A program made the position numbers and the translations under genes. DNA of 61,794 nucleotides, taken from positions 1 through 61,794 of the forward strand of contig JASEHD010000002.1 in the NCBI GenBank assembly GCA_030019075.1, given 5' to 3'. This stretch comes from Bacteroidota bacterium. Lineage in GTDB: Bacteria; Bacteroidota; Ignavibacteria; UBA10030; SZUA-254. The notes under the pieces were generated by a model. The model was given only the letters and a program-made list of their open reading frames with translations. It did not search any database and was not told the origin of the DNA. Positions 1 to 61,794 of the stretch are shown one piece after another; positions within the stretch are counted from its first letter, which is position 1, and every line of letters begins with the position of its first letter.

Positions 1-174
1 ATGCTTTGTTTGCATGAGCATTGCCGTTTACGGCAATGTAGTAACGAAGCATGATTACAATAACCTTTGCGTAACATCAGTTCACAAGTAAGTGCCCGTA
101 CCTTCGAACGAACTATGCTTAATTAGCTTCGCCCTCCCCAGATTGTCTTTATTTTTGAATAGAATCCTTTGCTG

Positions 175-1689
175 CTATTTTTTCTTTGTCGTGAAACTCC
201 ACACGTTCGACCAAGCGCTCGTCCCACTCGAATTACTTGCGTTCACCCTCCAGTAGAATACTGTAGTTCCGGAAAGCTTGCTCACAGTAACTGATGTTGT
301 TATGATACCACTTTGATCAACCACAGTTGTATTGAATGTCGAACTGGTGGATACTTGCAGGCGGTATGAAGTTGCATCGGTAGAAGCATTCCATTTAAAT
401 GTTGGAGTGGTTGAAATACGTACCGAACCATTAGCAGGAGAAATAAGGATTGGTGCTAAAGGTTGTGTTGGTGTTGTGCCAAAGAGCGAATAAATTAATT
501 TATTCGGTGTACCAGATGGAACACCTGTAATCTTATTTAAAGTTGCATTGTCAACTATTGCATTGGCTACAGTAATGGGTAAAGAAGCCGGATTTGCTTG
601 AAGATACAATGCGGCAGTACCAGCAACATGGGGTGATGCCATAGATGTCCCGGACATGATTGCTATTGCTGTGCTTGAAGTATAGTATGCAGAAGTAATG
701 CTTGAACCCGGGGCAAGAATATCGACACATGAACCATAATTTGAAAATGATGACAATCCATCTGTACTGGTAGTCGAGCCGACCGTGATCGCTTCAGGTA
801 CACGTGCCGGTGATTGGTTACATGCATCCGTTGATGAATTTCCTGCTGCCATAACATACGTGATTCCATCGGCTATAGATCGTTTTACTGCGTCGTCCAA
901 CGAAGTTGATACACCACCACCAAGAGACATATTTGCAACCGCGGAATTTGTTGTATGATGAGCTGTAATCCAATCCAAACCTGCTATAACGGTTGAAGTT
1001 GTACCAGACCCGGTATTATCGAGAACACGCACTGACCACAATTTTACATTTTTCGCAATACCATAGGTGACCCCACCAACAGTACCCGCAACGTGTGTCC
1101 CATGTCCATGACCGTCACTTCCACTCCCACCAAATGCATCGAATCCGAACACTGCACGACCTACAAATTCTACATGATCGTATCGAATACCTGTATCGAT
1201 GATATAAACATCTACTCCCAGACCAGTATAATCGTAATTATATTTTGTATCAAGCGGCAGGTTGCGTTGGTCAACTCGATCTAATCCCCACGTGGCATTA
1301 CTTTGCGTCGTAACCGTTTGCATGATCTGATCCTCTTCGATGTATGCAATGTTTGGATTGTTCATAATGTTACGGATTGCTACCTCAGGAACGCGAATTG
1401 AAAAACCTTTAATAGTATGGTGATAAATAAAATCTGCCTTCCCACCTGCTTCGGAAGCTACACGTGAGGCAACTTCGGCAACATTACTAACATCTTCTTT
1501 AAACACAACGATATAAGCATCTTGGATACGCCATTGTATATCTGCTTTGTGGAAATTGTTTTTTGGGATTTCCGTTCCAGACGAGATTATACCTGTTGGT
1601 GATTCATTCATCGACTGTTGCTGGCAGCTAACTAATAATAATAAAGAAACAAGCACAGTAGATAAAAAAAATAATAGCGACTTCTTCAC
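175..1689 (-). CDS. secreted subtilisin-family (S8) serine protease with I9-like propeptide and C-terminal Fn3-like domain
   Basis: 504-aa ORF. Signal peptide MKKSLLFFLSTVLVSLLLLVSC. Catalytic triad contexts VYIIDTGI, HGTHVAGT and GTSMASPHVAG. Confidence 0.9.
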   Translation of the reverse strand: MKKSLLFFLSTVLVSLLLLVSCQQQSMNESPTGIISSGTEIPKNNFHKADIQWRIQDAYIVVFKEDVSNVAEVASRVASEAGGKADFIYHHTIKGFSIRVPEVAIRNIMNNPNIAYIEEDQIMQTVTTQSNATWGLDRVDQRNLPLDTKYNYDYTGLGVDVYIIDTGIRYDHVEFVGRAVFGFDAFGGSGSDGHGHGTHVAGTVGGVTYGIAKNVKLWSVRVLDNTGSGTTSTVIAGLDWITAHHTTNSAVANMSLGGGVSTSLDDAVKRSIADGITYVMAAGNSSTDACNQSPARVPEAITVGSTTSTDGLSSFSNYGSCVDILAPGSSITSAYYTSSTAIAIMSGTSMASPHVAGTAALYLQANPASLPITVANAIVDNATLNKITGVPSGTPNKLIYSLFGTTPTQPLAPILISPANGSVRISTTPTFKWNASTDATSYRLQVSTSSTFNTTVVDQSGIITTSVTVSKLSGTTVFYWRVNASNSSGTSAWSNVWSFTTKKK

Positions 1690-1932
1690 AGCACTGCTCC
1701 TTTGATATGATTGATGATGAGAGATTTAGTATTTAATTATGATAATATATAAACTCTTTTGCTTATTATCCAATGATAACCTAATTTCCAAATCGATCTA
1801 TTTTAAATACAAAATATACCGGTATGAAGTTTTAAAAAGATGCCGTAATACGATGGGTTTGATTCTTTTTCATACTTTATGTATATTTGCACATAACAAT
1901 AACAATATATTTTGCTACACAGAGGAAACTTC

Positions 1933-3096
1933 ATGAAAAATATTACAATAATCGCAATACTAACGATAATTTTGGCATGTTTTCCAATCATCACTGGGTT
2001 CCAGTGCGCATCGCAGGAGATGACCAGCGCTAAATTATACATTCAAAGATCGGATTGGGAGAATGCTGAAAAGTGGCTTTCTCAGGAAGTCGAAAAAAAT
2101 CCTACTAATGCCGAAGCATGGTGGCTTCTGGGGCAAACACGAGTCCAGCGAACTAATTACAAAGGATCGCTTGATGCGTTCGATAACTCACTTAAAAATA
2201 GCAACGAGTTCACCGAAAAAATAACACAAATAAAAAAGTTTATATGGGGACAATCTTTAAACCAGGGTGTAAATTTTTTCAATAAAAGTATTTCAGCTTC
2301 ACCTGAAAGTGCAGCCGTGCTTCGAGAACAAGCGATAGAAAGCTATCAACTTGCTCTCATCGTTAATCCTGATAGTGTTATCACCTATCAAAATTTAGCG
2401 GTCGCGCAAAATGCGCACGGCCTTTACGATGATGAGATAGTAACATTGAAAGAAGCCATAAAGAGAAAACAAACACCTGTATTGCACACTTCACTTATCA
2501 ATGTCTACCTAACTAAAGCTCAGAATGCTGACGCAAAGAATGATAAAACAACCGCTGGTGAAAACTATACTAATGCAATCTCAGCGATACTAGACGCCCG
2601 TAAATTAGAACCCGATAACGCTGAACTTTTAGCAACGATGATCGACATTCATGTCAGGTTGGGAAAAGCAAACGAAGCAAAACCGTACATCCGTGAGGCG
2701 GTAGCAAAGGATCCGTCGAACAAACTTTATCAGTACAATCTTGGTGTGTTGTTGATGCAGACTGACTCTCTCGAGGAGGCAATAACACATTTTGATGCAG
2801 CAATCCAACAAGATCCTATGTACGATGTAGCACTCCAGAACATTGGCGTTGCCTATCTGCGGCTTGGTGATAAAATGAAACAAGCAGCACAAAGTACGGA
2901 TATGAAAAAAGAAATTGATAAAACATATTTAGAAAAATTCAAAAAAGCGGTTATACATTTCGAGACGCTTGTTGAGATTAAGAAAGATGATCCAAATTCA
3001 TGGGATCTGTTAGCCTCTGCTTACGCCAATGCAAACATGTTGAAAGAAGCAAAAGAAGCGCTAGAAAAAGCCGATGCGTTAAGGAAAGATAAATAA
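1933..3096 (+). CDS. TPR-repeat lipoprotein/secreted protein
   Basis: ORF 1912..3096. The 1912 codon is TTG; the ATG at 1933 follows AGAGGA. Hydrophobic N-terminus MKNITIIAILTIILAC. Repeated A/L/Y/N-rich 34-aa-like TPR pattern (NAEAWWLLGQ, NPDSVITYQNLAVA, DPSNKLYQYNLGVL, DPMYDVALQNIGVAY). Confidence 0.7.
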   Translation: MKNITIIAILTIILACFPIITGFQCASQEMTSAKLYIQRSDWENAEKWLSQEVEKNPTNAEAWWLLGQTRVQRTNYKGSLDAFDNSLKNSNEFTEKITQIKKFIWGQSLNQGVNFFNKSISASPESAAVLREQAIESYQLALIVNPDSVITYQNLAVAQNAHGLYDDEIVTLKEAIKRKQTPVLHTSLINVYLTKAQNADAKNDKTTAGENYTNAISAILDARKLEPDNAELLATMIDIHVRLGKANEAKPYIREAVAKDPSNKLYQYNLGVLLMQTDSLEEAITHFDAAIQQDPMYDVALQNIGVAYLRLGDKMKQAAQSTDMKKEIDKTYLEKFKKAVIHFETLVEIKKDDPNSWDLLASAYANANMLKEAKEALEKADALRKDK

Positions 3097-3111
3097 AACA
3101 TTTTAATGCAT

Positions 3112-3237
3112 GGCTGTCCAAAAAGTAAATATTGCTTAGTGTTTCTTAGTGAACTTAGTGCCTTAGTGGTAACTAATGAAAAGAAAAACACTAAGACACT
3201 AAGCACACTAAGGTTCACAAAGACTTTTTGAACAGCC
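3112..3237. repeat. MITE-like imperfect palindrome built of CTTAGTG/CACTAAG heptamer words
   Basis: The termini are GGCTGTCCAAAAAGT (3112..3126) and ACTTTTTGAACAGCC (3223..3237), complementary at 14/15 positions. Four CTTAGTG words (3135..3168) face three CACTAAG words (3189..3212). Confidence 0.75.
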
Positions 3238-3267
3238 TCGCATTTTCATTTTTTGAAAGGAATAACA

Positions 3268-3594
3268 ATGGCAAATCCGAATCAACCACCGCAGCAAATT
3301 AGTATCGAGTTAGGCGAGAAGGAAGCAGAAGGAATTTATTCAAACTTAGCAATTATTACACATTCACCTGCAGAATTCGTTATAGATTTTACGCGGGTCC
3401 TACCCGGTGTGCCGAAAGCGAGGGTGCATGCTCGTATCATAACAACTCCACAACATGCGAAGCTTCTGCTCAATGCACTTAAAGATAACATTGAAAAATT
3501 CGAAAAGACTTTTGGCGAAATAAAGATTCAAGGCGAGCCAACTCCCGGTGGATTCGGTTTTCAGCCACCAACAACTGGCGATAAAGTTCACTAA
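3268..3594 (+). CDS. DUF3467-family protein
   Basis: ORF 3253..3594 (TTG at 3253). The ATG at 3268 is preceded by AAAGGA. The sequence [31 protein letters not shown] matches my recollection of DUF3467 proteins. Confidence 0.65.
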
Positions 3595-4985
3595 AGAATA
3601 TATTTACTTAAATCTTTGTTTTTGATAATTCGATTGAGAGCATCCTCAACCATATCTTTTGTAATCATTATCGTCTTTCCAACATAGACATCCGGAGCTT
3701 CAAAAAGAATTTCTTCCAACAGTGTGGTCATAATTGTATGAAGCCGCCGGGCACCAATATTTTCCACCTGCTCGTTAACCTGAGCAGCTAACTTTGCAAT
3801 TTCTCGTATTCCTTCCTCTAAGAATTCTAATTTTACACCTTCTGTCTCCAATAAGGCAGCGTATTGTTTGATGAGCGCGTTGCGTGGTAATGTTAATATT
3901 TTTACAAAGTCATCTTCGTTCAAACTATTTAGCTCAACCCGAATTGGGAATCGTCCTTGCATCTCTGGTATCAAGTCCGATGGCTTTGATACATGAAATG
4001 CACCGGAGGCGATAAAGAGGATGTGATCAGTTTTTACCATACCATATTTTGTCAAGACTGTAGATCCCTCGACAATAGGCAGCAAATCACGCTGAACACC
4101 TTCGCGCGATACATCGGGCCCAGCACTGTGTCCACGTTCTCCTGCGATTTTATCAATCTCGTCAATGAAAACAATACCTGAATTTTCTACCCGTTCCAGT
4201 GCATCTTTAACGATAGATTCAGTATCAATTAATTTTTGTATTTCTTCCTGAACAAAAATATTCCGTGCTTCTGCAATCGACATTTTTCTCTTTTTTGTTT
4301 TCTTAGGAAGAATATTTCCGAACATCTCTTGAATGTTCAATCCCATTTCTTCCATGCTTACGGGTCCGAATATTTGCATCGAGGGAAGCTGATTCGTAGT
4401 TACATCAACTTCAATCATTCTATCTTCCATTTCCCCGGAGAGAAGTTTCTCACGAAATTTATCACGTGTTGCACAATTATCGTCCGACTCAATACCGTTT
4501 TCAACAGCTATGGTACCTGCTTCAACAGGATGCCGCCGTTTCATAGGTGGCAAAAGTGTATCTAAGATTCGTTCTTCTGCTTGTCTGACTGCCTTATCAT
4601 GTACCTCAGAAGATCTTGCACTTTTTAACATGTTGACAGCAAACTCGGTTAGGTCTCTTATCATAGATTCAACATCGCGGCCAACATAACCGACCTCAGT
4701 AAACTTTGATGCTTCAACTTTGATAAAAGGTGCATTTACTAATTTTGCTAAACGACGAGCAATCTCGGTTTTACCTACACCTGTTGGTCCGATTAGAATA
4801 ATATTATTTGGCATGATTTCTTCACGCATAGGCTCCTGTGTCTGGAGCCGGCGCCATCTGTTGCGGATAGCAATCGCAACTGATTTTTTTGCTGCCTGCT
4901 GACCAATGATATACTTATCTAATTCACGAACGATTTCACGTGGTGTCAATTCCCGTATAGTTTCTTTTTTCAATTTTCGATTCAT
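3591..4985 (-). CDS. hslU: ATP-dependent protease ATPase subunit HslU
   Basis: Walker [16 protein letters not shown] and typical HslU N-terminus [17 protein letters not shown]. The start at 4985 (MNRKL) overlaps the hslV stop as TAATG. Confidence 0.93.
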
Positions 4986-5521
4986 TATAATTCTTCGATG
5001 ATTATATTTTTGTTTGTATATATACATATATCGGCAGCAGCTTCGAGTGAGGCTCTGACAATTTCATGCGTATTAAGCGTGGTGTGTTTTTTCAACATGC
5101 GTGCGGCTGCAAGTGCATAATTACCCCCAGAGCCAATCGCAACAATGCCATCATCTGGTTCAACGATTTCACCTGTTCCGGAGATGATCAACGATTGCTC
5201 CTTATCTAAAACCGCAAGAAGCGCTTCTAATTGACGCAGGTATTTATCCGTCCGCCAGTTTTTTGCTAATTCAACAGCAGCACGCACAAGATTTCCGTGA
5301 TATTGCTGCAACCGATCTTCAAATCGCTCAAATAGCGTAAAAGCATCAGCGGCTGCGCCTGCAAAACCAGCAAGCACAGTATCGTTGTATAACTTCCTCA
5401 CTTTCCGAGCACCTTGTTTCATAATAGCATTTCCAACTGTAACCTGTCCATCAGCACCGATGACAGTTTTTCCGAGATGAGTTAAACCGATTACAGTTGT
5501 TGAATGAATTAACAGTGACAT
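4985..5521 (-). CDS. hslV: ATP-dependent protease peptidase subunit HslV
   Basis: 178 aa with an N-terminal TTVIG nucleophile context and [14 protein letters not shown]. It lies directly upstream of hslU. Confidence 0.93.
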
Positions 5522-5543
5522 TTAGGTACTTTCGATATAATGA

Positions 5544-6995
5544 TTAAATTTTTCTTCGAAGTCTTGCTACCGGTATTTTCATCGCTTCCCGATATTTTGC
5601 AACTGTGCGGCGTGCGATATTTAATCCTTCGTTATTTAATATCTCCGCAATACGATCGTCGCTTAATGGATGGTTAGTGTCTTCTTTTCCGATGATCTCC
5701 CGAATTTGATTTTTTACTTCCTTATTCGATATTTCTTCACCAGTTGATGTAGTAAGTTTATCACTAAAGAAGTGCCGCAATTCAAATACTCCGAATTCCG
5801 TTTGGACATATTTACCATTGACTACCCGGCTGATTGTGGAGATATCCATATGGATGATTTCCGTGATATCCTTATAAATCATTGGCTTGAGATTTTCACC
5901 CGTTTCAAAAAATGTTCTTTGTTTTTCAATTATTGCCCTCATCACTTTCAGCATCGTCTCACGGCGCTGGTTAATGGATGTGATAAACCACTTTGCGGCT
6001 TCAAAACGTTTTCTGATGAAATCTCTCACCCCATCAGCAGCGCCATTCTTATACTTACGGGTCATGAGTTCTTTATATCCATGACTGATGCGGATTGGGG
6101 GGACATTTTTGTCATTCAACATTACGATAAAATCATCATCATCTCTCTCAACGGTAAAATCGGGTATTATATAATTTTGTTGAGGGGTAAATTGTCCTTC
6201 CCCAGGTTTTGGATTAAGTTTTTGAATAAGCTCAATAATCGGTTTCAATTCATCGACCGTCATGTTAAGATTCTTCGCCAAATCTTCATAATGTTTCATC
6301 GTGAAATCTTCAAAATATTCTCGAAGGATCTTCAGCGCCTTTTCAGTAAGTTCAGAATTAGATTCATTTGATTCCAATTGAGCAATAAGACATTCTTGTA
6401 GATTTCTTGCACCTATACCCGGTGGTTCAAGATGCTGAATCATTTTTAGAATTTCTTCAGCTCTTTCTATAGTGATCGTATGTCCTTGGGATAAATTTAT
6501 ATCTTGAACGATTAACCCGATCTCGCGCTGGAGGTAGCCATCATCATCAATATTGCCAATGATCTCATCACATAATTGTTTTTCTTGCTCCGTTAATTCG
6601 AGCAAAAAGATTTGGTCTTTAAGTTTTTGGGAAAGGGTAACTTCGGCTGGCTGAGGATATTCATCACGATCTTCGTCATTCCTGTACATCATTGTGGCTT
6701 TATAGCCATCAAGATTATCGTTCATGAAATCTTCAAATGTATAACGATCTTCATCCGCTTTATTTTCTTTATCAGTCTGTTGGCTTTCCTCAGAAACTTC
6801 CTGAACCGCCTTCTCTTCAATCTGTTCCTGAGTCAACTCCATATCTTCTCCCTCCTCAAGCAGTGGATTTATTTCCAATTCAGCTTTGATGCGCTGCTCG
6901 AGTGCAAGTACGGGCAATTGAAGCAATTGAAGATACTGCACCTGCTGGGGTGTCAGCCTCATTTGCATCGTTTGTCGCTGAGAGAGATTTAACAT
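5544..6995 (-). CDS. rpoN: RNA polymerase sigma-54 factor
   Basis: 483 aa. Gln/Leu-rich region I (QRQTMQMRLTPQQVQYLQLLQLP), an acidic region II, and the C-terminal RpoN box ARRTVAKYREAM. Confidence 0.93.
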   Translation of the reverse strand: MLNLSQRQTMQMRLTPQQVQYLQLLQLPVLALEQRIKAELEINPLLEEGEDMELTQEQIEEKAVQEVSEESQQTDKENKADEDRYTFEDFMNDNLDGYKATMMYRNDEDRDEYPQPAEVTLSQKLKDQIFLLELTEQEKQLCDEIIGNIDDDGYLQREIGLIVQDINLSQGHTITIERAEEILKMIQHLEPPGIGARNLQECLIAQLESNESNSELTEKALKILREYFEDFTMKHYEDLAKNLNMTVDELKPIIELIQKLNPKPGEGQFTPQQNYIIPDFTVERDDDDFIVMLNDKNVPPIRISHGYKELMTRKYKNGAADGVRDFIRKRFEAAKWFITSINQRRETMLKVMRAIIEKQRTFFETGENLKPMIYKDITEIIHMDISTISRVVNGKYVQTEFGVFELRHFFSDKLTTSTGEEISNKEVKNQIREIIGKEDTNHPLSDDRIAEILNNEGLNIARRTVAKYREAMKIPVARLRRKI

Positions 6996-7022
6996 AAATT
7001 TAAAGTTTTAATTCCTTGAATC

Positions 7023-7601
7023 TTACAATAGATTTGAATTGTTATTATAATATAAACATATATCACGAAATTTGTTGTACCATTCTTCTCCATTTTTACG
7101 TATGAGTGCATCTTTTACAAAATCGAATAATTGTTCTTTTTTAAGCGTACCAAATATTCTTGCCGAATCACACTCGGCAATTCGTTCAAGTCTGAGCTGC
7201 TCGTTATTTCCATAAGTAACCCGAATCGGGAACAAATGACACGAAATCGGCTTCCGCCATTTCGTTTTCCCTTCGACTAACGCTTTTTCAAGTGAGCATC
7301 GCGCGATATCATCTTCAAAGTAGGTAAATACACAAGCTCTGTTGTCGATGCAGACTGTCGTGAAACTTCCCAGGTCTCCTTCAACGAAACCATGTGTTTC
7401 AATTATTTGTAGATGCTGCTCGCTTAAATATTGCCTGACGAACGGATACGCGCACTGAAGCTCAGGAAGCTCATCATCTCTTATCGGAGCGCCACGACTA
7501 CCATAGAGGGTACAACATGCGCCTTTACATTGTGAGAGATTGCAGGCGAAACGTTCATAGGCAATATCGTCTTCAATAACTATATCGCCTATGGAAAACA
7601 T
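7023..7601 (-). CDS. DUF3109-family Cys-rich protein
   Basis: 192 aa. The CNLSQCKGACC motif near the N-terminus is as in DUF3109 proteins (recollection). Confidence 0.55.
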   Translation of the reverse strand: MFSIGDIVIEDDIAYERFACNLSQCKGACCTLYGSRGAPIRDDELPELQCAYPFVRQYLSEQHLQIIETHGFVEGDLGSFTTVCIDNRACVFTYFEDDIARCSLEKALVEGKTKWRKPISCHLFPIRVTYGNNEQLRLERIAECDSARIFGTLKKEQLFDFVKDALIRKNGEEWYNKFRDICLYYNNNSNLL

Positions 7602-7639
7602 TGCTATATATTATACAAAAGTTTTTCCAAAGAGAAAAA

Positions 7640-8773
7640 TTAATTTTTCACGAACATTTTTCCGGGCAATTGTTTAACTAACCCTTTGAATTCTAAACTA
7701 AGTAGATTAACGAGAACATCAGATGTTGTTAATATTGCCGCCTCAGCAATCGAATCAATGTGGGAAGGATTTTCTGTGAGTACATCATAAATCGATCGTT
7801 CAAATAGAGTGAGAGATGGAAGTTGTTTTATTTCATCATGGTCTTTGGGTTTTATGAGGGGTTTTAGCTTTGTTGAAAGCTCTTCTAATATATCATCAAT
7901 GCTCTCTATTAATTTTGCACGCCCTTCTTTGATAAGTAAATGGCACCCGCGACTACGCTTCGAATTAACCAATCCGGGCAATGCAAATACTTCCCTGTTC
8001 TGATCTAATGCGGTATTGGCTGTAATCATTGCACCGCCATTTATATCGGTTTCGATAATTACCGTACCAAGAGATAATCCACTGATAATACGATTGCGAC
8101 GAGGGAAATTAACTGCATCGGGTTTGGCACCCATTTCATATTCACTGATAACAGCCCCACAACCGACAATTCGCTCGAATAAATTTTTATTCTCTGGAGG
8201 ATAAATAACATCCAGCCCTGATCCGATGACAGACAATGTTCGCCCGTCTGTTTTAATTGCCGCATGGTGTGCCACGGTATCGATACCGCGAGCCAAACCA
8301 CTCACGATGGTTATCCCAAGTACTGCTAATTCCTGACTTATTTTTTCTGTCATACGGACACCGTAATCGGATGGAGTGCGCGTCCCAACAATTGCAATTG
8401 CATACATATCTTTATCTGTGAACTCTCCCCGAACAAAAAGGAAAGGGGGTGAATCATAAATTTTCTTTAAGTTTTCAGGATATTGTTTATCCAAAAATGT
8501 TATAACTTTTCCCTCAACCTTATTCACCTTCGAAAGCTGCCGTTCAGCATATCTCTTTGCTTCACTATGCTTTTGACTTCTTACGAAATGAACAATCGTT
8601 GAAGCGAGTTTCCGACTAAATCCTTCCACTATCGCTATTTCCCTTATTGATGCAGTAAGTACTTCGTCGGTATTACCAAAATGCGATATGAGCATCCGCA
8701 ATCGATTTGAACCGATTCCAGGAATCTGAGACAATGTAAGAAGATCAAAAACAGAAATCACTTTTTCCCCCAT
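7640..8773 (-). CDS. dprA: DNA-processing protein DprA/Smf
   Basis: 377 aa. Rossmann-like core with GLARGIDTVAHHAAI and FPRRNRIISGLS, plus a C-terminal winged-helix-like tail. Confidence 0.88.
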   Translation of the reverse strand: MGEKVISVFDLLTLSQIPGIGSNRLRMLISHFGNTDEVLTASIREIAIVEGFSRKLASTIVHFVRSQKHSEAKRYAERQLSKVNKVEGKVITFLDKQYPENLKKIYDSPPFLFVRGEFTDKDMYAIAIVGTRTPSDYGVRMTEKISQELAVLGITIVSGLARGIDTVAHHAAIKTDGRTLSVIGSGLDVIYPPENKNLFERIVGCGAVISEYEMGAKPDAVNFPRRNRIISGLSLGTVIIETDINGGAMITANTALDQNREVFALPGLVNSKRSRGCHLLIKEGRAKLIESIDDILEELSTKLKPLIKPKDHDEIKQLPSLTLFERSIYDVLTENPSHIDSIAEAAILTTSDVLVNLLSLEFKGLVKQLPGKMFVKN

Positions 8774-8784
8774 GTTATCTCATA

Positions 8785-9060
8785 TCACTCAATTTTTACA
8801 TCAATTCCATCAACCACCGCAACAATCACTGAATGCACAGGTGCTTTTTTATCTTTGAGTACCTGCGCCGCACTCTGCCCTTCCTGAACAACGAGAACTG
8901 TGTCACCAACACCTGCATCTACCGAGTCGAGCGCCAACAAATCCCTCCCAATCAGATTTCCTTCAAGGTCAATCGGCTGTACAATCAGTATTTTATGCGG
9001 CTTTAAATGCTCATTCTTCTGTGTCGCAACGATAGTTCCAATAACTTTACTTAGTATCAT
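8785..9060 (-). CDS. EutN/CcmL-family bacterial microcompartment vertex protein (orphan)
   Basis: 91 aa. The sequence MILSKVIGTIVATQKNEHLKPHKILIVQPIDLEG...GDTVLVVQEGQSA follows the EutN/CcmL pattern. Confidence 0.72.
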   Translation of the reverse strand: MILSKVIGTIVATQKNEHLKPHKILIVQPIDLEGNLIGRDLLALDSVDAGVGDTVLVVQEGQSAAQVLKDKKAPVHSVIVAVVDGIDVKIE

Positions 9061-9069
9061 ATCATTATA

Positions 9070-10473
9070 TTAAAAATGTTTTTTGAATTGTTCGACGAGT
9101 TGTTTTGCCCGATCCATTGTTTGTGCCTCAGCAATAATACGGATAATCGGCTCAGTGTTCGACTTCCTCAGATGTACCCAAGAATCTTCAAAATCAATTT
9201 TTAAACCATCCTCAGTGTTGATGATCCCTGCTGATTCATATTTTCGTTGAATCGTTTCGAATGCTCGATCTATATCCTTCCTATGTCCGCCTGAGGTGGA
9301 TTCAAATTTTGATTTGACAATTGAATACTTTGGCAGTGACTCTTTAAATTCGGAAATTGTTCCTTGATATTCCGCAAGCTGTTGAAGGATCAATCCGATA
9401 CCAACAATTGCATCACGGGTAAAGTGAACATCAGGGAGAATAACTCCTCCGCTTCCCTCTCCACCTACAATCGCACCGACCTCTTTCATTTTCTGGGCAA
9501 CGTTTATTTCACCAACTGGTGTACGGATAACTTCAGTACCATACGATTTTGCTATAACATCGATTGCACGGGTGGTGGAGAGATTTACAACAACGTTTTG
9601 AGATTTGGGATGCTTGCCCGCCGAAGGCGGGTGAAGGATTTGGGATTTGGAATTTTGTTTTGAGAGTATGAATTTTACGACTGACGTGATGGTATATTCC
9701 TCACCGAATGGTTCGCCTTTTTCTGTGATTAAAACAAGTCGGTCAACGTCGGGGTCAACGGCAATTCCTAAATCTGCTTTTACATTTTTCACACACTTAC
9801 ATAATTCAACAAGATTTTCTGGAATTGGTTCAGGATTTCGAGTAAAGATTCCGCTTACTTCACAGTTTAGTTCTATGACTTCGCATCCTAAATCACGAAG
9901 CATCTTTGGAACGATATTACCACCAGATGCGTTGATGCAATCCACAACAATTTTAAATTTTCGATTTTTAATTTGTTCAATGTTAATATAAGGTAAACTC
10001 AGAACAGCGCCGATATGCTGCTGCATGAACGATTCGTCTGTAATATGTCGCCCGATTTTATCCCATGCAGCATAATTAAATTTTTGCCCTTCTGCAATAT
10101 TCCAGAGCTTTTGATTCTCCTCAGCATTTAGGAACATACCCGTCTGTGCGATAAATTTCAAGCCATTCCACTGGATTGGGTTATGACTTGCAGTAATAGC
10201 TATACCTCCAGCGGCTACAAGTTTTTCTACTGCAAGTGCAACTGTTGGAGTTGGTACAATCCCTAAATCGACCACATCGCAGCCTATCGAAAGGAATGTT
10301 GAAGACACGAGATTACTAATAATTCTTCCAGTAACTCGCCCATCTTGCCCGATCACAACTTTTCCATGATTGCAGAATTGTGCAAAAGCTGATGAATACT
10401 TCACAATTACATCAGGAGTGAGACTTTCACCCACGATGCCGCGGATACCTGATATGCTAAATATTAAAGACAT
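9070..10473 (-). CDS. glmM: phosphoglucosamine mutase (Bacteroidetes-type alpha-D-phosphohexomutase)
   Basis: 467 aa. N-terminus SISGIRGIVGESLTP, phosphoserine loop TASHNP, metal loop DPDVDR and sugar loop GEGSGG. Confidence 0.8.
   Translation of the reverse strand: MSLIFSISGIRGIVGESLTPDVIVKYSSAFAQFCNHGKVVIGQDGRVTGRIISNLVSSTFLSIGCDVVDLGIVPTPTVALAVEKLVAAGGIAITASHNPIQWNGLKFIAQTGMFLNAEENQKLWNIAEGQKFNYAAWDKIGRHITDESFMQQHIGAVLSLPYINIEQIKNRKFKIVVDCINASGGNIVPKMLRDLGCEVIELNCEVSGIFTRNPEPIPENLVELCKCVKNVKADLGIAVDPDVDRLVLITEKGEPFGEEYTITSVVKFILSKQNSKSQILHPPSAGKHPKSQNVVVNLSTTRAIDVIAKSYGTEVIRTPVGEINVAQKMKEVGAIVGGEGSGGVILPDVHFTRDAIVGIGLILQQLAEYQGTISEFKESLPKYSIVKSKFESTSGGHRKDIDRAFETIQRKYESAGIINTEDGLKIDFEDSWVHLRKSNTEPIIRIIAEAQTMDRAKQLVEQFKKHF
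9596..9665. repeat. palindrome plus GATTTGG heptamer words lying in-frame inside glmM
   Basis: GC hairpin CCCGCC-GAA-GGCGGG (9617..9631). It is flanked by GATTTGG words at 9602..9608, 9637..9643 and 9644..9650. The segment encodes SKSQILHPPSAGKHPKSQN. Confidence 0.7.
10397..10455. repeat. direct repeat copy 1 (functional glmM 5' end)
   Basis: The 59 nt are identical to 11097..11155 at all but 3 positions. The two copies lie exactly 700 bp apart. Confidence 0.9.
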
Positions 10474-10630
10474 ATATATTTACTTTGAAAATGTAGTAAA
10501 GAAGTTGATGAGAATCAAATAATAAAGCGAAGTGCGGAGAGCAATGAGCGGTGAAGCAGTATAATAAAATTTTGTATTTTAAGTGACGAAAGAGTACATT
10601 TAGGAAGTTTACACAAGTTAAGGAAACACT

Positions 10631-10843
10631 ATGGGAAAAGTAAAAGAGCCAGCATCCACATACATTGTGGATAAGGAAGGCAAGAAAACAGCCGTTATTC
10701 TTCCTATCGAAAAATATGAAGAGTTATTAGAAGACTTGGAAGATTTGGCAGTGATTGCTTCTCGAAAGACTGAACCAACATATGACTGGGAAGAACTAAA
10801 AAATAAATTGAAAAGGGATGGGATCCTTTCTGATAAAATATAG
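10631..10843 (+). CDS. type II antitoxin (RelB/Phd-like)
   Basis: 70 aa with an acidic C-terminal half (EKYEELLEDLEDLAVIASRK). It overlaps the downstream RelE-like toxin gene. Confidence 0.7.
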   Translation: MGKVKEPASTYIVDKEGKKTAVILPIEKYEELLEDLEDLAVIASRKTEPTYDWEELKNKLKRDGILSDKI

Positions 10844-11081
10844 GGCTTCGTTTGAAAAGGAGTTTCGGAGCATCCCAAAAGAGTTTACCGATGCTGTTGC
10901 AGTTCGCATAGATTCTCTTTCTCAAAATCCGTTTCCTGTCGGATGTAAGAAACTTACCAATGAAGAATTTTATCGAATTCGAGTTGGCAATTATCGGATT
11001 GTCTATTCGGTCGATTCAAACAGCAAGGTGATAACGATAGAAAGGATCAAACATCGAAAAGATGTGTACAGAAAACTTTGA
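10818..11081 (+). CDS. type II toxin, RelE/ParE family
   Basis: 87 aa. The sequence YRIRVGNYRIVYSVDSNSKVITIERIKHRKDVY is the classic RelE/StbE C-terminal pattern. Confidence 0.85.
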   Translation: MGSFLIKYRASFEKEFRSIPKEFTDAVAVRIDSLSQNPFPVGCKKLTNEEFYRIRVGNYRIVYSVDSNSKVITIERIKHRKDVYRKL

Positions 11082-11096
11082 CAGTGGTTAAGGAAG

Positions 11097-11155
11097 TATT
11101 TCACAATAACATCGGGAGTGAGACTTTCACCCACGATGCCGCGGATACCTGATAT
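11097..11155 (-). pseudogene. relic glmM 5' fragment (direct repeat copy 2)
   Basis: It encodes ISGIRGIVGESLTPDVIVKY on the minus strand with no start codon. The 3 differences from copy 1 all fall on third codon positions (P, V, K) and are synonymous. Confidence 0.8.
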
Positions 11156-11162
11156 ACATAAT

Positions 11163-11368
11163 GGCAGTTCCAAAAACTAATTTTTTGAATCACAAAGTTT
11201 TTACACACCTGTGTGCCTAAACACTTCGGTGTGTAGGCGCAAAGAGCACAAAGAACCCAACAAAATCCCTGCCTGAGTGCCGAACAATTCGGCAGGCAGG
11301 AATACTTTGTGAACTTTGCCCCCGGCTCGTAGAGTGGTAAAGTATTTTGGGAATTTTTTTGAACCGCC
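11163..11368. repeat. MITE-like element related to 3112..3237
   Basis: The left end is GGCAGTTCCAAAAACT. The reverse complement of the right end is GGCGGTTCAAAAAAA. Internal hairpins are ACAC-TTCG-GTGT and CCTGCCTG...CAGGCAGG. CACAAAG/CTTTGTG words are present. Confidence 0.65.
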
Positions 11369-11675
11369 CATTAATGACATGTAGTTATTGAATATTGGAT
11401 TAATGGAATAATGGAATGATGGATATAAATTAGTGAAGATGAAGTTGATAGGGAAGAATAAACCTTAAAAACAACAAACAAAATGGATTCTTGTATCTCT
11501 ACAATTATTTCCGTAACTTTTATTAAGATTTTACTAAGAAAATAGAGACAATATTTTCAGCAGATGACGACAAAATCAGTAAAAGAATTTTGTATTGCGT
11601 TATTTTTGTCAAGCTTGCACTTTGGCATTCATGATTAACTTGAATAAACATACATTTACAAGAGGAAAATGAGAT

Positions 11676-11882
11676 ATGTTAAACACACTTCGTGCAATTG
11701 TTCGAGAAGGAAAAATTGAATTACTTGAAAAAATGGATATCCCTGAGGGTACAAACGTTCTGGTGACTTTGATGCAAGAAAACGATGAAACTCAATATTG
11801 GGTAAAAGCAAGCCAGAAATCTTTGGATAAAATTTGGAATAACACCGAAGACGATGTATATGCACAATTACTTAAAGTATGA
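11676..11882 (+). CDS. putative antitoxin (DUF104/AF2212-like N-terminal swapped-hairpin type)
   Basis: 68 aa. The sequence LRAIVREGKIELLEKMDIPEGTNVLVTL resembles small antitoxins. It overlaps the downstream PemK-like ORF. Confidence 0.5.
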   Translation: MLNTLRAIVREGKIELLEKMDIPEGTNVLVTLMQENDETQYWVKASQKSLDKIWNNTEDDVYAQLLKV

Positions 11883-12117
11883 TGTTCTTCTTCTCCGTTA
11901 TCCCTTCGCAGATTTATCTGATTCCAAGATTAGACCTGCCGTCCTAATCAGCACTCAACATATTTCCGAAGATATCTTTGTTGTGCCTTTGACCAGTAGA
12001 ACAACTTCTTTTTTATCTGGTGAATTCGTTTTGGATAAATGGAATGTTGGCAAATTATTCTCTTCTGATGCAAAAAGATTGGAAGATTCATTACGTAATT
12101 GGTTAGGACTTCATTAA
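11854..12117 (+). CDS. PemK/MazF-like toxin, unusually short (possibly degenerate)
   Basis: DVLLLRYPFADLSDSKIRPAVLIS...IFVVPLTS matches the MazF/PemK N-terminal core. The C-terminal half looks about 25 aa shorter than typical family members. Confidence 0.5.
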   Translation: MYMHNYLKYDVLLLRYPFADLSDSKIRPAVLISTQHISEDIFVVPLTSRTTSFLSGEFVLDKWNVGKLFSSDAKRLEDSLRNWLGLH

Positions 12118-12142
12118 GAATTTGCCAGAGGAAATATAGGCA

Positions 12143-12694
12143 ATGCTTTCAACAAATGATAAAAAAATCCTTTTAGAAACAGCGCGCAAATCAATCGAAG
12201 CGGCAATCGAAGGCAACAAGTTTGAATCACCTCGAAGCGTTTCTTCTGCATTAAAAGAATCTTGCGGCGCATTTGTAACACTTCACAAATATGGCGAGTT
12301 GCGCGGCTGCATAGGTTATATCGAAGGTGTTCTACCATTAATCGAAACTGTCAAAGATGTTGCCGCAAAAGCTGCCACAGAAGATTATCGCTTTAACCCG
12401 GTTACTCAAGATGAAATGCCAGAGATCGATATTGAAATCTCCGTTCTAACTCCATTGAGACTCATTAAAGATATAAACGAAATCGAAGTAGGTAAACATG
12501 GAATCGTTATGCAGCGTGAACACAATCGCGGCTTGCTGCTGCCGCAAGTAGCTACCGAATACGGATGGGACAGAGAAACATTTTTAAACCAGACTGCACA
12601 CAAAGCTGGATTGAGTGCAGATGCTTGGAAAAAACCTGACACAAATATTTATATTTTCAGCGCTGAAATCTTTGGCGAGGAGAAAAACAGATGA
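12143..12694 (+). CDS. amrA: AmmeMemoRadiSam system protein A (AMMECR1 domain)
   Basis: 183 aa with CGAFVTLHKYGELRGCIGYIEG and the LLLPQVA motif. Confidence 0.88.
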   Translation: MLSTNDKKILLETARKSIEAAIEGNKFESPRSVSSALKESCGAFVTLHKYGELRGCIGYIEGVLPLIETVKDVAAKAATEDYRFNPVTQDEMPEIDIEISVLTPLRLIKDINEIEVGKHGIVMQREHNRGLLLPQVATEYGWDRETFLNQTAHKAGLSADAWKKPDTNIYIFSAEIFGEEKNR

Positions 12695-13527
12695 TCGTTC
12701 GTCAACCCGTGGTTGCCGGGATGTTTTACCCGGTTAATCCAAGAACACTTGAAAACGAAATTGGCCAGATGCTTTCGAAAGCAGCGATCAATCCATCCGC
12801 CTCAGTCAGACATGGAAATCTCATCGCAATCATCGTGCCTCATGCTGGTTATGTGTACTCAGGGTTGACTGCTGCACATGCGTATAAACTACTTCAACAA
12901 ACCTCTTTCGATACGGTTGTGATCATCTCTCCAAGTCACCGTGAATATTTTCAGGGAATTTCAGTATACAGCGGTGATGTTTACCGAACACCTCTCGGCG
13001 ATATTGCCATAGATGAAGACATACGGGAAAAACTTGTTAAGGATGATAAACTAATCGAAGCATCCACACACGGTCATACTGCTGAACATGCCATCGAAGT
13101 GCAGCTTCCATTTTTACAAAAAGTATTAAAAAATTTTAAAATCGTTCCAATTGTAATGAGCGACCAAGGAAGTGAGCTATGCTACCATCTCGCAGATAGA
13201 CTTGCAGAAGTCCTCAAGGACAAGAAAGCATTAATCGCTGCTTCTACCGACCTCTCACATTATCACACAGCATATGAAGCGGATAAATTAGATAAAATAG
13301 TGATTGATGACGTTGCACACTTTGATTATAAAAAGTTAAGTAAAGATTTAGAAACTGAGCGGGCAGAAGCATGTGGAGGCGGTCCGGTGGTTGCAGCACT
13401 CAGAGCGGCGAAGAAACTTGGTGCTAATCATGTTGAAATACTTCATCAATGCAATTCAGGTGACGTCACGGGTGATCGTGATGCAGTTGTAGGTTACCTT
13501 TCTGCAGCAGTTCTAAAAATATATTAG
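12691..13527 (+). CDS. amrB: AmmeMemoRadiSam system protein B (MEMO1 family)
   Basis: 278 aa with VPHAGYVYSG, a His-rich site HGHTAEHAIEVQLPF, and DLSHYH. It has a 4-nt overlap with amrA. Confidence 0.88.
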   Translation: MIVRQPVVAGMFYPVNPRTLENEIGQMLSKAAINPSASVRHGNLIAIIVPHAGYVYSGLTAAHAYKLLQQTSFDTVVIISPSHREYFQGISVYSGDVYRTPLGDIAIDEDIREKLVKDDKLIEASTHGHTAEHAIEVQLPFLQKVLKNFKIVPIVMSDQGSELCYHLADRLAEVLKDKKALIAASTDLSHYHTAYEADKLDKIVIDDVAHFDYKKLSKDLETERAEACGGGPVVAALRAAKKLGANHVEILHQCNSGDVTGDRDAVVGYLSAAVLKIY

Positions 13528-13533
13528 CCCTTC

Positions 13534-14469
13534 ATGCCTAAACGATTTCCAAAAGTATCAATCATCGGGGCGGGAGTAGTCGGAACTGTAATTGCCTCCA
13601 CCCTCTTTCATAAAGGATACCAATTCGTAAGCATTATCGATAAAAATGGCTCCAAAGCACTCTCACTTGCCCACGCTGTGAAGTGTGATAAAGCAGGAGT
13701 TACTTTAGCTGATTTGGCAACAAGTTCTGATATAATTTTTATTACAGTTAACGATAGTTCGATTAAACAGGTTGCTGCAGATTTAGCAAAACAGAAAAAA
13801 CTTAATTATAAAAAGATGTTGATTCTCCATTGCTCAGGTGTTTTATCATCGGAAGTATTAGCGCCTCTTGAGAAAAAAGGCGCCCTAATTGGAGGAATGC
13901 ATCCAATTCAATCATTTCCCCTCTTCCAAAATACGGTAAAAGTGAAATCATATTTAAAAGGAATATATTACGGTATCGATGGTTCATTAGAAGCGACTAA
14001 AGAAATACAGCAGTTAGTGGAAAATTTAGAAGGGAAGGCGATTATTATTCAAAAAGAGTTGAAACCATTGTACCACGTGGTTTGTGTATTTGCTTCGAAT
14101 TATATGACAGTATTTTTAAATGCGATTGAGGAGTTGACACGAACATTGCATCTCAATGCATCATGGACTGAAGTGTTCGGTCCGCTGATGACGTCAACAA
14201 TGGAGAATGTAGTAAAAACGTCAGCACATAAAGCGCTCACAGGTCCAATCATGCGCGGTGATTTCGAAACTATCGACCTGCACCTCAAGACTTTGAACGA
14301 GTATGCCCCGCAATTTCTTTCTATTTACACTATCGGAGGAATAGAAGCAGCCCGTATTGCTAAAGAAGAGGGTAAATTAAGTGATGAGAATTTTAATGAA
14401 ATTATTCGTAAATTTAGAACGTTCATAAAAACAAGTTCAATCGAAAAAATTACAAAGGTAAAACAGTGA
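13534..14469 (+). CDS. Rossmann-fold oxidoreductase-like protein with DUF2520-type C-terminus
   Basis: 311 aa. N-terminal dinucleotide-binding motif VSIIGAGVVGTVIAS. The ProC/F420-oxidoreductase-like layout is from recollection. Confidence 0.65.
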   Translation: MPKRFPKVSIIGAGVVGTVIASTLFHKGYQFVSIIDKNGSKALSLAHAVKCDKAGVTLADLATSSDIIFITVNDSSIKQVAADLAKQKKLNYKKMLILHCSGVLSSEVLAPLEKKGALIGGMHPIQSFPLFQNTVKVKSYLKGIYYGIDGSLEATKEIQQLVENLEGKAIIIQKELKPLYHVVCVFASNYMTVFLNAIEELTRTLHLNASWTEVFGPLMTSTMENVVKTSAHKALTGPIMRGDFETIDLHLKTLNEYAPQFLSIYTIGGIEAARIAKEEGKLSDENFNEIIRKFRTFIKTSSIEKITKVKQ

Positions 14470-15530
14470 AAGCACTTATAGCAAGTGGTGGACACGGCAC
14501 ACGCCTCCGTCCCCTTACGCATACACAAAACAAACATCTTATTCCAGTGGCAAACAAACCGATTCTGCATTACGCAATCGAAGCAGCGGTGGATGCAGGA
14601 ATCAAACAAATTGGAATCATCCACAATGCCGACAGCCAAGAAGTTCCTGATGCACTCGGAAATGGAAAAAGATGGGGTGTGAAAATTACCTACATCCCTC
14701 AAAAAACTCCAGCCGGACTTGCACACGTTGTAAAGATAGCTGAGAAGTTCATCGGCAAAGATAATTTCATTTTTTATCTTGGCGATAACATGGTTGTTGG
14801 CGGTGTAAAGCGATTCATTGATGAATTTGAAAAAAGCGATTGCAATTGCTGGCTTACTTTATCAAAGGTAAAAGACCCTGAGCGATTCGGTGTCCCCGTG
14901 ATTAAAAATGGTAGGATAATTAAAGTTGAAGAAAAGCCTGCGAAGCCAAAAAGTCAATTTGCAGTTGCTGGCATTTACATTTATGACAAACATATATTCG
15001 AGGCAGTAAAGAAAATTAAACCAAGTGCGCGAGGTGAATTAGAAATTTCTGATGCACATACTTATTTAATTGAAAAGGGTTATAAAGTCGGATACAGCGA
15101 GATCACCGGCTGGTGGAAAGATACAGGTAAGCCATCGGATTTATTAGAAGCTAATCGTCTAATCTTAGATAACATCGAACAGAATCTTCAGGGTGAAGTA
15201 GATAAAGCTTCATCGGTTTTAGGCAAAGTATTTTTAGATGAAGGTGCCAAAGTAATCAACAGTGTTGTCCGCGGACCGGCGATCATCGGTAAAAATGCTA
15301 TTATAGAAAATAGTTATATCGGACCGTTCACATCAATCGGTAACAATACGATTATTCGAAATGCAGAAGTCGAGTACAGCATCGTTCTTCGTGATTCTAA
15401 AATTATAAATGTGAAGCTTCGCATCGAGGGAAGCATCCTCGGTAACGATGTTGAGATCGTAGATGCAATCGGCAAACCGCATGTACATCGGTTTATGATT
15501 GGGGATCAAAGCAGAGTGGAAGTAGCGTAA
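14466..15530 (+). CDS. glucose-1-phosphate thymidylyltransferase-like sugar nucleotidyltransferase (long form with left-handed beta-helix tail)
   Basis: 354 aa. N-terminal GGHGTRLRPLTHTQNKHLIPVANKP. The C-terminus has hexapeptide-like repeats (IIGKNAIIENSYIGPFTSIGNNTII). Confidence 0.8.
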   Translation: MKALIASGGHGTRLRPLTHTQNKHLIPVANKPILHYAIEAAVDAGIKQIGIIHNADSQEVPDALGNGKRWGVKITYIPQKTPAGLAHVVKIAEKFIGKDNFIFYLGDNMVVGGVKRFIDEFEKSDCNCWLTLSKVKDPERFGVPVIKNGRIIKVEEKPAKPKSQFAVAGIYIYDKHIFEAVKKIKPSARGELEISDAHTYLIEKGYKVGYSEITGWWKDTGKPSDLLEANRLILDNIEQNLQGEVDKASSVLGKVFLDEGAKVINSVVRGPAIIGKNAIIENSYIGPFTSIGNNTIIRNAEVEYSIVLRDSKIINVKLRIEGSILGNDVEIVDAIGKPHVHRFMIGDQSRVEVA

Positions 15531-15532
15531 GA

Positions 15533-15554
15533 GATGTTAGATATCGGATGTCTG
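15533..15554. repeat. left inverted arm flanking the four-helix-bundle gene
   Basis: GATGTTAGATATCGGATGTCTG is complementary to 16032..16053 at 17/22 positions (hand alignment). It sits in a GATGTNN/GATATNN word array at 15531..15575. Confidence 0.7.
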
Positions 15555-15600
15555 TTATCAGATGTTTGTTGAATTAGGATGAATATATTTTTATGGAAAC

Positions 15601-16017
15601 ATGGAAGATACAGGATATAGAAAATTAGATATCTATAAACTCTCATACGAGTTGGCGCTTAAAGTTCATGGAATGACATTAACACTCCCAAAGTTTGAGA
15701 TGTATGAAGAAGGTAGTCAGATTAGGAGGTCATCGAAATCAATTCCTGCTAACATCGTTGAGGGATATTGCTTGCGAAGGCATAAGAATGAATATCTTCA
15801 GTATCTTCATCGTGCGTTTGGTTCCAGTCAAGAAACAATTGTTCACCTTAAAATTCTCTATGATACAAAATCACTTGTTGATAAAAGTATTTATGATGAG
15901 CTTTTAGATCGATACACTCATCTCGGTAAGATGCTATTCCGATTTATCGAATCAGTACTATCAGAGCACGTCTCTCCGCTTTATATCAAAGAAGAAAATA
16001 ATGAATATCAAGTTTAA
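15601..16017 (+). CDS. four-helix-bundle protein (23S rRNA intervening-sequence protein / Avd family)
   Basis: 138 aa. The family pattern is YKLSYELALKVHGMTLTLPKFEMYEEGSQIRRSSKSIPANIVEG...YLHRAFGSSQET. Confidence 0.85.
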   Translation: MEDTGYRKLDIYKLSYELALKVHGMTLTLPKFEMYEEGSQIRRSSKSIPANIVEGYCLRRHKNEYLQYLHRAFGSSQETIVHLKILYDTKSLVDKSIYDELLDRYTHLGKMLFRFIESVLSEHVSPLYIKEENNEYQV

Positions 16018-16031
16018 CTAATAACCAACAT

Positions 16032-16053
16032 CTAACATCTAATATCTCACATC
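16032..16053. repeat. right inverted arm flanking the four-helix-bundle gene
   Basis: CTAACATCTAATATCTCACATC is the reverse-complement partner of 15533..15554. Confidence 0.7.
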
Positions 16054-16058
16054 AAATT

Positions 16059-16841
16059 ATGGACTACCAAACATTACTAATAGGCATCCACGACCGCATC
16101 GCATGGATAACATTTAATCGCCCCGACAAACTCAATGCAATCAATCTGCAAGTCATTGACGAATTAAGACAAGCTTTTAAAAGCTTTGAAAAGGATCCAA
16201 ACGTGGGTGTAATCATTCTCACTGGTGCCGGTGAGAAAGCATTCGTTGCCGGCTCTGATATCAGTGCGCTTGCAACATATGATTCAACAGCGGCAAAAAA
16301 CTATTCCGAAGTTGGGAATAAAGTTCTGAGTTACATCCAGAATTTTCCTAAACCAGTAATTGCTGCAATCAATGGTTTCGCATTAGGCAGTGGCTGTGAG
16401 ATTGCTATGGCTTGCCATATCCGCATCGCTTCCGAGAATGCAAAATTTGGTCAACCCGAAGTTAATCTCGGCTTAATACCTGGACACGGCGGAACGCAAC
16501 GATTAACACGCATTGTTGGTATCGGCAAAGCGATGGAACTAACATTGACAGGCAATGTTATAGATGCGAACGAAGCATTCCGAATCGGTTTGGTAAACAA
16601 GGTTGTAACTTTAGCGGAATTAAAATCAACAGCAGAAGTAATGGCACAAACAATTCTCACAAAGGCACCGCCGGCAATTGCACTTGCGATAAAAGCGATT
16701 AATTCAAATCTTGAAAAACCTCTCAGCGACGGTTTACAGTATGAAGCCGAACTATTCAGTGACTGTTTTAAAACTGAAGACATGAAAGAAGGCACAAAGG
16801 CATTCTTAGAAAAACGAAAGCCCGTGTTTACAGGCAAATGA
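16059..16841 (+). CDS. enoyl-CoA hydratase/crotonase
   Basis: 260 aa with KAFVAGSDI, GFALGSGCEIAMACHIRIAS and C-terminal EGTKAFLEKRKP. Confidence 0.9.
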   Translation: MDYQTLLIGIHDRIAWITFNRPDKLNAINLQVIDELRQAFKSFEKDPNVGVIILTGAGEKAFVAGSDISALATYDSTAAKNYSEVGNKVLSYIQNFPKPVIAAINGFALGSGCEIAMACHIRIASENAKFGQPEVNLGLIPGHGGTQRLTRIVGIGKAMELTLTGNVIDANEAFRIGLVNKVVTLAELKSTAEVMAQTILTKAPPAIALAIKAINSNLEKPLSDGLQYEAELFSDCFKTEDMKEGTKAFLEKRKPVFTGK

Positions 16842-17299
16842 TTTTTGATAAATCAGTAATATTTCGGTTTCTTATTATTGCCCTATTAGCGATCTTGGCA
16901 ATAGTATTGTTTGCAGCCACTACCCAACGACAAATTGATAAAATCGAGAAACTGCATCGTGATCTCTCAGCAATAGCTACTGAGATTGATGCAGAGGTGG
17001 ATTCAATTCTTTCACAATTTCATGTTGAATTGAAAAAAGTTCGGAAGCGAACATTCACAATCCCTAATACAAATTTGAATCGCATTGAGCGCCGGGTAAC
17101 GATTCCGAAAGATGTTGATCCTTTGCATATCAATCAAGCATTGAACTTAATGGCTCAAAAATATGACGGCAGAGCAATCGGTTCTGAGAATTTGAAGGAG
17201 AATACGGTTACAATACATATTAAATTAGATGGTTATATACTCGAGACATTAATACTTAAATCTCGTGTTGAGCAAAAACCAATAAAGAGAAAAAAATAA
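16838..17299 (+). CDS. hypothetical membrane-anchored protein
   Basis: 153 aa with one N-terminal TM helix (FRFLIIALLAILAIVLFAA). It has an ATGA overlap with the crotonase stop. I recognised no family. Confidence 0.5.
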   Translation: MIFDKSVIFRFLIIALLAILAIVLFAATTQRQIDKIEKLHRDLSAIATEIDAEVDSILSQFHVELKKVRKRTFTIPNTNLNRIERRVTIPKDVDPLHINQALNLMAQKYDGRAIGSENLKENTVTIHIKLDGYILETLILKSRVEQKPIKRKK

Positions 17300-17308
17300 A
17301 TAACACTT

Positions 17309-17375
17309 CTCTGCGTCCTCTGCGTCCTCTGCGTTTCTGCGTTGAATTCACAGCTGAGTCGCTGAGAACACAGAG
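17309..17375. repeat. nonamer tandem array CTCTGCGTC x3-4 followed by partly complementary words
   Basis: CTCTGCGTC CTCTGCGTC CTCTGCGTT TCTGCGTT (17309..17343), then CAGCTGAG/CGCTGAG/CACAGAG (17348..17375). It lies in the intergenic region upstream of glyQS. Confidence 0.7.
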
Positions 17376-17401
17376 TTATTTAACAATCAACTATTAAGAT
17401 T

Positions 17402-18877
17402 ATGGCAAAAGACAAAAAGAATACAGATACACAATTAATGGACAAACTCGTTTCACTTTGTAAACGACGAGGATTCATATTTCAATCGAGCGAAATTTAT
17501 GGCGGATTAAACGGTGCATGGGATTATGGACATTTAGGTGTTGAGCTTCTACGCAACATAAAAGATGAATGGTGGAAGGCAATGACATATCGTGAAGATG
17601 TCGAGGGTTTAGATGCGGCAATACTTATGCACCCACGTGTTTGGGAAGCATCGGGACATGTTGAGAACTTTACCGATCCGATGGTTGACTGCAAACAGTG
17701 TAAATCTCGCTATCGTCTCGACACTTTATTCGAAGAGACTTCGATTAAAAAACAAAAAGAAGTTTTACGAGAACTCGATCCACAAAAATATCAAGGTCAA
17801 CAAAAGGATGAATTCATATCTGAAGAATTCAAGAAAATAACAGAGTCAACTCCAAGTTCAGTGCTTACTGCTCTTAGCTGTCCTAACTGTGGGAATAAAA
17901 ACACATTTACGGATGCACGTAAATTCAATCTCATGTTTAAAACATTTGTTGGACCTGTGGAAGATTCAGGAGCGGTTGTTTATCTACGCCCTGAAACTGC
18001 ACAAGGAATTTTTGTCAACTTCCTAAACGTTCAAGCTGCTTCAAGACAAAAGCTTCCATTTGGGATAGCTCAGATTGGTAAAGCGTTCCGAAACGAGATC
18101 AACACAAAGAACTTTCTTTTCCGAACTCGTGAATTCGAGCAGATGGAAATGCAGTACTTTGTTAAACCTGGAACGGACGATAAGTGGTTCGAATACTGGC
18201 GTGAGCAGCGTATGCAGTGGTTCATAGATCTCGGAATGAAGAAAGAAAAACTCCAGTGGCATCAGCATGAACCGGATAAACTCGCACACTATGCCAAAGA
18301 CGCTTACGATATTGAATTTGAATTTCCATTTGGTTGGGGAGAAATTGAGGGTGTTCACAATCGAACAGATTTTGATCTGTCTCGACATGAGGAATTTTCC
18401 GGGAAAAGTATGAAATATTTTGATGAAGAAACGAAAGAGAAATTCACTCCATTCATCATCGAAACATCGGCGGGAGCAAGCCGTTCACTGATGGCTTTTC
18501 TTGTCAACGCTTATCACGAAGAAGAAGCACCGACAGCCGAAGGGCAGATGGAAACACGTGTAGTGATGAAGTTTCATCCTAAATTAGCACCTATTAAAGC
18601 TGCTATCTTTCCGCTTGTAAATCGTGATGGTATGCCTGAGATATCAAAAAAGATCGAGCAGGAATTGCGACCACATTTCCGTGTGTTTTATGACGACAGC
18701 GGTGCGGTTGGAAGACGATATCGCAGACAGGATGAAGTTGGTACACCGTACTGTATCACGATTGATTCGCAAACACTCGAAGATCAAACTGTTACGATAA
18801 GAGAGAGAGATTCAATGATACAGGAAAGGGTTGCAAGTGATAAAATAAAAACTTATCTTTTTAACAATATTAAATAA
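17402..18877 (+). CDS. glyQS: glycine--tRNA ligase (homodimeric class II)
   Basis: 491 aa. N-terminus KRRGFIFQSSEIYGGLNGAWDYG, motif 2 AQIGKAFRNEI...FRTREFEQMEMQYF, motif 3 ETSAGASRS. Confidence 0.93.
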   Translation: MAKDKKNTDTQLMDKLVSLCKRRGFIFQSSEIYGGLNGAWDYGHLGVELLRNIKDEWWKAMTYREDVEGLDAAILMHPRVWEASGHVENFTDPMVDCKQCKSRYRLDTLFEETSIKKQKEVLRELDPQKYQGQQKDEFISEEFKKITESTPSSVLTALSCPNCGNKNTFTDARKFNLMFKTFVGPVEDSGAVVYLRPETAQGIFVNFLNVQAASRQKLPFGIAQIGKAFRNEINTKNFLFRTREFEQMEMQYFVKPGTDDKWFEYWREQRMQWFIDLGMKKEKLQWHQHEPDKLAHYAKDAYDIEFEFPFGWGEIEGVHNRTDFDLSRHEEFSGKSMKYFDEETKEKFTPFIIETSAGASRSLMAFLVNAYHEEEAPTAEGQMETRVVMKFHPKLAPIKAAIFPLVNRDGMPEISKKIEQELRPHFRVFYDDSGAVGRRYRRQDEVGTPYCITIDSQTLEDQTVTIRERDSMIQERVASDKIKTYLFNNIK

Positions 18878-18916
18878 TCAACATCTAAATCTAACTATTT
18901 TTAAAGGAGACATTAT

Positions 18917-19735
18917 ATGAAATTAAAAAATCGCCGATTATCAACTATACTCTTGGCAGTTATTTCCCTATCAATAGGTTTCATTGGTTGTGAGAAGGAA
19001 GATGTACTTGCACCCGAAGAATTTGCACCGCCAACAAATTTGAAAGCATTGTCCATGGATGGAGCGGTCAAACTGTCATGGACTGCTGCACCTGCCGCAG
19101 ATGCTGATTTCTTTGTGGGATATCGGATTATGACGAAACAGGGTACAACACTAGTTGACAGTGTTCAGGTAGGCAAAACTATAATTAATCATACTGTTTC
19201 TCAATTAACAAACGGCCAATCATACACTTTTTCGATCCGTTCAGTTAAAGATAATAAAGATGTAAGCAAGGATATAATTATTATTTGGGGACCAACTATT
19301 AGGTATGCACCTGCACGCATTTACGAATTCGATTCGCAAAATCCATCAGGTCTTCAATTTTCAACTGGTACTGCAATGTCATTTAGTTCAGTAAACAAAA
19401 CATTAGTTGATCTATGGATCGATGGAAGGAGCAACTCAACACCTTTATTAAAAAGCCCACATGACCAAACAATTAGCACTGGTTGGAAAACTACACAATT
19501 TGTCGAAACAGTAAAATCGAGTTTAGATGAACAGGTGGATGTGCCAGCTATTAGTGAATTCCGCTCATCACCTGGATTACCTATTGTAAATAATAAAGTT
19601 TATTTCGCTCGTACCTCAGCAGGAAATTATGTCCGATTCCAAGTAGTTGGAGGAGTTCAAGATACCGCACCAAATCGTTATGTAGATATTAGAATCGCAT
19701 TTAACTCCGGCTTCGGCACTTGGGCAAAACGATAA
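18917..19735 (+). CDS. lipoprotein with Fn3-like domain, function unknown
   Basis: 272 aa with lipobox SIGFIGC and an Fn3-like segment PPTNLKALSMDGAVKLSWTAAP...YTFSIRSV. Confidence 0.6.
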   Translation: MKLKNRRLSTILLAVISLSIGFIGCEKEDVLAPEEFAPPTNLKALSMDGAVKLSWTAAPAADADFFVGYRIMTKQGTTLVDSVQVGKTIINHTVSQLTNGQSYTFSIRSVKDNKDVSKDIIIIWGPTIRYAPARIYEFDSQNPSGLQFSTGTAMSFSSVNKTLVDLWIDGRSNSTPLLKSPHDQTISTGWKTTQFVETVKSSLDEQVDVPAISEFRSSPGLPIVNNKVYFARTSAGNYVRFQVVGGVQDTAPNRYVDIRIAFNSGFGTWAKR

Positions 19736-19756
19736 TCATTAATATGTTTTTGACAC

Positions 19757-19790
19757 AAAAGCCGATCATTAAATGGTCGGCTTTTTATTA
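19757..19790 (+). terminator. rho-independent terminator
   Basis: AAAGCCGATC-ATTAAAT-GGTCGGCTTTTTATTA lies directly after the stop at 19735. Confidence 0.7.
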
Positions 19791-19831
19791 TATAAATTCG
19801 ATGTGAATATTATTATTTTTTTATAAACAGG

Positions 19832-20998
19832 ATGTCCGATCTCACAAAAATAATATTCTCACTTCTCACCATGGGGATCCTCTCAAACACGCCCTCACAC
19901 TCCCAATGGATAGGCGACTCAACCAACGAATCTCATATTAGCAGAGGCATTCAATACGTTTATAATCTCTCCTTCGACAGTGCGAAGACGGAATTTCAAA
20001 CTGTAACCCGCTTACGTCCCGATCATCCAGCCGGTCATTTCTTCCTTGCGATGATCGAATGGTGGCGAATAATAACTGACATGGAGAACACAGCACATGA
20101 CGATAAATTTTATCGGATGCTGGATAAGGTGATCGACTTGTGCGAGAAGCGATTGGACAAGGATAAGAATGATCTGACAGGTTTGTTTTTCAAAGGAGGA
20201 GCGTTAGGATTCCAAGGTCGATTGTACGGCAACCGTGAAGATTGGCTGAAAGCGGCAAATTGTGGCCGGGAAGCATTACCACTTGTGCAAAAAGCATATA
20301 AACTCGACCCAAATAATTCCGATATCCTTCTCGGTATCGGCATTTATAATTATTATGCGGCGATCATACCAGAAATTTATCCGTGGGTGAAGCCCTTAAT
20401 GCTGCTGATTCCAAAAGGTGATAAAGTTAAAGGTCTCACACAACTTCGGGAAGCATCCGAAAAAGCAAAATATGCAAACATCGAAGCAACATACTTCCTT
20501 ATGCAAGCAAGTCAATATTTCGAAGGAAGGTATTCACAAGCCCTCGAGCTGGCAACAAAACTTCACTACCAATTCCCGAACAATTCTCTATTCCATAAAT
20601 ATATTGGCAGAGCTAATGTTTCATTGGGTAACTGGGAAGAAATGCACCATGTATATTTACAGATTTTCGATCGTGCTAAGAAAAAGCAAATTGGTTACGA
20701 TCTTAGTACAGAACGCGAAGCTAATTATTATCTCGGCTTATACGAGATGAATTCTAATAAATACACCGATGCTCTTCAATATTTTTACAAATCAGATGAA
20801 CTTTCCCGATTACTCGACAAAAAAGAGATATCCGGCTATATGGTTCTGTCAAATCTGAAAATCGGAATGATATATGATCTTCAGGGCAAACGCAATCTGG
20901 CGATTACACAGTACAAAAAAATCCTGGATATGAAAGACTATCAAGATTCGCACAAACAAGCAAAACAATTTTTAAAAACCCCTTTTAGATCATCATAG
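19832..20998 (+). CDS. secreted TPR-like/helical-repeat protein
   Basis: 388 aa with an N-terminal signal-like segment. All-helical repeats, with TPR-like stretches near the C-terminus (YYLGLYEMNSNKYTDALQYFYKS). Confidence 0.55.
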   Translation: MSDLTKIIFSLLTMGILSNTPSHSQWIGDSTNESHISRGIQYVYNLSFDSAKTEFQTVTRLRPDHPAGHFFLAMIEWWRIITDMENTAHDDKFYRMLDKVIDLCEKRLDKDKNDLTGLFFKGGALGFQGRLYGNREDWLKAANCGREALPLVQKAYKLDPNNSDILLGIGIYNYYAAIIPEIYPWVKPLMLLIPKGDKVKGLTQLREASEKAKYANIEATYFLMQASQYFEGRYSQALELATKLHYQFPNNSLFHKYIGRANVSLGNWEEMHHVYLQIFDRAKKKQIGYDLSTEREANYYLGLYEMNSNKYTDALQYFYKSDELSRLLDKKEISGYMVLSNLKIGMIYDLQGKRNLAITQYKKILDMKDYQDSHKQAKQFLKTPFRSS

Positions 20999-21009
20999 AG
21001 GAGGATGAC

Positions 21010-21753
21010 ATGCTTACGATTATCCTATTCGGATTGATTGCTGCCACTGCTGAGGTCATTGGAGGAACATTAATTGTTTTACGAAAGGAGTGGCCCCGGA
21101 AGGTACAGGAGTACCTTATCGCTCTGAGTGCTGGTTTTATATTAGCGCTTGTAGTGTTTGAATTAATTCCTGAAAGCTTGGCGCTTCTCGGTGAGGTAGC
21201 TTCTCTCTACATTATTATCGGCTTTGGTTTGATCCATTTCTTCGAGCATACTATTGTCGGGCATCTCCATTTTGGCGAAGAGACTCACCATGAAGTAATG
21301 GTCTCGAAGGTAGCCAGTTTCTCTGCATTCACAGGGCTGTTCATTCATGCTTTCTTCGATGGTTTCTCGATTTCCGCCGGGATGAATTTTGATTTCTCGA
21401 TAGGTCTTTTAATATTCATCGCAGTTCTTCTCCATAAAATACCGGAAGGTTTAACCGTAGCATCGGTGATGCTATCAGCCAATCACCCACGAAAGACTGC
21501 TTTTTTTGCGTCTCTCGCTATTGGTGTGGCAACCATGCTTGGTATTCTTCTGGTTTTCCTATTAGCGAGTGTTGATCAAAAAGCGGTTGGGATTGCATTT
21601 GCACTATCGGCGGGTGCGGCAATGTATGTTGGCGCGAGTGACTTAATTCCCGAAATTAATCGCTCCACAAATCGCATTACACCTTTGATTGTTTTTGGAG
21701 GGATGCTGCTCTTTTACATCAGTAAACAATTGATGGAAAGTATACTTGGTTAA
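21010..21753 (+). CDS. ZIP-family divalent metal transporter
   Basis: 247 aa and polytopic. It has a His-rich loop HLHFGEETHHE and the conserved HKIPEGL motif. Confidence 0.85.
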   Translation: MLTIILFGLIAATAEVIGGTLIVLRKEWPRKVQEYLIALSAGFILALVVFELIPESLALLGEVASLYIIIGFGLIHFFEHTIVGHLHFGEETHHEVMVSKVASFSAFTGLFIHAFFDGFSISAGMNFDFSIGLLIFIAVLLHKIPEGLTVASVMLSANHPRKTAFFASLAIGVATMLGILLVFLLASVDQKAVGIAFALSAGAAMYVGASDLIPEINRSTNRITPLIVFGGMLLFYISKQLMESILG

Positions 21754-21762
21754 AATTCATCA

Positions 21763-22704
21763 TTAATCTAATCGCAGTCCCAAACTAATCCTGTGCATCG
21801 CCCCAATCTTACCTAATGAATTATAACCATAATCTATTGATACGATATCTTTAGCAAAACCCACACCGACAGAAAAACCAGCCAAGCCCGCACTTTGTTC
21901 AAGCTTCAATTCACTCCTCCGTTCATTATTATAACCGAATCGTAACTTAACGACAGGGCTTTCAGTAAATTCTACTCCGATTGAAAATTGTTTGAACCGT
22001 GTGAGAAAATTGTCTTGCTCCTCATTTAGCTTATGCAGATTTATCATCACCACTGCCGGAAGGTGTTCGGGATATATTGATGCACCTATTTTTATATCCA
22101 GAGGAAGGTCTTCTCTTGTATTGACATAAGGATCTATCTGAGTACCGAAATTCAATAAGCTTGCTCCTATAATAATACGATCTGGAATCAGGAAATATTG
22201 CAATCCGAAATCAAGAGCAGCAGCGGATGAATGGACTTCTGCAATCGAAGAATAGATAAACTTTACATTAAAGCCATAATTCAGTTTCCTTAATAATATA
22301 TCGGCATACCCCGCTGTAAATGTAAATTCCCCAGCGCCGAATTTTCCTAAATTTCGACCTTCTTCACCCGTTCGCTCGAATTCGCCATAGTTTATGTAAA
22401 TAATTCCCAAACCGACACTGCCAAAGTTTGGAATCGCTGTTCCAAAACTTACGTATCCTGCATTTATATCCAACAAGTGCTTATAGTAACCCACCGAGAG
22501 TTGAGTTGAACTCAGAGTAGCCATCCCTGCTGGATTATAAAAAATGAGATTCGGATCGTCTGTAGAAGTTATAAAACTGCCACCAAGCGCAGCGGAGCGT
22601 GCACCCACATCGATCCGGAGAAAATCATAAGTTGTATTTCCCTGTCCAAATATAATTGTCGAGCTTAATAGGAAAATGCTTGTTAAAAGAAAGTACCGTT
22701 TCAT
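21763..22704 (-). CDS. PorV/PorQ-family T9SS-associated outer-membrane beta-barrel protein
   Basis: 313 aa with a signal peptide. The family signature is FLRIDVGARSAALGGSFITSTDDPNLIFYNPAGMA. The remainder has an alternating beta-strand pattern. Confidence 0.72.
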   Translation of the reverse strand: MKRYFLLTSIFLLSSTIIFGQGNTTYDFLRIDVGARSAALGGSFITSTDDPNLIFYNPAGMATLSSTQLSVGYYKHLLDINAGYVSFGTAIPNFGSVGLGIIYINYGEFERTGEEGRNLGKFGAGEFTFTAGYADILLRKLNYGFNVKFIYSSIAEVHSSAAALDFGLQYFLIPDRIIIGASLLNFGTQIDPYVNTREDLPLDIKIGASIYPEHLPAVVMINLHKLNEEQDNFLTRFKQFSIGVEFTESPVVKLRFGYNNERRSELKLEQSAGLAGFSVGVGFAKDIVSIDYGYNSLGKIGAMHRISLGLRLD

Positions 22705-22898
22705 GTATATCCTTAACTCTCTATTTTTAATTAATTATGGATTCAATCTAAGAAAATATTGAGTGATATTCAAGCTTTAGTATCTTCCACACTCATCTTA
22801 CCGCTCATAGCGATAACAGCTTGACAATTTCAGAATTAGTGCTTAACTTGTATATGAATAAACAATTATTCAAAACAACTTTTTCAAGGAGATTCATT

Positions 22899-25800
22899 AT
22901 GAAAAAGTACTTATTGTTTTTCTTGCTAACGACTTTTGTCGCTTTTGCACAGGAGCGTCTTCTCATAAATCCCAACAACGAAGTTATACCACTTGGGAAA
23001 AATGAAAATGCAATTGACGTTGTGAAGAAGTCGTTAAACCTAAACAAATGGCTACCACCTCAATGCCCTGAGAATTTTGTATGGGGATTTGACTCATATC
23101 ATTTTCCTATGAGTGTTAATTTCGGAGCATATCATTTAGATGTTATGGCGATGTGGTATATCGCACCTGCATCTGGAAATATTGACACTTTGTATTGGTT
23201 TATGTCTGATGAGATAGGCGCTCGGGATTCATTAGTAAGTATACGAGTTTTCAGATCTAATATTTATCCAGGTAGAGGTCCCGGATACTCACCATATCCA
23301 CCACCATGTATGAATTGGGGATATTACATTAATACTAACCTCTATGATCAAGGTATTTCCCCATATAAAGATGAAGCCACTGATACAAATTGGGTCTCAA
23401 CAGCGCATAATGGACTTATAACGTTTGATCCTCTTGGCGAAGAACTTTGGATAGATGGTGGCATCTGGTTTCATGTCAGACCAGGTATAAATGTTCTCCC
23501 ATTTAATATTTATGGGTATAACTTTCCAGTCAATAAAGGAGATATATTTTTTGTAACTATGCGAGTTCCTTATTCATTCTGGCCCATTGATGTTACCCGA
23601 TGGTTAGCCGGAGGAACAGATGAACCTTTATGGTACGATGACCCTAATTGGCCCTCAAGATTTTGGAAATTTTATAAGCATGATAGAGGAGCTGATAATT
23701 GCGCTGGTTTTCCTGTTGATTCAGTGAAAAAAGGTTGGGTAGCCCGTGGCCCTTTTGTGAATAACCAGATGTACTCCTCCGCACTTGCCTGGTGGTTTTC
23801 GATGACAACAGATTCAAATGTACCTCCTGCGATAATTCCGATTGAAAATTTAGGTCACACCTTTTCAACCAAACCAAGGGATATTTATGTAGAAATTTTC
23901 GATTGTGATTATGCTAATCCTGAAAGTGCGGGTGTAGCAGCCGCTTACATTGAATATGCGGTAGCAATGATTAACGTAGATGAGCCACTATCCGGTCCTT
24001 TGATTCAAACACCTATGACATATTCAGGTGTTGGTGATTTTTGGTGTGGAACTTTACCGGGACTACGAACGGGCACAATGGTTAGATACAGGTTTACTGC
24101 AGAGGATAATCAAGGACTTCGGCAAAGAGGTGCTACATATTCTTATAAAGTTTTTAAATTTTATAATCCATACTACTGGATAGATACGGGTTACGTATGT
24201 ACTCCGAAAAACATTAGCACTTCAGGAACTGATATACCCTATACTTCATTCTTCAATCCACCCGGCAGTACTGGCTTACCTCAAGATGATGGCACTGCTG
24301 GACCATTTGATATTGGTGGACCTTTCCAGTTCTTTGGTGATACAGTACGTTACGCATGGATTGGTGTAAACGGTGCAATAGCGCTCTCGAAAAGTCCGAC
24401 CGATACAATTGATGTGAATTCAAATGGATATTACACTTCAGGATGGGATTTCCCTATGCGTCAGCGTCATGGACGGTGGGATATTGTAAATGCTGACAAA
24501 ATGCCGCCTAACTTCATTGCACCACTTTGGGCTGATTTAGCTCTTGCAGATACTGGTAGTACACCACAAACATTTGGCCATGTTAGATTTGACAATGCTG
24601 GAGATAGTTGCTTGTTTATTGTTGAATGGGATTCCCTTGGTACCGTCGTTGAGTCTCACATTCTTCCCGATGTTACTACTTTCCGTGTCGTATTAAATCA
24701 TTGTAATGGAACGATTGAATTTCAATTTGACAATCTGGGTTATCACGAATTGGATAAAAAAGCATTAGTTGGCATGCAGCAAGATTCGTGTCATCTAAGT
24801 GGACCTGAGCCGGGGTATGTTTTCCTCAATAGAAATGGATCTCCTTTAGAAACCAAACCACGGGAGAATTGGTGTGTAAAGTTTTGGCCTGGTGTAGCTC
24901 TTTATGTTGATGAAGGATGGCAATTGCTTTCGATTTGTACGGATAGACCTGGGGCGATGGATCCAAAAACAATTTTTCCGTATGGTTTAGGAGATCCTTT
25001 TAAATACGTTGGATCATATGTTCCGACCCCAACACTAAGATTTGGTGGCGGTTTCTTCCAAAAATTTTCAAAATATTCTTATGTAGGTATGCCTGGTTTC
25101 CCCATTTATGATCGCTACGATACAGTTATAGCCGGATGGAATATCATTGCCACGATTACAAAACCTGTACATATATCAACGATCGAGGAAAGTGCACCGG
25201 GAATGGTTATCTCCTATTATTTTGGATACGATGAAGGATATAAGCTTGTACAAAAATTGAAACCATGCCGTGGGTATTGGGTAAAGGTGAATACTGCTGG
25301 TACGTTACGGTTGCGTGCCTCACCCTCGCTGACAAAATTTACCGAACCAGATTACTCAGGGCTCAACAAATTAATTGTTGTGGATAAAACAGGTCGCTAC
25401 AAACAAAACTTATATTTTGGAGATGAGAATATCGTAACAGAACAGGGAATTTATACTGGGGAGTTTCCACCCGCGATGCCTGTATTCGATGCAAGGTTTA
25501 CACACACTGACGGAATGATTGCAACTTATCCTTCTGAGTTAGCTGAAAATATCATATATGAATATCCCATAAATATTACAAGCGAAAAGTACCCTGTAAG
25601 GGTTCAATGGGAAATCGTCAAACCAACCAATCGTGCGTTTACTTTAATGCAGAATGGGAAGATTCTCTGTGTCATGGAGGGCAAAGGAAGCGTAAGTGTA
25701 CCGACTCAAGCAGAGTTGTCGATAGCACTTGTAAAAGACCCAGCCATTCCAAAACATTTTGCTCTTGAGCAGAATTATCCGAACCCTTTTAATCCAACAA

Positions 25801-26015
25801 CTATTGTTCGTTATCAGTTACCTGTTAGTGGCTGGGTAACATTGAAAATATATAATATTCTTGGGCAAGAAGTTGCAACGCTTGTTGATGAGTTTCAGGA
25901 TGCAGGATACAAATCGGTTGAGTGGGATGCGAGTAATTTACCAAGTGGCATGTACTTTTACAAATTAATAGCAGGTAAATATACAAACGTGAAAAAAACT
26001 TTGTTAATAAAATAA
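22899..26015 (+). CDS. large secreted protein with T9SS C-terminal sorting domain
   Basis: The ATG at 22899 follows AAGGA. Signal [22 protein letters not shown]-like stretch [24 protein letters not shown]: [37 protein letters not shown]...YFYKL. Confidence 0.8.
25761..26015 (+). repeat. T9SS-CTD-coding repeat copy 1
   Basis: It shares long identical nucleotide runs with copies 2 and 3, for example GTTGATGAGTTTCAGGATGCAGGATACAAATCGGTTGAGTGG. Confidence 0.85.
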
Positions 26016-26020
26016 GGAAA

Positions 26021-27736
26021 ATGAGAATGAAATATTCTACGCTTATCAATGCTATGAAATCCCTTTCTTTTGTTCTGACATTGAGCTTATTTGTTATGCT
26101 TAGTGTACAAGATTACTGTTATCCACAGTGGTCACATGTTGGTCTAACAAACTCCGTGTATACACTTAAAAAACAAAAGAACACTTTACTTGCAGGTGCG
26201 GGTTTTGTATATCGTTCCACTGATTACGGAACTCACTGGGGCACACTTGGAAATACAAACATTGTTGGAGTTTCCACTATTGAGACGATTGATGATACTA
26301 TTCTTGTGGGAGGAAATTGGGATTGCATTTTTTGCAATGATCCGTTAACGGCAGTATCCCGTTCTAATGATAATGGAAATACTTGGACGACAGTTCTATC
26401 AGCATATTATGGTGTTCAATCAATTCTAAAAAGTAATAGATACATTTTCACAAATCCTGATGGAATGCTTTATCGTTCTGATGATGGGGGAGTCAGCTGG
26501 AATCGTGTTCCATCTGATTCATTATTTGGGGGGCGAATCTATTTATCATATGAAGATGACAGAACCCTTTACTTGTCTAGTGAAAATCAACTGTTCTACA
26601 CTACCGATTACGGTGAAACATGGAGTTTAATGACAAATGGTTGGGGAAACGCCTACGTCTATGAGCTTGTCAAGAGGGATTCGTTGATCTTCACAGGTAC
26701 GAGTTATGGAGTGTACCGTTCTACAAATCACGGAGTGAACTGGGAAAAATTTAGCCCGGGAAATAACATTATTTTTGCTCTGCTCCTTTTGGGTGACAAT
26801 CTCTTCGCTGTCTGGAGTCACTCGATTTACATGACGAAAATTGTTTCTCAGGACTGGAATAATGTAAGTACCGGATTAACTCTCCCAGATTATCCGACTA
26901 TCAATACACTCGTATATAGCGGTCAATATCTTTTCGCCGGAACAAATTACGGAGTCTGGCGGCGACCATTATCAGAGATGATGCTTCTAGAGGATATAAA
27001 GGTTAAAAGAGGTTGGAATATGATTTCGCTACCGGCTATAACCACCGACGTTAGAAAAACCGATTTGTTTCCTACGGCAACATCGCACGCATTTTCCTAT
27101 AACGGTTCTACTTATATCCGGCATGATACGCTTCAAAAAGGTATCGGATATTGGATGAAGTTCAGCAGCGATCAGACAATATCAATCATTGGTTCAAAAA
27201 TAAATATAGATACGATTAATGTACTACCTGGATGGAATATGATTGGATCGATTAGTACTCCAGTTCCGGTTGGATCTACTACTTTCATCCCACATGACAT
27301 TCAGGTAAGTAAATTTTTCAAATACGACGGATCATACGTTCCTGCTGATACTCTTATGCCGGGGAAAAGTTACTGGATAAAAGTTAATCAGGTTGGTAAA
27401 TTGATTCTTTCGCCTTCTGGTTCTGCATCTTCATCAAATCTAATCAAAATTGTAAAAGGTGGAGAGATGCCGCCACCACCGCCGGATGGTGAAATCTCAA
27501 ATCCCAAATCCCAAATCCCAAATAAATTTGCTTTAGAGCAGAATTATCCGAACCCTTTTAATCCAATAACCGTTATTCGTTATTCGTTACCTGTTAATAG
27601 TTGGGTGACGTTGAAAGTTCATAACGTGCTTGGGCAAGAAGTCGTAATGCTGGTTGATGAGTTTCAGGATGCAGGATACAAATCGGTTGAGTGGATGGGT
27701 CGGGCTTACCAAGTGGAGTGTATATGTACAAATTAA
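26021..27736 (+). CDS. BNR/Asp-box beta-propeller protein with frameshifted T9SS CTD
   Basis: Asp-box repeats [36 protein letters not shown] and STNHGVNWE. The CTD starts at [11 protein letters not shown] but the frame breaks after KSVEW. Confidence 0.8.
27492..27526 (+). repeat. AAATCCC heptamer tandem array inside a CDS
   Basis: AAATCTC AAATCCC AAATCCC AAATCCC AAATAAA encodes [11 protein letters not shown]. The periodic word is the same as in the glmM insert. Confidence 0.85.
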
Positions 27737-27783
27737 ATGTGGGAACATTTTCAACGGTAAAGAAAATGCTTCTCATAAGATAA
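27530..27783 (+). repeat. T9SS-CTD-coding repeat copy 2 (contains the frameshift)
   Basis: It shows nucleotide identity to copies 1 and 3 and lacks one G at about 27693. Confidence 0.85.
27703..27783 (+). other. displaced reading frame encoding the remainder of the CTD
   Basis: Hand translation gives [26 protein letters not shown]-stop. This matches the CTD tails of the neighbouring genes ([10 protein letters not shown]...KKTLLIK). Confidence 0.8.
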
Positions 27784-27792
27784 GGACATCCC

Positions 27793-30291
27793 ATGAAGAC
27801 AATCATACAAGTTTTGGCTCTTTTGTACCTAGGCAGTTTCCTCGCAGTCGCACAGACATTCGTCAGAAGCCCGGTGCAGGATTTTCTCATTAGTGAGGAA
27901 AATACACCCTCAACTTTCGTTCAGAGCAACGTCAGAATATTTCCCAAGTACACATCCGGGTTTCTTGCTGCGTGGCAGGACGATCGGGATGGTGACCCCG
28001 GCTCTTACGCACAAGAATTTGATGGCAGCGGTAATCCGGTTAGTGGAAATTTCCCGCTTTTTTCCAATGAGACAATCAGATTTACTAAGGACGGTTCTTT
28101 TCTTGTCCTCGGTTCTCGAGTGGTAAGTCACTCTCCTTGGTTCGATAATATGTTTGTTGTTGATGGCAGGTTCTATGATTCTTCCAAGCAGCAGTTGAAG
28201 ACGGCGAGCCTCGCTTCCGCAAGGTTACCGTGGTGCGGGACCGGCTACCTCGGAGTGGATTATCACTGCGCCAGTACCTCCGATAAGTACCTTTTCCTCA
28301 TGCGAGACGATGGACGTATCTCGTTGACTAAATACGACTGTCATGGAAACATCGTGTACCAATTTCCCGACTCGATGAGCAACTTAAGAATCGCAGCGAC
28401 TGCCTCGATTACTTCAAATGGTCAGAACGATTATATGCTGGCGTGGTTCCAGATAGACCAGTATTATCAACGACCAGTCGGTTACTTTGCAACCTTTTTT
28501 GATCGCCGCGATTCGGTGACCGCAGCAGGTCAGCCCCTGGGTTTTCCGATAGACACAACGGAGACCTATTTTGGAATACATATATTTCCTCTGCTAAAGA
28601 CAATCTCGATCTCTGATACCGCTTACCAAGTCTTTATCATCAACCGTGATTCGGCTATCATGTACTTCCGCAAGTTCGACCGGAAGGGAAATCAACTCGA
28701 CAACGTTCAGTGCCTTCCGATCCCTCATACGACAGGTGGTAGAATTCATATCCTCAACTTTTCTGTGTCTACCATGAAAAACAATTCGTTCGATATTCTA
28801 CTGACCAACGCCGAGTGGCATAACAACGGTACCACATACTTCAACGCATTGTACACCTTCAATGCAGACGGAATTCCAATTGGGGATATTCGGATCGATA
28901 CGACTCATTACTTCCGCCTAGGGGATAGCTTTATCAAAACTTCCGACAGTACATTTCAGATTGGCACACATGATGCCACAGATGTTTATCTCACAACACT
29001 CTTGAACCTGACTCCCATCGGAAGCATCAAGTTAAACGACGATCAATCCGGTAGCAACGAGATTGCCCCACTTGTCACGCCCGTTGATGATAGTCGTTTC
29101 TTCGTGATCTGGCAGGATGAGAGAAAAATATCCGGACAGATGGTAAATATCTATGGGACGAATGTAGATAGACAAATAACACTGGAGGGAAAAACGAGTG
29201 AGTTCTTCTCTGATCGAACGTGTGTAAATTTGTGGCTGAGAGGAGGAGTACCAAGCCAGGATACGCTCGGGCTCACGATCTACGATGGTAATTGGGGTGT
29301 TATCAGGCGAGACACGGTAGCAGTGGGACAACCCTGCGGCGGTACATCGGGTGAGGTAAAAATCCTTACCGACAGCACGTTCCTCGTATTATATCGAACA
29401 GATCACGGCAATGCCCGGCTGAAGCTTTTCAACAAGAGTGGCATTCAAATCGACGAGACGACAGTCGCAGCAAAAGATTACGTGTACAACCTTAAGATCT
29501 CCGTCAACGATCCAAACTCGTTTTGGGTTCACTTTGGTAATAAGGTACGGTTGTACTCAAACCAACTTCAACCGCTGTCGGATGCTATTGCCATGAATGC
29601 TGCACTTCACCTTGAAGACCAGAAATTCCTATTCATCACATTTGAAGAATACAGCCAGTCATACTACGGTATTATCGTTTCAACTGCTGGCGATACGCTC
29701 AAGAGCAAGTTCCTGCTCGCAAGTAGACCCGATGAGATCACTTACGGCAAATTGACGCCACGATATTTCCTTGTCGTGTTTAGAAAGTCGAACACGATCT
29801 ATGCGAAAGCATTCTCGAACGACGGAATTGCAGACCGGGACTCCATTGTCATTCATCGTTCCACGAGTGGTAACAAGAAAAATGGTACTTACTCAATACG
29901 TGATAATAAAGTATTTTTTGCCTGGTCTGAAGTTCGACCTCCAGTCAAAGGATACAGCATTTTCGGAAGCATCGTGGACGTATCAACCCTCGTGGGCGTG
30001 AAAGAAGCACCTACCATCAACGTTCCGTATGACTTCTCCCTTGAGCAGAACTATCCCAATCCCTTCAATCCATTTACAATTATCAAATATCAATTGCCAA
30101 TTGACAATTGGGTAACACTGAAAGTGTACAACGTGCTTGGGCAAGAAGTCGTAACGCTGGTTGATGAGTTTCAGGATGCAGGATACAAATCGGTTGAGTG
30201 GGATGCAAGTGGGATGGGGAGTGGAATATATTTCTATAAATTAACTGCTGGAAAATATATTTCCATAAAGAAGATGATTTTAATTCGATAG
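27793..30291 (+). CDS. secreted protein with T9SS C-terminal sorting domain, function unknown
   Basis: 832 aa. Signal MKTIIQVLALLYLGSFLAVAQ. Recurring W-x-D-x-R motifs (AAWQDDRDGD, VIWQDERKISG). CTD: [20 protein letters not shown]...IYFYKL. Confidence 0.8.
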   Translation: MKTIIQVLALLYLGSFLAVAQTFVRSPVQDFLISEENTPSTFVQSNVRIFPKYTSGFLAAWQDDRDGDPGSYAQEFDGSGNPVSGNFPLFSNETIRFTKDGSFLVLGSRVVSHSPWFDNMFVVDGRFYDSSKQQLKTASLASARLPWCGTGYLGVDYHCASTSDKYLFLMRDDGRISLTKYDCHGNIVYQFPDSMSNLRIAATASITSNGQNDYMLAWFQIDQYYQRPVGYFATFFDRRDSVTAAGQPLGFPIDTTETYFGIHIFPLLKTISISDTAYQVFIINRDSAIMYFRKFDRKGNQLDNVQCLPIPHTTGGRIHILNFSVSTMKNNSFDILLTNAEWHNNGTTYFNALYTFNADGIPIGDIRIDTTHYFRLGDSFIKTSDSTFQIGTHDATDVYLTTLLNLTPIGSIKLNDDQSGSNEIAPLVTPVDDSRFFVIWQDERKISGQMVNIYGTNVDRQITLEGKTSEFFSDRTCVNLWLRGGVPSQDTLGLTIYDGNWGVIRRDTVAVGQPCGGTSGEVKILTDSTFLVLYRTDHGNARLKLFNKSGIQIDETTVAAKDYVYNLKISVNDPNSFWVHFGNKVRLYSNQLQPLSDAIAMNAALHLEDQKFLFITFEEYSQSYYGIIVSTAGDTLKSKFLLASRPDEITYGKLTPRYFLVVFRKSNTIYAKAFSNDGIADRDSIVIHRSTSGNKKNGTYSIRDNKVFFAWSEVRPPVKGYSIFGSIVDVSTLVGVKEAPTINVPYDFSLEQNYPNPFNPFTIIKYQLPIDNWVTLKVYNVLGQEVVTLVDEFQDAGYKSVEWDASGMGSGIYFYKLTAGKYISIKKMILIR

Positions 30292-30340
30292 GGAGCAATT
30301 GATTCTTCCTATAAAAATTGTATATTGAAGCAAAATTTTG
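30037..30340 (+). repeat. T9SS-CTD-coding repeat copy 3 plus conserved 3' flank
   Basis: It shows nucleotide identity to copies 1, 2 and 4. The flank TAGGGAGCAATTGATTCTTCC...GTATATT matches 34331..34371 at about 31/41 positions. Confidence 0.85.
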
Positions 30341-30409
30341 AATCTTTGAAAATAATATGTAACTAAATTTCACTATTTAAAAAGCTTGAATCATATTAAA
30401 GGAGATGTC

Positions 30410-33400
30410 ATGTCAAGATTCCTTCAGCGAGCCGGAATACTATCATTGGTGCTAGTACTTTCTGCTAATGATAGTCTTACACAGATACCAACTATCACAA
30501 CGTTTGCCCCGACCTCAGGGGCGGTTGGGACGGCAATAACTATTACTGGTACGAACTTTAGTTCAACTCCCTCGGACAACATCGTCTACTTCGGTGCGGT
30601 AAGAGGAACTGTCACGACAGCAAGTTCTACACACCTGACTGTCACGGTTCCGGTTGGCGCATCATATACGCCAATTAGTGTAACCGTCAACAATCTGACT
30701 GCATACACACATTTGCCGTTCAACGTGACATTTCCTGCTCAGGGTACCATAGGACCGACTACTTTTCAGTCTGTAGGGCCATTTGCATTAGGCGGAAGCC
30801 CTTCTAGTGTCGTAGTTGCAGATATTGATGGTGATGGTAAGCCCGATATTGTCTCAGCAAATCAAACAGGAAAAAGTATCTCTGTGTTGAGAAATATGAC
30901 ACAGAGCGGATCAGTTTCATTTGATTCGATGGTTGATTTTACTACCCCTGGTGCGCCTTATTTTGTTACGAGTGCTGATCTAAATAGTGATGGGAAACTA
31001 GATCTTGCCGTAACAAACAATGACCGTAATTCGGTTTCAGTGTTTCTCAATACAAGCACAAATGGAATCATTTCATTAGCTCCAAATGTTGATTTTACAA
31101 CAGGTACAGGTCCTAACAAATTAGCTTTTGGAGACCTTGATACCGATGGAAAACCCGATCTTGTTGTAGCGGATCTTCATAGCGATTCAGTTTCTATCCT
31201 TTTGAATACGAGCACACCTGGAAATTTTTCTTTTTCGCCTAAAATTGATTTTGCAACTGGAGATAGGCCCTTCGATGTTGCAATTAGCGACCTCGATGGA
31301 GACGGTAAACCAGATATTGCGGTAACTAATCAGTATCAAAACACACTTTCTGTCTTTCGGAATAATAGTACAGATATAACATTTTCGCTTGCCGAGAAAC
31401 TTGATTTCCCAGGAGGGGGATCTCTGTCTGGTATTGCAATCGCAGATATAGACGGAGATGGGAAATCAGATCTCATTCATATAGGAGATGACGCAGTGGC
31501 TGTGTTACAAAATACTAGCACTGGCGGAACCATTTCATTTACCGGGCCTGTCAACTTTGGAGTTGGCTCGGCTCCACAAACCATTTCAGTAGGCGATCTA
31601 AATGGTGATGGTAAACCTGATGTAGTGTCAGCAAACTTACTTTCCAACACGGTGTCAGTTTTGCGAAATACAAGCACGCTGGGAATTATCAATTCGAGCT
31701 CGTTTGCTCAGCGAATTAATTTTGCGGGTGGATTTGCACCCAGTAGTGCTACAATAGGAGATTTCAATCTCGATTGGCTACCGGATATCGCTGTGGTAAG
31801 CTTCTTCGAGGATCAAGTCGCTGTGCTAAAAAATGCCATCCCTGTACAATCGTTCTTTTCTTTAATGCCGACCGCGCTATTTTTTGAAAACGTGAGTGTT
31901 GGAATGAGTAAAGTGGATAGTGTTACCATTACATACACTGGTACAGGTTCAATGATAATCTCATCGGTATCTTCCAGCAGCAGTGAATTCACTGTCAATC
32001 CAACAAGTGCTGTAATACCTTCGTTAGACAGTCAGAAATTTTATGTTACATTTACACCAAATACACCTGGTGCAAAGAGTGCAACTCTCTCTTTTTATCA
32101 TAATCTGCCTGGCTTACCAATAGTCGTATCATTAGAAGCAGGAACTCCTCCTCGAATAACCTCATTCATTCCTTCTTCTGGTCCAATAGGAACATCAGTT
32201 ACAATTTATGGAAGCGACTTCGATAATATTCCTTCGAACAATATTGTTTACTTTGGACCAACGAAAGTTCCAGATGAGGATATCCTACAGGCGAGTAATA
32301 CATCTCTTACTGTGAAAGCTCCACCAGGTGCTGCGTTCTTTCCACTATCGGTTACAACAGGAAATCACACAGCGTACTCAACATTGCCGTTTAACGTGAC
32401 TTTTCCGACAAGCAATATTCTCGATTCTTGTTCGTTTGCTTCAAGCGTAAGCTTTCTCGCAGGGGTTTCACCTTGGGGTATTGCAATGGGCGATTTAGAT
32501 AGTGACGGGAAATCAGACTTGGTAGTAACAAATGCAGGTAGCGGTAACACTATCTCGGCTCTTCGCAATATGAGTACAACTGGAGACATAGGACCAACTT
32601 CCTTTTCCGCTCCTCTACAATTCACTATAGGACGTAATCCTCGTGATCTTGCTATAGCAGATCTGGATGGTGATGGAAAGTTGGATATTGCGAATCCCAA
32701 TCTCGACGATCATACAGTATCAGTGTTAAGAAACATGAGCACTACTGGAAATATCTCATTTGCATCGAGGATTGATTTTGTCACGTCGAGCTACCCAAGG
32801 ACCACTGCCGCTGCAGATCTCGATTTAGATGGAAAGACTGATTTAATTATGAACTGCCATAACAGTAGCAACGGAAAAATCACAATATTGAGAAATATTA
32901 GCTCAATCGGAGTAATTTCTTTCGCCTCGAAGATCGATTTCGATGCTGGACAGGAACCAATTGATATAGCAATTGGCGATCTTGACGGGGACGGGACACC
33001 TGATGTGGTCTTTGTTGATTATGCAACCAGTGTAATATCAGTTTATCGAAATACGAGCACACGGGGTAATATCTCGTTTGTTGCGAAACAAATTTTTACT
33101 TCATCGACTCCACCCAAAAGTGTAACAATCGGAGATCTCAATGGGGATGGTAAACCTGAGCTTGTAGTCTCTACTGGTTATATTAATAGTATCAAAATTT
33201 ATAGGAACACAAGCACAGTTGGGACAATCTCATTTGCATTTGGTGGTTCTTACGCAGTAGATAGAGCGCCAACTACGATTGTAATTAGCGACATAACTGG
33301 AGATGGGAAACCTGATCTGGTCGTTGCGGATTATTACAATGCAAAGGTTACTGTTCTTAAAAACACAACAGTGAATTCTATTTTTACACCTACTTCTTTT

Positions 33401-34333
33401 TTACAACGAATAAGCTATAGGGTTGGATCCTTTCCACTCCGAATAGCTGCTGGTGACCTTGATAATGATGGCAGACCCGAGCTTGCGGTTACCAATCTTA
33501 ATGATCATTCTGTTTCGGTGATTCGTAATTCTGTTTCGCTACCACCAATTACAGTTTCACTAAACAACAGATGGAATTTATTATCAGTACCACTAACCGT
33601 CAAGGATCTAAAGAAGACAACCCTCTTCCCGACAGCAATCTCTGAAGCGTTTGCATTTCAGGGAATCTATATGGCTGAAACAACGCTAACCTATGGAAAA
33701 GGATATTGGATGAGATTCAACTCATCACAGTTTATCAATATCTATGGTAATCATCGCCTTGAAGATACTCTTGACGTTTCAGAAGGGTGGAATCTCATTG
33801 GGTCAATCAGTTTACCAATTCCTGCAGCGACAATTACTTCAAACCCACCAGGTATCGTTACATCAAACTTCTTTGGATACAACAACGCTTATTTAATCAT
33901 AGATACTCTTTACCCTGGAAAGGGTTGTTGGGTGAAGTCAAATCAAAATGGAAAGTTGATTCTCAGAAGTGGCGGCGAATCTGTCGCCACAGGCAGAATC
34001 AGGATTGTTTCAGATGGAGAAACTCCACCACAGCCACCAGAGTTGACTGAAGCGAGAGGCAATGTTCCGAAAGCTTTCGCACTCTACCAGAACTATCCCA
34101 ATCCCTTAAATCCATCGACAGTAATACAATATCAATTGCCAATTGACAATTGGGTAACACTGAAAGTATATAATGTTCTTGGTCAAGAAGTTGCAACGCT
34201 TGTTAATGAAATGCAAGATGCGGGCTACAAATCTGTGGAGTGGACTGCGAGTGAGATACCGAGCGGAGTTTATTTTTACCGACTAAATGCAGGTAATTTC
34301 ACCAAAATAATGAAAATGCTCCTGCTCCGGTAG
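30410..34333 (+). CDS. FG-GAP/VCBS-repeat protein with IPT/TIG-like domains and T9SS CTD
   Basis: The ATG at 30410 follows AAAGGAG. There are two IPT-like segments ([22 protein letters not shown] and [22 protein letters not shown]). It has more than 15 repeats of D(L/I)DGDGKPD...VSVL(R/L)N. CTD: [19 protein letters not shown]. Confidence 0.85.
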
Positions 34334-34382
34334 GGAGCATTTGATTCTTTCATGGAAAATCGTATATTAATTCTAAGATAAA
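34078..34382 (+). repeat. T9SS-CTD-coding repeat copy 4 plus conserved 3' flank
   Basis: CAATTGCCAATTGACAATTGGGTAACACTGAAAGT is identical to copy 3. The flank is homologous to 30289..30329. Confidence 0.8.
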
Positions 34383-34401
34383 AACACAAAAAAAGGTATT
34401 A

Positions 34402-35286
34402 ATGCATCAACGAGAAATCGACCGTATCATTCAATCAATCTTAGGAGAACGACCAGGAATCACTTGTAAAGATGGTATCTGCACCGATGGACTTTGTGTT
34501 ATCCATAATAAAGATGGCGTCAAGAATATTGTTAAAAACGGTGCAGAGCGTGTTAGTGCAAGTATTGGAATTGAAGCTGCAGGAGGTATCGAATCTGAGC
34601 TGGGGAAAATGATCGATCATACACTCCTCAAACCTGAAGCAACCAAAGAGCAGGTCATTCAATTATGTAATGAAGCGAAGAAATATAATTTTGCCAGCGT
34701 TTGTATTAATCCGAGTTATGTGCCTTTGTGCGCCAAACTTTTACGAGATACATCGGTAAAAGTATGTACAGTAATTGGTTTTCCTTTAGGCGCAACATCA
34801 ACAGCTGCGAAAGCGTTCGAAACAGAACACGCTATACGTGATGGTGCAAAAGAGATAGATATGGTAATCAACGTTGGTATGTTGAAATCGGGTGAATATG
34901 ATTACGTTGAGAATGATATCTTCGCTGTTGCAACCACAACCCGACGGTATGGAGCGCTCGTTAAAGTGATCATCGAAACAGGATTGCTGACTGATGAAGA
35001 AAAAATCAAAGGATGCCTACTTGCAAAACGCGCTTGCGCCGATTTTGTAAAAACATCAACCGGTTTTGCAAAAGGAGGAGCAACTGTTGGTGATATAGCT
35101 CTTATGAGAAAAGTCGTTGGTACTGCTATGGGTGTGAAGGCATCAGGTGGCGTACGTACACGCGAAGAAGCATTAGCTATGGTCGCAAGCGGTGCTGATC
35201 GCATCGGTGCAAGTGCAAGCGTTAAAATTGTCGTTGGCGAAATTGAAACCCAACAAAAAGAAATATCAAAAACTCAATCATATTAG
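34402..35286 (+). CDS. deoC: deoxyribose-phosphate aldolase with an N-terminal extension of about 70 aa
   Basis: 294 aa. The DERA core is [22 protein letters not shown], and the Schiff-base Lys context DFVKTSTGF. The N-terminal extension is [16 protein letters not shown]...[11 protein letters not shown]. Confidence 0.88.
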
Positions 35287-35309
35287 TTTCATATGAAAGG
35301 AAGGATATT

Positions 35310-35771
35310 ATGAGGCATCTTCAACATTTAATTCTGAGTATTCTTATTAGTACAGCATCTATACTCAACGGTTGTTCAAGTTCAGAAGAAGCAACGGAAG
35401 ACCGAGAAACTCCCCCAACAGGAGGAACGAACGTTTTACAAAAAGTCGACACTCTGAAGGTCGACATTCAAAACACTCAGAAACCAAATTATCAATCCAA
35501 AACTTCATCCTCAGATTTAAAGCGACCGAGAGGAATGTATTCTGTCCAGATCGGTGCTCACAAAATGCCGGATAACGCTGACCGGATTGCTGCCATCGCT
35601 AAGGAACGATACAACATTAATGTTTATACTATCCACGATAAAAATGACAACCTTTACAAAGTCATGATCGGCGATTTTAATACAAAGGAAGAAGCCCGAA
35701 ATTTTCGTGACGAGATTGTAAGACAATTTCCTGATGATTACAAAGATGCCTGGGTATCGGAGAATAAATAA
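35310..35771 (+). CDS. SPOR-domain lipoprotein
   Basis: 153 aa with lipobox ILNGC. C-terminal SPOR pattern YSVQIGAHKMPDNADRIA...YKVMIGDFNTKEEARNFRDEI. Confidence 0.75.
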   Translation: MRHLQHLILSILISTASILNGCSSSEEATEDRETPPTGGTNVLQKVDTLKVDIQNTQKPNYQSKTSSSDLKRPRGMYSVQIGAHKMPDNADRIAAIAKERYNINVYTIHDKNDNLYKVMIGDFNTKEEARNFRDEIVRQFPDDYKDAWVSENK

Positions 35772-36348
35772 TACCTTGATTCACTATCTCCACTTGGAAA
35801 AAACTGTGACTATCTTTCCCATTATTCTCCTTTTAATGATTACATTTATCTCAGGCTGTAAAACTGGTGAAGAAATCAAAAAAGAAGAACGAGTTGAAGA
35901 TGAGGTAAATGAATTTCTTGCAAAGTATGAAAAAACATTCGATCCTGCTGAATACGATGAGGATGTTGACAAAATTCTTCAAATGGTAAAACGACAGAAA
36001 GATATTATTGAGGCAGAAAAAATATTTAAAATCTCACCAGCCGAAACTATCCAGGGTTTCCGACTTCAGGTTCTTTTTACACCAGATATTCAACATGCGA
36101 ATCGGTTAAGAGATGAGCTCACAGATCGTCTCTCTGATACGTGGACTTATATTGTTTATGATGCACCATATTATAAAATTAGAGTTGGAAATTATCTTGA
36201 TCGAACCTCAGCCGCTGCCATGATGAAGAAATTAAATGGAATGGGATACAAAGATGCCTGGATCGTACCTGACAAGATAATTAAGAATCCGCCTCCCCGC
36301 CCACCCGATACATTGATTGAAGCTGAAAGAAAACCATATCCTCGTTAA
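35734..36348 (+). CDS. SPOR-domain lipoprotein (start uncertain)
   Basis: It has lipobox FISGC. SPOR pattern FRLQVLFTPDIQHANRLRDEL...YYKIRVGNYLDRTSAAAMMKKL. The ATG at 35734 overlaps the upstream gene, so a later start is possible. Confidence 0.68.
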   Translation: MITKMPGYRRINNTLIHYLHLEKTVTIFPIILLLMITFISGCKTGEEIKKEERVEDEVNEFLAKYEKTFDPAEYDEDVDKILQMVKRQKDIIEAEKIFKISPAETIQGFRLQVLFTPDIQHANRLRDELTDRLSDTWTYIVYDAPYYKIRVGNYLDRTSAAAMMKKLNGMGYKDAWIVPDKIIKNPPPRPPDTLIEAERKPYPR

Positions 36349-36361
36349 CAAACCAATGCAA

Positions 36362-38044
36362 CTATTTCAAGCGAATGTTAACTCCTTCGAGGGGCCAGCG
36401 CGCACGCAGTTTTAAAGTATCTGAATAAATTGAATATCGTTCAGCGGGTGTAAAAGGGAACGGTTTACCGAACGAATAGCTTCCATTACTATCAGCATCA
36501 TGAAATGCTGAGAGTATGTACATACCTTCAAATAGATTTTCAAATAAAAATTTTCCGATGGAGTCAGCCACCTGCCAATACGGCTTCGTTTGTTTCTTCG
36601 AAATATTTATCGCATTGACAAGAATATTCTGTTTCTGGTTTTCGTCAATCACTGTTCCGCTTATGCTGCTCAAAACCTTCTCTTCCACAGTCTGGAACTT
36701 TAATATTGAGATACTGTCTTTGAACGAATTTCCTGAGTAATCAATCACCGAATCCAATTGAATTTTAATTGTGTACCACATACCTAAATAAAATCTCTTC
36801 AAAGGAATGAAAAATGCTTCGGTTGAATTCTGCCAACGAAATCTTCCTTCAACTTTTTTATCGAGCGAATCAGTCAGTTTAAAACCATTTTCAAAAGATT
36901 TTACCAGTACTGCTTCACTAAATTGAATGTGAATCGTATCGTCGATAGGAATTTCTTTCGAATTGTTCCTTATATTTTTAATTTTCATTTCTGGTTTACT
37001 GGTGTCGGAATTTAAACTTGAATTAAATTCAGCCATATTTGTCGGGATTTTCATCAAATTCCCTTTTACATCTTTGAAGCCATTCAAAAGGACCCGGTAC
37101 ACTCGGTCAATCTCTTGTTTGTCAGTTACTATTTGAGCTTCCTTGTAAGGTGTTTCTGTAAATGAAAAATCAAATACGTTTAATGAAGTATTCGAAAGAG
37201 TATCAACTATCGAAACACTATCAATATTACCTGAGGTGATCTCCATTGATTCACTGAAACGGAGAAGAACATGACTCCAATCTATTGCACGAGCGCTTGA
37301 GAGAAATGGGGCAGCAGTATCCTCTTCTATCAATCGAAATTGAATCCCAATACGATGGAGACTATCGGAGCTTAGCATGATATCTGATGAAAACGTACCG
37401 TATTTGTCTATCTGCGGCTCGTACAGTAAATTTTTATAAGCATCCCGGACGGCTATCACACGATAAGTTCCGAATGCCAAATAGGGAAGAAGAAACGAGC
37501 CATCTTTCCCGGTTTGCGTCAGATAGTCTGGCTTTACTTTGGAAGGATTCAGTGTATCCGAAATTCGGCTGTCAAGTTGATAAGCGAATATCATTATCCC
37601 GTCAGGTTTATCATCATGTACGATGCCCGACATCGATGCCGAGTCTATCCTATTGCCTGTCGAAAATGGTAATGAGAACGCCTGCGCCATTTTGTTATTA
37701 CGTGTATCCTTGACATCCGTTCCAATTGTAACAACATAAGTGGTATTATTTCGTAAAGAATCCGAGAATAATATTTCAACATCCTTTCCACTCCACTCAA
37801 ATTCAAGTTCACCAAGTGATGGTGAGATGAAGAACGATTCTTGAAGTGTTCGTCTATCAATGTATTTATCAAATGAAAAAGAAAATCTATTATCATGGAA
37901 TTGCAGCGTTCCCGGCTTTGGATAAGTCTCAATAATCTTAGGTGAAGTAGTGTCGGGCGGACCACCAGAGGGAGATTGAATGCCGGCGCAGTGGAATGTA
38001 GTGATAATCAAACAAAGTATTGATCCGATTTTTACTGTATTCAT
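36362..38044 (-). CDS. Ig-like (SbsA/Big_5-type) domain lipoprotein
   Basis: 560 aa. N-terminus ITTFHCAGIQSPSGGPPDTTSPKII, typical of Ig-like domain lipoproteins. It is beta-rich throughout, with a DUF2141/CarboxypepD_reg-like tail. Confidence 0.55.
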   Translation of the reverse strand: MNTVKIGSILCLIITTFHCAGIQSPSGGPPDTTSPKIIETYPKPGTLQFHDNRFSFSFDKYIDRRTLQESFFISPSLGELEFEWSGKDVEILFSDSLRNNTTYVVTIGTDVKDTRNNKMAQAFSLPFSTGNRIDSASMSGIVHDDKPDGIMIFAYQLDSRISDTLNPSKVKPDYLTQTGKDGSFLLPYLAFGTYRVIAVRDAYKNLLYEPQIDKYGTFSSDIMLSSDSLHRIGIQFRLIEEDTAAPFLSSARAIDWSHVLLRFSESMEITSGNIDSVSIVDTLSNTSLNVFDFSFTETPYKEAQIVTDKQEIDRVYRVLLNGFKDVKGNLMKIPTNMAEFNSSLNSDTSKPEMKIKNIRNNSKEIPIDDTIHIQFSEAVLVKSFENGFKLTDSLDKKVEGRFRWQNSTEAFFIPLKRFYLGMWYTIKIQLDSVIDYSGNSFKDSISILKFQTVEEKVLSSISGTVIDENQKQNILVNAINISKKQTKPYWQVADSIGKFLFENLFEGMYILSAFHDADSNGSYSFGKPFPFTPAERYSIYSDTLKLRARWPLEGVNIRLK

Positions 38045-40692
38045 TTAATAATCTCTTTCAATTCTTTTACATGCTTAAACTCAACCCCTTCAAACTCAGC
38101 AAAATGTTTATAACCGCATTTCACTTTTTGCCATTCGGAGGTTCGCAAATCATCATAATGGACTGACGATTTTGTTTCAGCAACAAAGTAAAACCGCTTT
38201 TCTTCTTTCAATACTAGCGCCCAATCAGGTCTATACTTTCCGATTGGCGTATCTATGTAGAATCCACGCGGGAGCTTCATGAAAAACTCTATGTCATCGT
38301 CATCCTCACAATCCTTGGCAAACTTTTTCTCCGGTTCTGACATTGAATCAATCGCGATGTAATTGTAAAGCGTCTTCTCATGTTTTCTTACTTGATAAAG
38401 AGCATCGATATATTGTTCAATCTCATCATCCTCGAACAATCTCATCTCATAATATTCATCCGCGATCTTCTGATATTTTATCCCGTCCACCATCAGCTTT
38501 GCAAGCACAGAATTTATCTCTTTCACAACGGCATCAAGAAATAACTGCGGATTCTTCAAAGCATCTCCCAGACGTCCAGACCCTTTAAGTATCCTATGTA
38601 TCGTTCCTCTCGTTAAATTGGTTTTATCCTGGATGTAGCCAGCAAGATCAGGAATGACAAAGTTAGGCGAATCAATGGCGAATGCTTTAATCTGTTTCGA
38701 CTCGCCTTTAATGCCTTCCTTTACCATCTGCAATTCGGTTTTCTGGAAAATAATTTTCGGTGATGTTATCTCGGCAATCTCTTTGATTCTTCTTACAGCT
38801 TCCTTAACAAGTTCAGCCGTGTCGTACTGAACTTTATAGGTTGTTTTTTGCCTAATTCTTTCCCATAGTTCTTTGAACGCTTCATCCATCTCGTAGCCCT
38901 TCTTCAAACGCACGGCTACTTTGTCTTCTTTCTTCTTTATCCTGCCTTCAAACTTATCGCCCGTCTCACGCTCGATTTCATTTTGCAATTGTTTTGCGAA
39001 ATCTTCATAGCTCTCATTGGCAACAACTGTCAACCGATTGATGTTTTTATCGAAAACCCTATTCCCGTCGCTTGCCACAGATAAGCGTAACCCACGACCG
39101 ATTTCCTGCCGCTTCTTCAACTCCGATTTTGTCTCGTTCAATGTGCAAAGCTGAAAGACATTTGGGTTATCCCATCCTTCACGCAAAGCAGAATGACTGA
39201 AGATAAACCTCAGCGGCTCGTTTACATCCAACAATTGCTCTTTATCTTTCATGATGAGATTGTAAGTATGCTCGTCATCCTCCGATGACCTTCCTTCACG
39301 CGAGTCTTTCAAGATTCCTTTTTTATCTTGTGCAAAATATCCGTTATGAACTTTCTCGACTTCGTACGGTAAGAGTCCCTTGTATTCTGGTTTCTTCGAA
39401 AACACGGTAAACGTTTGTTCAAACCATTCAGCAAATTTACCTTTACCGACAGTACCACTTTCGTATGTGCGATAATTTTTAACTTTGTCGATGAAAAAGA
39501 GTGAGAGTACTTTAATTCCTTTGTCCCTCATTTTTAATTCTTTCTTGAAATGTTCCTCAACCGTCTTGCGAATTTGGACTTTCATGATCTCGTCTTGAAA
39601 ATCTCCTAAAACATTTCCCACAACAAGCTTGATTCCGTTGGTAAAAGATAGCGTCTTCTCTGTTGCATCTATTTCATCTACGATGTAGCCATCTTTGTAC
39701 ATTTCACGATGATTTGAAAGCTCGTGAAGGTTATCTCCAACCTTCACATTTATTGCTTTCCTCTTTACCCCTTCATCTGAGTTACAATCCAGAGAAACCT
39801 TTGCCGTAACTTTCGTCGGAAGCGATTTTATACTTTCAAGCTTGATAAATGCCTGATTATAACTCTGCTCTGTTACAACCGAATCAACCTCGATTTGTTT
39901 TACCAAACCTAAATCGTAAGCTTGCACCGGACCTAATCTGTACACCTGATTGTACAACTCTGTATGAGTAGCAGAGTATCTTAATGTACAGCAAGGGTTT
40001 AAGCTCTGGATTGCCTTCTTGCGGATTGGGGTCTCCATATTCTGCGGCTCATCAACGATGACGATTGGATTTGTATGCTGTATGAATTCAATCGGGCGCT
40101 TGCCTGTTAGCTTATCGTTGTTTTTGTTGATGATATTATCGTCCTTTGCAAACGAGTCGATATTTATTACGAGTGCTTGTATTGTATTGCTTGTTGCAAA
40201 TCCTCTCAGCAGCGAAACGTTCTTTGAGTCGTAAACAAAAAACGATAACGGCACTTTATTGTATAGCATCTGGAAATGCTCGTGCGTAATTTCAAGATTC
40301 TTCAGCACCCCTTCGCGTATAGCAATGCTTGGTACAACAATTATGAACTTCTTGAAGCCGTACTTCTTATTCAGCTCATATATTGTGCGTAGATAAACAT
40401 AAGTTTTCCCAGTGCCCGTTTCCATCTCAACGGAAAAGTTTTTCCCTTCCAACCTCAACGATGGTGTTAGCCCGTTCCGCTCTTGTATTCTTTTTAGATT
40501 TGTCAGCAGGTCATCATCATGGAGTACAATTTTATTACCGACTCCATATTCGGTAAACGTAAGACTTCCTTCCGCTTGAGCGAGCGAGAATTCATAATCA
40601 CCTTTGCTTAACGGCTGGCCTTCAAACAAATCAACAATAGATTGGATTGCCTGAAGCTGGTATTCTTGATTGGAATCGAACTGTAGTTTCAC
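38041..40692 (-). CDS. res: Type III restriction-modification system restriction subunit (Res, SF2 helicase-nuclease)
   Basis: 883 aa with a GTG start. Walker A EMETGTGKTYVY, motif II IVIVDEPQNM and SF2 motif VI QEIGRGLRLSV. It is adjacent to a Type III mod gene. Confidence 0.87.
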   Translation of the reverse strand: MKLQFDSNQEYQLQAIQSIVDLFEGQPLSKGDYEFSLAQAEGSLTFTEYGVGNKIVLHDDDLLTNLKRIQERNGLTPSLRLEGKNFSVEMETGTGKTYVYLRTIYELNKKYGFKKFIIVVPSIAIREGVLKNLEITHEHFQMLYNKVPLSFFVYDSKNVSLLRGFATSNTIQALVINIDSFAKDDNIINKNNDKLTGKRPIEFIQHTNPIVIVDEPQNMETPIRKKAIQSLNPCCTLRYSATHTELYNQVYRLGPVQAYDLGLVKQIEVDSVVTEQSYNQAFIKLESIKSLPTKVTAKVSLDCNSDEGVKRKAINVKVGDNLHELSNHREMYKDGYIVDEIDATEKTLSFTNGIKLVVGNVLGDFQDEIMKVQIRKTVEEHFKKELKMRDKGIKVLSLFFIDKVKNYRTYESGTVGKGKFAEWFEQTFTVFSKKPEYKGLLPYEVEKVHNGYFAQDKKGILKDSREGRSSEDDEHTYNLIMKDKEQLLDVNEPLRFIFSHSALREGWDNPNVFQLCTLNETKSELKKRQEIGRGLRLSVASDGNRVFDKNINRLTVVANESYEDFAKQLQNEIERETGDKFEGRIKKKEDKVAVRLKKGYEMDEAFKELWERIRQKTTYKVQYDTAELVKEAVRRIKEIAEITSPKIIFQKTELQMVKEGIKGESKQIKAFAIDSPNFVIPDLAGYIQDKTNLTRGTIHRILKGSGRLGDALKNPQLFLDAVVKEINSVLAKLMVDGIKYQKIADEYYEMRLFEDDEIEQYIDALYQVRKHEKTLYNYIAIDSMSEPEKKFAKDCEDDDDIEFFMKLPRGFYIDTPIGKYRPDWALVLKEEKRFYFVAETKSSVHYDDLRTSEWQKVKCGYKHFAEFEGVEFKHVKELKEIIK

Positions 40693-41558
40693 GATTTTTC
40701 CTTATTTCCGTTTTTCCTCTTAGACAATTTCTTCACACTCTTGAGCATCTTCTTATCTTCTGAATCTACATGACGTTTCAATTTCTTAACGTCTTCTTCA
40801 GGCGGTAGGGCTTCGGGCTTAATACCTCGATCAAGAAGAACCTTGCGAACACCTACATTGCTCTTGATATGTTCCTTCGTGATTTTCTCTTCGCCTTTTA
40901 AGTCGTCGCGTTTAACATTGAAATTTGTTATCTCAGTAGCAAAATCTTTTGCTTTGATTGTTATTGTCGGAAGAAAATCTGCTAATGCTCTGCTCTGAGG
41001 CACACCAAGCTTATTCTTCATCTCATGAGTAGCGTAGCCACCGAAAAGAGCTTTATCTCCTTTGCTTCTAATACGAGCAAATCCCTGATCGTCCACTCCG
41101 CGTTCAAAGATAATACCTGAGAGTTCCCGCTCCGATTGTGAAAGCTTCTCTCTGGCTTGTAATCGTTCCCAAATACCTATTCGCTTTTCAAGAATTTCCT
41201 GCTTCCTCGTTTGAACGGCAAAGTAACTCATAGCAAATGCAATCTGCTCTTTTCTCGGATCACCATTCTGGGCAATAAGATAGCAGGCATAACGGGTTAG
41301 CATGAGGTCGTCAATTTCTTTGCTTGCACCTTTTGGCATCGGGATCGTCTTTGTTATCTCCAGAAAATGATCGTAAATATCTTGTCCCGCATTTTTACAA
41401 GCTATTCTTGCCTTGTCAATCACTAATGTAAAATTACTCCATTTGGAGTAACCTAGTAGCTCTTGTAATGCTCTTGCATACCAAAACTCGGTATCTTCGT
41501 GCTCTTGACGAGCAGATTCGAAGTCTCTTGTTAATTCGCGTATAATCTCAGTTTTCAT
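40689..41558 (-). CDS. dinD: DNA-damage-inducible protein D (DinD) homologue embedded in the RM operon
   Basis: 289 aa. The sequence LGYSKWSNFTLVIDKARIACKNAG...DHF...LTRYACYLIAQNGDPRKEQIAFAMSYFAVQTRKQE parallels E. coli DinD (LSRYACYLVVQNGDP...YFAIQTRRQE, from memory). Confidence 0.82.
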   Translation of the reverse strand: MKTEIIRELTRDFESARQEHEDTEFWYARALQELLGYSKWSNFTLVIDKARIACKNAGQDIYDHFLEITKTIPMPKGASKEIDDLMLTRYACYLIAQNGDPRKEQIAFAMSYFAVQTRKQEILEKRIGIWERLQAREKLSQSERELSGIIFERGVDDQGFARIRSKGDKALFGGYATHEMKNKLGVPQSRALADFLPTITIKAKDFATEITNFNVKRDDLKGEEKITKEHIKSNVGVRKVLLDRGIKPEALPPEEDVKKLKRHVDSEDKKMLKSVKKLSKRKNGNKEKS

Positions 41559-41590
41559 AATATTAAGTCCTCGCTCTATTTAATCATCCT

Positions 41591-41618
41591 ATCGTTTTAC
41601 CGGCGTCGGTAAAACGAT
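41591..41618. promoter_or_regulatory. 12-bp-stem hairpin in the mod-dinD intergenic region
   Basis: ATCGTTTTACCG-GCGT-CGGTAAAACGAT forms a perfect stem. Confidence 0.5.
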
Positions 41619-41671
41619 CAAAAATATTCCCAATTGATATTTTTTGCTTATTATCCATTTCATTGTATACC

Positions 41672-41693
41672 ATTTTGTTGACGTCAACAAAAT
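41672..41693. promoter_or_regulatory. 22-bp perfect palindrome immediately downstream of the mod stop
   Basis: ATTTTGTTGACGTCAACAAAAT lies 5 nt from the mod stop codon (41699..41701). Confidence 0.5.
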
Positions 41694-41698
41694 GAACA

Positions 41699-43747
41699 TC
41701 ATATCACCTCAAATCCTATTCCAGCATCTCTCATCTGCAACACCGTGTTTGTTTTTATTTGATCGTTGCCGTTAAAAAGCTTGTCGAGACATATAAACTG
41801 TTTCGGTTTGCGTTTTATAATTTCTTCGATCGCTTTTTCATTGATTGTATTTAGCGCAATCATCATCTCACCATCGGCAACGCTGTACATGCAGACATCT
41901 TTTACAGTCAGTGTCTCCAGCTTTGCAGTCAACTCGTAACCAGATTTTAGCAAAATTTCCCACGCCATATTTTCTTCTGTCGACAACGATTTCACAGGGT
42001 CGGCAAATGCTTCCATCTGATTCTTCAAGTCTTCTTCGTTCTCGATCGTATCTGTTCGCCATATTTTAAAGTTAGATGGCTCCAACCGGAATACTTTGAA
42101 ACCCAAATCAATATTCCCGGTAGCCGCAGACTTTATGTCTGCGTTCTCAGTGCTCGCACCCGTAAAGGGTGCGGCTACCGCCCCATGCAACGACAATTCC
42201 TCTTGTTTCCCCTTTTTATCATTTTTATCACCGTCATCAGCGGTATCAGCGGTTCTGATTTTTTTTATCACTCTCCTTATCCTTTCCTTGCATATCTCCG
42301 CAATTGTTTTGTAGCCCGCTTTGTATGCCTCCGATTCTTCACCTGTTTTCTCGGGCAGTTGGACAAGTATAAACTTCCGATTACCGCTGTCTTCTCTGTT
42401 CAACTCCAACACCGCCTGTGCTGTTGTGCCGCTACCAGCGAAGAAATCTAGAATAATATCATCTTCATCAGAACAATTTTTCAAAAAAGATTTTATTAAT
42501 TCTGGTGGTTTAGGATTGTCAAATATATCTTTTACAGAAAAATATTCTTTCAAGACATTCGTACCATCACCTGTTCTTGCCAAATTATATAGAATACTTC
42601 TTATTTTGATTCTCTTATTCAGATTATCTTCAAAATAAATTTTTTCATAAGGAATCCATTGATCATTTTTCTTTTCCCAATAGACCAAGTCATTCTGAAT
42701 CAAAAATTCCATTCTTGGTTTTCCGACTCTCCATCTGCCTTCATTACCGTCTGGTGCAAAGGGATAAAACAATTTTAAATCTGGAGCTTTAATTGCAAAG
42801 TGCATTGTGGGTCTATCTTCTTTTCTTGCACCACTTCCCCATTTTGCTAATTTAATTGCTTTAAATTTCCCTTTCTCATCATTTTTATTGAATTCACTTT
42901 CATCAGCCATGAATATTTCATCTTTCCAAATGAAATTTTCTGATTTTTGAAATACCAAAATAAATTCATGTTCAGTTACAAAATATTCATCTGTCTGACC
43001 TCCGCCTTCTTTTTTTCTCCAGACAAAAATTCCCACAAAATTCTCTTCACCAAAAATCTCATTCATCAACAGACGCAGGTTGTGCACTTCGTTGTCGTCT
43101 ATGGAAACAAATATCACTCCGTCGTCTTTCAGCAGGTTGCGGGCAAGGAACAATCGCGGGTACATCATCGAGAGCCAGTTGGAGTGGTAGCGTCCGCTAT
43201 CTTTGCTGTTCTTACGGAATAATCCCTCCTTTGTTAAATAGCCCTCCTCATCCATCTCGCCAATGCGTTTTAAATACTCTTCCTTCGTCTCGGAGAATTT
43301 ATCGGGATAAATGAAATTGTCGTTACCCGTATTGTACGGCGGGTCGATGTAAATCATTTTAATCTTGTTGTAATAGCTTTTCTGCAACACCTTCAGCACT
43401 TCGAGGTTTTCACCTTCGATGAAGAGATTGTCTGAACCACTGATCTCGCTGATTAAATGATTCCGCTGATTTTTTATCTTATTATCATAACCATCAGGGT
43501 AATCAGCGGTCATCAACGGTTCAGACAGTGGCTTCAAAGTAGCTGTTGTCGGTGTCTGTATAGCTCTGAACGCATCGGACTTGCCCGCCCAGTTGAGGAC
43601 GTACCGCTCGTCAGTAATAGTTAAATCTTCGCCGAGAGTTAGCTTGAGCTTTTCAAAATCGATTTTACCTTCTGAAATGATTTCCGGGAAAAGCGATTTT
43701 AATTTTTCAAGTTGTTCAGATATTATATCTAATGATTTACCGTCCAT
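41699..43747 (-). CDS. mod: Type III restriction-modification system DNA methyltransferase (Mod, N6-adenine/N4-cytosine class)
   Basis: 682 aa. Motif IV is IYIDPPYNTG. The AdoMet motif is DFFAGSGTTAQAV. The layout is typical of Type III Mod. Confidence 0.9.
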   Translation of the reverse strand: MDGKSLDIISEQLEKLKSLFPEIISEGKIDFEKLKLTLGEDLTITDERYVLNWAGKSDAFRAIQTPTTATLKPLSEPLMTADYPDGYDNKIKNQRNHLISEISGSDNLFIEGENLEVLKVLQKSYYNKIKMIYIDPPYNTGNDNFIYPDKFSETKEEYLKRIGEMDEEGYLTKEGLFRKNSKDSGRYHSNWLSMMYPRLFLARNLLKDDGVIFVSIDDNEVHNLRLLMNEIFGEENFVGIFVWRKKEGGGQTDEYFVTEHEFILVFQKSENFIWKDEIFMADESEFNKNDEKGKFKAIKLAKWGSGARKEDRPTMHFAIKAPDLKLFYPFAPDGNEGRWRVGKPRMEFLIQNDLVYWEKKNDQWIPYEKIYFEDNLNKRIKIRSILYNLARTGDGTNVLKEYFSVKDIFDNPKPPELIKSFLKNCSDEDDIILDFFAGSGTTAQAVLELNREDSGNRKFILVQLPEKTGEESEAYKAGYKTIAEICKERIRRVIKKIRTADTADDGDKNDKKGKQEELSLHGAVAAPFTGASTENADIKSAATGNIDLGFKVFRLEPSNFKIWRTDTIENEEDLKNQMEAFADPVKSLSTEENMAWEILLKSGYELTAKLETLTVKDVCMYSVADGEMMIALNTINEKAIEEIIKRKPKQFICLDKLFNGNDQIKTNTVLQMRDAGIGFEVI
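42118..42252. repeat. multi-hairpin plus ATCAGCGG-word segment lying in-frame inside mod
   Basis: The 10-bp inverted repeat CGGTAGCCGC/GCGGCTACCG (42118..42127 and 42171..42180) encloses hairpins GCAGAC-TTTAT-GTCTGC and GCACCC-GTAAA-GGGTGC. This is followed by CATCAGCGG TATCAGCGG (42235..42252). Confidence 0.7.
43447..43520. repeat. second CGCTGATT/AATCAGCG word palindrome in-frame inside mod
   Basis: CGCTGATT (43447..43454) and CCGCTGATT (43463..43471) face CATCAGGGT AATCAGCGGT CATCAACGGT (43492..43520). Confidence 0.65.
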
Positions 43748-43871
43748 AAAAATATTCCATCATTTCAATCAAATAAATGATAATGATCAGAGGTACAAAT
43801 TTATAAAATTTCAATAATATAGCAATTTCTTTTTTATTATCAATCGTTATATTAAATTATAGAAATTACTT

Positions 43872-44777
43872 ATGCGTATCGCAATCATAGGTTCAGGTGG
43901 GGTTGGTGGATACCTTGGTACCAAGCTTTGGAAAGCAGGGAACGAGGTTGTCTTTATTGGACGTGGTGATCATCTCACTGCAATGCAACGTAATGGCTTA
44001 CGACTCGAAAGTCCGGAGGGCAGCTTCACCGTTAAATCGACATTCACTGACAACCTCGATGGCTTTATACCGTTCGATCTAATCGTCATCGGTGTCAAAT
44101 CATTCGATACTGAATCTGCCGCTAAGTTAGCTCGCCCCGTCCTGAAGAGTGATACTATCGTTCTTAGCATTCAAAATGGAGTTGAAAATGAAGAACTCCT
44201 TGCGAATATACTTGGTGAGCAGCATATCATTGGTGGTGTTGCATATATCTTCAGCACTATCGCGGCTCCCGGAGTTATACGGCATGAAGGCGGCACAGGC
44301 AAATTCAAGTTTGGCGAGATGGATGGAACTATAAGCGAGCGCTGTTTAACATTGAACGAAATATTTCATAAAGCCGAAATCAATTCTGAACCTATCGAAA
44401 ATATCCGTCGGTTGTTATGGGATAAGTGGATATTTATATGCGGACTTGCAGGTATGACGGCATACACCAGAAAAATGATCGGAAAAATCATTTCAGATTC
44501 AGAGCTGAAATCGATGCTGAATAATGTTGTTCAGGAAGCAACACTGATCGCACGTGCCAAAAGGATTGATCCATTCGAGGGGATTGAGAAAAAAACAATG
44601 AGCCATTTGGAACGATTACCGTTCCGAAGCACATCATCTATGCACCACGACATTACGCACGGAAAACGGATTGAGCTTGAAGCGCTGAATGGTGCGATTG
44701 TTCGATTCGGAAAGGAATTAAGAATCCCTACTCCCGCAAACAAGATCATTTACAATTCACTCAAGCAATTCACTTAA
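43872..44777 (+). CDS. panE: 2-dehydropantoate 2-reductase
   Basis: 301 aa. N-terminal Rossmann motif MRIAIIGSGGVGGYLG and an ApbA/PanE-type C-terminal domain (SSMHHDITHGKRIELEALNG). Confidence 0.85.
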   Translation: MRIAIIGSGGVGGYLGTKLWKAGNEVVFIGRGDHLTAMQRNGLRLESPEGSFTVKSTFTDNLDGFIPFDLIVIGVKSFDTESAAKLARPVLKSDTIVLSIQNGVENEELLANILGEQHIIGGVAYIFSTIAAPGVIRHEGGTGKFKFGEMDGTISERCLTLNEIFHKAEINSEPIENIRRLLWDKWIFICGLAGMTAYTRKMIGKIISDSELKSMLNNVVQEATLIARAKRIDPFEGIEKKTMSHLERLPFRSTSSMHHDITHGKRIELEALNGAIVRFGKELRIPTPANKIIYNSLKQFT

Positions 44778-45790
44778 TCAACCTCTTGGGCGGCTCTTTG
44801 CTCTTCTCTAACTCTTCTATAATCTTTTATCGCTTTTTGATGTTCGCTATATGAGGATGTAAACCTGTGCCCACCCTCTCCTGTTGCCACGAAAAACAAA
44901 TACTTATGCCGTGCGGGATACAGCGCAGCAATGATGGACGCTTTTCCCGGATTGTTGATTGGACCGGGAGGTAAACCATAATGTTTATATGTGTTATAAA
45001 CAGATTCAACCCGATAATCCGAAAATTTCAATCGGCGTAGTTCACCACCAAGTGCAAATTGTACTGTAGGATCTGCTTGAAGCCGCATCCGCTTATGCAA
45101 TCTATTGTAGTATACTCCTGCAACAATCACTCTCTCCGAATCGATTGCTGTTTCTAATTCAATGATCGATGCCATTGTAATGATATTATTTATCGTCATT
45201 CCTCTTCTCTGAGTTTGTTTTTTCATCGATTCATAAAACATCTCCCAGAACTCTCCAACCATTGTTTTAATTATGTCGGTTTCATCGGTTTGCCAGTAAA
45301 AATTGTACGTCTTGGGCATAAGGTATCCCATTAAATTTCCGGCATCTACACCAAGACTTCGTGAGAAGCCTGAATCTTTGACCAGTTTCATAAAGATAGT
45401 TGAGTCAATCCCTAATTTCTCGGAAAGTATCTTAGCTTGGGTTGTTGCACGTAAACCTTCAGGAATCGTTACAGTTATCATCTCGATTGTTTTGCCATTA
45501 CCGATTATATCGACTATCTCGGAATTGGATAAACCACTACGAAAACGGTACTTCCCTATTTGGATCTGAGTTGTTTTTCCAAGAATTCTTCCAGCAAGCT
45601 CAAAAAATGTCCGATTACGTATAATACCAGCACTTTCTAGTGAGTCAGTTATTTTTTTAAATGTTGAGCCTTTTGAGATGAAAATGAATCTATCGCCTTC
45701 AAATTTATTGGGTGCCCCGAGAATTGCATACAGGATAATTAATCCAAAAACAATAATTATTGAAACAGTTATTAAGAATATTTTCTTCAT
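44774..45790 (-). CDS. mltG: endolytic murein transglycosylase MltG (YceG family)
   Basis: 338 aa with an N-terminal TM helix. YceG core: IASIIELETA, LQADPTVQF and YNTYKHYGLPPGPINNPG. Confidence 0.9.
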   Translation of the reverse strand: MKKIFLITVSIIIVFGLIILYAILGAPNKFEGDRFIFISKGSTFKKITDSLESAGIIRNRTFFELAGRILGKTTQIQIGKYRFRSGLSNSEIVDIIGNGKTIEMITVTIPEGLRATTQAKILSEKLGIDSTIFMKLVKDSGFSRSLGVDAGNLMGYLMPKTYNFYWQTDETDIIKTMVGEFWEMFYESMKKQTQRRGMTINNIITMASIIELETAIDSERVIVAGVYYNRLHKRMRLQADPTVQFALGGELRRLKFSDYRVESVYNTYKHYGLPPGPINNPGKASIIAALYPARHKYLFFVATGEGGHRFTSSYSEHQKAIKDYRRVREEQRAAQEVD

Positions 45791-45894
45791 TCGCGCTTTA
45801 AGTTAGTTGTTCAATCTGCCTGGGCAAATGTAACATTTGCAGATGGGAGATCCCAACCAATGAGAAAAATATATATGCATTAGTTTTATAAATG

Positions 45895-48045
45895 TCATTT
45901 CAGTAATAATAATTTTTTAGTGCCGATAAATTCTCCATGATTAATGATCATGCGATAGAAATATATCCCACTTGAAATATTATTTCCACTAAATGAGATA
46001 TAATGAACACCAGCATCTCGAATTTCATTAATCAAAGTTCCCACTTCTTGTCCAACAACATCATAAACTTTTAGTGTAACATAACTCTGGTTTTGGATTT
46101 GAAACCTGATCGTTGTTCGTGGGTTAAAGGGATTAGGATAATTTTGTTCAAGTAGAAAGTTCGTCGGAAGAGATAAAATACGGGTTTCATCTACTGCAAC
46201 AATGCCTCCACTGGTGGTTTTCAAAACTGTTCCATTGTAACCCGCTGCCCATCCGGTGTGTGCATCTGTAAAATCTACGGAATATAAACTTTGATTAGTT
46301 CCGCTAAGTTGAGCTGCCCACGTTATCCCACCATCGGTTGTCTTGATAATAGAGCCTTGGTGACCAACCGCATATCCAGTCTGTGAATCCACAAATTTTA
46401 CGGATTCAAAACTTCCTGTTAAACCACCGGATACATTTTCCCAAGTGTTTCCCCCATTATTTGTTTTGAGCACTGTACCAGAAAAGCCAACCGCTACGAC
46501 AGTATTTGAATCTAATACCTCTAATGCTAGTATCCAATTCGATGTCCCACTTGTTTGTTGTAACCATGTTGCTCCACCATCTGTAGTTTTCAAGATTTTT
46601 CCACCTGCACCACACACCCAACCTGTATCATGATCGTAAAACCGTACAAACAGTAACCACAATTCTGAACTGGTTAACTGAGTAACCCACGTGGAACCAC
46701 CATTGGTAGTCTTGAGAATCGTTCCTGGTCCTGTGTATCCTCCCACAACCCAACCTGTGTTTGAATCTACAAAATCTAAACATTCAAACCGAAGATTGGT
46801 GCCGCTTTCCTGAATTGACCATGAATCTCCGCCATTCGTCGTTGTAAGAAGTGTACCATCATCTCCTGTTACCCACCCTTTATTTGTATCAACAAAATCC
46901 ATTGCCCATAACATAACATTCACTCCGGTAGATTGATTTTGCCACGATTGCCCACCATCCATAGTTTTAAGGAGTGTTCCATAATCCCCCATAACCCAAC
47001 CAACATTTGAATTCCGGAAATATGTTGATAACAGCCAGCTAGTATTCCCGCTAGTCTGATTCATCCAAGTTACACCACCATTTGTTGTCTTAAGAATTTG
47101 GGGAGGATGTGTTGCATTAACTATCCAACCATTATCGACGTCAGAAAACGACATTGCATAATCTCCATAAGATAAGCCAGTCGAGAGTGAAATCCAACTT
47201 ATACCCCTATTGGTTGTTTTTATAAGCGAGCCATCATTGTAGAGTATCCATCCTACCGAAGTGTTTATGAATTGAATTGCAGTGACATTCTCGAGATAAG
47301 ATTCATTATACCATGTCGTACCACCATTTGTTGTCTTTAAACCAGGTATGATCCAACCCAAGGAATCATTGAAAAAATAAACGAAATTGAAAGAACCATG
47401 CAACGTATCAACAATTTCTCTATTCCATGATACACCGCCATCTGTTGTCTTGTAAGCTACTCCACGATATGTATCTCCTTGTTGTGAATAAGTTCCTTCA
47501 CTCCCTATTAACCAACCGTTATTTATATTGTTGAAATAAATTCCAGAAACAAAAGTGGTTTCACTTAACTCTATCATATTCCAGTTCTCTCCACCATTTG
47601 TTGTTCTAAAAATTTTATTACCACCACAAGCCCAACCATTTGAATGATCAACAAATTGGATATCATTGATGTTAGAAGATACCCCCGTCGATTGTACAGA
47701 CCACCCAACACCTCCATCAGTCGATCTTACAATTACTCCTTCTTCTCCGCACGCCCAACCAAAATTATCATCAATAAAACTTAACCTATTAATTACCGAA
47801 AATATATTTGCATTGTATGTTTTAATGTTCCAATGCTGCCCACCGTCCACAGTTTTTATCGTAGTGCCCAATTCACCAACAGCGACGGCATTGTTGCCAT
47901 CGAAGGCATGAATATCGAAAAGCGCATTACCTAAAGGCTTTGGATTCAACCAATTCCATCCTGTAGACTGCGCTTTCACCGTGGGAATAGTAGTGCTTGT
48001 CAAGATAAGTAGAAATAATGCTTTAAAAAAAATCTTTATATTCAT
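45895..48045 (-). CDS. Ycf48/BNR-like multi-blade beta-propeller protein with T9SS CTD
   Basis: It has more than 12 repeats of T(T/N)(D/N)GG-x-(T/S)W. The signal peptide starts at MNIKIFFKALFLLILTS. CTD: [19 protein letters not shown]...IYFYRM. Confidence 0.82.
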   Translation of the reverse strand: MNIKIFFKALFLLILTSTTIPTVKAQSTGWNWLNPKPLGNALFDIHAFDGNNAVAVGELGTTIKTVDGGQHWNIKTYNANIFSVINRLSFIDDNFGWACGEEGVIVRSTDGGVGWSVQSTGVSSNINDIQFVDHSNGWACGGNKIFRTTNGGENWNMIELSETTFVSGIYFNNINNGWLIGSEGTYSQQGDTYRGVAYKTTDGGVSWNREIVDTLHGSFNFVYFFNDSLGWIIPGLKTTNGGTTWYNESYLENVTAIQFINTSVGWILYNDGSLIKTTNRGISWISLSTGLSYGDYAMSFSDVDNGWIVNATHPPQILKTTNGGVTWMNQTSGNTSWLLSTYFRNSNVGWVMGDYGTLLKTMDGGQSWQNQSTGVNVMLWAMDFVDTNKGWVTGDDGTLLTTTNGGDSWSIQESGTNLRFECLDFVDSNTGWVVGGYTGPGTILKTTNGGSTWVTQLTSSELWLLFVRFYDHDTGWVCGAGGKILKTTDGGATWLQQTSGTSNWILALEVLDSNTVVAVGFSGTVLKTNNGGNTWENVSGGLTGSFESVKFVDSQTGYAVGHQGSIIKTTDGGITWAAQLSGTNQSLYSVDFTDAHTGWAAGYNGTVLKTTSGGIVAVDETRILSLPTNFLLEQNYPNPFNPRTTIRFQIQNQSYVTLKVYDVVGQEVGTLINEIRDAGVHYISFSGNNISSGIYFYRMIINHGEFIGTKKLLLLK

Positions 48046-48345
48046 AAAAACACCCATCTAAAATGTTGTGAATTATTTGATTAATTTTATTAGATATCGA
48101 TCCAATCTCTTTTGCGCGAATATAACACCTGTTCACCCAACATAGTAACTGTCATCAGCCCAAAGTCTCCGAGAACCAACCATTGCAACCAGTTCATAGT
48201 TAGCTAACCAATTTTCTAACTCCGGAATGAATTTGCCCGAAGTTCTCTTTTACTTAAAGATAATGTGAAACAAAATCAAAAACAAATTGATAAGACCTGA
48301 AATAAAATAATTGTCTTTTTAAAAAGATTTATTCATACAATCTCG

Positions 48346-49362
48346 TCATATTGATAGATTAGGAATAGCATTCAGTGAAAAATCAGAAGACTGCCCTGCT
48401 ATAATTTTCATCCATCCTAACTGTGCAATCATTGCTCCGTTATCGGTACAGTATCGGAATTCCGGAATGAATAAACGAAATCCATTCTCGTCGGCACAAG
48501 CTTGCAGCCTTTTACGAAGCTCTGAGTTTGCAGAAACACCTCCGGCTATTGTAACATTCCTGACTTTCATATTCTTAGCAGCTCGTAGTGTTTTTTCCAC
48601 CAGAACATCAACAACAGACGCTTGGAAACTTGCACAAATATCGGCTAACAATTGATTTGAGATATGAGATATGTGATATGAGTAGTCCGGGGTATGATCT
48701 TTCAGCCAGTAAAGAACAGAAGTTTTTATTCCGCTGAAGCTGAAATCATAACTATCTGGCTCAAGAAATGTGCGTGGGAATTTTATAAAATTAGGATTAC
48801 CATCCTTCGCCAATTTGTCGATTATTGGACCACCCGGAAATCCAAGCCCTAACATTTTTGCAACTTTATCATACGCTTCGCCTGCCGCATCATCAAGTGT
48901 CTCCCCAAGCAGTTGATGGTGGAGAGCTTTTTGTACATATATTAATTGCGTATGCCCACCAGATACAGTTAGACAAATAAAAGGATAATCGGGTTTTGGC
49001 TCATCAATGAAATTTGAATACATATGGGCTTCCATATGATTGATACCCACGAAAGGTATTTTCAAACCGTATGCAAGCGCCTTAGCGAAACTCAATCCGA
49101 CTAAAAGTGCACCCATGAGACCGGGTCCATACGTTACTGCAACTCCTTCAAGCTGCTGTTTCTTGATACCTGCGACAACCAGAGCTTCTTTGACAACAGG
49201 ACCAATCAAACGTTGATGTGCACGTGAAGCCAACTCAGGCACAACACCGCCATATTTTTGATGGATAAGCTGTGAAGAAATTATATTCGATAAAACCTTA
49301 CCATCATCGAGTACAGCAGCCGAAGTTTCATCACAAGATGTTTCGATTCCGAGAATATACAT
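48346..49362 (-). CDS. tsaD: tRNA N6-adenosine threonylcarbamoyltransferase
   Basis: 338 aa with GIETSCDETSAAV, HMEAHM and GGVSANSELR. Confidence 0.93.
   Translation of the reverse strand: MYILGIETSCDETSAAVLDDGKVLSNIISSQLIHQKYGGVVPELASRAHQRLIGPVVKEALVVAGIKKQQLEGVAVTYGPGLMGALLVGLSFAKALAYGLKIPFVGINHMEAHMYSNFIDEPKPDYPFICLTVSGGHTQLIYVQKALHHQLLGETLDDAAGEAYDKVAKMLGLGFPGGPIIDKLAKDGNPNFIKFPRTFLEPDSYDFSFSGIKTSVLYWLKDHTPDYSYHISHISNQLLADICASFQASVVDVLVEKTLRAAKNMKVRNVTIAGGVSANSELRKRLQACADENGFRLFIPEFRYCTDNGAMIAQLGWMKIIAGQSSDFSLNAIPNLSI
48654..48681. repeat. GATATGA-type heptamer tandem array inside tsaD
   Basis: GATTTGA GATATGA GATATGT GATATGA on the plus strand encodes YSYHISHISNQ on the coding strand. 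Confidence 0.85.
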
Positions 49363-49365
49363 GAT

Positions 49366-49402
49366 TATAAATAAGCAAAAAGTTTATTTAATTTTCAAGA
49401 AA
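49366..49402. repeat. 37-bp perfect direct repeat copy 1 (immediately upstream of the tsaD start)
   Basis: TATAAATAAGCAAAAAGTTTATTTAATTTTCAAGAAA is identical to 50014..50050. Confidence 0.92.
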
Positions 49403-49550
49403 GGGAAGGAAGAATGGATTTGAGATTTTCTTGTTGGGAGTAAGTTCCGCTAAGAAGACGGTGGGCAAGTCTATCCAATACCCTGTGTGGGTTCAATTGT
49501 CCGCTCCCCGCAAAACCCTTCACAAGAATCATAGAACAATTTGTTAGGTA

Positions 49551-49937
49551 TTATTTTAGATCCATTCTTTTTATATGTACAAGCCTGCGCCCAAGCATAT
49601 CAACCCAGGCTTGACACTGTTCTAATACAATATAACCTACTAACGGTTCATATTTTCCATTTTCTGGTTTCATGTCGATAAACAACACTTCTGTATATAT
49701 CGGTCTGAATCCTTCTATTTGTAATTTTACCGGCCCACATATCTCGCCCATCTGAGGCGTTTGATTAGCCAATTCCAATTCTATCCGATCGACTATTTCT
49801 ATATCGCCCAATTTGTTTTTCCACGCCGATGGTAAAACCATGTAAGATGCTCCAGTATCAACCAAAGCATCACATGAAATTCGATATTCAGGATTATTAG
49901 CATTTTTTATTTCTACAGGTGTAACAATTCGTCCCAT
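49551..49937 (-). CDS. retropepsin-like (clan AA) aspartic protease
   Basis: 128 aa. The active-site context is ALVDTGASYMVLP. Its size is typical of single-domain bacterial/archaeal retropepsin-like proteins. Confidence 0.72.
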   Translation of the reverse strand: MGRIVTPVEIKNANNPEYRISCDALVDTGASYMVLPSAWKNKLGDIEIVDRIELELANQTPQMGEICGPVKLQIEGFRPIYTEVLFIDMKPENGKYEPLVGYIVLEQCQAWVDMLGRRLVHIKRMDLK

Positions 49938-50013
49938 ATTTTTCTCCTTTCAATGTCGAACTATCAATATTGCAGTTTCCATAATGTTTTGATTCTAACA
50001 ATGTCTATATCTG

Positions 50014-50050
50014 TATAAATAAGCAAAAAGTTTATTTAATTTTCAAGAAA
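50014..50050. repeat. 37-bp perfect direct repeat copy 2
   Basis: It is identical to 49366..49402 and lies 648 bp away, upstream of the protease gene. Confidence 0.92.
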
Positions 50051-50054
50051 AGAA

Positions 50055-50101
50055 GTGCGACTCACCTTCAAGTATTACCGACACCGGGAGGTGAGTCGCA
50101 C
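50055..50101 (-). terminator. hairpin terminator downstream of hicA
   Basis: The perfect 12-bp stem GTGCGACTCACC/GGTGAGTCGCAC has a 23-nt loop. On the minus strand it is followed by TTCTTTTCTTGAAAATT. Confidence 0.5.
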
Positions 50102-50169
50102 ATAGATTGAGATTTAAGATTTCGTCATTCAATGCGTGAAGTTATTGATATCCCGAGTTGACCTGTTTG

Positions 50170-50352
50170 TTAAGTTTTATCTTTCAGCGTTTTCATAATA
50201 TGCTTTGCAAGGTTTTCATTTATCTCGCTGTGGCGTGGAATTGGTTGGCATACTTTGGTTGCCTGATTCTGATACCAGTCGTGTTTTCCCCCATGTCTTA
50301 TAAAAACACAACCCATTTGTTCTAATTGTCTGATTAAATCTTTCCTCTTCAA
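50170..50352 (-). CDS. hicA: type II toxin HicA
   Basis: 60 aa. The family pattern is LIRQLEQMGCVFIRHGGKHDWY. It has a TTG start that overlaps the hicB stop (TTGA). Confidence 0.85.
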   Translation of the reverse strand: MKRKDLIRQLEQMGCVFIRHGGKHDWYQNQATKVCQPIPRHSEINENLAKHIMKTLKDKT

Positions 50353-50540
50353 GCTACTTCCAGTTCAGCTATTTTCCGAACACAAGGTATTGCACCGCTT
50401 GTCAATTCTTTATATAAATCTTTTAAATGTTCTTTCAATTCATTCAAGGTTACACCTTGAGTTATATAGTCGGGATATTCTTCTAAATACCCTAACCACA
50501 TATCACCGTCCTGCCAATATGAAAACTTTTTAGTTTCCAT
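50349..50540 (-). CDS. hicB: type II antitoxin HicB (short form)
   Basis: The ATG at 50540 gives METKKFSYWQDGDMWLGYLEEYPDYITQGVTLNELKEHLKD, a HicB/UPF0150-like fold pattern. It is coupled to hicA. Confidence 0.7.
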   Translation of the reverse strand: METKKFSYWQDGDMWLGYLEEYPDYITQGVTLNELKEHLKDLYKELTSGAIPCVRKIAELEVA

Positions 50541-50630
50541 AATAATATCCTTTTTATATCTGCTTGATGATGAAGTTTTATAAAATAATATATTCCATAA
50601 ATTTCTTAAAATCAAATCTATCAATCATTT

Positions 50631-50681
50631 AACCTTGCGAAGTTTCCCACCAGAAGTAACATGCTAAACCTTCGCAAGGTT
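50631..50681. other. 12-bp-stem hairpin between the nuclease gene and hicB
   Basis: AACCTTGCGAAG (50631..50642) and CTTCGCAAGGTT (50670..50681) form a perfect stem with a 27-nt loop. Confidence 0.6.
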
Positions 50682-50819
50682 CATTGGGCAACTATAGTGT
50701 ACATCATTTATCAGACAAACTTCCCACTTCTATTTGTTTGGTTGAAGGGCTGATGAACTGTAAAGCTCACCAGCTTGCAATGGAGCGAAGCGGAATTACC
50801 AATCCGAGTTGTTGCGGTG

Positions 50820-51839
50820 TTAGATTGCTCCCTTTGGAATAAGAGCAAGAAAAAATGATACTGCCCCATCAACACCAGATTCGTAGGGGTGGCTACGCTT
50901 TGGGGCTAATAAGTTCATATAGGCAGCAAAGTGCCACTTCTCACCCTCCCTCCTGAAGAGCTTGTATCGAATCCCGTCCGAGACAATAAATCGGTCGCAT
51001 GCAGGATATGACTTTGCATAACTGATAGCTTGATCATCAGCGTAGCGCAAACCATCCCATAAACGCTTAGATTCGATTATTGCAAGCGGCTTGCTTTCTT
51101 TAGAGTACGGTGTGTCAAATAGTGCAATATCGATGTTATTCCATTCAATCTTTACTTTTTGTTCAGCCCACCCCAAAGATGTAAGCAGAGGCACGATCAG
51201 GAATGTTCGTATTTCATGCTCGCCGACATCTGAACCATGGAAGCTATACCACTTTGCGACTCGTCGAAGGCGCCAAATCGTGTTTGCAATGAGTTCAGCG
51301 TTTTGCCCCGGTAAGCCTTCAATAATTAGCGAATCGATAAGTTGATCGACGCTTAGTTCTTCCGGTTCAATCGGAATAGGGGTCGAGGCAACTTGGTGCT
51401 CACTCGACCAAACTTTGTTCACTTCACCAACCGCTTGATCATGGTTGACGCCAACAAGGGTTCCACGGCGAAGACCACTAATAATAGTTTGCGACATTGG
51501 TCTCTTCCAGTTTATTCTTCGGCAATGTCGAAGATCCCATCCGTCTACGTCACCGAAGACATTCTCAAAAAGATAACCAGACGTAATTTCTCCAACCGCA
51601 AGAATTTCCCAGTTGTGACCGCTAGGACGCTTTAATACTACAAGATCACCTTTGGCAAGCTCCTCTGCTAGGGTCTTGATAAATGGACGATAAGCCAAAC
51701 TATCAGGATTGTTATAAGCGTCTTGATTCGAGAAGTATTTGCCTTCTGAGCCAGGGCCAACGAGAATCACTCCGAACTTTAGGAAGACATCCGAATAATC
51801 GCGGCTGCCATCGCCTGCTGCTATCTGCCAAATCTTCAT
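50820..51839 (-). CDS. predicted restriction-type nuclease: N-terminal small beta-barrel reader-like domain fused to an HsdR_N-like PD-(D/E)xK domain
   Basis: 339 aa. The C-terminal half, EHEIRTFLIVPLLTSLGWAEQKVKIEWNNIDIALFD...PLAIIESKRL...QAISYA...RFIVSDGIRYKLF, fits the D...E-x-K nuclease pattern. The N-terminal part is MKIWQIAAGDG...GDLVVLKR...ILAVGEITSGY...RHCRRINW. The function is inferred. Confidence 0.5.
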   Translation of the reverse strand: MKIWQIAAGDGSRDYSDVFLKFGVILVGPGSEGKYFSNQDAYNNPDSLAYRPFIKTLAEELAKGDLVVLKRPSGHNWEILAVGEITSGYLFENVFGDVDGWDLRHCRRINWKRPMSQTIISGLRRGTLVGVNHDQAVGEVNKVWSSEHQVASTPIPIEPEELSVDQLIDSLIIEGLPGQNAELIANTIWRLRRVAKWYSFHGSDVGEHEIRTFLIVPLLTSLGWAEQKVKIEWNNIDIALFDTPYSKESKPLAIIESKRLWDGLRYADDQAISYAKSYPACDRFIVSDGIRYKLFRREGEKWHFAAYMNLLAPKRSHPYESGVDGAVSFFLALIPKGAI

Positions 51840-51955
51840 TTGATAATCCTTTGCAATCTAATGTCTGCGTTAAGGATACTGTGCGGCTTTATCGCACAAC
51901 ATCCCTTTGGATAATGTTCGGCACGCTCACAAACCTGAGACGTAGAATCCTTGCG

Positions 51956-52696
51956 TCACTCGTCCGGAACGGTAAGACTTGTCCCGTCTTTGAAGATAAT
52001 CATTCGAGGATCCCAGACCACCTTTAACTTGTCATCTTCCAGTTCAGCAAGCTTGCGATCGTTATTGTTTCCGATAGTGAACCTTACAGAACGTGAGTCC
52101 ATCCAGTTTACAGTTTGCCCTGCTTTTATGGTGTTGTAGTTGGAAATTAGGAACCCAGAAATTTCATCGCCGAACAAGTCTCTAATAGAGATGTAGCCCT
52201 TTACACCGGCAATGTCTTTGTCAGTGTTGTTCTTGTAGCCGAAGATCACTTCAAGGTTCTCGTTCCATATTATTCCGTTGGATGATCGTTCGGCTTTGAT
52301 CTTCTTAGATACCAGCGTAACTGTGATTGCTTCCCGCATCGGTTTCATAGCGGCCTCTCGCTCGCCTTGAAGCTTGGCTTTCACCGCGTGTTGTTTGGCT
52401 TCTTCAATAGCGGCATCCGCTTTGAACTTGCGTTGTTCCTCGATAGCTTTGCCGAGGGTCATGCCCTCTGGGATTCCTAGGTTTTCTTTTCCACCAAACA
52501 ATCCACCAAGTTTTGCGCCTACAGTATGGCGTATGATGTAGCCAGCCACCAGTTCTCGCTCTTCGGGTGTGAGTTTCTCGATCGCGGGCTTGATTCTCTC
52601 GATTTTATCGAGTTCACGCGGTAGGGGTGTTTCCTTGGGGCCACTACATGCGGCCAGAATGATCGCGCACAGCAGGATGGTCAAGTGCGTGCACAT
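51956..52696 (-). CDS. lipoprotein of unknown function
   Basis: The ATG at 52696 gives MCTHLTILLCAIILAACSG (lipobox LAAC). A coiled-coil-like middle is followed by a beta-rich C-terminus. Its G+C is higher than in neighbouring genes. Confidence 0.6.
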   Translation of the reverse strand: MCTHLTILLCAIILAACSGPKETPLPRELDKIERIKPAIEKLTPEERELVAGYIIRHTVGAKLGGLFGGKENLGIPEGMTLGKAIEEQRKFKADAAIEEAKQHAVKAKLQGEREAAMKPMREAITVTLVSKKIKAERSSNGIIWNENLEVIFGYKNNTDKDIAGVKGYISIRDLFGDEISGFLISNYNTIKAGQTVNWMDSRSVRFTIGNNNDRKLAELEDDKLKVVWDPRMIIFKDGTSLTVPDE

Positions 52697-53129
52697 GTAT
52701 TGCTCCAAGGTTTGTTGGTTAGGAAGACGCACTATTATGGGTTGTTGATTTGCTCATTGACGATTATGCTTGCTCAGACAGCTTGTCATATGACACCGAA
52801 TTATTAATTATACCGCTGAATAGCTTACTAACACATCTGCTAGTGGTCGAAGACTCTCTACGAGACCGTTCTACCTACGGTATCTTAGATACGAAACGTA
52901 GATGGGTCGATTCGTCGAGTGGACAAGTCGGTGGTTTGTGTGTTAGATTTATGTCAAACCCCGTTTTCATTCTTAAACCGTTTTAAACTTAGCATAAATA
53001 TATCAGGAAAAATATACAAAATCAAATCCGCAGTTATTGTATATTTTCCTAAAATATTCTATTTTCAATCTATGATTGTCATAGACAATAATAATTTGAA
53101 TCCATTATTCCTTATTACGCGAGTATATT

Positions 53130-54911
53130 TTGCAACATATTGAATCTCCACCATTTATTCCGCAGAGCGATGCGGAACAACAAACTAAAAGATTGTCAAC
53201 AATCTTTCTACTAATCGCCGCAATCAGCATACTCATCGGCATCTTTCACGCATCCTCCTTATTATTCGTCAATGACGATGCATTTATTACATTTCGGTAT
53301 GCAAAGAATTTGGTTAATGGATTAGGATTGGTGTACAACGCAGTCGAGAGAGTGGAAGGATACACAAACTTCCTTTGGACACTGATCATCGCCCTCGGTA
53401 TGAAATTGGGTTTTGATCCTGTGCCGTTCTCAACAACACTCGGGATTTGTTTCTATGTGTGCAATTTACTTTTATTCATTTATTTAAGTTGGAAATTTCG
53501 CAGCACAGGTAAGGGGCGATATCTTTTTATCCCGCTAACAGCCATCGTATTGTGTGTTCATCGCGATTTTAGCGCTTATGCAACCAGCGGTCTGGAAACC
53601 TCGATGTTCACCTTCCTCGTATCGGCAGGTTTTGCATTACTACTATTTGCGGATTCAAACAAACGAATGTTCATTGCCGGTTGCATCTTTGTTCTTGCGA
53701 TGATGACGCGACCGGATGGTTTTTTATTTCTGACTGCATCGGTGTTTTATCTATTCATCACAAAGGAGAAACCCTTAAAAAGTATTGTTTACTTCATGCT
53801 GCCATCGGCTGTGATCTTTTTACCATATTGGTTATGGCGTTACAACTATTATGGATTTTTCTTCCCAAACACATTTTACGCAAAGTCGATTGATCTACCC
53901 TATTACAGTCAAGGATTTGAATATGCCTATCTTTATCTGAAAACTTATTATGGCATTACTTTAATTTTTATTCTTGGAGGATTATTCACCTGGCGATGGA
54001 TTAAATCCCTCGATAAAAAGAATCTTCCCGTTTCTGTTTGGACACATCTTCGCGAAAAAAATAACCGTCCGATCTTGTTAGCGAGTTTATTTTGCGTGAT
54101 ATATACACTATTCATAATTCGAATTGGCGGCGATTTCATGCATGCACGGTTTTTTATCCCCATAACACCATTGCTATATTTCATTATCGAGATGTTGATT
54201 AACAGAATAACTCATAAGTTGCCAAATCTTATTTTCTCCATTTTAATATTGCTCACAACAATCTTTCGTAACGATTTATACAGTCAGGAGATAAGCGTGG
54301 GATACGTAGTTGATGAAGCAAAATTCTATACCTTTGAGAACCTTAAAAATTCAAAAAAAGATGGAGAATTAATACGAAAATATACAGAAGGATTACCGGT
54401 AAGAATTGCATTCTGGGGGGCCGGTTTAAGGTTTATTTACTATGCTGATCCATATTATGCAATCGAGTCGATGGCTGGATTAACAGATACGGGGCTTGCT
54501 CATCGAACACTTTTAAAACGAGGCAGACCCGGTCATGAGAAGTCAGCGCCATTATCATATCTTAGATTTAAAAAGGTTAATTTTTACTTTGGTCCCCTCG
54601 GGTTACCTCCCCAAAATCAGTTACCATTAAATGCTATAATCTTCGATTCACTCCTTGCCGAGATAATTGTATATGACAATGCAATCATGTCTCATTTAGC
54701 AAAATACCCAGAATTAAAATTCGTACGGATTCCAGAATTTATAGATAAATATTTTACTAAGAATCAGAGTTATTCTATAGATAATGTTAAAGAAGATTAC
54801 GTATTCCTAAAGAGCTTCTATTTTGCATACAACAACGATACACTTCGAGAGCAAAAATTTCTATCCTACTTCGAAGAACATAAAACTGACCCTTTCTCTA
54901 TAAAACAATAA
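53130..54911 (+). CDS. polytopic membrane protein, GT-C-like glycosyltransferase candidate
   Basis: 593 aa with a TTG start. It has about 11 hydrophobic segments. The first-loop motif VNDDAFITFRYAKNLVNGLGLVYN...ERVEGYTNFLW resembles GT-C/arabinosyltransferase-like membrane proteins (recollection). Confidence 0.5.
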   Translation: MQHIESPPFIPQSDAEQQTKRLSTIFLLIAAISILIGIFHASSLLFVNDDAFITFRYAKNLVNGLGLVYNAVERVEGYTNFLWTLIIALGMKLGFDPVPFSTTLGICFYVCNLLLFIYLSWKFRSTGKGRYLFIPLTAIVLCVHRDFSAYATSGLETSMFTFLVSAGFALLLFADSNKRMFIAGCIFVLAMMTRPDGFLFLTASVFYLFITKEKPLKSIVYFMLPSAVIFLPYWLWRYNYYGFFFPNTFYAKSIDLPYYSQGFEYAYLYLKTYYGITLIFILGGLFTWRWIKSLDKKNLPVSVWTHLREKNNRPILLASLFCVIYTLFIIRIGGDFMHARFFIPITPLLYFIIEMLINRITHKLPNLIFSILILLTTIFRNDLYSQEISVGYVVDEAKFYTFENLKNSKKDGELIRKYTEGLPVRIAFWGAGLRFIYYADPYYAIESMAGLTDTGLAHRTLLKRGRPGHEKSAPLSYLRFKKVNFYFGPLGLPPQNQLPLNAIIFDSLLAEIIVYDNAIMSHLAKYPELKFVRIPEFIDKYFTKNQSYSIDNVKEDYVFLKSFYFAYNNDTLREQKFLSYFEEHKTDPFSIKQ

Positions 54912-54919
54912 ACAGTTCC

Positions 54920-54950
54920 GGTGGAGGCCATCTTTAAGATGGTCTCCACC
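54920..54950 (+). terminator. stem-loop after the membrane-protein gene (no clear U-tract)
   Basis: GGTGGAGGCCATC-TTTAA-GATGGTCTCCACC has one mismatch. Confidence 0.4.
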
Positions 54951-55020
54951 TATCTAAATGAACTATTTGCATACAATAGACGTTTTTTATATCTTTACAA
55001 ATAATTTTAAATGAAAATAG

Positions 55021-56220
55021 ATGTCTGAAAAGCGATTTGATTTATCGAAGTTGAAGATCAGTCGAGAAGAAAATCCACCATCCGGACCGGAATCGCCCCC
55101 ATCCCGTCCACACATAGCATATTTCCTTTATATAGGAGCTGCCCTATTTATTGGATTTGGAATTTATTTCTTTTTGATAAACATAATTAAATCGGATGAA
55201 ATAGTCGAAGTTACAACCGTCGTACAAATTTCTCCCGCACAAGCGGATGCAATTCTAACAGCGAGTGGTTACATAGTGGCACAGCGGAAAGCATCGGTTG
55301 CATCGAAAGCAACCGGTCGGCTTGTATATCTTGGTTTCAAAGAAGGTGATCAAGTACAAAAAGGAGAAATTATAGCTCGAATCGAGAGTGAAGATGTTGA
55401 AGCTGCACTTGCACAAGCAAAAGCAGAACTCGAAGTCGCAAATGCCGATAAAATAGATGCTGAGCAGTCACTCGAACGTGCTCAAAAATTATTTGAGCCG
55501 CAGTTGATTTCACAAGCTGAGTACGATGGAGTAAAAGCTCGTTATGATCGTGTCGCTGCAATAATTGCCTCGCGAAAAGCCGCTGTCAAAGCCGCCGAGG
55601 TACAATTAGAAAATACACTGATTCGTGCGCCATTCGATGGAACGATCTTGACGAAAAATGCTGATGTAGGTGAAGTTGTTGCACCATTTTCGGCGGGTGC
55701 AAGCTCTCGTGTTGCGGTGGTAACTTTAGCAGACATGCGTTCTCTCCAAGTCGAAGCTGATGTTTCCGAATCGAACATAGAACGAATTGACACTCAGCAA
55801 CCATGCGAAATTATTTTAGACGCATATCCTGATAAACGCTACCGCGGTTTTGTGGATAAAATCATACCAACAGCTGACCGGGCAAAAGCGACTGTCCTTA
55901 CAAAAATTCGATTTGCAGATATCGACCACCGAGTTCTTCCTGAGATGAGCGCAAAGGTTCACTTTCTGAAAAAACAATCGACAGACAGCATCGATGTAAA
56001 ACTTATACTCGCAGTTGAACGTGAAGCTATCACTAAAAGAAAGAATGAGGAGGTTGTTTTTCTCCTTGACAAACGAATTGTTCATGAAATACCGGTGACA
56101 CTCGGAAACACATACGGCAAAATGATAGAGATTAAATCAGGACTTTCACACGGCGATAAAATTATTTTAAGACCCTCTTATAAACTCCAAAGTGGAACAA
56201 GTGTAAAAGTAAAAGACTGA
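55021..56220 (+). CDS. efflux transporter periplasmic adaptor subunit (HlyD/MacA family)
   Basis: 399 aa with one N-terminal TM helix. A coiled-coil hairpin follows (AALAQAKAELEVANADKIDAEQSLERAQKL). A beta-barrel region follows (IRAPFDGTIL). Confidence 0.88.
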   Translation: MSEKRFDLSKLKISREENPPSGPESPPSRPHIAYFLYIGAALFIGFGIYFFLINIIKSDEIVEVTTVVQISPAQADAILTASGYIVAQRKASVASKATGRLVYLGFKEGDQVQKGEIIARIESEDVEAALAQAKAELEVANADKIDAEQSLERAQKLFEPQLISQAEYDGVKARYDRVAAIIASRKAAVKAAEVQLENTLIRAPFDGTILTKNADVGEVVAPFSAGASSRVAVVTLADMRSLQVEADVSESNIERIDTQQPCEIILDAYPDKRYRGFVDKIIPTADRAKATVLTKIRFADIDHRVLPEMSAKVHFLKKQSTDSIDVKLILAVEREAITKRKNEEVVFLLDKRIVHEIPVTLGNTYGKMIEIKSGLSHGDKIILRPSYKLQSGTSVKVKD

Positions 56221-56244
56221 GACTTGGATCATTAATCAGATTGG

Positions 56245-56922
56245 ATGACGAATATGGCGATTGTATCCGTAAAAAATATTTCAAAATCATATTGGAGAGA
56301 TTCCTTAGAGATTCCGGTACTCAGGAATATTTCCTTCGAGGTTCCGGAGGGAGAATTCCTCGGACTAATGGGTCCTTCGGGTTCAGGGAAAACAACTCTC
56401 CTTAACCTAATTGCCGGCATCGATCAGCCAACGCGCGGAACAATAACGGTAGCAAATACAGATGTTACCCGATTAAACGAATCCCAGCTTGCAAAGTGGC
56501 GAGCGCAAAATATCGGATTCGTATTTCAATTTTATAATTTACTCCCTGTGTTAACAGCATTCGAGAATGTAGAACTTCCACTTTTACTTTCGAAGCTTTC
56601 AAAAAAAGAGCGTAGAGAGCATGTCGAATTCTCGCTAAAGGTTGTAGGACTCGAAGATAGAATGCGTCACTACCCGAAACAGCTTTCGGGTGGACAGGAA
56701 CAGCGAGTTGCCATTGCACGTGCCATCGTTACTGATCCCACAATCTTGATCGCTGACGAGCCAACCGGCGATCTTGATAAAACCTCCGCATTAGAGATTC
56801 TTGATCTCTTAGAACAGCTTAATAAAGAATTTAAAAAGACAATCATAATAGTTACTCACGACCCACGCGCTGCCGAGAAGGCACATATAATCAAACAATT
56901 AGACAAGGGTGAACTGACTTAA
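56245..56922 (+). CDS. ABC transporter ATP-binding protein (MacB/LolD-like)
   Basis: Walker A GPSGSGKTT, signature LSGGQEQR and Walker B ILIADEPTGDLD. Confidence 0.92.
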   Translation: MTNMAIVSVKNISKSYWRDSLEIPVLRNISFEVPEGEFLGLMGPSGSGKTTLLNLIAGIDQPTRGTITVANTDVTRLNESQLAKWRAQNIGFVFQFYNLLPVLTAFENVELPLLLSKLSKKERREHVEFSLKVVGLEDRMRHYPKQLSGGQEQRVAIARAIVTDPTILIADEPTGDLDKTSALEILDLLEQLNKEFKKTIIIVTHDPRAAEKAHIIKQLDKGELT

Positions 56923-56933
56923 GGCGAAGTAAA

Positions 56934-58094
56934 ATGCGTATTTTAAAGCTCATCCTCAAAAATCTACTTCGACATAAACTCCGAACACTTCTAACGATAC
57001 TCGGAATTACTATCGCTGTTGCAGCTTTTGGATTACTCAGAACTGTAGTTACGGCGTGGTATGCTGGTGTCGAGGCATCTTCTGTCAATCGTCTTATTAC
57101 TAGACATTCAGTTTCATTTATCTTTCCGTTACCTCTCGCTTACCGTGATCGAATAATAAAACTCGATGGTGTTGAGCGAGTTACCTTTGCAAATTGGTTT
57201 AGCGGAGTTTATAAAGATAAGAAACAATTTTTTGCACGTATGGCTGTTGATGCGGAAACTTTCTTTGATGTTTATCCCGATCTTCTCGTCCCAAAGGATC
57301 AACTTGAAGCTTTTAAGCGAGACCGAAGCGGTTGTATAATTGGTAATCAAATTGCTGAGCGGTATAATTTAAAGATCGGCGATGTTATGCCGATAGAGGG
57401 AGATATTTATCCCGGACGTTGGGAATTTACAGTTCGGGGAATCTATACTCCCCGCGATAAAATAACCGATCCTTCGAACATGCTCTTTCAATGGCAGTAT
57501 CTCGATGAACGCGTTCGTGAAGAGTGGCCCGGCCGTGCTGGGGTAATTGGCTGGTATATTATCCAAATTAATGATCCAGAAAAAACTGCCATTATCTCGA
57601 CACAAATAGATCAATATTTTAAAAATTCACCGGCTGAAACAAAAACAGAAACCGAGCGAGCATTTACTTTATCATTCATGGCAATGTTCAGTGCTGTTAT
57701 TACATCAATGAATGTCATTTCTTTCGTAATCATTGGAATTATTTTACTTGTCCTTGGCAATACAATGATAATGGCTGCAAGGGAACGAATTCACGAGTAT
57801 GCTGTCTTAAGAACACTTGGGTTTTCTACTTCTCATCTCATTACGCTTATTGCAGGAGAATCTCTCACAATTGCAATCCTCGGCGGTGTTATTGGAATCG
57901 CATTAACATTTCCGATGGCGCAAGGTTTTGAAGCTGCAATGCCAAAAGGATGGTTCCCCATCTTCAACGTTGAAAATATTACTTTGATACTTGCAAGCTC
58001 TGCTGCTATTCTGGTTGGTGTACTTGCATCGGTTTTCCCGATTCAGCGTACTCTCAACACAAAAATAGTTGATGGTCTTCGGCAGATTGGTTAA
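56934..58094 (+). CDS. ABC transporter permease (FtsX/MacB-type)
   Basis: 386 aa. The layout is an N-terminal TM helix, a periplasmic domain, then a C-terminal 3-TM FtsX module (YAVLRTLGFS). Confidence 0.87.
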   Translation: MRILKLILKNLLRHKLRTLLTILGITIAVAAFGLLRTVVTAWYAGVEASSVNRLITRHSVSFIFPLPLAYRDRIIKLDGVERVTFANWFSGVYKDKKQFFARMAVDAETFFDVYPDLLVPKDQLEAFKRDRSGCIIGNQIAERYNLKIGDVMPIEGDIYPGRWEFTVRGIYTPRDKITDPSNMLFQWQYLDERVREEWPGRAGVIGWYIIQINDPEKTAIISTQIDQYFKNSPAETKTETERAFTLSFMAMFSAVITSMNVISFVIIGIILLVLGNTMIMAARERIHEYAVLRTLGFSTSHLITLIAGESLTIAILGGVIGIALTFPMAQGFEAAMPKGWFPIFNVENITLILASSAAILVGVLASVFPIQRTLNTKIVDGLRQIG

Positions 58095-58098
58095 TGTT

Positions 58099-59274
58099 AT
58101 GAAACTACCTTTAAAATATACGCTTCGGAATATGTGGACACGACGGCTCACAACTGTGCTAACGATAACAGGATTAGCACTTGTTATATTCGTTTTCTCT
58201 GCCGTGCTTATGATGGCTTATGGCATTCAGAAGACGCTGGTCGAAACAGGTTCAGAGGATAATATCGTAATTCTCCGTAAAGCGGCAACGAGCGAAATAA
58301 CAAGCATCATCATGCAAGATCAAGCAAATATTATCAACGCGCTGCCCAATATTGCTAAATCAATAGAAGGCAAACCTCTTATCTCGAATGAAATCGTTGT
58401 CATCATTAATCTTCCTTACATCAAGAAGGAAGGCGGATTTGGGAATATCCTGGTTCGGGGAATAACTTCAGAAGGCATCCAGTTGCGTCCCCAAGTTAAA
58501 TTAGTTGAAGGAAGATTATTTCAATGGGGTTCCAGAGAAATTATTGTGGGTATGAACATTCACACGAGATTTCAGGGATGTAACATTGATGAGAAAGTGA
58601 AATTCGGCGGTGATGAATGGACCATTGTTGGATTATTCGATGCAGGCGGCAGTGGATTTGATTCGGAAGTATGGGGTGATGAGGTACAGCTCGCTCAAGC
58701 ATTCGGCTACGCGGGCGCTTATTCTTCAATTATTGCTAAATTAGAAAGACGCGATGGCTTTGATGAATTCGTCTCAACTTTTAACAAAGATTTGCGTCTA
58801 CAAACTTTGGAAGTGAAAAGTGAAATAAAATTTTATGAAGAACAGTCTGAGGTTATGGCAATGTTCATCAGAATCTTAGGCATCGTTGTAACTATTATTT
58901 TCAGTCTCGGAGCAATGATCGGAGCGATGATTACTATGTACGCCGCTGTATCTAACCGGACGGTTGAGATTGGAACATTACGCGCGCTTGGATTCCGTCG
59001 GCGTAACATTCTTAGTGCATTTCTAATCGAGTCGTTTGCACTCGCTTTGATTGGCGGATTAATTGGATTGTTACTTGCATCCATTTTGCAATTCTTTCAA
59101 ATATCGATGACCAACTTTGGTTCATTTGCTGAACTCGCTTTCAGTTTCTCATTATCACCATCTATAATTATCAGTTCGCTTATTTTCTCATTTATAATGG
59201 GATTTATAGGTGGATTTTTACCTGCAGTTCGTGCAGCTCGCTTGAATATTGTTAATGCTCTTAGATCAGCATAA
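58099..59274 (+). CDS. ABC transporter permease (FtsX/MacB-type)
   Basis: The ATG at 58099 gives MKLPLKYTLRNMWTRR. It has the same architecture as the preceding gene (EIGTLRALGFRR). Confidence 0.87.
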   Translation: MKLPLKYTLRNMWTRRLTTVLTITGLALVIFVFSAVLMMAYGIQKTLVETGSEDNIVILRKAATSEITSIIMQDQANIINALPNIAKSIEGKPLISNEIVVIINLPYIKKEGGFGNILVRGITSEGIQLRPQVKLVEGRLFQWGSREIIVGMNIHTRFQGCNIDEKVKFGGDEWTIVGLFDAGGSGFDSEVWGDEVQLAQAFGYAGAYSSIIAKLERRDGFDEFVSTFNKDLRLQTLEVKSEIKFYEEQSEVMAMFIRILGIVVTIIFSLGAMIGAMITMYAAVSNRTVEIGTLRALGFRRRNILSAFLIESFALALIGGLIGLLLASILQFFQISMTNFGSFAELAFSFSLSPSIIISSLIFSFIMGFIGGFLPAVRAARLNIVNALRSA

Positions 59275-59302
59275 ATATTTTATTTATAATAGGAGAAATA
59301 AT

Positions 59303-59767
59303 ATGAAACTCTATCGAATTCTAATCCTCACTTTTATTTTAACAATCTTCTCTTCAACGAATTCCTTGAGTCAAGATCATCGCTTTGGTGCGGGTATTAT
59401 GATCGGCGAACCAACAGGTATTAATCTTAAAGGATGGCTCACTAAAAAAACGGCAATTGATGTTGGGCTGGCATGGTCGTTTGTCAAAGAAACATCTTTC
59501 CACATCCACAGTGATTACTTGATTCATTCTTTTGATGTTTTTGAAACGAAAGAGAATATCTCACTGTATTATGGCATTGGTGGTAGAATTAAAATAGGTG
59601 ACCATGATAAATCTCGCTTAGGATTTCGGATGGTTGGGGGTATCAATTACATTTTCAGAGAGGCACCATTTGATTTATTTTTAGAAGTGGCTCCCATCCT
59701 CGATTTAGTACCTAAGACCGAATTAACTATGAATGCAGGATTTGGCGCAAGGTATTTCTTTAGATAA
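59303..59767 (+). CDS. small outer-membrane beta-barrel protein candidate
   Basis: The ATG at 59303 follows AGGAG. Signal MKLYRILILTFILTIFSS. Alternating strands end in an aromatic C-terminus (GFGARYFFR). Confidence 0.55.
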   Translation: MKLYRILILTFILTIFSSTNSLSQDHRFGAGIMIGEPTGINLKGWLTKKTAIDVGLAWSFVKETSFHIHSDYLIHSFDVFETKENISLYYGIGGRIKIGDHDKSRLGFRMVGGINYIFREAPFDLFLEVAPILDLVPKTELTMNAGFGARYFFR

Positions 59768-60263
59768 AATCTTCATCTTGAGATGATAGAAATTATTGAA
59801 ATATTTATTCGCTTTTTTTTTGAATAACTGATGTTTCACAAAACTCCCATTCTGAGGCAACCAAAATGAACGTTGCCCATTTCTCAATTGAAAATGACGA
59901 TTCTTGATATTTGTCATTAGTATTCCATATGAAGTGCGGGAGAAGAATCTTGATGTATGGTTTTCATTCATTTTTGAGATATTTCGGGGCTATCTCAAAA
60001 GTTACTCTCAAATGCACCCGTCTGCTCCGCCAGAGATGGATTCGGCGGGCAGGCACAAAGTTAATATTGACATTCGTGAGTAATAAAGTTATATTAAACC
60101 ACAATGGAAATCCATAGATTATGGATAAATATTTTTCTTACCAAGGATAGCAAAAATAAAAAAGTAAAAAATATTTTTTAACACAGAATAGGATTCATCA
60201 CATGGCAGAGTCAAGTGTAATGAAAAAATCAATGACTTCGTCACTAGACGAGCAATTGTTAAC

Positions 60264-60332
60264 AACCCACTTGCATTCCGGGCAATCCGCCAGAAGCGGA
60301 AAGAACGGAGTGTGGTGGGTTTTTGCGTTTTT
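60264..60332 (+). terminator. long interrupted hairpin plus T-run directly upstream of the SBBP gene (terminator/attenuator candidate)
   Basis: AACCCAC..CATTCCG..CCGC-CAGAA-GCGG..CGGAGTG..GTGGGTT is followed by TTTGCGTTTTT. Confidence 0.35.
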
Positions 60333-60361
60333 AAAAACTTGAGATGATGAAAGGAAAGAAT

Positions 60362-61420
60362 ATGATACTTAGAAACTTTGAACATACTTACTCAGTGCTT
60401 GGGTGCGTTGTATTCGTGCTGATGTGCATCTCAGCTTGTATCCAAAAGGCCGATGCCCAAGAAATCCTCTGGAAAAAAACTTTTGATACTGGTTGGGACG
60501 ATTTCGCTTCGGATGTTTGCAGTGATAGTTTCGGCAATGTGATTGTTACAGGAACAACATATGGCGGTGTAAATAATTATCATGATTGGCTTACCATAAA
60601 ATATAATAAGAATGGAGATACAGTATGGACAAGACGTTTTGATAATAGTTCGTATGATATTGCGTATGGTATTGCTACAGACCGATGGGGAAATATTATT
60701 GTTGCTGGAGAAACCCACACTGATTCGACAGGATGCGATTACTGTATAGTTAAATATTCTCCTCAGGGAGATGTTATATGGTTGCGGACATTAAGCACCG
60801 ATAGTCTTGGAATGGGGGAAGCACACAGCGTTGCGGTCGATTCTAAAGGTAATATTATTGTGACCGGCACCAGTACATTTCCTCCTGCGGTGACAGTATC
60901 ACCCGACTATGTTACAGTAAAATATGACACAGCAGGTACTCTACTCTGGATGCGTGTATATAATTATGCCTATGAGGATATCGCACAGTGTGTGACTGTA
61001 GACGATTCTGATAACATTATTGTAACGGGGTATTCCACTGATTCGAGCCAATCTTATAATTGGGACTGGTGCACAATAAAATACAGCTCAAGTGGTGACA
61101 CATTGTGGATGAAGAGGGAAGATGTAGGGCGGGACGACCGTGCTTATTCCACAACGATTGATCGTTCTAGTAACGGAGTACTTGTAGCGGGTGGGCTCGG
61201 TAAAGATGGAACGATCGTGAAGTATAATGGAACGACAAGGAGTGAATTATGGAGAAAAAATTTCAACTGGGTTGGACTAATTGTAGGTATATCAACCGAT
61301 AACAATCACAATATATACTTCACTAGTTTGTACACTCCCCTAGTGTACTGTCCCAAACGCTTCTCGACATATATTAACTTTCGCAATTATAGTATCAGCA
61401 TCCTTTGTCCATTTAAATAA
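60362..61420 (+). CDS. SBBP beta-propeller-repeat secreted protein, 3' end interrupted by an IS630-family element
   Basis: Repeats: DWLTIKYNKNGDTVWTRRF, DYCIVKYSPQGDVIWLR, DYVTVKYDTAGTLLWMRVY and DWCTIKYSSSGDTLWMK. The frame runs into IS sequence after about 61325. Confidence 0.7.
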   Translation: MILRNFEHTYSVLGCVVFVLMCISACIQKADAQEILWKKTFDTGWDDFASDVCSDSFGNVIVTGTTYGGVNNYHDWLTIKYNKNGDTVWTRRFDNSSYDIAYGIATDRWGNIIVAGETHTDSTGCDYCIVKYSPQGDVIWLRTLSTDSLGMGEAHSVAVDSKGNIIVTGTSTFPPAVTVSPDYVTVKYDTAGTLLWMRVYNYAYEDIAQCVTVDDSDNIIVTGYSTDSSQSYNWDWCTIKYSSSGDTLWMKREDVGRDDRAYSTTIDRSSNGVLVAGGLGKDGTIVKYNGTTRSELWRKNFNWVGLIVGISTDNNHNIYFTSLYTPLVYCPKRFSTYINFRNYSISILCPFK

Positions 61421-61794
61421 TTTAGGATTTTCATTATGCTTTGTCAGAAATAGCTTGATAGCTGCCTCAAGTACCCTTACCGAACTAAATGAACCTCTTC
61501 TAATCATCTTATTTGTTATCGTACTAAAAAATCTTTCTACCATATTTAGCCACGATGATGACGTGGGAGTGAAATGAAACTTAAACCGTGGATGTTTCTT
61601 TAACCATTTTTTTACATTCTCAGTTTTATGTGTGCTATAATTATCCATTATCAAATGCAAGTCTAATCCCTTAGGTGTTTTTCTATCTATCAATTGTAGA
61701 AAGTCGATAAATTCTTTGTGCGTATGTTTTTTGTAACATTCTCCAATCACTTTCCCATCAAGCATGTTTAATGCCGCAAAAAGCGATGTTGTTC
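61325..61794 (-). mobile_element. IS630-family insertion sequence, partial (continues beyond the window)
   Basis: It contains the C-terminal DDE part of a transposase. The left boundary is approximate (plus or minus 15 nt), because only one end is in the window. Confidence 0.65.
61340..61794 (-). CDS. IS630-family transposase, C-terminal part (5' end outside the window)
   Basis: HLIMDNYSTHKT...HFTPTSSSWLNMVERFFS is the IS630/Tc1-like DDE region. The frame stays open to the window edge (TTSLFAALNMLDGKVIG). Confidence 0.85.
   Translation of the reverse strand, partial: TTSLFAALNMLDGKVIGECYKKHTHKEFIDFLQLIDRKTPKGLDLHLIMDNYSTHKTENVKKWLKKHPRFKFHFTPTSSSWLNMVERFFSTITNKMIRRGSFSSVRVLEAAIKLFLTKHNENPKLFKWTKDADTIIAKVNICREAFGTVH

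Follow-up and report, generated by a model that had tools for sequence, protein, structure and literature searches.

A 24-nt dispersed hairpin repeat as a probable translated passenger in a surface loop of GlmM

The palindromic segment inside the phosphoglucosamine mutase gene (glmM) described here probably owes its hairpin to a non-autonomous dispersed repeat of only 24 nt, termed E below, which the GlmM protein carries as a translated passenger. "The window" denotes the whole stretch of DNA analysed (61,794 nucleotides, or 61.8 kb, from a Bacteroidota bacterium). The features of the locus are as follows.

9070..10473, minus strand: glmM, archaeal-type phosphoglucosamine mutase, 467 aa (ORF, Pfam, TIGR03990)
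9595..9657, minus strand: loop-coding segment, Q273-N293, 21 aa (heptamer units and hairpin element)
9597..9610, minus strand: two heptamer units gene-distal of E, TTTGAGA TTTGGGA on the plus strand, coding TCCCAAA TCTCAAA
9612..9635, minus strand: element E, 24 nt, TTCACCCGCC-TTC-GGCGGGCAAGC (exact match to the dispersed 24-mer)
9617..9631, no strand assigned: hairpin core, CCCGCC-GAA-GGCGGG on the plus strand, stem 9617-9622/9626-9631, loop 9623-9625
9637..9657, minus strand: two to three heptamer units gene-proximal of E, GATTTGG GATTTGG AATTTTG on the plus strand

An earlier note on this DNA had described a segment of about 63 nt in glmM organised like an intergenic repeat, and most of its claims are borne out. 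The hairpin that it named is found at the coordinates above, and the GATTTGG words on either side of it lie at 9602-9608, 9637-9643 and 9644-9650. The segment is translated as QNSKSQILHPPSAGKHPKSQN (residues 273-293) with the reading frame preserved, as the note had it. Related Ignavibacteria contain the same 24-mer dispersed, mostly between genes, and further copies are found in other housekeeping genes.

The host protein is of full length, possesses all four phosphohexomutase domains (PGM_PMM_I-IV in Pfam) and scores 527 bits against TIGR03990 (Arch_GlmM; cutoff 439); its catalytic motifs are intact. A protein from an NCBI MAG (P0001) is identical to it, and a single contig is known for this GlmM. 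The insert lies in domain III, with a helix ending in ..KFILSK on one side and the strand VVVNL on the other. That it is an insertion relative to orthologues and falls in a surface loop, as had been expected, agrees with the alignment of 120 GlmM orthologues, where the loop is hypervariable (about 6 to 50 aa), and with the AlphaFold model of the window protein, which places a helix at 258-280, a coil at 281-292 (block pLDDT 54) and a strand at 293-297; the insert thus appears as a helix extension followed by a low-confidence coil. Solved structures are about 16 residues shorter at this position. We infer that the loop insert would be a disordered translated passenger making no contribution to the enzyme.

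Could the loop instead be an ancestral feature of the clade, maintained at the protein level, with the palindrome incidental? All Ignavibacteria-type GlmM orthologues do possess extra residues of some kind here. We give this reading next to no credence: the loop length is too variable for it, more distant representatives have 4-6 residues, and several loops are heptamer arrays in DNA, such as a perfect (AAATCCG)4 in L046. The peptide of the window protein is matched by no orthologue; a shared peptide lacking the palindrome, which the earlier note had named as the result that would speak against it, did not appear. Moreover, three other lineages (L001/P0002, L002/P0015 and L005) have the form TTCACCCGCC-NNN-GGCGGGCAAGC in the same loop, where its reading frame gives FTRxRRAS and the heptamers alongside are of the CTCACCA type, not CCAAATC. 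Other GlmM proteins (P0002 and P0015) thus read the same E DNA in a different frame, so conservation of the protein sequence is ruled out.

The window element is a composite, a 24-nt hairpin unit placed within a heptamer array. In this respect the earlier note is to be corrected, as it took a heptamer-flanked segment of 63-70 nt for the unit, whereas the dispersed unit has 24 nt; the heptamers form a separate layer, a short tandem array that orthologous loops and other genes also have where the hairpin is missing. E consists of constant parts (the 6-bp G+C stem and the flanks TTCA and CAAGC) and a 3-nt loop that varies freely; the window copy encodes (L)HPPSAGK. No other perfect GC-rich hairpin of the window combines a 6-bp stem with a loop of 3 nt, and that of E folds as single-stranded DNA at -7.4 kcal/mol (z = -3.1). 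No second copy of E was found in the window with up to 6 mismatches allowed. The GC skew of the window is too noisy for replication-strand assignment.

Compared with a continuous CCAAATC array, E stands in place of CAA in one unit (C-CAA-ATC). The window contains three more heptamer arrays.

16027..16047, no strand assigned: intergenic heptamer array, AACATCT x3
27492..27523, plus strand: AAATCCC array, about 4.5 units, in frame in ORF 26021..27736
48658..48680, minus strand: in-frame array in tsaD, TGAGATA x3 on the plus strand, encoding YSYHISHIS

The second of these is the recurrence of the heptamer in an unrelated gene that the earlier note had pointed out. Its ORF codes for a BNR/sortilin-like secreted protein, in which the array encodes 11 residues just before a weak match to a T9SS sorting domain; the hairpin is absent from 27492..27523. 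The tsaD gene matches PF00814 TsaD with an E-value of 5.6e-101, and its array makes clear that in the window genome such heptamer repeats invade essential genes. As a word, GATTTGG is not significantly enriched (19 occurrences against 13.6 expected; 19 or more in 9/100 shuffles). Significance lies in the tandem arrangement: arrays of at least three units occur three times at period 7 against 0 in shuffles, the same window scan gave none at periods 6 or 8, and the flanks of E likewise consist of head-to-tail 7-nt units as against other periods.

The exact 24-mer occurs in 39 stretches of species-representative genomes (596 Gb), where simple arithmetic on the 21 fixed bases gives an expectation of about 0.27, and in at least 120 stretches of metagenomes. 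Its hosts belong to at least three phyla (Ignavibacteria-type, Verrucomicrobiota and Planctomycetota), and the densest contig, from Ignavibacteria, has up to 8 copies per 12.8 kb. The majority of copies are intergenic, in NTTTCAC heptamer arrays of Ignavibacteria; among low-G+C copies 68/82 (83%) lie outside long ORFs and about 17% are genic, as is the window copy. Besides NTTTCAC, the arrays hosting E are of the CCAAATC, CTCACCA and ATTCACC types. The coding hosts other than GlmM are TrpRS, MutS, MiaA, an MsbA-like ABC protein and IspE, as well as a DeoC-type aldolase, a XerC/D-like recombinase and an asparaginase, and such in-frame copies occur in Verrucomicrobiota and Planctomycetota too; the peptides correspond to three sense frames (LHPPxAGK, FTRxRRAS and SPAxGGQA). 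In Verrucomicrobia, E occupies the apical loop of REP hairpins of the GTAG type, and inserts nested in the loop of E itself occur in L045, L047 and L033. The host of L018 (a Saccharibacteria MAG) was at first sight 23S rRNA; this was rejected, since Rfam identifies an RNase P RNA gene.

The robust matches come from MAGs and metagenomes throughout, with zero from a cultured Ignavibacteria isolate, and one can ask whether the 24-mer arose as an artefact of assembling or sequencing genomes from metagenomes, the more so as the window GlmM is a single-contig protein. We consider this very improbable. The 24-mer is carried by contigs of unrelated projects which, to judge by their names, are SPAdes (NODE_), MEGAHIT (k127_/k141_), JGI and Logan assemblies; the genic copies are always in frame; and orthologous positions in diverged genes have different loop triplets. 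Among the loci examined, 133 copies are perfect and 14 have 1-4 mismatches, a ratio biased by an exact-match scan that favours perfect copies, and the decayed copies adjoin perfect ones. The loop triplet is AAA or ATA in low-G+C contigs and TCA, AGA or TCC in high-G+C contigs; it drifts with genome G+C while the stem and flanks are unchanged.

Chance may account for lone matches in lineages of the candidate phyla radiation (CPR), in Actinomycetes and in Paenibacillus. We count them so because, in half-site scans, viral contigs commonly had CCCGCC/GGCGGG hairpins of which one flank matched while the other was random.

Close relatives differ in the presence of E. The GlmM protein of L005, with E, is 96.4% identical to that of P0007/L044, without it, and in the GlmM tree the E-bearers fall into three clades, each with E-less sisters. 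In the MsbA-like ABC gene, E is present in L013 and absent from L135/L136 (92-93% identical). E is thereby shown to be polymorphic, being present in some and absent from other close relatives. The ABC genes of L013 and L034, two Verrucomicrobia, have E at the identical nucleotide position, and it was found in 0 of the other 119 listed orthologues.

Pairs of empty and filled sites in glmM and the ABC gene reveal no target-site duplication; in coding genes a CAN triplet is replaced (CAT in L044, CAC/CAA in L133, CAA in L135/L136 and in the window heptamer), and in L033 6 nt are. Genes thereby grow by 21 nt, arrays by 19 nt where E follows TTCAC, and L033 by 18 nt. In NTTTCAC arrays a 19-nt core always stands 3' of TTCAC (CTCAC in L186), and CGTCTCA arrays fit this too; the ABC gene, in contrast, had no TTCAC at the site beforehand and received it with E. 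The simple rule of the IS200/IS605 type (insertion 3' of a pentanucleotide) is disfavoured because TTCAC is imported in the ABC gene. A variable insert length and the lack of a fixed target suit copying driven by microhomology no less than transposition by an enzyme.

For the window we would propose the following course. The usual home of E would be the intergenic period-7 tandem arrays of Ignavibacteria, and the GlmM loop of the window lineage would already have been a short heptamer array when E entered it, replacing CAA (3 nt) of one CCAAATC unit. The net +21 nt equals 7 codons and 3 heptamers. The gene stays open because +21 nt is 7 codons and the sense strand of E has zero fixed stops in any frame (stops need certain loop triplets, in two of the three frames).

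As to how E moves, we tentatively favour a structure-specific enzyme that would act in trans and mobilise E in the form of a single-stranded DNA hairpin. An HUH/Y1 protein (RAYT or IS200-like) would be the best candidate for it, and its preferred targets would be YTCAC-rich heptamer arrays and the loops at the tip of other hairpins. It is equally no more than conceivable, and we put it forward with the same reserve, that E is an actively mobile cross-phylum element whose conserved trans-acting machinery acts on ssDNA or RNA hairpins, targets the same position repeatedly and remodels loops of essential proteins, possibly also RNase P RNA. The 24 nt are identical in phyla from 32% to 70% G+C, which calls either for a system of mobilisation or recognition common to these phyla or for very efficient horizontal spread.

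A dedicated enzyme may be dispensable if E is a dispersed mini hairpin repeat whose spread is passive, through slippage, unequal exchange, gene conversion or replication template-switching between microhomologous arrays or hairpins, with ordinary horizontal transfer between phyla. Such spread would account for the varying length of the replaced target (3, 5 or 6 nt), the absence of target-site duplication, and the likeness of the 5' end of E (TTCAC) to the host heptamers NTTTCAC, CTCACCA and ATTCACC; it also suits the single insertion phase in independent CTCACCA arrays (L001, L002, L019-L021) and the tandem amplification of E, whose spacing in NTTTCAC arrays is 26+7k nt, with a 28-nt period also found. 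We nonetheless regard it as unlikely, as E occurs at sites without an array or evident homology (the ABC gene, TrpRS, MutS, REP loops), two ABC genes were hit at the same nucleotide with none of the other listed orthologues affected, and the 21 fixed bases are invariant across phyla differing so widely in G+C.

We also considered that E might be a selected cis-acting nucleic-acid signal, either an mRNA structure (translation, pausing, decay) or a protein binding site. Its copies vary freely in the loop but keep the stem and flanks exactly; L013 and L034 agree at seven synonymous third positions within E, though their flanking codons differ; and every genic copy listed is in sense orientation. 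The last point loses part of its weight, since the sense bias is partly explained by TGA stops, which E has in one frame when reversed, and TCA-containing heptamers in all three. A signal is improbable in view of close relatives without E, unrelated host genes, and mostly intergenic copies in either orientation (-E- 16, +E+ 6). The surrounding mRNA context taken whole is of ordinary structure (z = -0.5), and Rfam has no matching family: at E-values up to 10 it yields noise alone, which disposes of a known RNA family. Programmed -1 frameshifting (CCCAAAT, a 6-nt spacer, the hairpin) fails, as the phase is wrong for X XXY YYZ and other hosts have non-slippery heptamers.

Several other candidates were rejected. 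A CRISPR repeat is incompatible with spacings of 26-54 nt, which leave no room for a spacer (the cas1 gene next to L216 simply has copies of E on its flanks). An uptake sequence, a parS-like site or a terminator disagrees with the missing T-run after the hairpin, both intergenic orientations and E-less close relatives. An intein or intron is excluded by the 63-nt size of the segment and the absence of a ribozyme match. As for E marking the ends of a longer transposon, half-site searches of E loci gave only variants of 18-44 nt with an expanded loop, and cargo was absent.

The probable reading of E as a dispersed hairpin repeat is best placed among known systems by comparison with the small dispersed repeats (SDRs). 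SDR1-8 of heterocyst-forming cyanobacteria were reportedly described by Elhai and co-workers in 2008 (Genome Res 18:1484), a study that PMC5861425 and PMC3116915 cite; neither SDRs nor E are known to have any coding capacity or an enzyme that mobilises them. SDRs measure 21-27 nt against the 24 nt of E, have a predicted hairpin (-7.4 kcal/mol in E) and many dispersed copies (well over 100 for E) and are often embedded in tandem heptamers, with nested insertions and recent gain and loss; E shares the embedding, the nesting and the gain and loss. The sequence of E is apparently unrelated, with no cyanobacterial record among the 39 genome stretches, and E differs in its FCB, Verrucomicrobiota and Planctomycetota hosts and in the substantial minority of copies in frame in essential genes. 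SDRs have been reported from Nostocaceae only (PMC5861425). By analogy, these heptamer-embedded repeats of 21-27 nt come closest to E among the kinds described.

The Rickettsia palindromic elements (RPEs), to which the earlier note likened the segment, are about 150 bp long, comprise about ten families, each with a conserved peptide, and are restricted to Rickettsia. E lies outside this family: it is about 6-fold smaller and belongs to a different taxon, it has 24 nt (63 with heptamers) and a 6-bp stem against a long palindrome of ~100-150 bp, it is read in three sense frames, and it is mainly intergenic, in Ignavibacteria, Verrucomicrobiota and Planctomycetota. What stands is the analogy of a palindromic repeat tolerated in frame, because both the insertion and in-frame copies in other, unrelated housekeeping ORFs are found. 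RPEs, too, are palindromic repeats lying in frame in unrelated housekeeping ORFs and tolerated by the proteins (PMC10969869).

REP/REPIN sequences, which RAYT (TnpA-REP) HUH transposases mobilise and which often flank the RAYT gene, resemble E as short (20-40 nt) imperfect palindromes with many copies, and presumably in moving as single-stranded hairpins; they are extragenic, as are most copies of E though not the one in the window. One end of their palindrome is marked by a conserved tetranucleotide, GTAG or CGTC (PMC3733652), whereas E begins with TTCA and ends with AAGC (GCTT in the reverse complement), the GTAG belonging to the outer REP. Also, E forms direct tandem arrays and not inverted doublets, and is identical across phyla while REPs are species-specific. 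With IS200/IS605 elements and PATEs E shares the absence of target duplication, and its NTTTCAC arrays resemble insertion at a fixed 4-5-nt target; it differs in having one hairpin instead of two ends, and in that non-array sites import TTCAC and lose 3 nt; no TnpA came to light. MITEs have about 50-500 bp, terminal inverted repeats and target-site duplications, against 24 nt and no duplication in E. Heptanucleotide repeats are known as the STRR of Calothrix and Nostoc and as the GGGNATC type of Xanthomonas and Nostoc (PMC4692102). The flanks of E are close to the latter, being of period 7, with GGGATTT on the non-coding strand as the same type of G-tract and the C-rich strand on coding strands in both; they depart from known heptamers, which have been described as under-represented within coding sequence, by lying in frame in glmM, tsaD and the secreted protein gene.

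The peptides LHPPxAGK, FTRxRRAS and SPAxGGQA should be annotated as repeat-derived inserts and not as functional motifs, and E together with the hypervariable GlmM loop is usable as a strain marker. If the tentative reading of active mobility is true, E would be among the smallest mobile DNAs known, and surface loops of GlmM, TrpRS, MutS, MiaA and the MsbA-like protein would have been remodelled by it. E offers a concrete handle on how minimal elements, such as it and the cyanobacterial SDRs, move. The repeat invasion of essential genes, known mainly in Rickettsia, extends to free-living FCB and PVC bacteria, in which a repeat machinery of heptamer arrays and a mini hairpin writes residues into essential enzymes without breaking them.

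The segment lies within the ORF 9070..10473 (-) and reads, on the plus strand from 9597, TTTGAGA TTTGGGA t[GCTTGCCCGCC GAA GGCGGGTGAA]g GATTTGG GATTTGG AATTTTG. It is translated as QNSKSQILHPPSAGKHPKSQN with the frame unbroken, so the palindromic hairpin with heptamers proposed to lie in frame inside glmM is confirmed both in sequence and in translation. The ORF has four phosphohexomutase domains (domain search), retains all invariant catalytic residues and passes the archaeal-type GlmM equivalog model (527 bits; cutoff 439). A perfect 6-bp G+C-rich stem with a 3-nt loop occurs only once in 61.8 kb, in this hairpin, which folds as DNA at -7.4 kcal/mol. The features of the window are as follows.

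9070..10473 (-): glmM
9612-9635 (-): hairpin in glmM
10818..11081: RelE/ParE-like ORF directly upstream of glmM
16027-16047: intergenic heptamer array
27492-27523: AAATCCC array in a secreted BNR/sortilin-like protein that weakly matches a T9SS tail
48658-48680: heptamer array of 3 units, in frame inside the essential tsaD, encoding YSYHISHIS

The order AMMECR1 - Memo .. glmM - EutN/CcmL-like - dprA - sigma-54 - hslV/hslU is kept across Ignavibacteria-type contigs (window 7640-10473; compared loci L002, L003, L044 and L046).

This hairpin is one copy of E, a discrete element of 24 nt with a free 3-nt loop and 21 fixed bases. The GlmM orthologues P0002 and P0015 (83% and 67% identical, respectively, outside the loop) have the peptide FTRRRRAS/FTRQRRAS at the same loop spot; their DNA, TTCACCCGCC-GCA/AGA-GGCGGGCAAGC, is the window 24-mer in another reading frame, with other loop triplets and with CTCACCA flanks versus CCAAATC in the window. 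Further copies of the glmM hairpin were sought by an exact scan for the fixed bases, which favours perfect copies. It gave 39 stretches in GTDB genomes (one per species; about 0.27 expected at equal base use), one in IMG/VR and at least 120 in JGI metagenomes, embedded in many unrelated contexts; the window holds one copy. Controls with one flank fixed show that generic CCCGCC/GGCGGG hairpins with a random other flank are common in viral contigs, and therefore singleton matches (Actinomycetes, Paenibacillus, CPR) may be due to chance. The occurrences in Ignavibacteria, Verrucomicrobiota and Planctomycetota are treated as real, since they are multi-copy or structured. The E loci examined contain 133 perfect and 14 decayed copies, a count biased by ascertainment, though neighbouring copies were included. 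Low-G+C contigs have AAA/ATA as the loop triplet and high-G+C contigs TCA/AGA/TCC; the G+C-rich stem and the flanks are the same in both.

The orthologue alignment proposed in the earlier note reveals extra residues: solved phosphohexomutases have about 16 fewer at the insert position, and distant family representatives have only 4-6 in the helix-to-strand VVxNLSTT gap. The 120 closest (Ignavibacteria-type) orthologues have from about 6 to 50 residues there, unrelated and of low complexity; that the insert is an ancestral protein loop is unlikely. The host position is a hypervariable loop, and in several orthologues its DNA is a heptamer array: L046 has (AAATCCG)4, L001, L002, L133 and L134 have CTCACCA-type units, L044 has CTCATTA/TTCATCA/AATCACC units and L045 has GAGACAG units. 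In the AlphaFold model (pLDDT 90.7, pTM 0.91), the domain-III helix runs on to residue 280, and residues 281-292 make up a low-confidence coil (block pLDDT 54) followed by the strand 293-297. Longer G+C-rich palindromic inserts are found in the same loop of P0118 (L045:3824-3880; reversed E half-site GCTTGCCCGCC, 32 nt and GGCGGG within GAGACAG heptamers) and P0302 (peptide ..LPARLAPASSERAGKAG..); insertions have landed in this loop repeatedly.

E is a multi-copy repeat without coding capacity, polymorphic for gain and loss. L005 has it, and P0007/L044, 96.4% identical, is without it; an NJ tree of loop-masked GlmM places the E-bearers in three clades, each with E-less sisters (e.g., P0003, sister of P0002). 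The insert in the MsbA-like ABC protein of L013 (Verrucomicrobia), FSYGD[SPAVGGQ]AAAL, is absent from its 92-93% identical relatives and from all 119 other orthologues listed; in L034, a more remote orthologue, E occupies the identical nucleotide position and its loop differs. In L033:1407-5042, a 195-nt repeat that forms the 3' end of ORFs ending ..LYGLTEEEIKIVE occurs three times with E and once, in diverged form, lacking it. Besides E, those three young copies hold a further nested hairpin, TTTACCCGCC[44 nt]GGCGGGCTTTAC, which has a TTTAC direct repeat on either side and brings in a stop codon. The evidence comes from MAGs and metagenomes throughout, and contig names indicate several different assemblers; we regard an assembly artefact as unlikely.

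Low-G+C Ignavibacteria contigs are richest in E (8 copies in 12.8 kb of L215, one protein of which is annotated in an Ignavibacteria MAG). There it lies within intergenic NTTTCAC arrays at E-to-E spacings of 26, 33, 40, 47 and 54 nt, i.e., a 26-nt unit plus k heptamers. Among low-G+C copies, 82 have a unique context; 68 of these fall outside long ORFs and 13 are in sense inside ORFs, and the sole "antisense" case is really upstream of a cas1 start. Intergenic copies have no sense-orientation bias, and it is improbable that E is a selected cis-regulatory signal. Genic hosts (Pfam or alignment) are GlmM, TrpRS (read as YG[SPASGGQA]FKIPQP), MutS, MiaA, DeoC/LacD aldolase, XerC/D-like recombinase, IspE, asparaginase and ABC exporter. 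Sense-strand E has no fixed stop in any frame, and only certain loop triplets would make one, in 2/3 frames; TGA appears in one frame of reversed E and in every frame of reversed TCA-containing heptamers. That genic copies are all in sense is probably explained in large part by this stop-codon pattern and by purifying selection for lengths divisible by 3.

In Verrucomicrobia, GTAG-type REP hairpins carry E at their apex; in Planctomycetota, E forms part of a longer repeat. A distinct family in high-G+C metagenome contigs (L153, L158, L170, L172, L191, L193, L198) always has the flanks CCACAGAGA[E]AGAG(T/G)TCAC.GAG, which suggests a composite repeat amplified in a high-G+C lineage. In the low-G+C contig L216 (60-196, 1166-1189, 2371-2394), six copies in 2.4 kb lie on both sides of cas1 (PF01867, E = 8e-77); a CRISPR array was rejected there, the spacings of 33-47 nt being too short. 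An exact copy at L018:95-118 (Saccharibacteria MAG CAZXCD010000019.1) lies within a partial bacterial RNase P RNA gene on the opposite strand (RF00010, E = 2e-9), in the variable region where the P10-P12 part of the model stays unaligned; it could be an insertion into structured RNA or a chance native hairpin. At L017:5122-5145 (Vogelbacteria MAG), E lies in the spacer between 16S rRNA and tRNA-Ile, flanked by tRNA-like fragments GCGCGTGTAGCTCAG .. GTTAGGCGC, where ARAGORN calls no tRNA. A different hairpin repeat at L140:3571-3970, ..ATATGT CGTCCC NAC GGGACG TTAAAATG.. (intervals of 95 and 191 nt), is unrelated to E and possibly a CRISPR array.

No target duplication was seen at E insertions. 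In genes, the 24 nt stand in for a CAN triplet, with a net gain of 21 nt, or 7 codons. The triplets replaced are as follows.

Window: CAA of one CCAAATC unit
L044: CAT
L133: CAC/CAA
L135/L136 (E-less relatives of the L013 ABC gene): CAA

In NTTTCAC arrays, 19 nt are cleanly added behind TTCAC; L186 has CTCAC, from the host array, as its left pentanucleotide, and in L033 a pre-existing CTCACC is followed by 18 nt. At the ABC site (GGCG-ACAA-CGCC) and at the REP sites, the target is a small hairpin, and E takes the place of its loop. According to the main rival explanation, E spreads enzyme-free via slippage, conversion or template switching at microhomologies, which we find rather doubtful. We tentatively prefer mobilisation in trans, in which a putative structure-specific (HUH/Y1-like) enzyme would move E as a single-stranded DNA hairpin; it is suggested by a stem and flanks that are conserved around a free loop, by the absence of target duplication and by E's preference for YTCAC arrays and the apices of hairpins.

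The word GATTTGG is unremarkable by itself (19 observed, 13.6 expected). Period-7 tandem arrays are enriched in the window (the 3 arrays listed above, each of at least 3 units, versus 0 in shuffles), and the same count gave no period-6 or period-8 arrays. The noted recurrence of the glmM heptamer in an unrelated gene near 27492 holds, as the AAATCCC array is found there. Slippage by one unit in the tsaD array would frameshift the gene. The window heptamer (9597-9657, 27492-27523) is GGGATTT on the strand opposite the mRNA, a G-tract type shared with the GGGNATC repeats that form quadruplexes in Xanthomonas and Nostoc, and the arrays flanking E belong to the ordinary STRR/GGGNATC type of heptanucleotide SSRs (PMC4692102).

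The likening to Rickettsia palindromic elements (RPEs) was largely right in spirit: the GlmM copy is a palindromic repeat translated in frame, as RPEs are (PMC10969869). E differs from them in size, peptide conservation and taxon; it is better parsed as a hairpin of 24 nt set within a heptamer array, and classed as SDR-like instead of RPE-like. Elhai et al. are said to have described, in 2008, such small dispersed repeats (SDRs) of Nostocaceae, 21-27 nt long and embedded in heptamer repeats. These appear to be the closest described kind: the anatomy is common to both, but sequence and lineage differ, and frequent genic insertion is an added feature of E. E has neither the GTAG/CGTC tag that marks REPs (PMC3733652) nor the TIR/TSD found in MITEs. 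No SDR has been found outside Nostocaceae according to PMC5861425, which cites the work of Elhai et al. The surprising point about E is its cross-phylum distribution.

Follow-up and report, generated by a model that had tools for sequence, protein, structure and literature searches.

The 5' end of glmM stands twice, as direct repeats, around a small relBE toxin-antitoxin cassette in the window (the whole stretch of 61,794 nucleotides that was analysed), and the evidence supports the view that recombination left this repeat as a scar around a mobile relBE cassette. The anatomy of the scar and the polarity of the substitutions that separate its two copies are matters of direct observation. [quoted passage not shown]

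Anatomy of the repeat at the glmM start

Segments 10397–10455 and 11097–11155 are direct repeats exactly 700 bp apart with 56 of 59 positions identical, as the initial annotation had described, and they are the only two copies found by BLAST in the whole 3.18-Mb genome (E = 2e-19). The first segment had been taken as the N-terminus of glmM, rightly, because it covers codons 7–26 of an intact gene whose N-terminus, MSLIFSISGIRG, fits the family pattern MSL[MI]xSISGIRG (Table 1). The mismatches at 10399, 10408 and 10414 fall on the third positions of glmM codons 25, 22 and 20 (AAG/AAA, GTA/GTT and CCT/CCC, respectively), leaving an exact core of 41 nt (10415–10455). All three are synonymous, as had been noted, and a fourth silent difference at the edge of the repeat had been overlooked, in codon 26, with TAT in the live copy (10396) and TAC in the relic (11096). 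Three of three synonymous changes would arise by chance with P = 0.017; the value rises to 0.067 on the assumption that the live gene, in which none but synonymous changes survive, was the origin of half of them. Over codons 1–26, with an inserted hairpin element taken out, the live copy and the relic agree at 70 of 78 positions. At codons 5 and 6 the difference between them is non-synonymous.

A target-site duplication of the transposon or IS type has a short fixed length (2–14 bp) and adjoins terminal inverted repeats. The repeat found here is 59–140 nt long, and repeat analysis found no inverted repeats bounding the relBE cassette, which bears out the earlier view that this is no simple target-site duplication. 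The conserved motif upstream of glmM, present in more than 20 relatives, presumably acts as the promoter of the gene; the live motif has a PWM score of 35.6 bits and is identical at 41 of 43 positions to that of the sister genome G001.

Table 1. Features of the glmM–relBE–amrA region (positions of the window)
Feature	Position	Strand	Remark
glmM (phosphoglucosamine mutase), live gene	9070..10473	-	Pfam PGM_PMM domains I–IV, E = 1e-34 to 2e-10
Live repeat copy, glmM codons 1–26	10396..10473	-	first segment of the initial annotation (10397–10455) is codons 7–26
Putative glmM promoter, TTGATT-N17-TACATT	10484..10521	-	family-wide conserved motif upstream of glmM
Putative relBE promoter block, TTGTAT-N17-TACATT, and leader	10572..10620	+	assigned by eye
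relB-like antitoxin, 70 aa	10631..10843	+	PF18506, E = 3.8e-9, above the curated cut-off
RelE-type toxin (RelE/ParE), 87 aa	10818..11081	+	PF05016, E = 1e-11
Relic glmM fragment	11095..11162	-	last base of codon 4, codons 5–26, first base of codon 27
Hairpin element, MITE type, 206–207 bp	11163..11369		inserted in relic codon 4
Relic start, ATG TCA TTA AT, codons 1–4	11370..11380	-	beyond the hairpin element
Degenerate glmM promoter copy	11421..11458	-	about 40 nt (41 nt) upstream of the relic ATG
Native leader/promoter block of the amrA (AMMECR1) operon	11490..11534	+	far edge of the material specific to this genome

The relBE cassette

The insert between the repeats is 634 bp long and holds relB and relE alone, with the antitoxin gene first and an overlap of 26 nt. 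With two small overlapping genes for a RelB-like antitoxin and a RelE/ParE-type toxin, it has the make-up of a type II toxin-antitoxin system of the RelBE kind. Judged from its sequence, RelE would be a ribosome-dependent mRNA endonuclease restrained by RelB; its nearest solved chains are Rv2866 (3g5o), RelE3 (3bpq) and P. horikoshii PHS013 (1wmi), all at low sequence identity (E = 2e-6 at best). An exact look-up of the RelE and GlmM sequences found neither on record. The putative promoter block of the cassette was not called by a sigma-70 scan. It occurs only in the window, in G001, which is without relBE, in the second sister genome L125, and in L117, where relBE stands in another context; it travels with the cassette. 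No ORF or Pfam match to a tyrosine or serine recombinase was found in 7640–13527, and Rfam and tRNA scans of the window returned no RNA genes.

Because the relic begins 13 nt past the relE stop and a consensus scan predicted no terminator between them, relBE transcripts that read through should end in a stretch antisense to glmM. The expected tail should span 66 nt against glmM codons 5–26, with 41 nt in perfect match. It is conceivable, if very improbable, that the relic is an active element and no passive scar, the pairing of relBE transcripts with glmM mRNA being under selection. De-repression of the toxin-antitoxin pair would then be coupled to a shut-down of cell-wall precursor synthesis, and such selection would account for a frozen coding part beside a decayed promoter in the relic.

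A relic glmM start split by a hairpin element

The second copy had been described as lacking a start codon. A start, ATG TCA TTA AT, is present at 11380–11370, split off from the rest by the inserted hairpin element, which sits in the relic and outside the relBE insert. The termini of the element, GGCAGTTCCAAAAA and TTTTTTGAACCGCC, are paired in a fold of -68.9 kcal/mol; its right end is uncertain by 1 nt, and contig C40 has another copy, an incomplete one with homology from GGCA onward. When 11370 is joined to 11162, the relic reads ATG TCA TTA ATA TTA TGT ATA, against ATG AGT TTA ATA TTA AGC ATA in G001; excising 207 nt restores MSLILC-ISGIRG, where G001 has MSLILS.

The glmM promoter recurs ahead of the relic ATG as a degenerate copy that has lost the G of the -35 element and has TAATTT at -10. 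The PWM score of this copy, 12.6 bits, is the second best in 10400–12200 and above the 99.999th percentile genome-wide. The homology is recovered only with the family promoter matrix, a plain alignment of the two promoter regions being not significant. The untranslated region between this motif and the ATG holds 8-mer tandem repeats (repeat family D3). Promoter-like motif, untranslated region, ATG and codons 1–26 thus follow one another as in the live 5' region, and the duplicated target comprised about 140 nt, with the glmM promoter at one end and codon 26 at the other. Beyond it, the amrA leader block is 78% identical to G001 7528–7571, which lies 18–62 nt upstream of the AMMECR1 start in that genome.

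The two parts of the relic are unevenly preserved. The promoter part is only about 55–67% identical to the live promoter, and the coding part bears three derived changes in 79 nt, none of them in codons 7–25. Neutral decay of an old relic is not expected to leave such a pattern, which speaks against an old insertion as it stands and calls for gene conversion, or for selection to silence the promoter of the relic.

Polarity of the substitutions and history of the site

Substitutions in this genome (G000) were polarised with the two sister genomes, G001 and L125, as outgroups. A comparison suggested in the initial annotation, of each copy with the orthologous genes, turns out in favour of the dead copy: over codons 7–26 the relic is identical to G001 and to L125 at 59 of 60 positions each, and the live copy at 55/60 and 57/60, respectively. 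Codons 20, 22 and 25 are CCC, GTT and AAA in G001, in L125 and in the relic, and CCT, GTA and AAG in the live copy only. The three differences are substitutions derived in the live gene, and the relic holds the genus-ancestral bases. Having arisen in the live gene, they had to be synonymous, and since only synonymous changes survive there, the silent-only pattern needs no foreign functional allele. Derived changes amount to about 3–5 per copy, a balance in favour of the old insertion. Against it, the last 3–4 changes at the 3' edge all fell to the live copy, the relic having none; equal rates would give this a P below about 0.004, unless a single event produced the cluster of three.

The flank on the glmM side is older than this genome. 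G001 has a single glmM start, no relic and no relBE ORFs, and it retains the relBE promoter block (26/28 identical) adjoining its glmM promoter, which makes it a deleted site and not a never-occupied one; past the block, an alignment gave no significant relB remnant (score 42 against a shuffle mean of 41). L125 is collinear with 10469–10688 of the window at about 92% identity, through relB codon 19, and continues with another antitoxin-like ORF. In all three genus members the glmM promoter meets the relBE promoter at the same junction, so that this left junction is ancestral: it is a shared, old junction, and the live side looks vertically inherited and not recently imported. With the promoter block alone in G001 and a relB stub with another antitoxin in L125, the site appears as an old toxin-antitoxin hotspot. 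A search of metagenome contigs for closer relatives gave a best glmM match of 65% identity. As an empty site G001 is not clean, and the contig of L125 stops short of the position needed for that comparison; the comparison of filled with empty sites is to this extent incomplete, which counts against the old-insertion reading.

The initial annotation took the silent differences as a sign that the cassette had arrived with a diverged but functional glmM 5' end from a relative. Such an import is not required, given the changes derived in the live gene and the shared junction, and it is nevertheless compatible with a relic coding part better preserved than its promoter and with live-copy changes that cluster at one edge. 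Allelic recombination of this kind would have brought the cassette from a related genome with a piece of its glmM 5' region, either through one crossover in the 41-nt core, the incoming molecule being circular or tandem (Campbell type), or through a double crossover in flanking sequence. In that case the repeats would represent alleles of different lineages, one of them a replacement 5' end. Several observations fit. Relic codons 7–26 share 19 of 20 codons with G001 against 62% gene-wide (binomial P = 0.001), and 19 identical codons are not attained in any 20-codon window of the real gene. Changes specific to this genome are absent in codons 1–19 and dense from codon 20 (23 in codons 20–59), and a crossover inside the repeat would yield just such a mosaic relic, diverged in its 5' part and pristine in its 3' part. 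Moreover, a gene-end fragment travels with a related cassette to a different context (L117 against L114, with scores of 72–78 against 17.8 +/- 2.4 for shuffles). However, the same 60 nt are identical at 58 positions between G001 and L125, which marks a slow-evolving region in which the relic looks ancestral. The identity profile between G000 and G001 shows no significant break at the repeat (131/153 against 1024/1293, P = 0.07) and has its best breakpoint elsewhere. The junction common to three genus members on the live side also weighs against import, as do changes specific to G000 in that region, including an insertion of roughly 45 nt, and the relic promoter does not look functional, as that of a former working start should. 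A recent import from a G001-like donor, suggested by the binomial P = 0.001, was dropped as the main reading on account of the 58/60 conservation and of there being no breakpoint at the repeat; allelic recombination in general we regard as rather unlikely, although it is the foremost of the alternatives.

Similar brackets at other sites

The second site named in the initial annotation indeed has a perfect 37-nt repeat (49366–49402 and 50014–50050), and further brackets of the same architecture occur on other contigs of this genome. The same scar surrounds MNT/HepT, ORF6N, RhuM-Fic and methylase cassettes; on contig C182, a 42-nt repeat of the DinB gene end stands around a methylase and a putative restriction gene. 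The tsaD repeat has A in both copies in this genome and C in both copies in G001, which speaks for gene conversion within the genus. RelE relatives of 63–84% identity occur in unrelated contexts in other Ignavibacteria. One of them, L114 (78% RelE identity), has its relBE bracketed by a 116-nt repeat of a gene 3' end, which is also found in L115, an independent Logan assembly. What the related relBE cassettes share is the cassette alone, their flanks being different genes or without a repeat and having no common att core, which is not the picture of site-specific integration. A duplicated T9SS gene tail in L117 was considered and dropped, as the match was not significant. Around the relBE homologues L116, L121 and L122–L124 no long repeats were found; that most other homologues examined are without one is an observation against the old-insertion reading.

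These brackets bear on two other accounts of the scar. A 700-bp unit from codon 26 through the promoter and relBE might have been duplicated head to tail by unequal exchange and the second relBE then deleted, so that the second glmM 5' region remains. This would account for a relic with a promoter-like motif in direct orientation exactly one unit off, and for the recurrence of a 17-nt match to the relBE -35 region at 11580–11596 (repeat family D5). It requires an extra, precise deletion in a place where the relic promoter and the amrA leader block are only about 30 nt apart, and leaves unexplained why unrelated cassettes here and elsewhere have the same gene-end bracket; we consider it doubtful, and less likely than allelic recombination. 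A misassembly, joining co-occurring strains or species across the glmM core or near-identical relBE copies, comes to mind with a metagenome-assembled genome of 226 contigs with runs of N and sister species that share the 41-nt core exactly. However, an exact repeat of only 41 nt is below normal read length, unique sequence flanks each copy, and some real molecule has to contain the relE–relic junction. Furthermore, the L114 bracket recurs in L115, and the tsaD bracket is seen in two independently assembled genomes. An artefact is accordingly very improbable.

A proposed old insertion with long target duplication

In the reading that we prefer, the insertion took place no later than the common ancestor of the genus and brought about a long target duplication. 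A relBE cassette with its own promoter would have entered the short stretch of divergent promoters that separates glmM from the amrA operon and duplicated the glmM 5' region from the promoter as far as codon 26. One copy would have stayed on glmM, the essential gene remaining functional, and the other would have been stranded beyond relE. The stranded copy might then have lost its promoter function, gained tandem 8-mers in its untranslated region and received the hairpin element in codon 4. That the central coding part of the relic is nearly unchanged would be due to gene conversion by the live copy, which acts in the middle of the homology block, fades at its edges and probably keeps the repeat core alike. 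The three silent differences, at one edge of the repeat, would have come about in the live gene by ordinary synonymous substitution. As no recombinase is encoded, the scar would have been made by host recombination.

Comparison with known systems

Long target duplication has been described for restriction-modification systems as direct repeats of more than 30 bp around a unit without a mobility gene, often across a start or stop codon and with the target gene intact (Nobusato et al. 2000, Gene 259:99; Furuta, Abe and Kobayashi 2010, PMC2853133). The breakage of DNA by the cargo itself has been suggested as its driver (PMC2853133), and a 2013 review mentions this mode of insertion for restriction-modification systems only (PMC3874152). 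The glmM site resembles these cases in that a small unit without a mobility gene is bracketed by repeats of more than 30 bp copied from the local target (the 56/59 and 70/78 matches, with the degenerate promoter beyond), in that the repeat spans a gene boundary with the target intact, and in that a relative has a single copy. At 634 bp, the insert lies well within the 20 kb that delimit the class, and it contains no mobile-element gene. It differs in its cargo, a RelB-like antitoxin and a RelE/ParE toxin, to which DNA breakage by the cargo cannot apply, and in the duplication of a 5' end together with a promoter. The event is also old (genus level), with a relic partly decayed and split by a hairpin element, and the relative offers no pristine empty site. 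The site is a clear but fairly ordinary example of cassette entry, as the scar type was already described for restriction genes. Its occurrence around a toxin-antitoxin pair predicted to cut mRNA and around other cargos widens the scope beyond restriction-modification genes, and with cargos so varied the mechanism is probably that of the host recombination machinery and not of the cargo.

Silent-only differences between repeats can arise from the ordinary evolution of the live copy, which recommends caution with foreign-allele readings of such scars. Short orphan gene starts or ends beside small cassettes are marks of insertion hotspots and should not be annotated as genes.

Integrative elements of phages and islands use att sites in tRNA or protein genes and carry a replacement gene end. 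The glmM scar is like them in the gene-end repeats that bracket the insert, in the intact gene and in an identical core with diverged flanks, and unlike them in having no recombinase in or near the insert and no att core in common with the related cassettes. The module itself resembles, in sequence and gene arrangement, those of M. tuberculosis RelE2/Rv2866, M. jannaschii RelE3 and P. horikoshii aRelE, which likewise combine an overlapping gene pair, antitoxin gene first, with a PF05016 toxin and a RelB-like antitoxin.

Displaced orphan gene ends in Rhs, CDI and T6SS arrays have been ascribed to homologous or homology-facilitated illegitimate recombination (Kirchberger et al. 2017, PMC5361080). 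In those arrays the exchanged parts are variable 3' toxin tips of the same family, whereas here the duplicated part is a conserved housekeeping 5' end and the cargo an unrelated addiction module. Common to both is a module anchored by homology in a conserved part, which leaves a fossil gene end behind with no dedicated recombinase.

The glmM repeat and its relBE cassette

The window is the entire 61.8-kb contig C149 of a 3.18-Mb genome (G000; 226 contigs, 39.5% G+C). As the initial annotation had claimed, two direct repeats 700 bp apart (10397-10455 and 11097-11155, 56 of 59 positions identical) bracket a RelBE pair, and repeat comparison and BLAST against the whole genome extend this by finding no third copy (E = 2e-19). 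The solved structures nearest to the toxin are RelE proteins, namely Rv2866 (3g5o), RelE3 (3bpq), and a P. horikoshii protein (1wmi). The three mismatches do fall on third positions of glmM codons 20, 22, and 25, and each is synonymous (P = 0.017 by chance, rising to 0.067 when half of the changes are assigned to the live gene). An assembly artefact is unlikely, because the exact repeat spans 41 nt, below read length, and analogous brackets recur across independent assemblies. A sigma-70-like site, TTGACA-18-CACAAT (10/12 matches; 11078-11107, plus strand), overlaps the relE stop codon, and transcription from it would begin within the second glmM copy (the relic), antisense to glmM; the sigma-70 scan overall gave no excess over shuffled sequence.

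Features of the window, other contigs of the genome (C), and fetched loci of other Ignavibacteria (L)
Feature	Location	Coordinates	Strand	Remarks
glmM	window	9070..10473	minus	all four PGM/PMM domains matched; copy 1 = codons 7-26
RelB-like antitoxin	window	10631..10843	plus	between repeat copies
RelE/ParE toxin	window	10818..11081	plus	between repeat copies; 26-nt overlap with antitoxin gene
Hairpin element	window	11163-11368/9	-	folds at -68.9 kcal/mol, termini paired
Relic start ATG TCA TTA AT	window	11380-11370	glmM strand	directly past hairpin element
Second pair, gene 1	window	11676..11882		weak AF2212-like match
Second pair, gene 2	window	11854..12117		no Pfam match
Aspartyl-protease-like ORF	window	49551..49937	minus	128 aa, weak match; upstream of tsaD
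DinB-family gene end repeats	C182	40704-40745 / 42953-42994		last 42 nt, stop included; 39/42 identical
MNT/HepT pair	C111			between 46-nt repeats
ORF6N genes	C29, C104, C106			repeats 41-149 nt; one at end of large RM-like gene
RhuM-Fic gene	C55	15865-15943 / 17184-17262		between 79-nt glutamine amidotransferase 3'-end fragments, 85% identical
relBE homologue	L116			after metH
relBE homologue	L121			between two transketolase genes
relBE homologue	L122-L124			between two menaquinone-pathway radical-SAM genes
relBE homologue	L114/L115			after DUF1702-like gene

The relic as a complete glmM 5' region

The second copy had been described as lacking a start codon, a view that does not hold, since its ATG lies past an inserted hairpin element. 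Removal of 207 nt without target duplication yields ATG TCA TTA ATA TTA TGT ATA TCA GGT (MSLILC-ISGIRG), and glmM of a sister species begins ATG AGT TTA ATA TTA AGC ATA (MSLILS). Because the element's right end is known only to within 1 base, the reconstruction is the most parsimonious rather than a proven one. The insertion apparently made no target duplication, and a partial second copy of the element on contig C40 (~1663-1776, 82% over 114 nt) begins its homology at the same GGCA.

The promoter-like glmM motif TTG[AC]TTCTCA-N7-CTTT[AG]CTACATT is strongly conserved across the family. In more than 20 Ignavibacteria loci (e.g. L004, L010, L013, L016, L036), it precedes the glmM start by 12-62 nt, and the conservation of its spacer suggests a role beyond that of a plain promoter, perhaps as a regulator site. 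A position weight matrix made from relatives' glmM promoters, used to search upstream of the relic, scored 35.6 bits at the live promoter (10521..10484); the runner-up within 10400-12200 (11458..11421, 12.6 bits) has the correct strand, lies 41 nt ahead of the relic ATG, and outscores more than 99.999% of 3 million genomic positions. The start beyond the hairpin element and the upstream promoter match thus point to a complete glmM 5' region, comprising promoter, UTR, and ATG on to codon 26, with a degenerate promoter, 8-mer tandem repeats in the UTR, and the hairpin element within codon 4.

Polarity of the differences and the import of a glmM fragment

Codons 20, 22, and 25 read CCC, GTT, and AAA in the relic and in two sister genomes of the same genus, G001 and the Logan contig L125, and CCT, GTA, and AAG in the live copy only. 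Because both outgroups agree with the relic, the three differences are substitutions that arose in the working gene, which can retain silent changes only. The diverged imported allele that had been proposed for the silent-only pattern is therefore not needed. The relic itself has acquired TCT>TCA (codon 2) and AGC>TGT (codon 6, Ser>Cys), with codons 5 and 26 ambiguous. Across codons 7-26, it matches G001 and L125 at 59/60 positions each, against 55/60 (G001) and 57/60 (L125) for the live copy, so that copy 2 is the one closer to relatives, a comparison that the initial annotation had suggested.

It is possible that the cassette was imported by recombination together with a relative's glmM fragment. 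Such an import would explain the relic mosaic in a single step, as well as the placement of the G000-specific changes, which spare codons 1-19 and are dense from codon 20 on. The relic also shares 19 of 20 codons with G001, against 62% gene-wide (binomial P = 0.001), which was first read as the mark of a G001-like donor. The third genome weakened this reading: G001 and L125 are 58/60 identical here despite only 83% protein identity, so the first 26 codons simply evolve slowly in the genus, and the G000-G001 identity profile has no significant breakpoint at the repeat. Overall, the original interpretation gains partial support.

Uneven preservation of the relic

The relic promoter is only ~55-67% identical to the live one, and the coding part has 3 derived changes in 79 nt and 0 in codons 7-25, a pattern that a uniformly neutral old relic would not be expected to show. 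The same window offers a precedent for gene conversion at such a repeat. The aspartyl-protease-like ORF is bracketed (49338-49402 / 49984-50050) by two copies of the tsaD promoter and the first ~8 tsaD codons, the similar promoter-proximal duplication previously noticed at 49366..50050; the promoter repeat is perfect over 37 nt and the duplicate of the tsaD codons has decayed. G001 has the same cassette and bracket, with C in both promoter copies where G000 has A in both. This genome-specific base common to both copies is concerted evolution, indicating gene conversion between them. Gene conversion works at the centre of a block of homology but fails toward its ends; at glmM, it would keep the 41-nt core identical and let both edges differ. 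If active, the relic promoter would drive transcription antisense into relE, so its decay might have been favoured. We infer both processes from these patterns.

An old toxin-antitoxin site

In G001 (GlmM 80% identical), the divergent genes AMMECR1 and glmM lie 312 bp apart, and there are neither toxin-antitoxin genes nor a second glmM start. Upstream of its glmM, 41 of 43 nt agree with window 10520-10478, and its block TATTTTAAGTGAGGAAGGAGTACATTTA agrees with the putative relBE promoter (10575-10602) at 26 of 28 positions. This block has no further occurrence in the G000 genome; of the other fetched loci, L117 alone carries it, ahead of a relBE (84% RelE identity) whose context is unrelated. 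L125 (GlmM 79-80% identical; ERR14788458 contig, 1-157) is collinear with window 10469-10688 at ~92% identity, covering the glmM start, both promoters (glmM and relBE), and relB codons 1-19, after which it changes to a different antitoxin-like ORF (MTQAIKEARKLYRFRELKYVYSDKKKPEAVLI...), which suggests replacement of the cassette through recombination inside relB. The two layouts show that the junction of glmM promoter and relBE cassette is ancestral in the genus. The site behaves as a toxin-antitoxin hotspot, with relBE intact in G000, replaced in L125, and reduced to a promoter remnant in G001. A ~45-nt stretch between the two promoters (window 10522-10571) is missing in both sister genomes.

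A second toxin-antitoxin-like pair (11535-12142) lies between the native leader block of the divergent amrA operon (11490-11534) and AMMECR1. G001 7528-7536 matches both of its sides, hinting at a short duplication there too.

Bracketed cassettes elsewhere

RelE homologues with 63-84% identity occur in other Ignavibacteria, where ~83% nucleotide identity sets in ~45-70 nt ahead of relB and ends at the relE stop. Among these loci, only L114/L115 have a long bracket, a 116-nt repeat 81% identical (L114, GCA_016178625.1: 3651-3766 / 4274-4389) around a relBE with 78% RelE identity. It comprises the last ~50 codons of the upstream gene, the displaced copy being open to its own stop codon. As the same fragment follows relE in L117 (1054-1197), where the upstream gene is a different one encoding a T9SS-tailed protein, gene-end fragments can apparently travel with the cassette; alternatively, this fragment may be a small third cassette gene.

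All G000 contigs were scanned for direct repeats, which revealed further small cassettes lying between duplicated ends or promoters of neighbouring genes. The 2.2-kb insert on C182 encodes an N6/N4 DNA methylase together with an ORF without Pfam match, probably the restriction enzyme, and is a textbook case of long target duplication. No intact amidotransferase gene adjoins the C55 cassette, so its flanking fragments appear to have moved along with it.

Comparison with known insertion types

A transposon footprint was rejected, and an att-site element was ruled out, there being neither a recombinase nor a common core. [quoted passage not shown] 2010, PMC2853133; Nobusato et al. 2000), the repeats often extending across a start or stop and thereby sparing the target gene (PMC2853133). 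The glmM/relBE site is a well-resolved yet fairly ordinary instance of this known scar type; the main added value lies in the outgroup polarisation and the evidence for an old toxin-antitoxin hotspot. That class was described for restriction-modification systems and tentatively blamed on DNA breakage by the cargo (PMC2853133), and a 2013 review gives it for those systems only (PMC3874152), whereas the cargo here is a RelBE pair, implying a cargo-independent host process. Candidates would be single-crossover integration of circles, homology-facilitated illegitimate recombination (PMC5361080), or unequal exchange.

What the first reader, a model, noticed from the sequence alone, without database searches (positions are those of the whole stretch)
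15531..16058. Four-helix-bundle (23S IVS/Avd-family) gene held in the loop of inverted heptamer-word arms
- The 417-nt ORF is flanked by GATGTNA/GATATNN word arrays.
- The arms 15533..15554 and 16032..16053 are complementary at 17 of 22 positions, so the whole gene sits in the loop of a long stem.
- This is the architecture known for this protein family inside 23S rRNA intervening sequences. Here it is inserted between a nucleotidyltransferase gene and a crotonase gene.
- ORF-less hairpins of the same word-array style occur at 3112..3237, 11163..11368 and 17309..17375. A half-arm-like CAACATCTAAATCTAAC follows glyQS (about 18880..18897).
- This suggests the four-helix-bundle gene may be the cargo of a mobile or processed RNA hairpin element, and the ORF-less copies may be its derivatives.
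Basis: partly seen in the sequence, partly recalled or inferred. Interest (0 to 1): 0.62.

Follow-up and report, generated by a model that had tools for sequence, protein, structure and literature searches.

The report
IVS-type four-helix-bundle cassette in an operon
A small gene of the "23S rRNA intervening-sequence protein" family sits between two housekeeping genes, bracketed by mirror-image runs of a 7-letter word; the same bracket turns out to flank this gene family across many bacterial phyla, which ties the long-unexplained excess of 7-letter repeats in bacteria to an insertable cassette.

Summary
ORF 15601..16017 is a PF05635/TIGR02436 four-helix-bundle protein. A GATRTNN heptamer array (15531..15571) and its reverse complement (16018..16056) fill the whole spacer between a nucleotidyltransferase gene and an enoyl-CoA hydratase gene.

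The bracket is a family trait. Significant inverted arms occur in 48/60, 58/78 and 53/74 loci of three PF05635 subfamilies. The word period is 7 almost throughout. Arms are about 28 nt and 85-90% complementary, and the 5' arm is C-poor.

The cassette is accessory. The closest relative has an empty 21-nt spacer. Other relatives hold decayed copies or ORF-less hairpins. A Bacteroides thetaiotaomicron-type locus shows a within-species filled/empty polymorphism.

The published Coxiella 23S IVS has the same parts: an S23p ORF, tandem heptamers, a 28-bp stem and a mapped RNase III cut.

Best reading: an IVS-type cassette living in an mRNA operon. Its arms probably form an RNase III-type stem.

Not shown here: RNA processing, how the cassette moves, and what the protein does. 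There is no G·U excess in the arms.

The parts
14466..15530 (+). Upstream host gene: nucleotidyltransferase (NTP_transferase plus hexapeptide repeats). Its stop codon TAA (15528-15530) abuts the 5' arm.
   Evidence: Pfam PF00483, E 1.1e-54. Orthologues in 80 genomes.
15531..15571 (+). 5' arm: G/T-rich, C-poor array of about 6 heptamer words (GAGATGT TAGATAT CGGATGT CTGTTAT CAGATGT TTGTTGA).
   Evidence: Sequence. Inverted repeats I1-I3. TRF. Word statistics.
15572..15600 (+). Spacer between the 5' arm and the start codon (AATTAGGATGAATATATTTTTATGGAAAC), with an AGGA that may serve as a ribosome-binding site.
   Evidence: Sequence. Homologous loci carry a comparable purine-rich spacer, often with AGGAG-like motifs, between the 5' array and the start codon.
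15601..16017 (+). Cargo ORF, 138 aa: PF05635 / TIGR02436 four-helix-bundle protein (23S rRNA IVS protein / Avd family). It is under purifying selection.
   Evidence: 3520 homologues. dN 0.18-0.26 with dS saturated. Solved relatives are 2gsc and 2rld, each listed with 5 chains in one entry; PMC4990558 describes the X. campestris S23p structure, which corresponds to 2gsc, as a homopentamer.
16018..16056 (+). 3' arm: A/C-rich, G-poor array, the reverse complement of the 5' words (CTAATAACCAACATCTAACATCTAATATCTCACATCAAA). It ends just before the next start codon.
16059..16841 (+). Downstream host gene: enoyl-CoA hydratase (crotonase).
   Evidence: Pfam PF00378, E 3.5e-77. In empty-site relatives it follows the transferase after a short spacer, mostly 16-25 nt, that carries a GGAG-type (Shine-Dalgarno-like) motif in many of them.

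Best explanation
Window 15531..16058 is one copy of a widespread accessory cassette. The cassette is a PF05635 four-helix-bundle gene bracketed by two arrays of a short word, here the heptamer GATRTNN. The 5' array is on the coding strand and the 3' array is its reverse complement. The cassette lies co-oriented inside a run of tightly packed housekeeping genes and replaces the normal ~20-nt spacer between the nucleotidyltransferase and crotonase genes.

Proposed mechanism: the cassette is transcribed as part of the host polycistronic RNA. The C-poor 5' arm and the G-poor 3' arm pair into a helix of about 28-31 bp that loops out the ~460-nt ORF segment. This is the same design as the ORF-bearing intervening sequences of 23S rRNA. 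By that analogy the helix is most likely an RNase III substrate. Cleavage would release the four-helix-bundle mRNA and separate the flanking cistrons. Folding would also bring the upstream stop and the downstream start close together, which could make the insertion tolerable.

Over time the cassette decays by internal deletion to ORF-less word-array hairpins.

Shown here: the anatomy, the family-wide conservation, the polarity of the arms, co-evolution of the two arms, the insertion polymorphism, the decay series, and purifying selection on the ORF.

Inferred: helix formation in vivo, RNase III cleavage, and any benefit or cost to the host.

Unknown: how the cassette moves, what the protein does, and why the word length is 7.
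For: Anatomy:
-.

Family-wide bracket:
- The best autocorrelation lag upstream of the gene is 7 in 57/60 loci.
- Arms reach z>3 against shuffles in 48/60, 58/78 and 53/74 loci of three subfamilies from many phyla.
- In about 1.08 Mb of loci, most of them chosen for holding a PF05635 gene or sharing its site, 188 of 200 tandem word arrays have period 7. 129 of them lie within 150 nt of a PF05635 gene, a zone that covers 9.4% of the bases.
- Arms have a median length of 27-29 nt and are 85-90% complementary. The 5' arm has G>C in 144 of 154 elements.

Arm co-evolution and ORF constraint:
- Own arms pair better than arms taken from other genomes, even at the same site (31.8 vs 27.0, p=0.014) and within one word class (32.4 vs 24.1, p=2e-4).
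- Synonymous sites of the ORF are saturated while dN is 0.18-0.26.

Operon residence:
- Both neighbours are co-oriented in 47/50 and 52/66 loci.
- No promoter-like or terminator-like signal sits at the cassette.
- RNA-seq contigs run unbroken from araD through the four-helix-bundle gene to araA at the B. thetaiotaomicron-type locus.

Accessory nature:
- L061, the closest relative (transferase 94% identical), has a 21-nt empty spacer, and most orthologous sites are empty.
- L222 is empty and L142 is filled at 98.7% araD DNA identity.

Decay series:
- L062 and L099 are broken. L125 keeps residues 3-48 plus both arms.
- L250 is an ORF-less hairpin with the same ATTGTCA words. L231 keeps only the 3' arm.

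Link to the IVS:
- PMC4990558 reports an S23p ORF, three tandem GACAGAT heptamers with variable copy number, a 28-bp terminal stem, and RNase III cleavage mapped by RACE at the start of the first repeat.
Against: - No transcript-end data exist for this locus or any mRNA-borne copy. RNA-seq contigs only show contiguous coverage, and contig breaks at the arrays are explained by the arrays being multi-copy.
- Arm mismatches show no excess of G·U-compatible types over A·C types (35 vs 47; 44 vs 40). An RNA helix under per-site selection would normally show such an excess.
- A test for mirrored word order in the two arms was underpowered. Complementarity may therefore partly reflect two arrays of one word in opposite orientation rather than a position-specific palindrome.
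- The whole-region fold is no more stable than shuffled sequence (z -0.1).
- The cassette is not in rRNA, so the RNase III step is taken over from a different context.
Confidence: 0.55

Rival explanations
1. DNA-level element. The arrays are the ends of a mobile DNA unit, or binding sites on single- or double-stranded DNA for a factor acting in trans. That factor could be the four-helix-bundle protein itself or an unlinked enzyme. The arrangement would resemble REP/REPIN sequences flanking RAYT genes. In this view arm complementarity exists because both ends carry the same recognition word in inverted orientation, not because an RNA helix is selected.
For: - No G·U bias in the arms.
- Word class tracks the protein clade across different genomic sites. 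For example, GATRT words occur with the closest homologues both at the transferase/crotonase site and at a second site (L004, L006, L009).
- ORF-less hairpins with the same words occur near ORF-bearing copies and elsewhere in the same genome (record 15).
- The same intergenic slots are hit repeatedly by different word hairpins (L069, L116, L264, L266).
- One slot holds an IS200-like Y1 transposase next to a GATRT arm (L066).
Against: - The cassette encodes no transposase, integrase or reverse transcriptase, and none is nearby.
- The Y1 transposase was seen once in 1.5 Mb.
- No target-site duplication is visible at filled versus empty sites.
- Arms 450 nt apart are unlikely to extrude as a DNA cruciform.
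- The strict co-orientation with host operons and the constant strand polarity fit an RNA-level role better.
- RNase III cleavage in the heptamer stem is demonstrated for the rRNA-borne relative.
Confidence: 0.2
2. RNA operator model. The pentameric four-helix-bundle protein binds the repeated words of its own 5' arm as RNA, one word per subunit, in the manner of TRAP or HutP. Binding would compete with arm-arm pairing and so autoregulate its own translation or processing.
For: - The solved relatives 2gsc and 2rld are each listed with 5 chains in one entry, and PMC4990558 describes the X. campestris S23p structure, which corresponds to 2gsc, as a homopentameric toroid.
- Arrays usually hold 3-6 words.
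- Within the window's subfamily all word classes share a G-R-T start.
- Word class co-varies with protein clade.
Against: - Word number is not fixed at five. The mode is 3-4 and the range is 2-12.
- Other subfamilies use unrelated words such as AATTGAC, GTGAATA and CCCATAT, with no common core.
- The model does not explain why a complementary 3' array is nearly always present.
- No binding data exist.
Confidence: 0.12
3. Incidental microsatellites. Heptamer repeats arise anywhere by polymerase slippage. Their presence on both sides of this gene would then be coincidence or a mutational by-product without function.
For: - Heptamer simple repeats are known to be over-represented in bacterial genomes, and slippage has been proposed as the cause (PMC4692102).
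- Copy number varies between strains.
- Arrays also occur inside coding regions in the window.
Against: - Slippage does not explain why the 3' array is the reverse complement of the 5' array in about 75% of about 210 loci.
- It does not explain why polarity relative to the gene is constant (144/154), or why own arms match better than foreign arms.
- It does not explain why the arrays persist with the gene while synonymous sites are saturated.
Confidence: 0.03

Closest known systems
ORF-bearing intervening sequences (IVS) of 23S rRNA (Coxiella burnetii helix-45 IVS; Leptospira, Brucella and Xanthomonas-type S23p IVS)
   Same: - Same protein family in the loop (PF05635 / S23p).
[quoted passage not shown]
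- The 5' part of the stem is made of tandem heptamers whose copy number varies.
- The size is similar: about 430-530 nt.
- The element has no mobility gene of its own.
- The ORF can decay (PMC4990558).
   Different: - This copy lies between protein-coding genes of an operon, not inside an rRNA helix. None of the 380 loci held, scanned for all but the last 81, showed an rRNA motif.
- The ORF here is under purifying selection. In Coxiella it is reported as probably untranslated and decaying.
- RNase III excision is demonstrated there and only inferred here.
Over-represented intergenic heptameric repeats of bacteria (STRR of heterocystous cyanobacteria; GGGAATC of Xanthomonas and GGGGAYT of Nostoc; TAACTGA of Beggiatoaceae)
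   Same: - 7-nt tandem words in intergenic regions, mostly between co-oriented genes.
- They occur singly or as inverted pairs, and length varies between close relatives.
- Their function is declared unknown (PMC4692102, PMC4679880).
   Different: Neither paper connects the repeats to S23p or four-helix-bundle genes: these terms occur zero times in both texts. Here the arrays bracket that gene family. Whether the Xanthomonas, Nostoc and Beggiatoa repeats belong to the same system was not tested.
REP/REPIN sequences and their RAYT transposase
   Same: - A small gene is flanked by inverted copies of a hairpin-forming repeat.
- ORF-less hairpin derivatives of the same sequence are dispersed in the genome.
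   Different: - The cargo is a four-helix bundle with no HUH/Y1 catalytic motif.
- The arms are tandem word arrays rather than a single palindrome.
- A Y1 transposase was seen in only one related slot.
Avd, the accessory protein of diversity-generating retroelements
   Same: PF05635 and 'S23 ribosomal protein' did turn up in two DGR papers, which were not read.
   Different: No reverse transcriptase was found in the scanned neighbouring genes, and template/variable repeats were not looked for. Avd genes were not examined for flanking arrays.

Membership tests
PF05635 / TIGR02436 four-helix-bundle protein (23S rRNA IVS protein, S23p) | Sequence match to the family model above the curated cutoff | tested here: met
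   Pfam 89.9 bits against a cutoff of 33.8. TIGR02436 92 bits against a cutoff of 24.
PF05635 / TIGR02436 four-helix-bundle protein (23S rRNA IVS protein, S23p) | Four-helix-bundle fold assembling as a pentamer | not tested
   Only sequence relatedness to the solved entries 2gsc and 2rld was shown, E 1e-9 and 2e-6. No structure was predicted here.
23S rRNA intervening sequence (IVS) | Inserted in a 23S rRNA helix (9, 25 or 45) | tested here: not met
   It lies between a nucleotidyltransferase gene and a crotonase gene. No rRNA in the window. No rRNA motif in any related locus scanned.
23S rRNA intervening sequence (IVS) | Terminal complementary sequences closing a stem around the element | tested here: met
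   31 nt at 77% complementarity. The helix is present in the minimum-free-energy fold. It is family-wide.
23S rRNA intervening sequence (IVS) | S23p ORF in the loop, preceded by tandem heptamers (Coxiella type) | tested here: met
   compared with PMC4990558.
23S rRNA intervening sequence (IVS) | Excision from the precursor RNA by RNase III | not testable with these tools
   No sequencing run holds the window. For the B. thetaiotaomicron-type locus only assembled contigs were available.
REP/REPIN-RAYT system | Cargo is a Y1 HUH (IS200-like) transposase | tested here: not met
   The cargo matches only PF05635. Y1_Tnp occurs once, in L066, in 1.5 Mb of related loci.
Diversity-generating retroelement (Avd component) | Adjacent reverse transcriptase and template/variable repeat pair | tested here: not met
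   The scanned ORFs between 10.6 and 21.8 kb are housekeeping or toxin-antitoxin genes and none is a reverse transcriptase. Template/variable repeats were not looked for.
MITE / classical DNA transposon | Terminal inverted repeats plus a target-site duplication, with a clean empty site | tested here: inconclusive
   Inverted arms are present. Filled versus empty comparison at 98.7% flank identity shows the whole spacer replaced and no duplication.
Known RNA families (Rfam 15) | Match to a curated covariance model | tested here: not met
   No match at gathering scores in the whole window, and none at E<=1 in 2900-19100.

The most novel reading that the evidence does not exclude
PF05635 four-helix-bundle genes and their inverted short-word arrays may form one widespread class of selfish, IVS-like cassettes. 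These would colonise transcribed spacers, both operon intergenic regions and rRNA helices, in Bacteroidota, Ignavibacteriota, Cyanobacteria, Proteobacteria, Firmicutes and other phyla. Each protein clade would be matched to its own word, implying that the protein recognises or maintains the arrays. The ORF-less hairpins and solo arrays left behind by the cassettes would then account for much of the long-noted, unexplained over-representation of heptameric repeats in bacterial genomes (STRR, GGGAATC, TAACTGA).
Probability: 0.3. Interest if true: 0.85.

Novelty: new variant of a known kind. Interest (0 to 1): 0.7.

Why it matters
- The 23S rRNA IVS with its S23p ORF has been treated as an oddity of ribosomal RNA. 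The function of the very large PF05635 family outside diversity-generating retroelements is unknown.
- Separately, the excess of heptameric tandem repeats in bacterial intergenic regions has been described several times, with no function assigned.
- The evidence here joins these two threads. The same stem-plus-ORF unit, built from 7-nt words, lives inside ordinary operons in many phyla, comes and goes between close relatives, and leaves ORF-less hairpins behind.
- One copy lies in the arabinose operon of a B. thetaiotaomicron-type genome, and a strain with a naturally empty site exists. The questions therefore become directly testable in a genetically tractable organism: Is the stem cut by RNase III? 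Does the cassette insulate or perturb the host operon? Does the protein bind its own words? How does the unit move?

Tried and rejected
- Duplex energies of 90-nt flanks against mononucleotide shuffles were uninformative, because shuffling keeps the G/T-rich versus A/C-rich complementarity. I replaced this with alignment scores and with flanks defined by homology. That change revealed that many 3' arms overlap the ORF's 3' end.
- The G·U versus A·C mismatch count, meant to distinguish an RNA helix from DNA symmetry, showed no bias in either direction.
- The word-order permutation test for true palindromy was underpowered.
- RNA evidence: no run holds the window. The B. thetaiotaomicron-type runs are assembled contigs only. 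No Nanopore RNA run was found.
- Rfam at gathering and at permissive thresholds gave nothing.
- PADLOC and PHROGs gave no hit for the protein.
- Two scans of viral contigs for two subfamilies found no copies.
- A search for rRNA context in 299 loci found none, so the IVS comparison rests on the literature.
- Literature searches for the word sequences, for BT_0352 and for the family names found no description of the family-wide bracket.
- The idea of one word per subunit of a pentamer is rejected as a rule, because arrays vary from 2 to 12 words.
- A geometric thought, that G/T-rich strands run 5'→3' inward from both host flanks as after telomere-like end healing, was left as speculation. It carries one bit of information and has no supporting enzyme.
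- The periodic stretches at 30077-30110 and 34133-34152 were rejected as chance periodicity within the coding sequence of conserved C-terminal sorting domains.
Full report
**1. What is in the window**

The ORF at 15601..16017 (+, 138 aa) matches Pfam PF05635 (23S_rRNA_IVP; E 1.5e-25, well above the gathering score) and NCBIfam TIGR02436 'four helix bundle protein'. It is the only member of the family in the window.

The upstream gene (14466..15530) is a nucleotidyltransferase with hexapeptide repeats. The downstream gene (16059..16841) is an enoyl-CoA hydratase. Both belong to a run of co-directional, partly overlapping housekeeping genes: AMMECR1, Memo, DUF2520, transferase, [cassette], crotonase, a 153-aa protein, glyQS, and further genes. 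No reverse transcriptase is among the scanned ORFs between about 10.6 and 21.8 kb. No promoter-like or terminator-like site lies at the cassette.

Directly after the transferase stop codon the sequence reads GAGATGT TAGATAT CGGATGT CTGTTAT CAGATGT TTGTTGA. Directly after the ORF stop it reads CTAATAACCAACATCTAACATCTAATATCTCACATCAAA, which ends a few bases before the crotonase ATG.

- The repeat finder gives a 31-nt pairing at 77% and two further registers.
- Tandem Repeats Finder calls both arms.
- The word pattern GATRTNNGATRTNNGAT occurs 9 times against 0.71 expected, six of them in the arms.
- The minimum-free-energy fold of the region closes with the arm-arm helix, although the overall energy is unremarkable.

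**2. The bracket is a property of the gene family**

The protein has 3520 homologues in the large protein collection. The closest are from Ignavibacteria/Chlorobi-group metagenome-assembled genomes.

*First subfamily.* I fetched sixty homologous loci from species-representative genomes.
- Printing their flanks shows the same layout almost everywhere: a G/T-rich array of a 7-nt word upstream and the reverse-complement array downstream. The word differs from locus to locus: GATRTNN, GGTTCAR, GATTCTG, GATTACR/GATTGTA/GATTAGA, GAGTTTY, GGTTTGR.
- The best autocorrelation lag in the 110 nt upstream is 7 in 57 of 60 loci.
- When the 3' flank is counted from the end of protein homology, the arms align with z>3 against shuffles in 48/60 loci and z>2 in 54/60. 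In many loci the ORF simply reads on into the 3' arm.

*Second subfamily.* I sampled this with the sequence of PDB entry 2RLD. It comes from Bacteroides, Flavobacteriia, Oscillospiraceae, cyanobacteria, Fibrobacteria, Verrucomicrobiota and others. It shows the same layout with other words, such as AATTGAC, AATGCAG, GAAAGTT and CAGTTGA. Arms reach z>3 in 58/78 loci.

*Third subfamily.* This is 2GSC-like and comes from metagenomes. It again shows the layout, with words such as GTGAATA, TATGGGA, GGAAGTA, AGCGTAT and AAGGGGY. A minority have 8-nt words. Arms reach z>3 in 53/74 loci.

*Across all three subfamilies:*
- The aligned arm has a median length of 27-29 nt and is 85-90% complementary. The 5' arm has more G than C in 144 of 154 elements.
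- In about 1.08 Mb of fetched loci, 188 of 200 tandem word arrays of period 5-11 have period 7. Of these arrays, 129 lie within 150 nt of a PF05635 gene, a zone that covers 9.4% of the bases. Most of these loci were chosen for containing such a gene or for sharing its site, so this is not a genome-wide rate.
- Both neighbours are co-oriented with the cassette in 47/50 and 52/66 loci.

**3. The arms co-evolve and the ORF is constrained**

At the orthologous transferase/crotonase site, ten genomes carry the cassette. Synonymous sites of the ORF are saturated, while dN is 0.18-0.26. The protein is therefore under purifying selection, and neutral sequence should have been randomised.

Yet each genome's 5' arm pairs better with its own 3' arm than with the 3' arms of other genomes:
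- same site: mean score 31.8 vs 27.0, permutation p=0.014;
- GATRT class: 32.4 vs 24.1, p=2e-4;
- GGTTCA class: 36.9 vs 28.9, p=2e-4.

Two checks did not favour an RNA-specific constraint. Mismatches compatible with G·U pairing on the sense strand are not more frequent than A·C types (35 vs 47 and 44 vs 40). A test for mirrored word order was underpowered. I therefore cannot separate selection for pairing from concerted evolution of two arrays of one word.

**4. The cassette is accessory and decays**

*Transferase/crotonase site.* Eighty orthologous transferase loci were fetched without regard to the cassette.
- Of the sites where the crotonase start could be placed (58 of the 80), most are empty, with spacers mostly of 16-25 nt that in many carry a GGAG-type (Shine-Dalgarno-like) motif. 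The empty sites include the closest relative, L061 (transferase 94% identical; spacer 21 nt), and L065.
- Full cassettes occur in four loci.
- L062 has internal deletions. L099 is frameshifted. L125 keeps only residues 3-48 together with both arms.
- L069 has a 261-nt ORF-less word-array hairpin at the same site with different, 8-nt words. L116 has a solo GTAGTAG array.
- In further genomes the same slot holds other cargo next to a single surviving GATRT arm. L066 has an IS200-like Y1 transposase. L070 and L082 have an AAA_21 ATPase with a TOPRIM-like partner.

*Bacteroides araD-araA site.*
- L142 and L143 carry the cassette in a 479-nt spacer. The encoded protein is identical to the 2RLD sequence.
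- L222, labelled B. thetaiotaomicron, has a 36-nt spacer. Its flanks are 98.7% (araD) and 97.6% (araA) identical to L142 in DNA.
- L250 carries an ORF-less hairpin with the same ATTGTCA words. L231 keeps only the 3' arm.
- L264, L266 and L241 hold hairpins of other words.
- No target-site duplication is visible. The whole spacer differs between filled and empty alleles.

No copy was found in viral contigs.

**5. Link to the known IVS**

The Coxiella burnetii paper (PMC4990558) describes the helix-45 IVS as follows:
- an S23p ORF closed by terminal inverted repeats that form a 28-bp stem;
- in the 5' region, three tandem heptamers GACAGAT plus a degenerate fourth, with copy number varying among strains;

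Twenty-eight base pairs equals four heptamers, which matches the median arm length found here.

The cassette in the window has every one of these parts except the rRNA host. No rRNA is present in the window, and no rRNA motif was found in any of the 299 related loci then held. I therefore file it as working like an IVS but not as a 23S IVS.

**6. Transcript evidence**

No public run holds the window. For the B. thetaiotaomicron-type locus, RNA-seq assemblies contain contigs that run unbroken from araD through the four-helix-bundle gene into araA. This fits co-transcription.

Other contigs break at, or share, the arrays because the arrays are multi-copy in that genome. One contig carries array, 51 nt, then the reverse array, which is an ORF-less hairpin elsewhere in the same genome.

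Assembled contigs cannot show processing. No raw or long-read RNA run was available.

**7.

- 3112..3237 is a strong hairpin (-52.9 kcal/mol, z -7.6). It is built from CTTAGTG/CACTAAG words spaced 8-9 nt apart.
- 3112..3237 and 11163..11368 share a 14-nt terminal inverted repeat, GGCnGTYC(C)AAAAA, at all four ends. This repeat is absent from the cassette, so they form a separate terminal-repeat-bounded family. That family was seen only in this window among the loci held.
- 17309..17375 is made of 9-nt CTCTGCGTC words (z -2.9). It is conserved only in the closest cassette-bearing relative and absent from three others. Similar CTCTGYGCC words form the 3' arm of two third-subfamily cassettes, L327 and L351. 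A relationship is therefore possible but unproven.
- The short CAACATCTAAATCTAAC after glyQS is too short to assess.

**8. Comparison with the literature and novelty**

Heptameric tandem repeats are reported as over-represented in bacterial intergenic regions, single or as inverted pairs, mostly between co-oriented genes, and their function is stated to be unknown. Examples are Xanthomonas and Nostoc (PMC4692102) and TAACTGA in Beggiatoaceae (PMC4679880). Neither paper mentions S23p or four-helix-bundle genes.

Searches for the family names, the word sequences and BT_0352 found no description of the family-wide bracket or of such cassettes in operons. The library does not cover subscription journals, so absence of prior notice is not proven.

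I rate the finding a new variant of a known kind: an IVS-type S23p element living in mRNA spacers. It carries a broader, still unproven implication for the origin of heptamer repeats.

**9. Verdict**

The cassette idea, the IVS analogy and the derivation of ORF-less hairpins are supported in general. Assigning this window's three ORF-less hairpins to the cassette is not supported. RNA processing is untested.
- The most likely mechanism is an RNase III-type stem that loops the cassette out of the operon transcript (confidence about 0.55).
- The main rival is a DNA-level role of the arrays as element ends or binding sites.

Noticed in passing
window 48654-48680 (tsaD, 48346..49362, minus strand): A solo array of the same word class as the cassette arms (GATTTGA GATATGA GATATGT GATATG) lies inside the tsaD coding region. 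It encodes about YHISHISN. Aligned to solved Thermotoga-type TsaD, this segment falls at a gap of about 8 residues, so it is an in-frame insertion in a loop.
   Followed up: partly
window 27488-27527 (ORF 26021..27736, +): An AAATCCC x4.6 heptamer array lies in frame immediately before the conserved C-terminal sorting-domain motif ([11 protein letters not shown]) of a secreted protein. A second short array, CGTTATT, lies at 27571-27589.
   Followed up: no
window 3112-3237 and 11163-11368: Two intergenic structured elements share the terminal inverted repeat GGCnGTYC(C)AAAAA at all four ends. The first is a near-perfect 126-nt hairpin (z -7.6). The second is 206 nt with two internal UUCG-type hairpins. 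Neither matches Rfam, and no copies were found in 380 related loci.
   Followed up: partly
window 17304-17375; L058 4530-4610: A hairpin of 9-nt words (CTCTGCGTC) lies between the 153-aa gene and glyQS. It is conserved with changes in the closest cassette-bearing relative (L058) and absent from L001, L003 and L008, which have a short A-rich spacer.
   Followed up: partly
window 11388-11425: An 8-nt word array (GGAATAAT x about 4.8) follows the 11163-11368 element. No reverse-complement partner was seen downstream, up to the next small ORFs.
   Followed up: no
window 10631-11081: A RelB-like antitoxin and ParE toxin pair lies directly upstream of the 11163-11368 element.
   Followed up: no
L066 3566-4404; L070 3566-5498; L082 3566-5483: The same transferase/crotonase slot holds other cargo in other genomes, each next to one surviving GATRT-type arm. 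L066 has an IS200-like Y1 transposase. L070 and L082 have an AAA_21 ATPase plus a TOPRIM-like protein, a pair that looks like a defence system.
   Followed up: partly
L221-L236 (Bacteroides araD-araA spacers): The 'empty' 30-40-nt spacers are themselves weakly 7-periodic (AATTAAA GATTATA AATTAAA AATTAAA). They share AATT with the AATTGAC words of the cassette that occupies this site in L142.
   Followed up: no
L180 323-528; L168 2836-2988; L212 1982-3120: Very long arrays (up to 206 nt) and clusters of several ORF-less heptamer hairpins lie near second-subfamily cassettes and use the same word class.
   Followed up: no

What the first reader, a model, noticed from the sequence alone, without database searches (positions are those of the whole stretch)
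38041..43747. Type III RM operon with a DinD homologue inserted between mod and res
- The gene order on the minus strand is mod, then a 140-nt spacer, then dinD, then res.
- The dinD stop overlaps the GTG start of res (GTGA), which implies translational coupling of a DinD-like protein with the restriction subunit.
- In E. coli, DinD is an SOS-induced protein reported to act on RecA filaments. Its role in an RM context is not established.
- Possible roles are control of restriction activity, mitigation of self-restriction damage, or an additional effector or sensor. The last would make this a three-component variant of Type III systems.
- The base composition matches the host. The last gene is itself coupled to a core-looking gene.
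Basis: partly seen in the sequence, partly recalled or inferred. Interest (0 to 1): 0.65.

Follow-up and report, generated by a model that had tools for sequence, protein, structure and literature searches.

The report
DinD gene nested in Type III restriction operon
A complete Type III restriction-modification operon carries a well-conserved DinD-family DNA-binding gene between its two core genes; this arrangement recurs across phyla, but DinD is one of many interchangeable defence "cargo" genes in that position, not a third enzyme subunit.

Summary
On the minus strand lie mod (41699-43747), a 140-nt spacer, a 289-aa DinD homologue (40689-41558; NCBIfam DinD E 6e-104, above cut-off) and res (38041-40692). 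The dinD stop overlaps the res GTG (GTGA).

- Mod-DinD-Res is not a one-off. It recurs in at least three chromosomal contexts and several phyla.
- DinD is a promiscuous, horizontally mobile gene. It is already listed by PADLOC as candidate PDC-S13 and has been reported inside Type I operons and fused to HsdS.
- In 75 DinD loci, restriction-modification (RM) genes are enriched next to it (17-20% at ±1 against 1.4% at five or more genes away). Most copies are solo.
- In 59 related Type III loci, 49 have something between mod and res: Gabija-like, TIR, Schlafen-like, AAA+protease, DUF1016 or DinD genes. These are often coupled to res in the same way.

So DinD is embedded accessory cargo under purifying selection, not a core subunit. 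Its role is unknown.

Three things are new here:
- The predicted fold resembles the DNA-break sensor DdrC.
- A 24-30-nt covarying palindrome lies inside dinD genes, with two copies in this spacer.
- The mod-res junction acts as a defence-gene slot.

The parts
41699..43747 (-). mod: Type III DNA methyltransferase, 682 aa
   Evidence: PF01555 E 1.9e-42. PADLOC MTase_III E 7.8e-187. No simple-sequence repeats, so no sign of phase variation. 69% identical to the syntenic Mod of L087, dN/dS 0.27.
43814..43884 (-). sigma-70-like promoter matches upstream of mod (consensus matches only)
   Evidence: Three 10-of-12 matches. Function was not tested, and the organism may use another promoter type.
41559..41698 (-). 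140-nt mod-dinD spacer
   Evidence: Its two palindromes are conserved in the L088 spacer. It is not homologous to the PDDEXK_3 gene that occupies this place in L087 and L006. As RNA the spacer folds with both hairpins, z -3.5.
41671..41694 (.). DinD-box 1: perfect palindrome CATTTTGTTGACGTCAACAAAATG, 4 nt after the mod stop and 112 nt before the dinD ATG
   Evidence: Covariance-model hit 41665-41700, 36.3 bits, E 1e-6. Identical to the palindrome found inside the dinD coding sequence of L087, L088 and L006, and to the one after the mod stop in L088 and L175.
41593..41616 (.). DinD-box 2: palindrome CGTTTTACCGACGCCGGTAAAACG (minus-strand reading), ending 33 nt before the dinD ATG
   Evidence: Covariance-model hit 41587-41622, 32.1 bits. 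L088 has a counterpart at the same distance, -32.
40689..41558 (-). dinD-like gene, 289 aa: Bro-N N-terminal domain, long helix, helical C-terminal domain and Lys-rich disordered tail
   Evidence: NF008573 E 6.4e-104. PADLOC PDC-S13 E 2.2e-113, and a match to the N-terminal 283 positions of a 717-position Type I specificity-subunit profile, E 8e-52. phrog_8036. AlphaFold2 model pLDDT 85.7. Foldseek to DdrC E 6e-6. dN/dS 0.073 against L087.
41340..41375 (-). degenerate internal DinD-box (codons 62-73 of dinD)
   Evidence: Covariance-model hit of 25.7 bits, against 49-53 bits in relatives. The sequence GATCATTTTCTGGAGATAACAAAGACGATC has lost the inner stem.
40689..40692 (-). GTGA overlap of the dinD stop and the res start
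   Evidence: The same 4-nt overlap occurs in L087, L006, L174 and L175. It is generic for the slot.
38041..40692 (-). res: Type III restriction subunit, 883 aa (SF2 helicase plus C-terminal PD-(D/E)XK endonuclease domain)
   Evidence: PF04851, PF00270 and PF19778. PADLOC REase_III E 2.5e-300. 92% identical to the Res of L087, dN/dS 0.060.
36362..38044 (-). downstream Big_5 lipoprotein-like gene whose ATG overlaps the res stop (ATGA). It is a neighbour and probably not part of the system.
   Evidence: The same overlap occurs in L087. It is only 53% identical to the L087 gene, with dS 2.9 against 0.66 for res.

Best explanation
This is an intact Type III restriction-modification operon. It belongs to a lineage in which the mod-res junction serves as a slot for interchangeable accessory defence genes. 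In this genome the slot holds a DinD-family gene.

Shown:
- mod, dinD and res are full length and lie on one strand.
- dinD is translationally coupled to res.
- dinD is kept by purifying selection.
- The three-gene module occurs in several chromosomal contexts and phyla.
- DinD also moves independently. It is enriched in Type I, IIG and III operons and is sometimes fused to HsdS, but it is more often solo.
- Close relatives of this Res have other cargo in the same place.

Inferred:
- DinD is not a subunit needed for methylation or cleavage. It is a co-expressed accessory DNA-binding protein, with a Bro-N domain and a helical domain whose predicted fold matches the DNA-break-binding protein DdrC.
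- The most likely mode of action is that it binds DNA at or near the breaks made by Res, or the RecA filaments formed on them, as E. coli DinD does in vitro. This would alter what happens to restricted DNA, for example by blocking recombinational rescue of cut invader DNA or limiting SOS and self-damage.
- Its own expression, and through coupling that of res, is probably set by the two 'DinD-box' stem-loops in the spacer.

The confidence given (0.5) is a blend: about 0.85 for 'embedded accessory cargo, not a core subunit', and about 0.3 for the specific mode of action.
For: - Identity and anatomy.
- Recurrence of Mod-DinD-Res:
  - L087 and L006 are syntenic with the window (mltG-panE-mod-...-dinD-res-Big_5-SPOR-deoC).
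  - L088 and L175 lie beside a thioredoxin cluster, and L174 beside lon.
  - L012, L026 and L067 come from other phyla.
- Selection: DinD dN/dS 0.073.
- RM enrichment around DinD: the top recurrent neighbour families are all RM (ResIII 9, N6_Mtase 8, Eco57I 8, Methylase_S 7, HsdM_N 6 of 136 neighbours). The share decays with distance, p 7e-9.
- Physical link to RM complexes: DinD-HsdS fusions exist in the PADLOC profile and in Btr190I, where the fused S subunit is active (PMC4996451). A dinD-domain coding sequence lies between Type I core genes (PMC9881135).
- Slot:
  - 49 of 59 related Type III loci have cargo between mod and res.
  - Cargo families include SLFN_AlbA_2, AAA_21/SMC, DUF1016, Bro-N, Eco57I, AAA+Peptidase_S8, TIR and GajA/GajB-like.
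- Fold:
  - The model has pLDDT 85.7.
  - All six Foldseek matches at E<=0.001 are DdrC chains, E 6e-6 to 5e-4, probability 1.0, about 250 aligned columns.
  - DdrC binds pairs of DNA breaks (PMC11347143).
- E. coli DinD inhibits RecA activity: Uranga et al. 2011, as cited in PMC10602874.
- DinD-boxes.
Against: - No experiment links any DinD homologue to restriction or phage defence. PDC-S13 is only a candidate, and no paper in the library discusses it.
- About two thirds of surveyed DinD genes have no recognised RM neighbour. Some sit among housekeeping genes, for example between cysD and cysN, so an RM-independent function is sufficient for retention.
- The DdrC match has low global TM (0.26-0.48) and no significant sequence support (E 0.77).
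- The window protein is only 32% identical to the E. coli protein on which the RecA data rest.
- SOS control was not tested here.
- Whether the boxes regulate anything is untested.
Confidence: 0.5

Rival explanations
1. PrrC-type back-up defence. DinD is a latent effector or guard held in check by the Type III complex. It is released when a phage inhibits or evades restriction, or when DNA breaks accumulate, and then stops infection on its own.
For: - It is embedded in RM operons, like PrrC in EcoprrI (PMC3710099; PMC12707154).
- PADLOC lists it as single-gene candidate PDC-S13.
- It sits near the integrase end of Streptococcus phage satellites and in prophages, where defence genes are often carried.
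- The same slot holds bona fide defence systems: Gabija-like, TIR and Schlafen-like.
- Solo copies are common, which fits autonomous activity.
Against: - No toxin, nuclease or NTPase domain is detectable. The C-terminal half has no Pfam family.
- The fold points to DNA binding only.
- The E. coli chromosomal copy is an SOS gene with no known defence phenotype.
Confidence: 0.2
2. Controller-like regulator. DinD binds the DinD-box palindromes (two upstream of dinD-res here, one inside most dinD genes). It autoregulates and so times or limits res expression, in the way C proteins act on C-boxes in Type II systems.
For: - There are two palindromes upstream of a DNA-binding-protein gene whose stop overlaps the restriction gene. 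Their spacing is conserved in L088 (box 2 at -33 and -32).
- Every dinD examined has at least one box. Where the internal box is degenerate there is an upstream one: window, L063, L170, L095.
- Boxes also follow mod in the dinD-less Type III loci L122, L142 and L168.
Against: - Compensatory changes that keep the arms complementary, with an often asymmetric centre, look more like an intrastrand stem-loop than a protein operator.
- DinD is not an HTH C-protein.
- Most DinD genes are not next to a restriction gene.
- Other cargo in the slot is not regulatory.
- L174 has Mod-DinD-Res with no spacer box.
Confidence: 0.15
3. Passenger. dinD is a mobile gene that lands in tolerant, co-transcribed sites. 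RM operons are such sites because they are themselves mobile and accessory. DinD does its own DNA-damage-related job and contributes nothing to restriction.
For: - Very tight insertions occur in unrelated operons, such as cysD-dinD-cysN with 25-nt gaps and gaps of 0-6 nt in L008, L050 and L064.
- About 60% identity across bacterial and archaeal phyla implies frequent transfer.
- RM and non-RM contexts are interleaved in the DinD similarity ordering.
- Solo copies exist at 78-83% identity.
Against: - The enrichment is specific to RM genes rather than to mobile or accessory genes in general, among recurrent neighbour families.
- Fusions to HsdS exist.
- The three-gene module is maintained through transfer to at least three chromosomal sites, with strong purifying selection on dinD.
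- No conserved insertion junctions or transposase are present.
Confidence: 0.2
4. Integral third subunit. This is a genuine three-component Type III enzyme in which DinD is required for activity.
For: Translational coupling to res. Conserved module.
Against: - Res proteins 57-72% identical work with no DinD, or with unrelated cargo, in the same position.
- In L129 and L130 DinD is separated from res by two other genes, and in L017, L027 and L010 the gene order differs.
- Coupling is generic to the slot.
Confidence: 0.05

Closest known systems
E. coli DinD (PcsA, b3645), SOS-induced RecA-filament modulator
   Same: Same NCBIfam equivalog family (NF008573, full length, above cut-off). Same Bro-N plus helical architecture. 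E. coli dinD also carries the internal palindrome (L001 5932-5967, 34.8 bits).
   Different: - Only 32% identical.
- The E. coli gene is a solo chromosomal gene between yicC and yicG, whereas this one is inside a Type III operon and coupled to res.
- LexA control and RecA inhibition were not shown for this clade.
PADLOC phage-defence candidate PDC-S13, and DinD embedded in or fused to Type I RM systems (e.g. Btr190I S-DinD fusion)
   Same: Best PADLOC match (E 2.2e-113). Same family as the DinD portion of HsdS fusions. Same position, just after the methyltransferase gene.
   Different: - Here the host operon is Type III (mod-dinD-res). I found no description of that in the searchable literature.
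- The candidate status carries no mechanism or experimental support.
PrrC / EcoprrI (accessory gene embedded in a Type IC RM operon)
   Same: An accessory gene nested between core RM genes, co-inherited with them. This is the paradigm for layered defence.
   Different: PrrC is an ABC-ATPase-HEPN anticodon nuclease. DinD has no detectable enzymatic domain.
C-protein / C-box control of Type II restriction genes
   Same: A DNA-binding-protein gene immediately upstream of the restriction gene, overlapping it, and preceded by two palindromes.
   Different: DinD is a 289-aa Bro-N protein, not an 80-100-aa HTH protein. The palindromes show stem-like covariation and usually lie inside dinD itself. Binding was not tested.
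Deinococcus radiodurans DdrC (DNA-break sensing and bridging protein)
   Same: It is the only significant structural match to solved structures. The match covers both domains (Foldseek E 6e-6, probability 1.0). Both proteins belong to DNA-damage regulons.
   Different: There is no significant sequence similarity (E 0.77). TM is 0.26-0.48. DdrC is reported to have no identifiable sequence homologues outside Deinococcus. Homology is therefore a lead, not a result.
Type III systems with an extra helicase-like ATPase gene 5' of mod (Murray et al. 2021)
   Same: Precedent for conserved third genes attached to Type III operons with unknown role.
   Different: That gene lies upstream of mod and is an SF2 ATPase. 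Here the extra gene lies between mod and res and is a DNA-binding protein.

Membership tests
Type III restriction-modification system | Mod subunit with an N6/N4 DNA methyltransferase domain of Type III kind | tested here: met
   PF01555 E 1.9e-42. PADLOC MTase_III E 7.8e-187.
Type III restriction-modification system | Res subunit with an SF2 helicase/ATPase domain and a C-terminal PD-(D/E)XK endonuclease domain | tested here: met
   PF04851, PF00270 and PF19778 (residues 772-877). REase_III E 2.5e-300.
Type III restriction-modification system | mod immediately followed by res in one operon | tested here: not met
   Same strand and order, but separated by 140 nt plus an 870-nt gene. In this Res lineage separation is the rule, seen in 49 of 59 loci.
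Type III restriction-modification system | ATP-dependent cleavage needing two inversely oriented unmethylated sites; hemimethylation by Mod | not testable with these tools
   Needs biochemistry or a methylome.
DinD (NCBIfam NF008573, DNA damage-inducible protein D) | Full-length match above the curated cut-off | tested here: met
   347.3 bits against 242; residues 1-278 on profile positions 1-287 of 288.
DinD (NCBIfam NF008573, DNA damage-inducible protein D) | N-terminal Bro-N domain | tested here: met
   PF02498 E 2.2e-10, residues 21-108.
DinD (NCBIfam NF008573, DNA damage-inducible protein D) | LexA/SOS-regulated expression | not tested
   No LexA-box model for this lineage was available. 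The upstream palindromes are DinD-boxes, not the E. coli LexA consensus.
DinD (NCBIfam NF008573, DNA damage-inducible protein D) | Inhibition or disassembly of RecA filaments | not testable with these tools
   Known only for E. coli DinD (cited in PMC10602874).
PADLOC PDC-S13 (phage defence candidate) | Match to the PDC-S13 profile | tested here: met
   PDLC04919 E 2.2e-113, residues 1-276 on profile positions 1-277 of 281.
PADLOC PDC-S13 (phage defence candidate) | Demonstrated anti-phage activity | not testable with these tools
   No paper in the library mentions PDC-S13.
PrrC-like RM-embedded anticodon nuclease | ABC-type ATPase domain plus HEPN nuclease domain | tested here: not met
   Only Bro-N was found. 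The C-terminal half has no Pfam hit even at E<=10.
C-protein (controller) of RM systems | Small Xre-type HTH protein binding C-boxes upstream of its own gene | tested here: not met
   No HTH family hit. The protein is 289 aa with Bro-N. Two palindromes upstream give only an analogy.
DdrC | Significant sequence similarity to DdrC | tested here: not met
   Profile search of PDB sequences gave E 0.77 with alignment A1 and no hit with A3.
DdrC | Same two-domain fold | tested here: inconclusive
   Foldseek E 6e-6 to 5e-4, probability 1.0 and about 250 aligned columns, but TM 0.26-0.48 and rmsd 10-12 Å.

The most novel reading that the evidence does not exclude
[quoted passage not shown] On this reading DinD is a DdrC-like DNA-break or DNA-structure-binding protein. 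It is governed by a stem-loop ('DinD-box') that it carries inside its own coding sequence, or, as in this operon, upstream. It would act as a second layer or controller of restriction. The function of the classic SOS gene dinD, unknown since 1980 (my recollection), would then be explained as a domesticated copy. The same survey suggests that the mod-res junction of one Type III lineage is a dedicated integration slot for whole defence systems.
Probability: 0.2. Interest if true: 0.75.

Novelty: new member of a known kind. Interest (0 to 1): 0.55.

Why it matters
- Accessory genes embedded in RM operons are the basis of layered immunity, as with PrrC. DinD is among the genes reported between the core genes of Type I operons and has no known role.
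- This locus offers a compact, intact three-gene module, conserved across several genomes, in which that role can be tested by a single in-frame deletion.
- The side results give concrete handles:
  - a predicted DdrC-like fold suggests break binding;
  - a covarying stem-loop inside the gene gives a regulatory element to mutate;
  - the variable mod-res slot is a place to mine for new defence genes.
- If DinD proves to act on restriction-generated breaks or on RecA, it would connect restriction to control of recombinational repair. It would also assign a function to a long-uncharacterised SOS gene.

Tried and rejected
- **C-terminal half of DinD.** The Pfam scan at E<=10 found no family. PDB sequence searches with two profiles gave nothing significant.
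- **Spacer as a remnant of the PDDEXK_3 gene** that occupies this place in L087 and L006: the alignment shows no homology.
- **Spacer palindromes as relics of a dinD pseudogene:** only the 24-30-nt box matches. The flanking translation is unrelated to DinD.
- **Phase variation of mod:** no simple-sequence repeats.
- **Known RNA families:** none at gathering score in the window. Only sub-threshold chance-level hits fall on the boxes.
- **Conserved insertion junctions, target duplications or a transposase around dinD:** none are visible in 75 loci. One weak 56-aa Y1_Tnp ORF beside a solo copy was not pursued.
- **Intrinsic terminator after mod:** none on the minus strand.
- **Labelling Type I HsdR** with the E. 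coli EcoKI sequence as seed found nothing. RM counts around DinD are therefore lower bounds.
- **Literature:** 'PDC-S13' returned no paper. One broad search was swamped by 'Clavien-Dindo'. Uranga et al. 2011 is not held.
- **Not run:** the protein representative search, a second structure prediction, and the third homologue search.

Full report
**1. Observation**

The ORF map confirms three consecutive minus-strand ORFs:
- 41699-43747, 682 aa;
- 40689-41558, 289 aa;
- 38041-40692, 883 aa, GTG start.

A 140-nt gap (41559-41698) follows the first ORF. The sequence shows the middle ORF ending ...AAA TCG TGA, with the res frame starting at the embedded GTG, which is a GTGA overlap. The res stop overlaps the ATG of the next gene, an ATGA overlap.

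Profile searches identify the genes:
- The first ORF is a Type III Mod (PF01555; PADLOC MTase_III E 7.8e-187).
- The third is a Type III Res (ResIII/DEAD plus RE_endonuc; REase_III E 2.5e-300).
- The middle one is a full-length DinD. NCBIfam NF008573 gives E 6.4e-104 and 347 bits against a cut-off of 242. It has a Bro-N domain at residues 21-108.

It is 32% identical to E. coli K-12 DinD. That E. coli gene is a solo gene between yicC and yicG. GC content matches the surroundings.

The flanks are panE, mltG, a T9SS-sorted BNR protein, SPOR proteins and deoC. Together with synteny to an Ignavibacteriales MAG, these place the window in an Ignavibacteria-like genome.

**2. Is the linkage recurrent?**

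Yes. The closest DinD relatives (78-85% identity) were traced to their contigs.
- L087 (GCA_016218025.1) and L006 have the same chromosomal site: mltG-panE-mod-[PDDEXK_3]-dinD-res-Big_5-SPOR-SPOR-deoC.
- L088 and L175 carry mod-dinD-res beside a thioredoxin cluster.
- L174 carries it beside lon.
- L172 and L173 have solo dinD, among nuo genes and next to a small HNH gene respectively.

More distant DinD genes (57-68% identity) lie in mod-dinD-res or related orders in Omnitrophota, Thermodesulfobacteriota, Ignavibacteriota, Peribacteria and Alphaproteobacteria MAGs: L012, L026, L067, L022, L080, L027, L017 and L010.

Between the window and L087, DinD has dN/dS 0.073, Res 0.060 and Mod 0.27. Synonymous divergence of the three RM-module genes is 0.66-1.4. 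For the flanking genes it is 2.7 to saturated. This suggests the module was exchanged more recently than the flanks diverged.

**3. What DinD associates with in general**

A scan of one genome per species returned at least 595 relatives. The best 80 are 57-83% identical. They come from Bacteroidota, CPR groups, Planctomycetota, Verrucomicrobiota, Chlamydiota, Chloroflexota, Proteobacteria and several archaeal lineages. That spread implies extensive horizontal transfer under strong constraint.

Among 136 immediate neighbours, the only recurrent Pfam families are RM families: ResIII 9, N6_Mtase 8, Eco57I 8, Methylase_S 7, HsdM_N 6, Type_ISP_C 2 and N6_N4_Mtase 2. The remainder are singletons of housekeeping genes.

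With my own profile labels, RM genes make up these shares at each offset from dinD:

| Offset from dinD (genes) | Share that are RM genes |
|---|---|
| -1 | 20% |
| +1 | 17% |
| ±2 | 9-10% |
| ≥5 | 1.4% |

The near-versus-far contrast has odds ratio 11.4, p 7e-9.

In all, 26 of 75 loci have an RM gene within four genes. This is a lower bound, because HsdR was not labelled. Type I, Type IIG and Type III contexts are interleaved in the DinD similarity ordering.

DinD also occurs in other settings:
- on plasmids, for example after parAB in Thiothrix;
- between cysD and cysN in Chondrinema;
- in prophages, and in Streptococcus phage satellites near the integrase end.

PADLOC already lists the family as candidate PDC-S13. 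One of its Type I specificity-subunit profiles begins with a DinD moiety.

The literature records two related cases:
- a functional HsdS fused to DinD in Btr190I (PMC4996451);
- a dinD-domain coding sequence between Type I core genes (PMC9881135).

I found nothing on mod-dinD-res, and no functional test of DinD in defence.

**4. The Type III side**

A metagenome scan with Res returned 80 loci at 57-72% identity. In 59 of them, mod is visible upstream on the same strand. Only 10 have mod and res adjacent. The other 49 have one to five genes in between, nearly all on the same strand.

The cargo includes the following:
- SLFN_AlbA_2/HATPase_c_4 proteins, with an approximately 870-aa partner;
- ABC/SMC-like ATPases;
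- DUF1016/YhcG nucleases (PADLOC PDC-S02);
- Eco57I/MmeI-type methyltransferases;
- an AAA/nSTAND3 ATPase with a subtilase;
- TIR proteins;
- a Gabija-like pair (AAA_15 plus OLD-TOPRIM, and UvrD);
- Dcm plus Vsr;
- DinD, as 5 Bro-N proteins.

The last cargo gene overlaps the res start in 16 of 47 loci, by 4 nt in 15 of them. It lies within 20 nt in 13 more. The GTGA overlap seen in the window is therefore a property of the slot, not of DinD. In L129 and L130, DinD shares the slot with an AAA plus protease pair and is not adjacent to res.

**5. What kind of protein is it?**

An AlphaFold2 model built on 77 sequences from two clades is confident (pLDDT 85.7). It shows:
- an alpha/beta Bro-N domain, residues 1-97;
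- a roughly 50-residue helix;
- a helical C-terminal domain, residues 157-273;
- a Lys-rich disordered tail.

The C-terminal half has no Pfam family. Against solved structures, the only significant matches are the six chains of Deinococcus DdrC: E 6e-6 to 5e-4, probability 1.0, about 250 aligned columns, but TM only 0.26-0.48. Sequence-level support is absent (E 0.77).

DdrC is a damage-induced homodimer that binds pairs of nicks or ends. It is described as having no identifiable sequence homologues outside Deinococcus (PMC11347143).

Against viral models, the matches are KilA-N, antirepressor and 'regulatory protein' entries.

No catalytic domain is evident. I therefore read DinD as a DNA-binding protein, possibly binding breaks or DNA structures. 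E. coli DinD is reported to inhibit RecA activity (Uranga et al. 2011, as cited in PMC10602874).

**6. The spacer and the DinD-box**

The 140-nt spacer is not featureless. It holds two palindromes.
- CATTTTGTTGACGTCAACAAAATG lies at 41671-41694, 4 nt after the mod stop.
- CGTTTTACCGACGCCGGTAAAACG lies at 41593-41616, 33 nt before the dinD ATG.

Both are conserved at the same anchor points in L088.

Unexpectedly, the same palindrome lies inside the coding sequence of most dinD genes, at codons 63-72: GAY CAT TTT NNN GAC GTC N'N'N' AAA ATG RTC, encoding DHFxDVxKMV.
- Codons 66 and 69 are reverse complements of each other: GTT/AAC, GCT/AGC, GCC/GGC, CGT/ACG, CCT/AGG, ATT/AAT.
- The synonymous third base of Asp63 covaries with the first base of codon 72: C-G in 42 sequences, U-A in 39, unpaired in 2.

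On 83 distinct sequences:

| Measure | Observed | Control |
|---|---|---|
| Cells paired | 90% | 81.7% in shuffles (0 of 500 reach it) |
| Cells paired, slid registers | – | 28-54% |
| Cells with changes on both sides | 128 | 41.5 |

Synonymous choice is frozen at the stem codons:

| Codon pair | At the stem | Elsewhere in the same genes |
|---|---|---|
| CAT : CAC | 82 : 1 | 179 : 112 |
| CAT : CAC, genes with GC ≥ 0.47 | 25 : 0 | 54 : 53 |
| TTT : TTC | 74 : 10 | 608 : 274 |
| AAA : AAG | 78 : 4 | 1584 : 827 |

E. coli, Neisseria and Streptococcus dinD also carry the box, with a different inner stem in E. coli.

A covariance model finds only three hits in the whole window: the two spacer boxes and a degenerate internal copy. 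Across about 0.9 Mb of other loci, its hits below E 0.05 all fall in dinD loci or in mod-res spacers.

Where the internal box is degenerate there is an upstream copy. This holds for the window, L063, Thiothrix L170 and L095.

Boxes also sit just after the mod stop in three Type III loci that lack dinD: L122, L142 and L168.

The element is not in Rfam. Whether it acts as RNA, as a DNA hairpin or as an operator is unresolved. The asymmetric centre and the compensatory changes favour an intrastrand stem.

**7. Most likely mechanism and rivals**

With high confidence, this is an ordinary Type III system carrying embedded accessory cargo. The cargo is a functional, selected and independently mobile DinD gene. 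It is co-expressed with res and translationally coupled to it.

With much lower confidence, I propose two further points:
- DinD acts on the DNA products of restriction, or on RecA filaments formed on them.
- The spacer boxes set dinD-res expression.

The rivals are:
- a PrrC-like guard or effector;
- a C-protein-like controller;
- a mere passenger;
- a true third subunit, which I consider unlikely.

Each is separable by an in-frame dinD deletion together with binding assays (see next steps).

**8. Novelty and score**

Accessory genes embedded in RM operons are a known kind. DinD among them is already catalogued (PDC-S13, Type I examples). The finding is therefore a new member: a Type III host operon and a conserved three-gene module.

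It is worth moderate interest for three reasons:
- DinD has no established cellular function.
- This module is a clean test bed.
- The follow-up exposed three leads that I could not find described: the DdrC-like fold, the intragenic covarying palindrome, and the defence-cargo slot between mod and res.

Noticed in passing
window 41671-41694, 41593-41616, 41340-41375; L087 8184-8219; L088 7774-7809 and 8184-8219; L001 5932-5967 (E. coli dinD): A 24-30-nt palindrome ('DinD-box') lies inside dinD coding sequences (codons 63-72) across bacteria and archaea. It shows compensatory codon changes and frozen synonymous sites. Two extra copies sit in the window's mod-dinD spacer, while the window's internal copy is degenerate. 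It is not in Rfam.
   Followed up: yes
L122 898-933, L168 2145-2180, L142 2136-2171: DinD-box palindromes lie directly after the mod stop in Type III loci that have no dinD gene. They are either relics of a lost dinD or an element of the slot itself.
   Followed up: partly
L089-L168 (Res-centred metagenome loci), region between mod and res: In this Type III lineage, 49 of 59 loci carry one to five same-strand genes between mod and res. These include a Gabija-like pair (L124), TIR (L132), AAA plus subtilase (L129), Schlafen/AlbA_2 proteins (L121), DUF1016 nucleases and Type IIG methyltransferases (L100). The last of these genes often overlaps the res start by 4 nt.
   Followed up: partly
window 40689-41558 (model m2bef45d3e3c8): The predicted DinD structure matches only Deinococcus DdrC among solved structures (E 6e-6, both domains). 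DdrC is described as lacking identifiable sequence homologues outside Deinococcus. Both proteins are induced by DNA damage.
   Followed up: partly
L087 7544-7960; L006 5248-5664; also L091, L096: A 138-aa PDDEXK_3 (PF13366) gene occupies the mod-dinD gap in the syntenic relatives, where the window has the 140-nt spacer. The two fillers are not homologous.
   Followed up: partly
window 36362-45790 versus L087: Synonymous divergence of res, mod and dinD (0.66, 0.93, 1.40) is well below that of the flanking panE, Big_5 and mltG genes (2.7, 2.9, saturated). This suggests recent exchange of the RM module at a conserved chromosomal site.
   Followed up: partly
L004 3852-4697 (Chondrinema litorale plasmid): dinD is inserted between cysD and cysN with gaps of only about 25 nt on each side. 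Similar near-seamless insertions into unrelated operons occur in L008, L050 and L064. No conserved junction motif was found.
   Followed up: partly
phage records H47-H61 (Streptococcus satellite phages Javan*), about 1.3-2.2 kb from the record end: Full-length dinD homologues sit at a fixed position near one end of many Streptococcus phage-satellite records.
   Followed up: no
L088 7813-7879; L095 about 920-985: A conserved two-hairpin insert of about 65 nt lies between the two spacer boxes in L088 and L095. It gives a sub-threshold Rfam hit to sRNA BjrC68 (25 bits, E 5e-4). It is absent from the window.
   Followed up: no
L172 4795-4965: A 56-aa ORF with a weak Y1_Tnp (IS200-like) hit lies immediately upstream of a solo dinD that is 83% identical to the window's. 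Transposases of this family recognise DNA hairpins.
   Followed up: no
P0131, P0136, P0186, P0205, P0238; L003 6869-8197: Some DinD homologues are 400-440 aa long, with C-terminal extensions of unknown nature.
   Followed up: no
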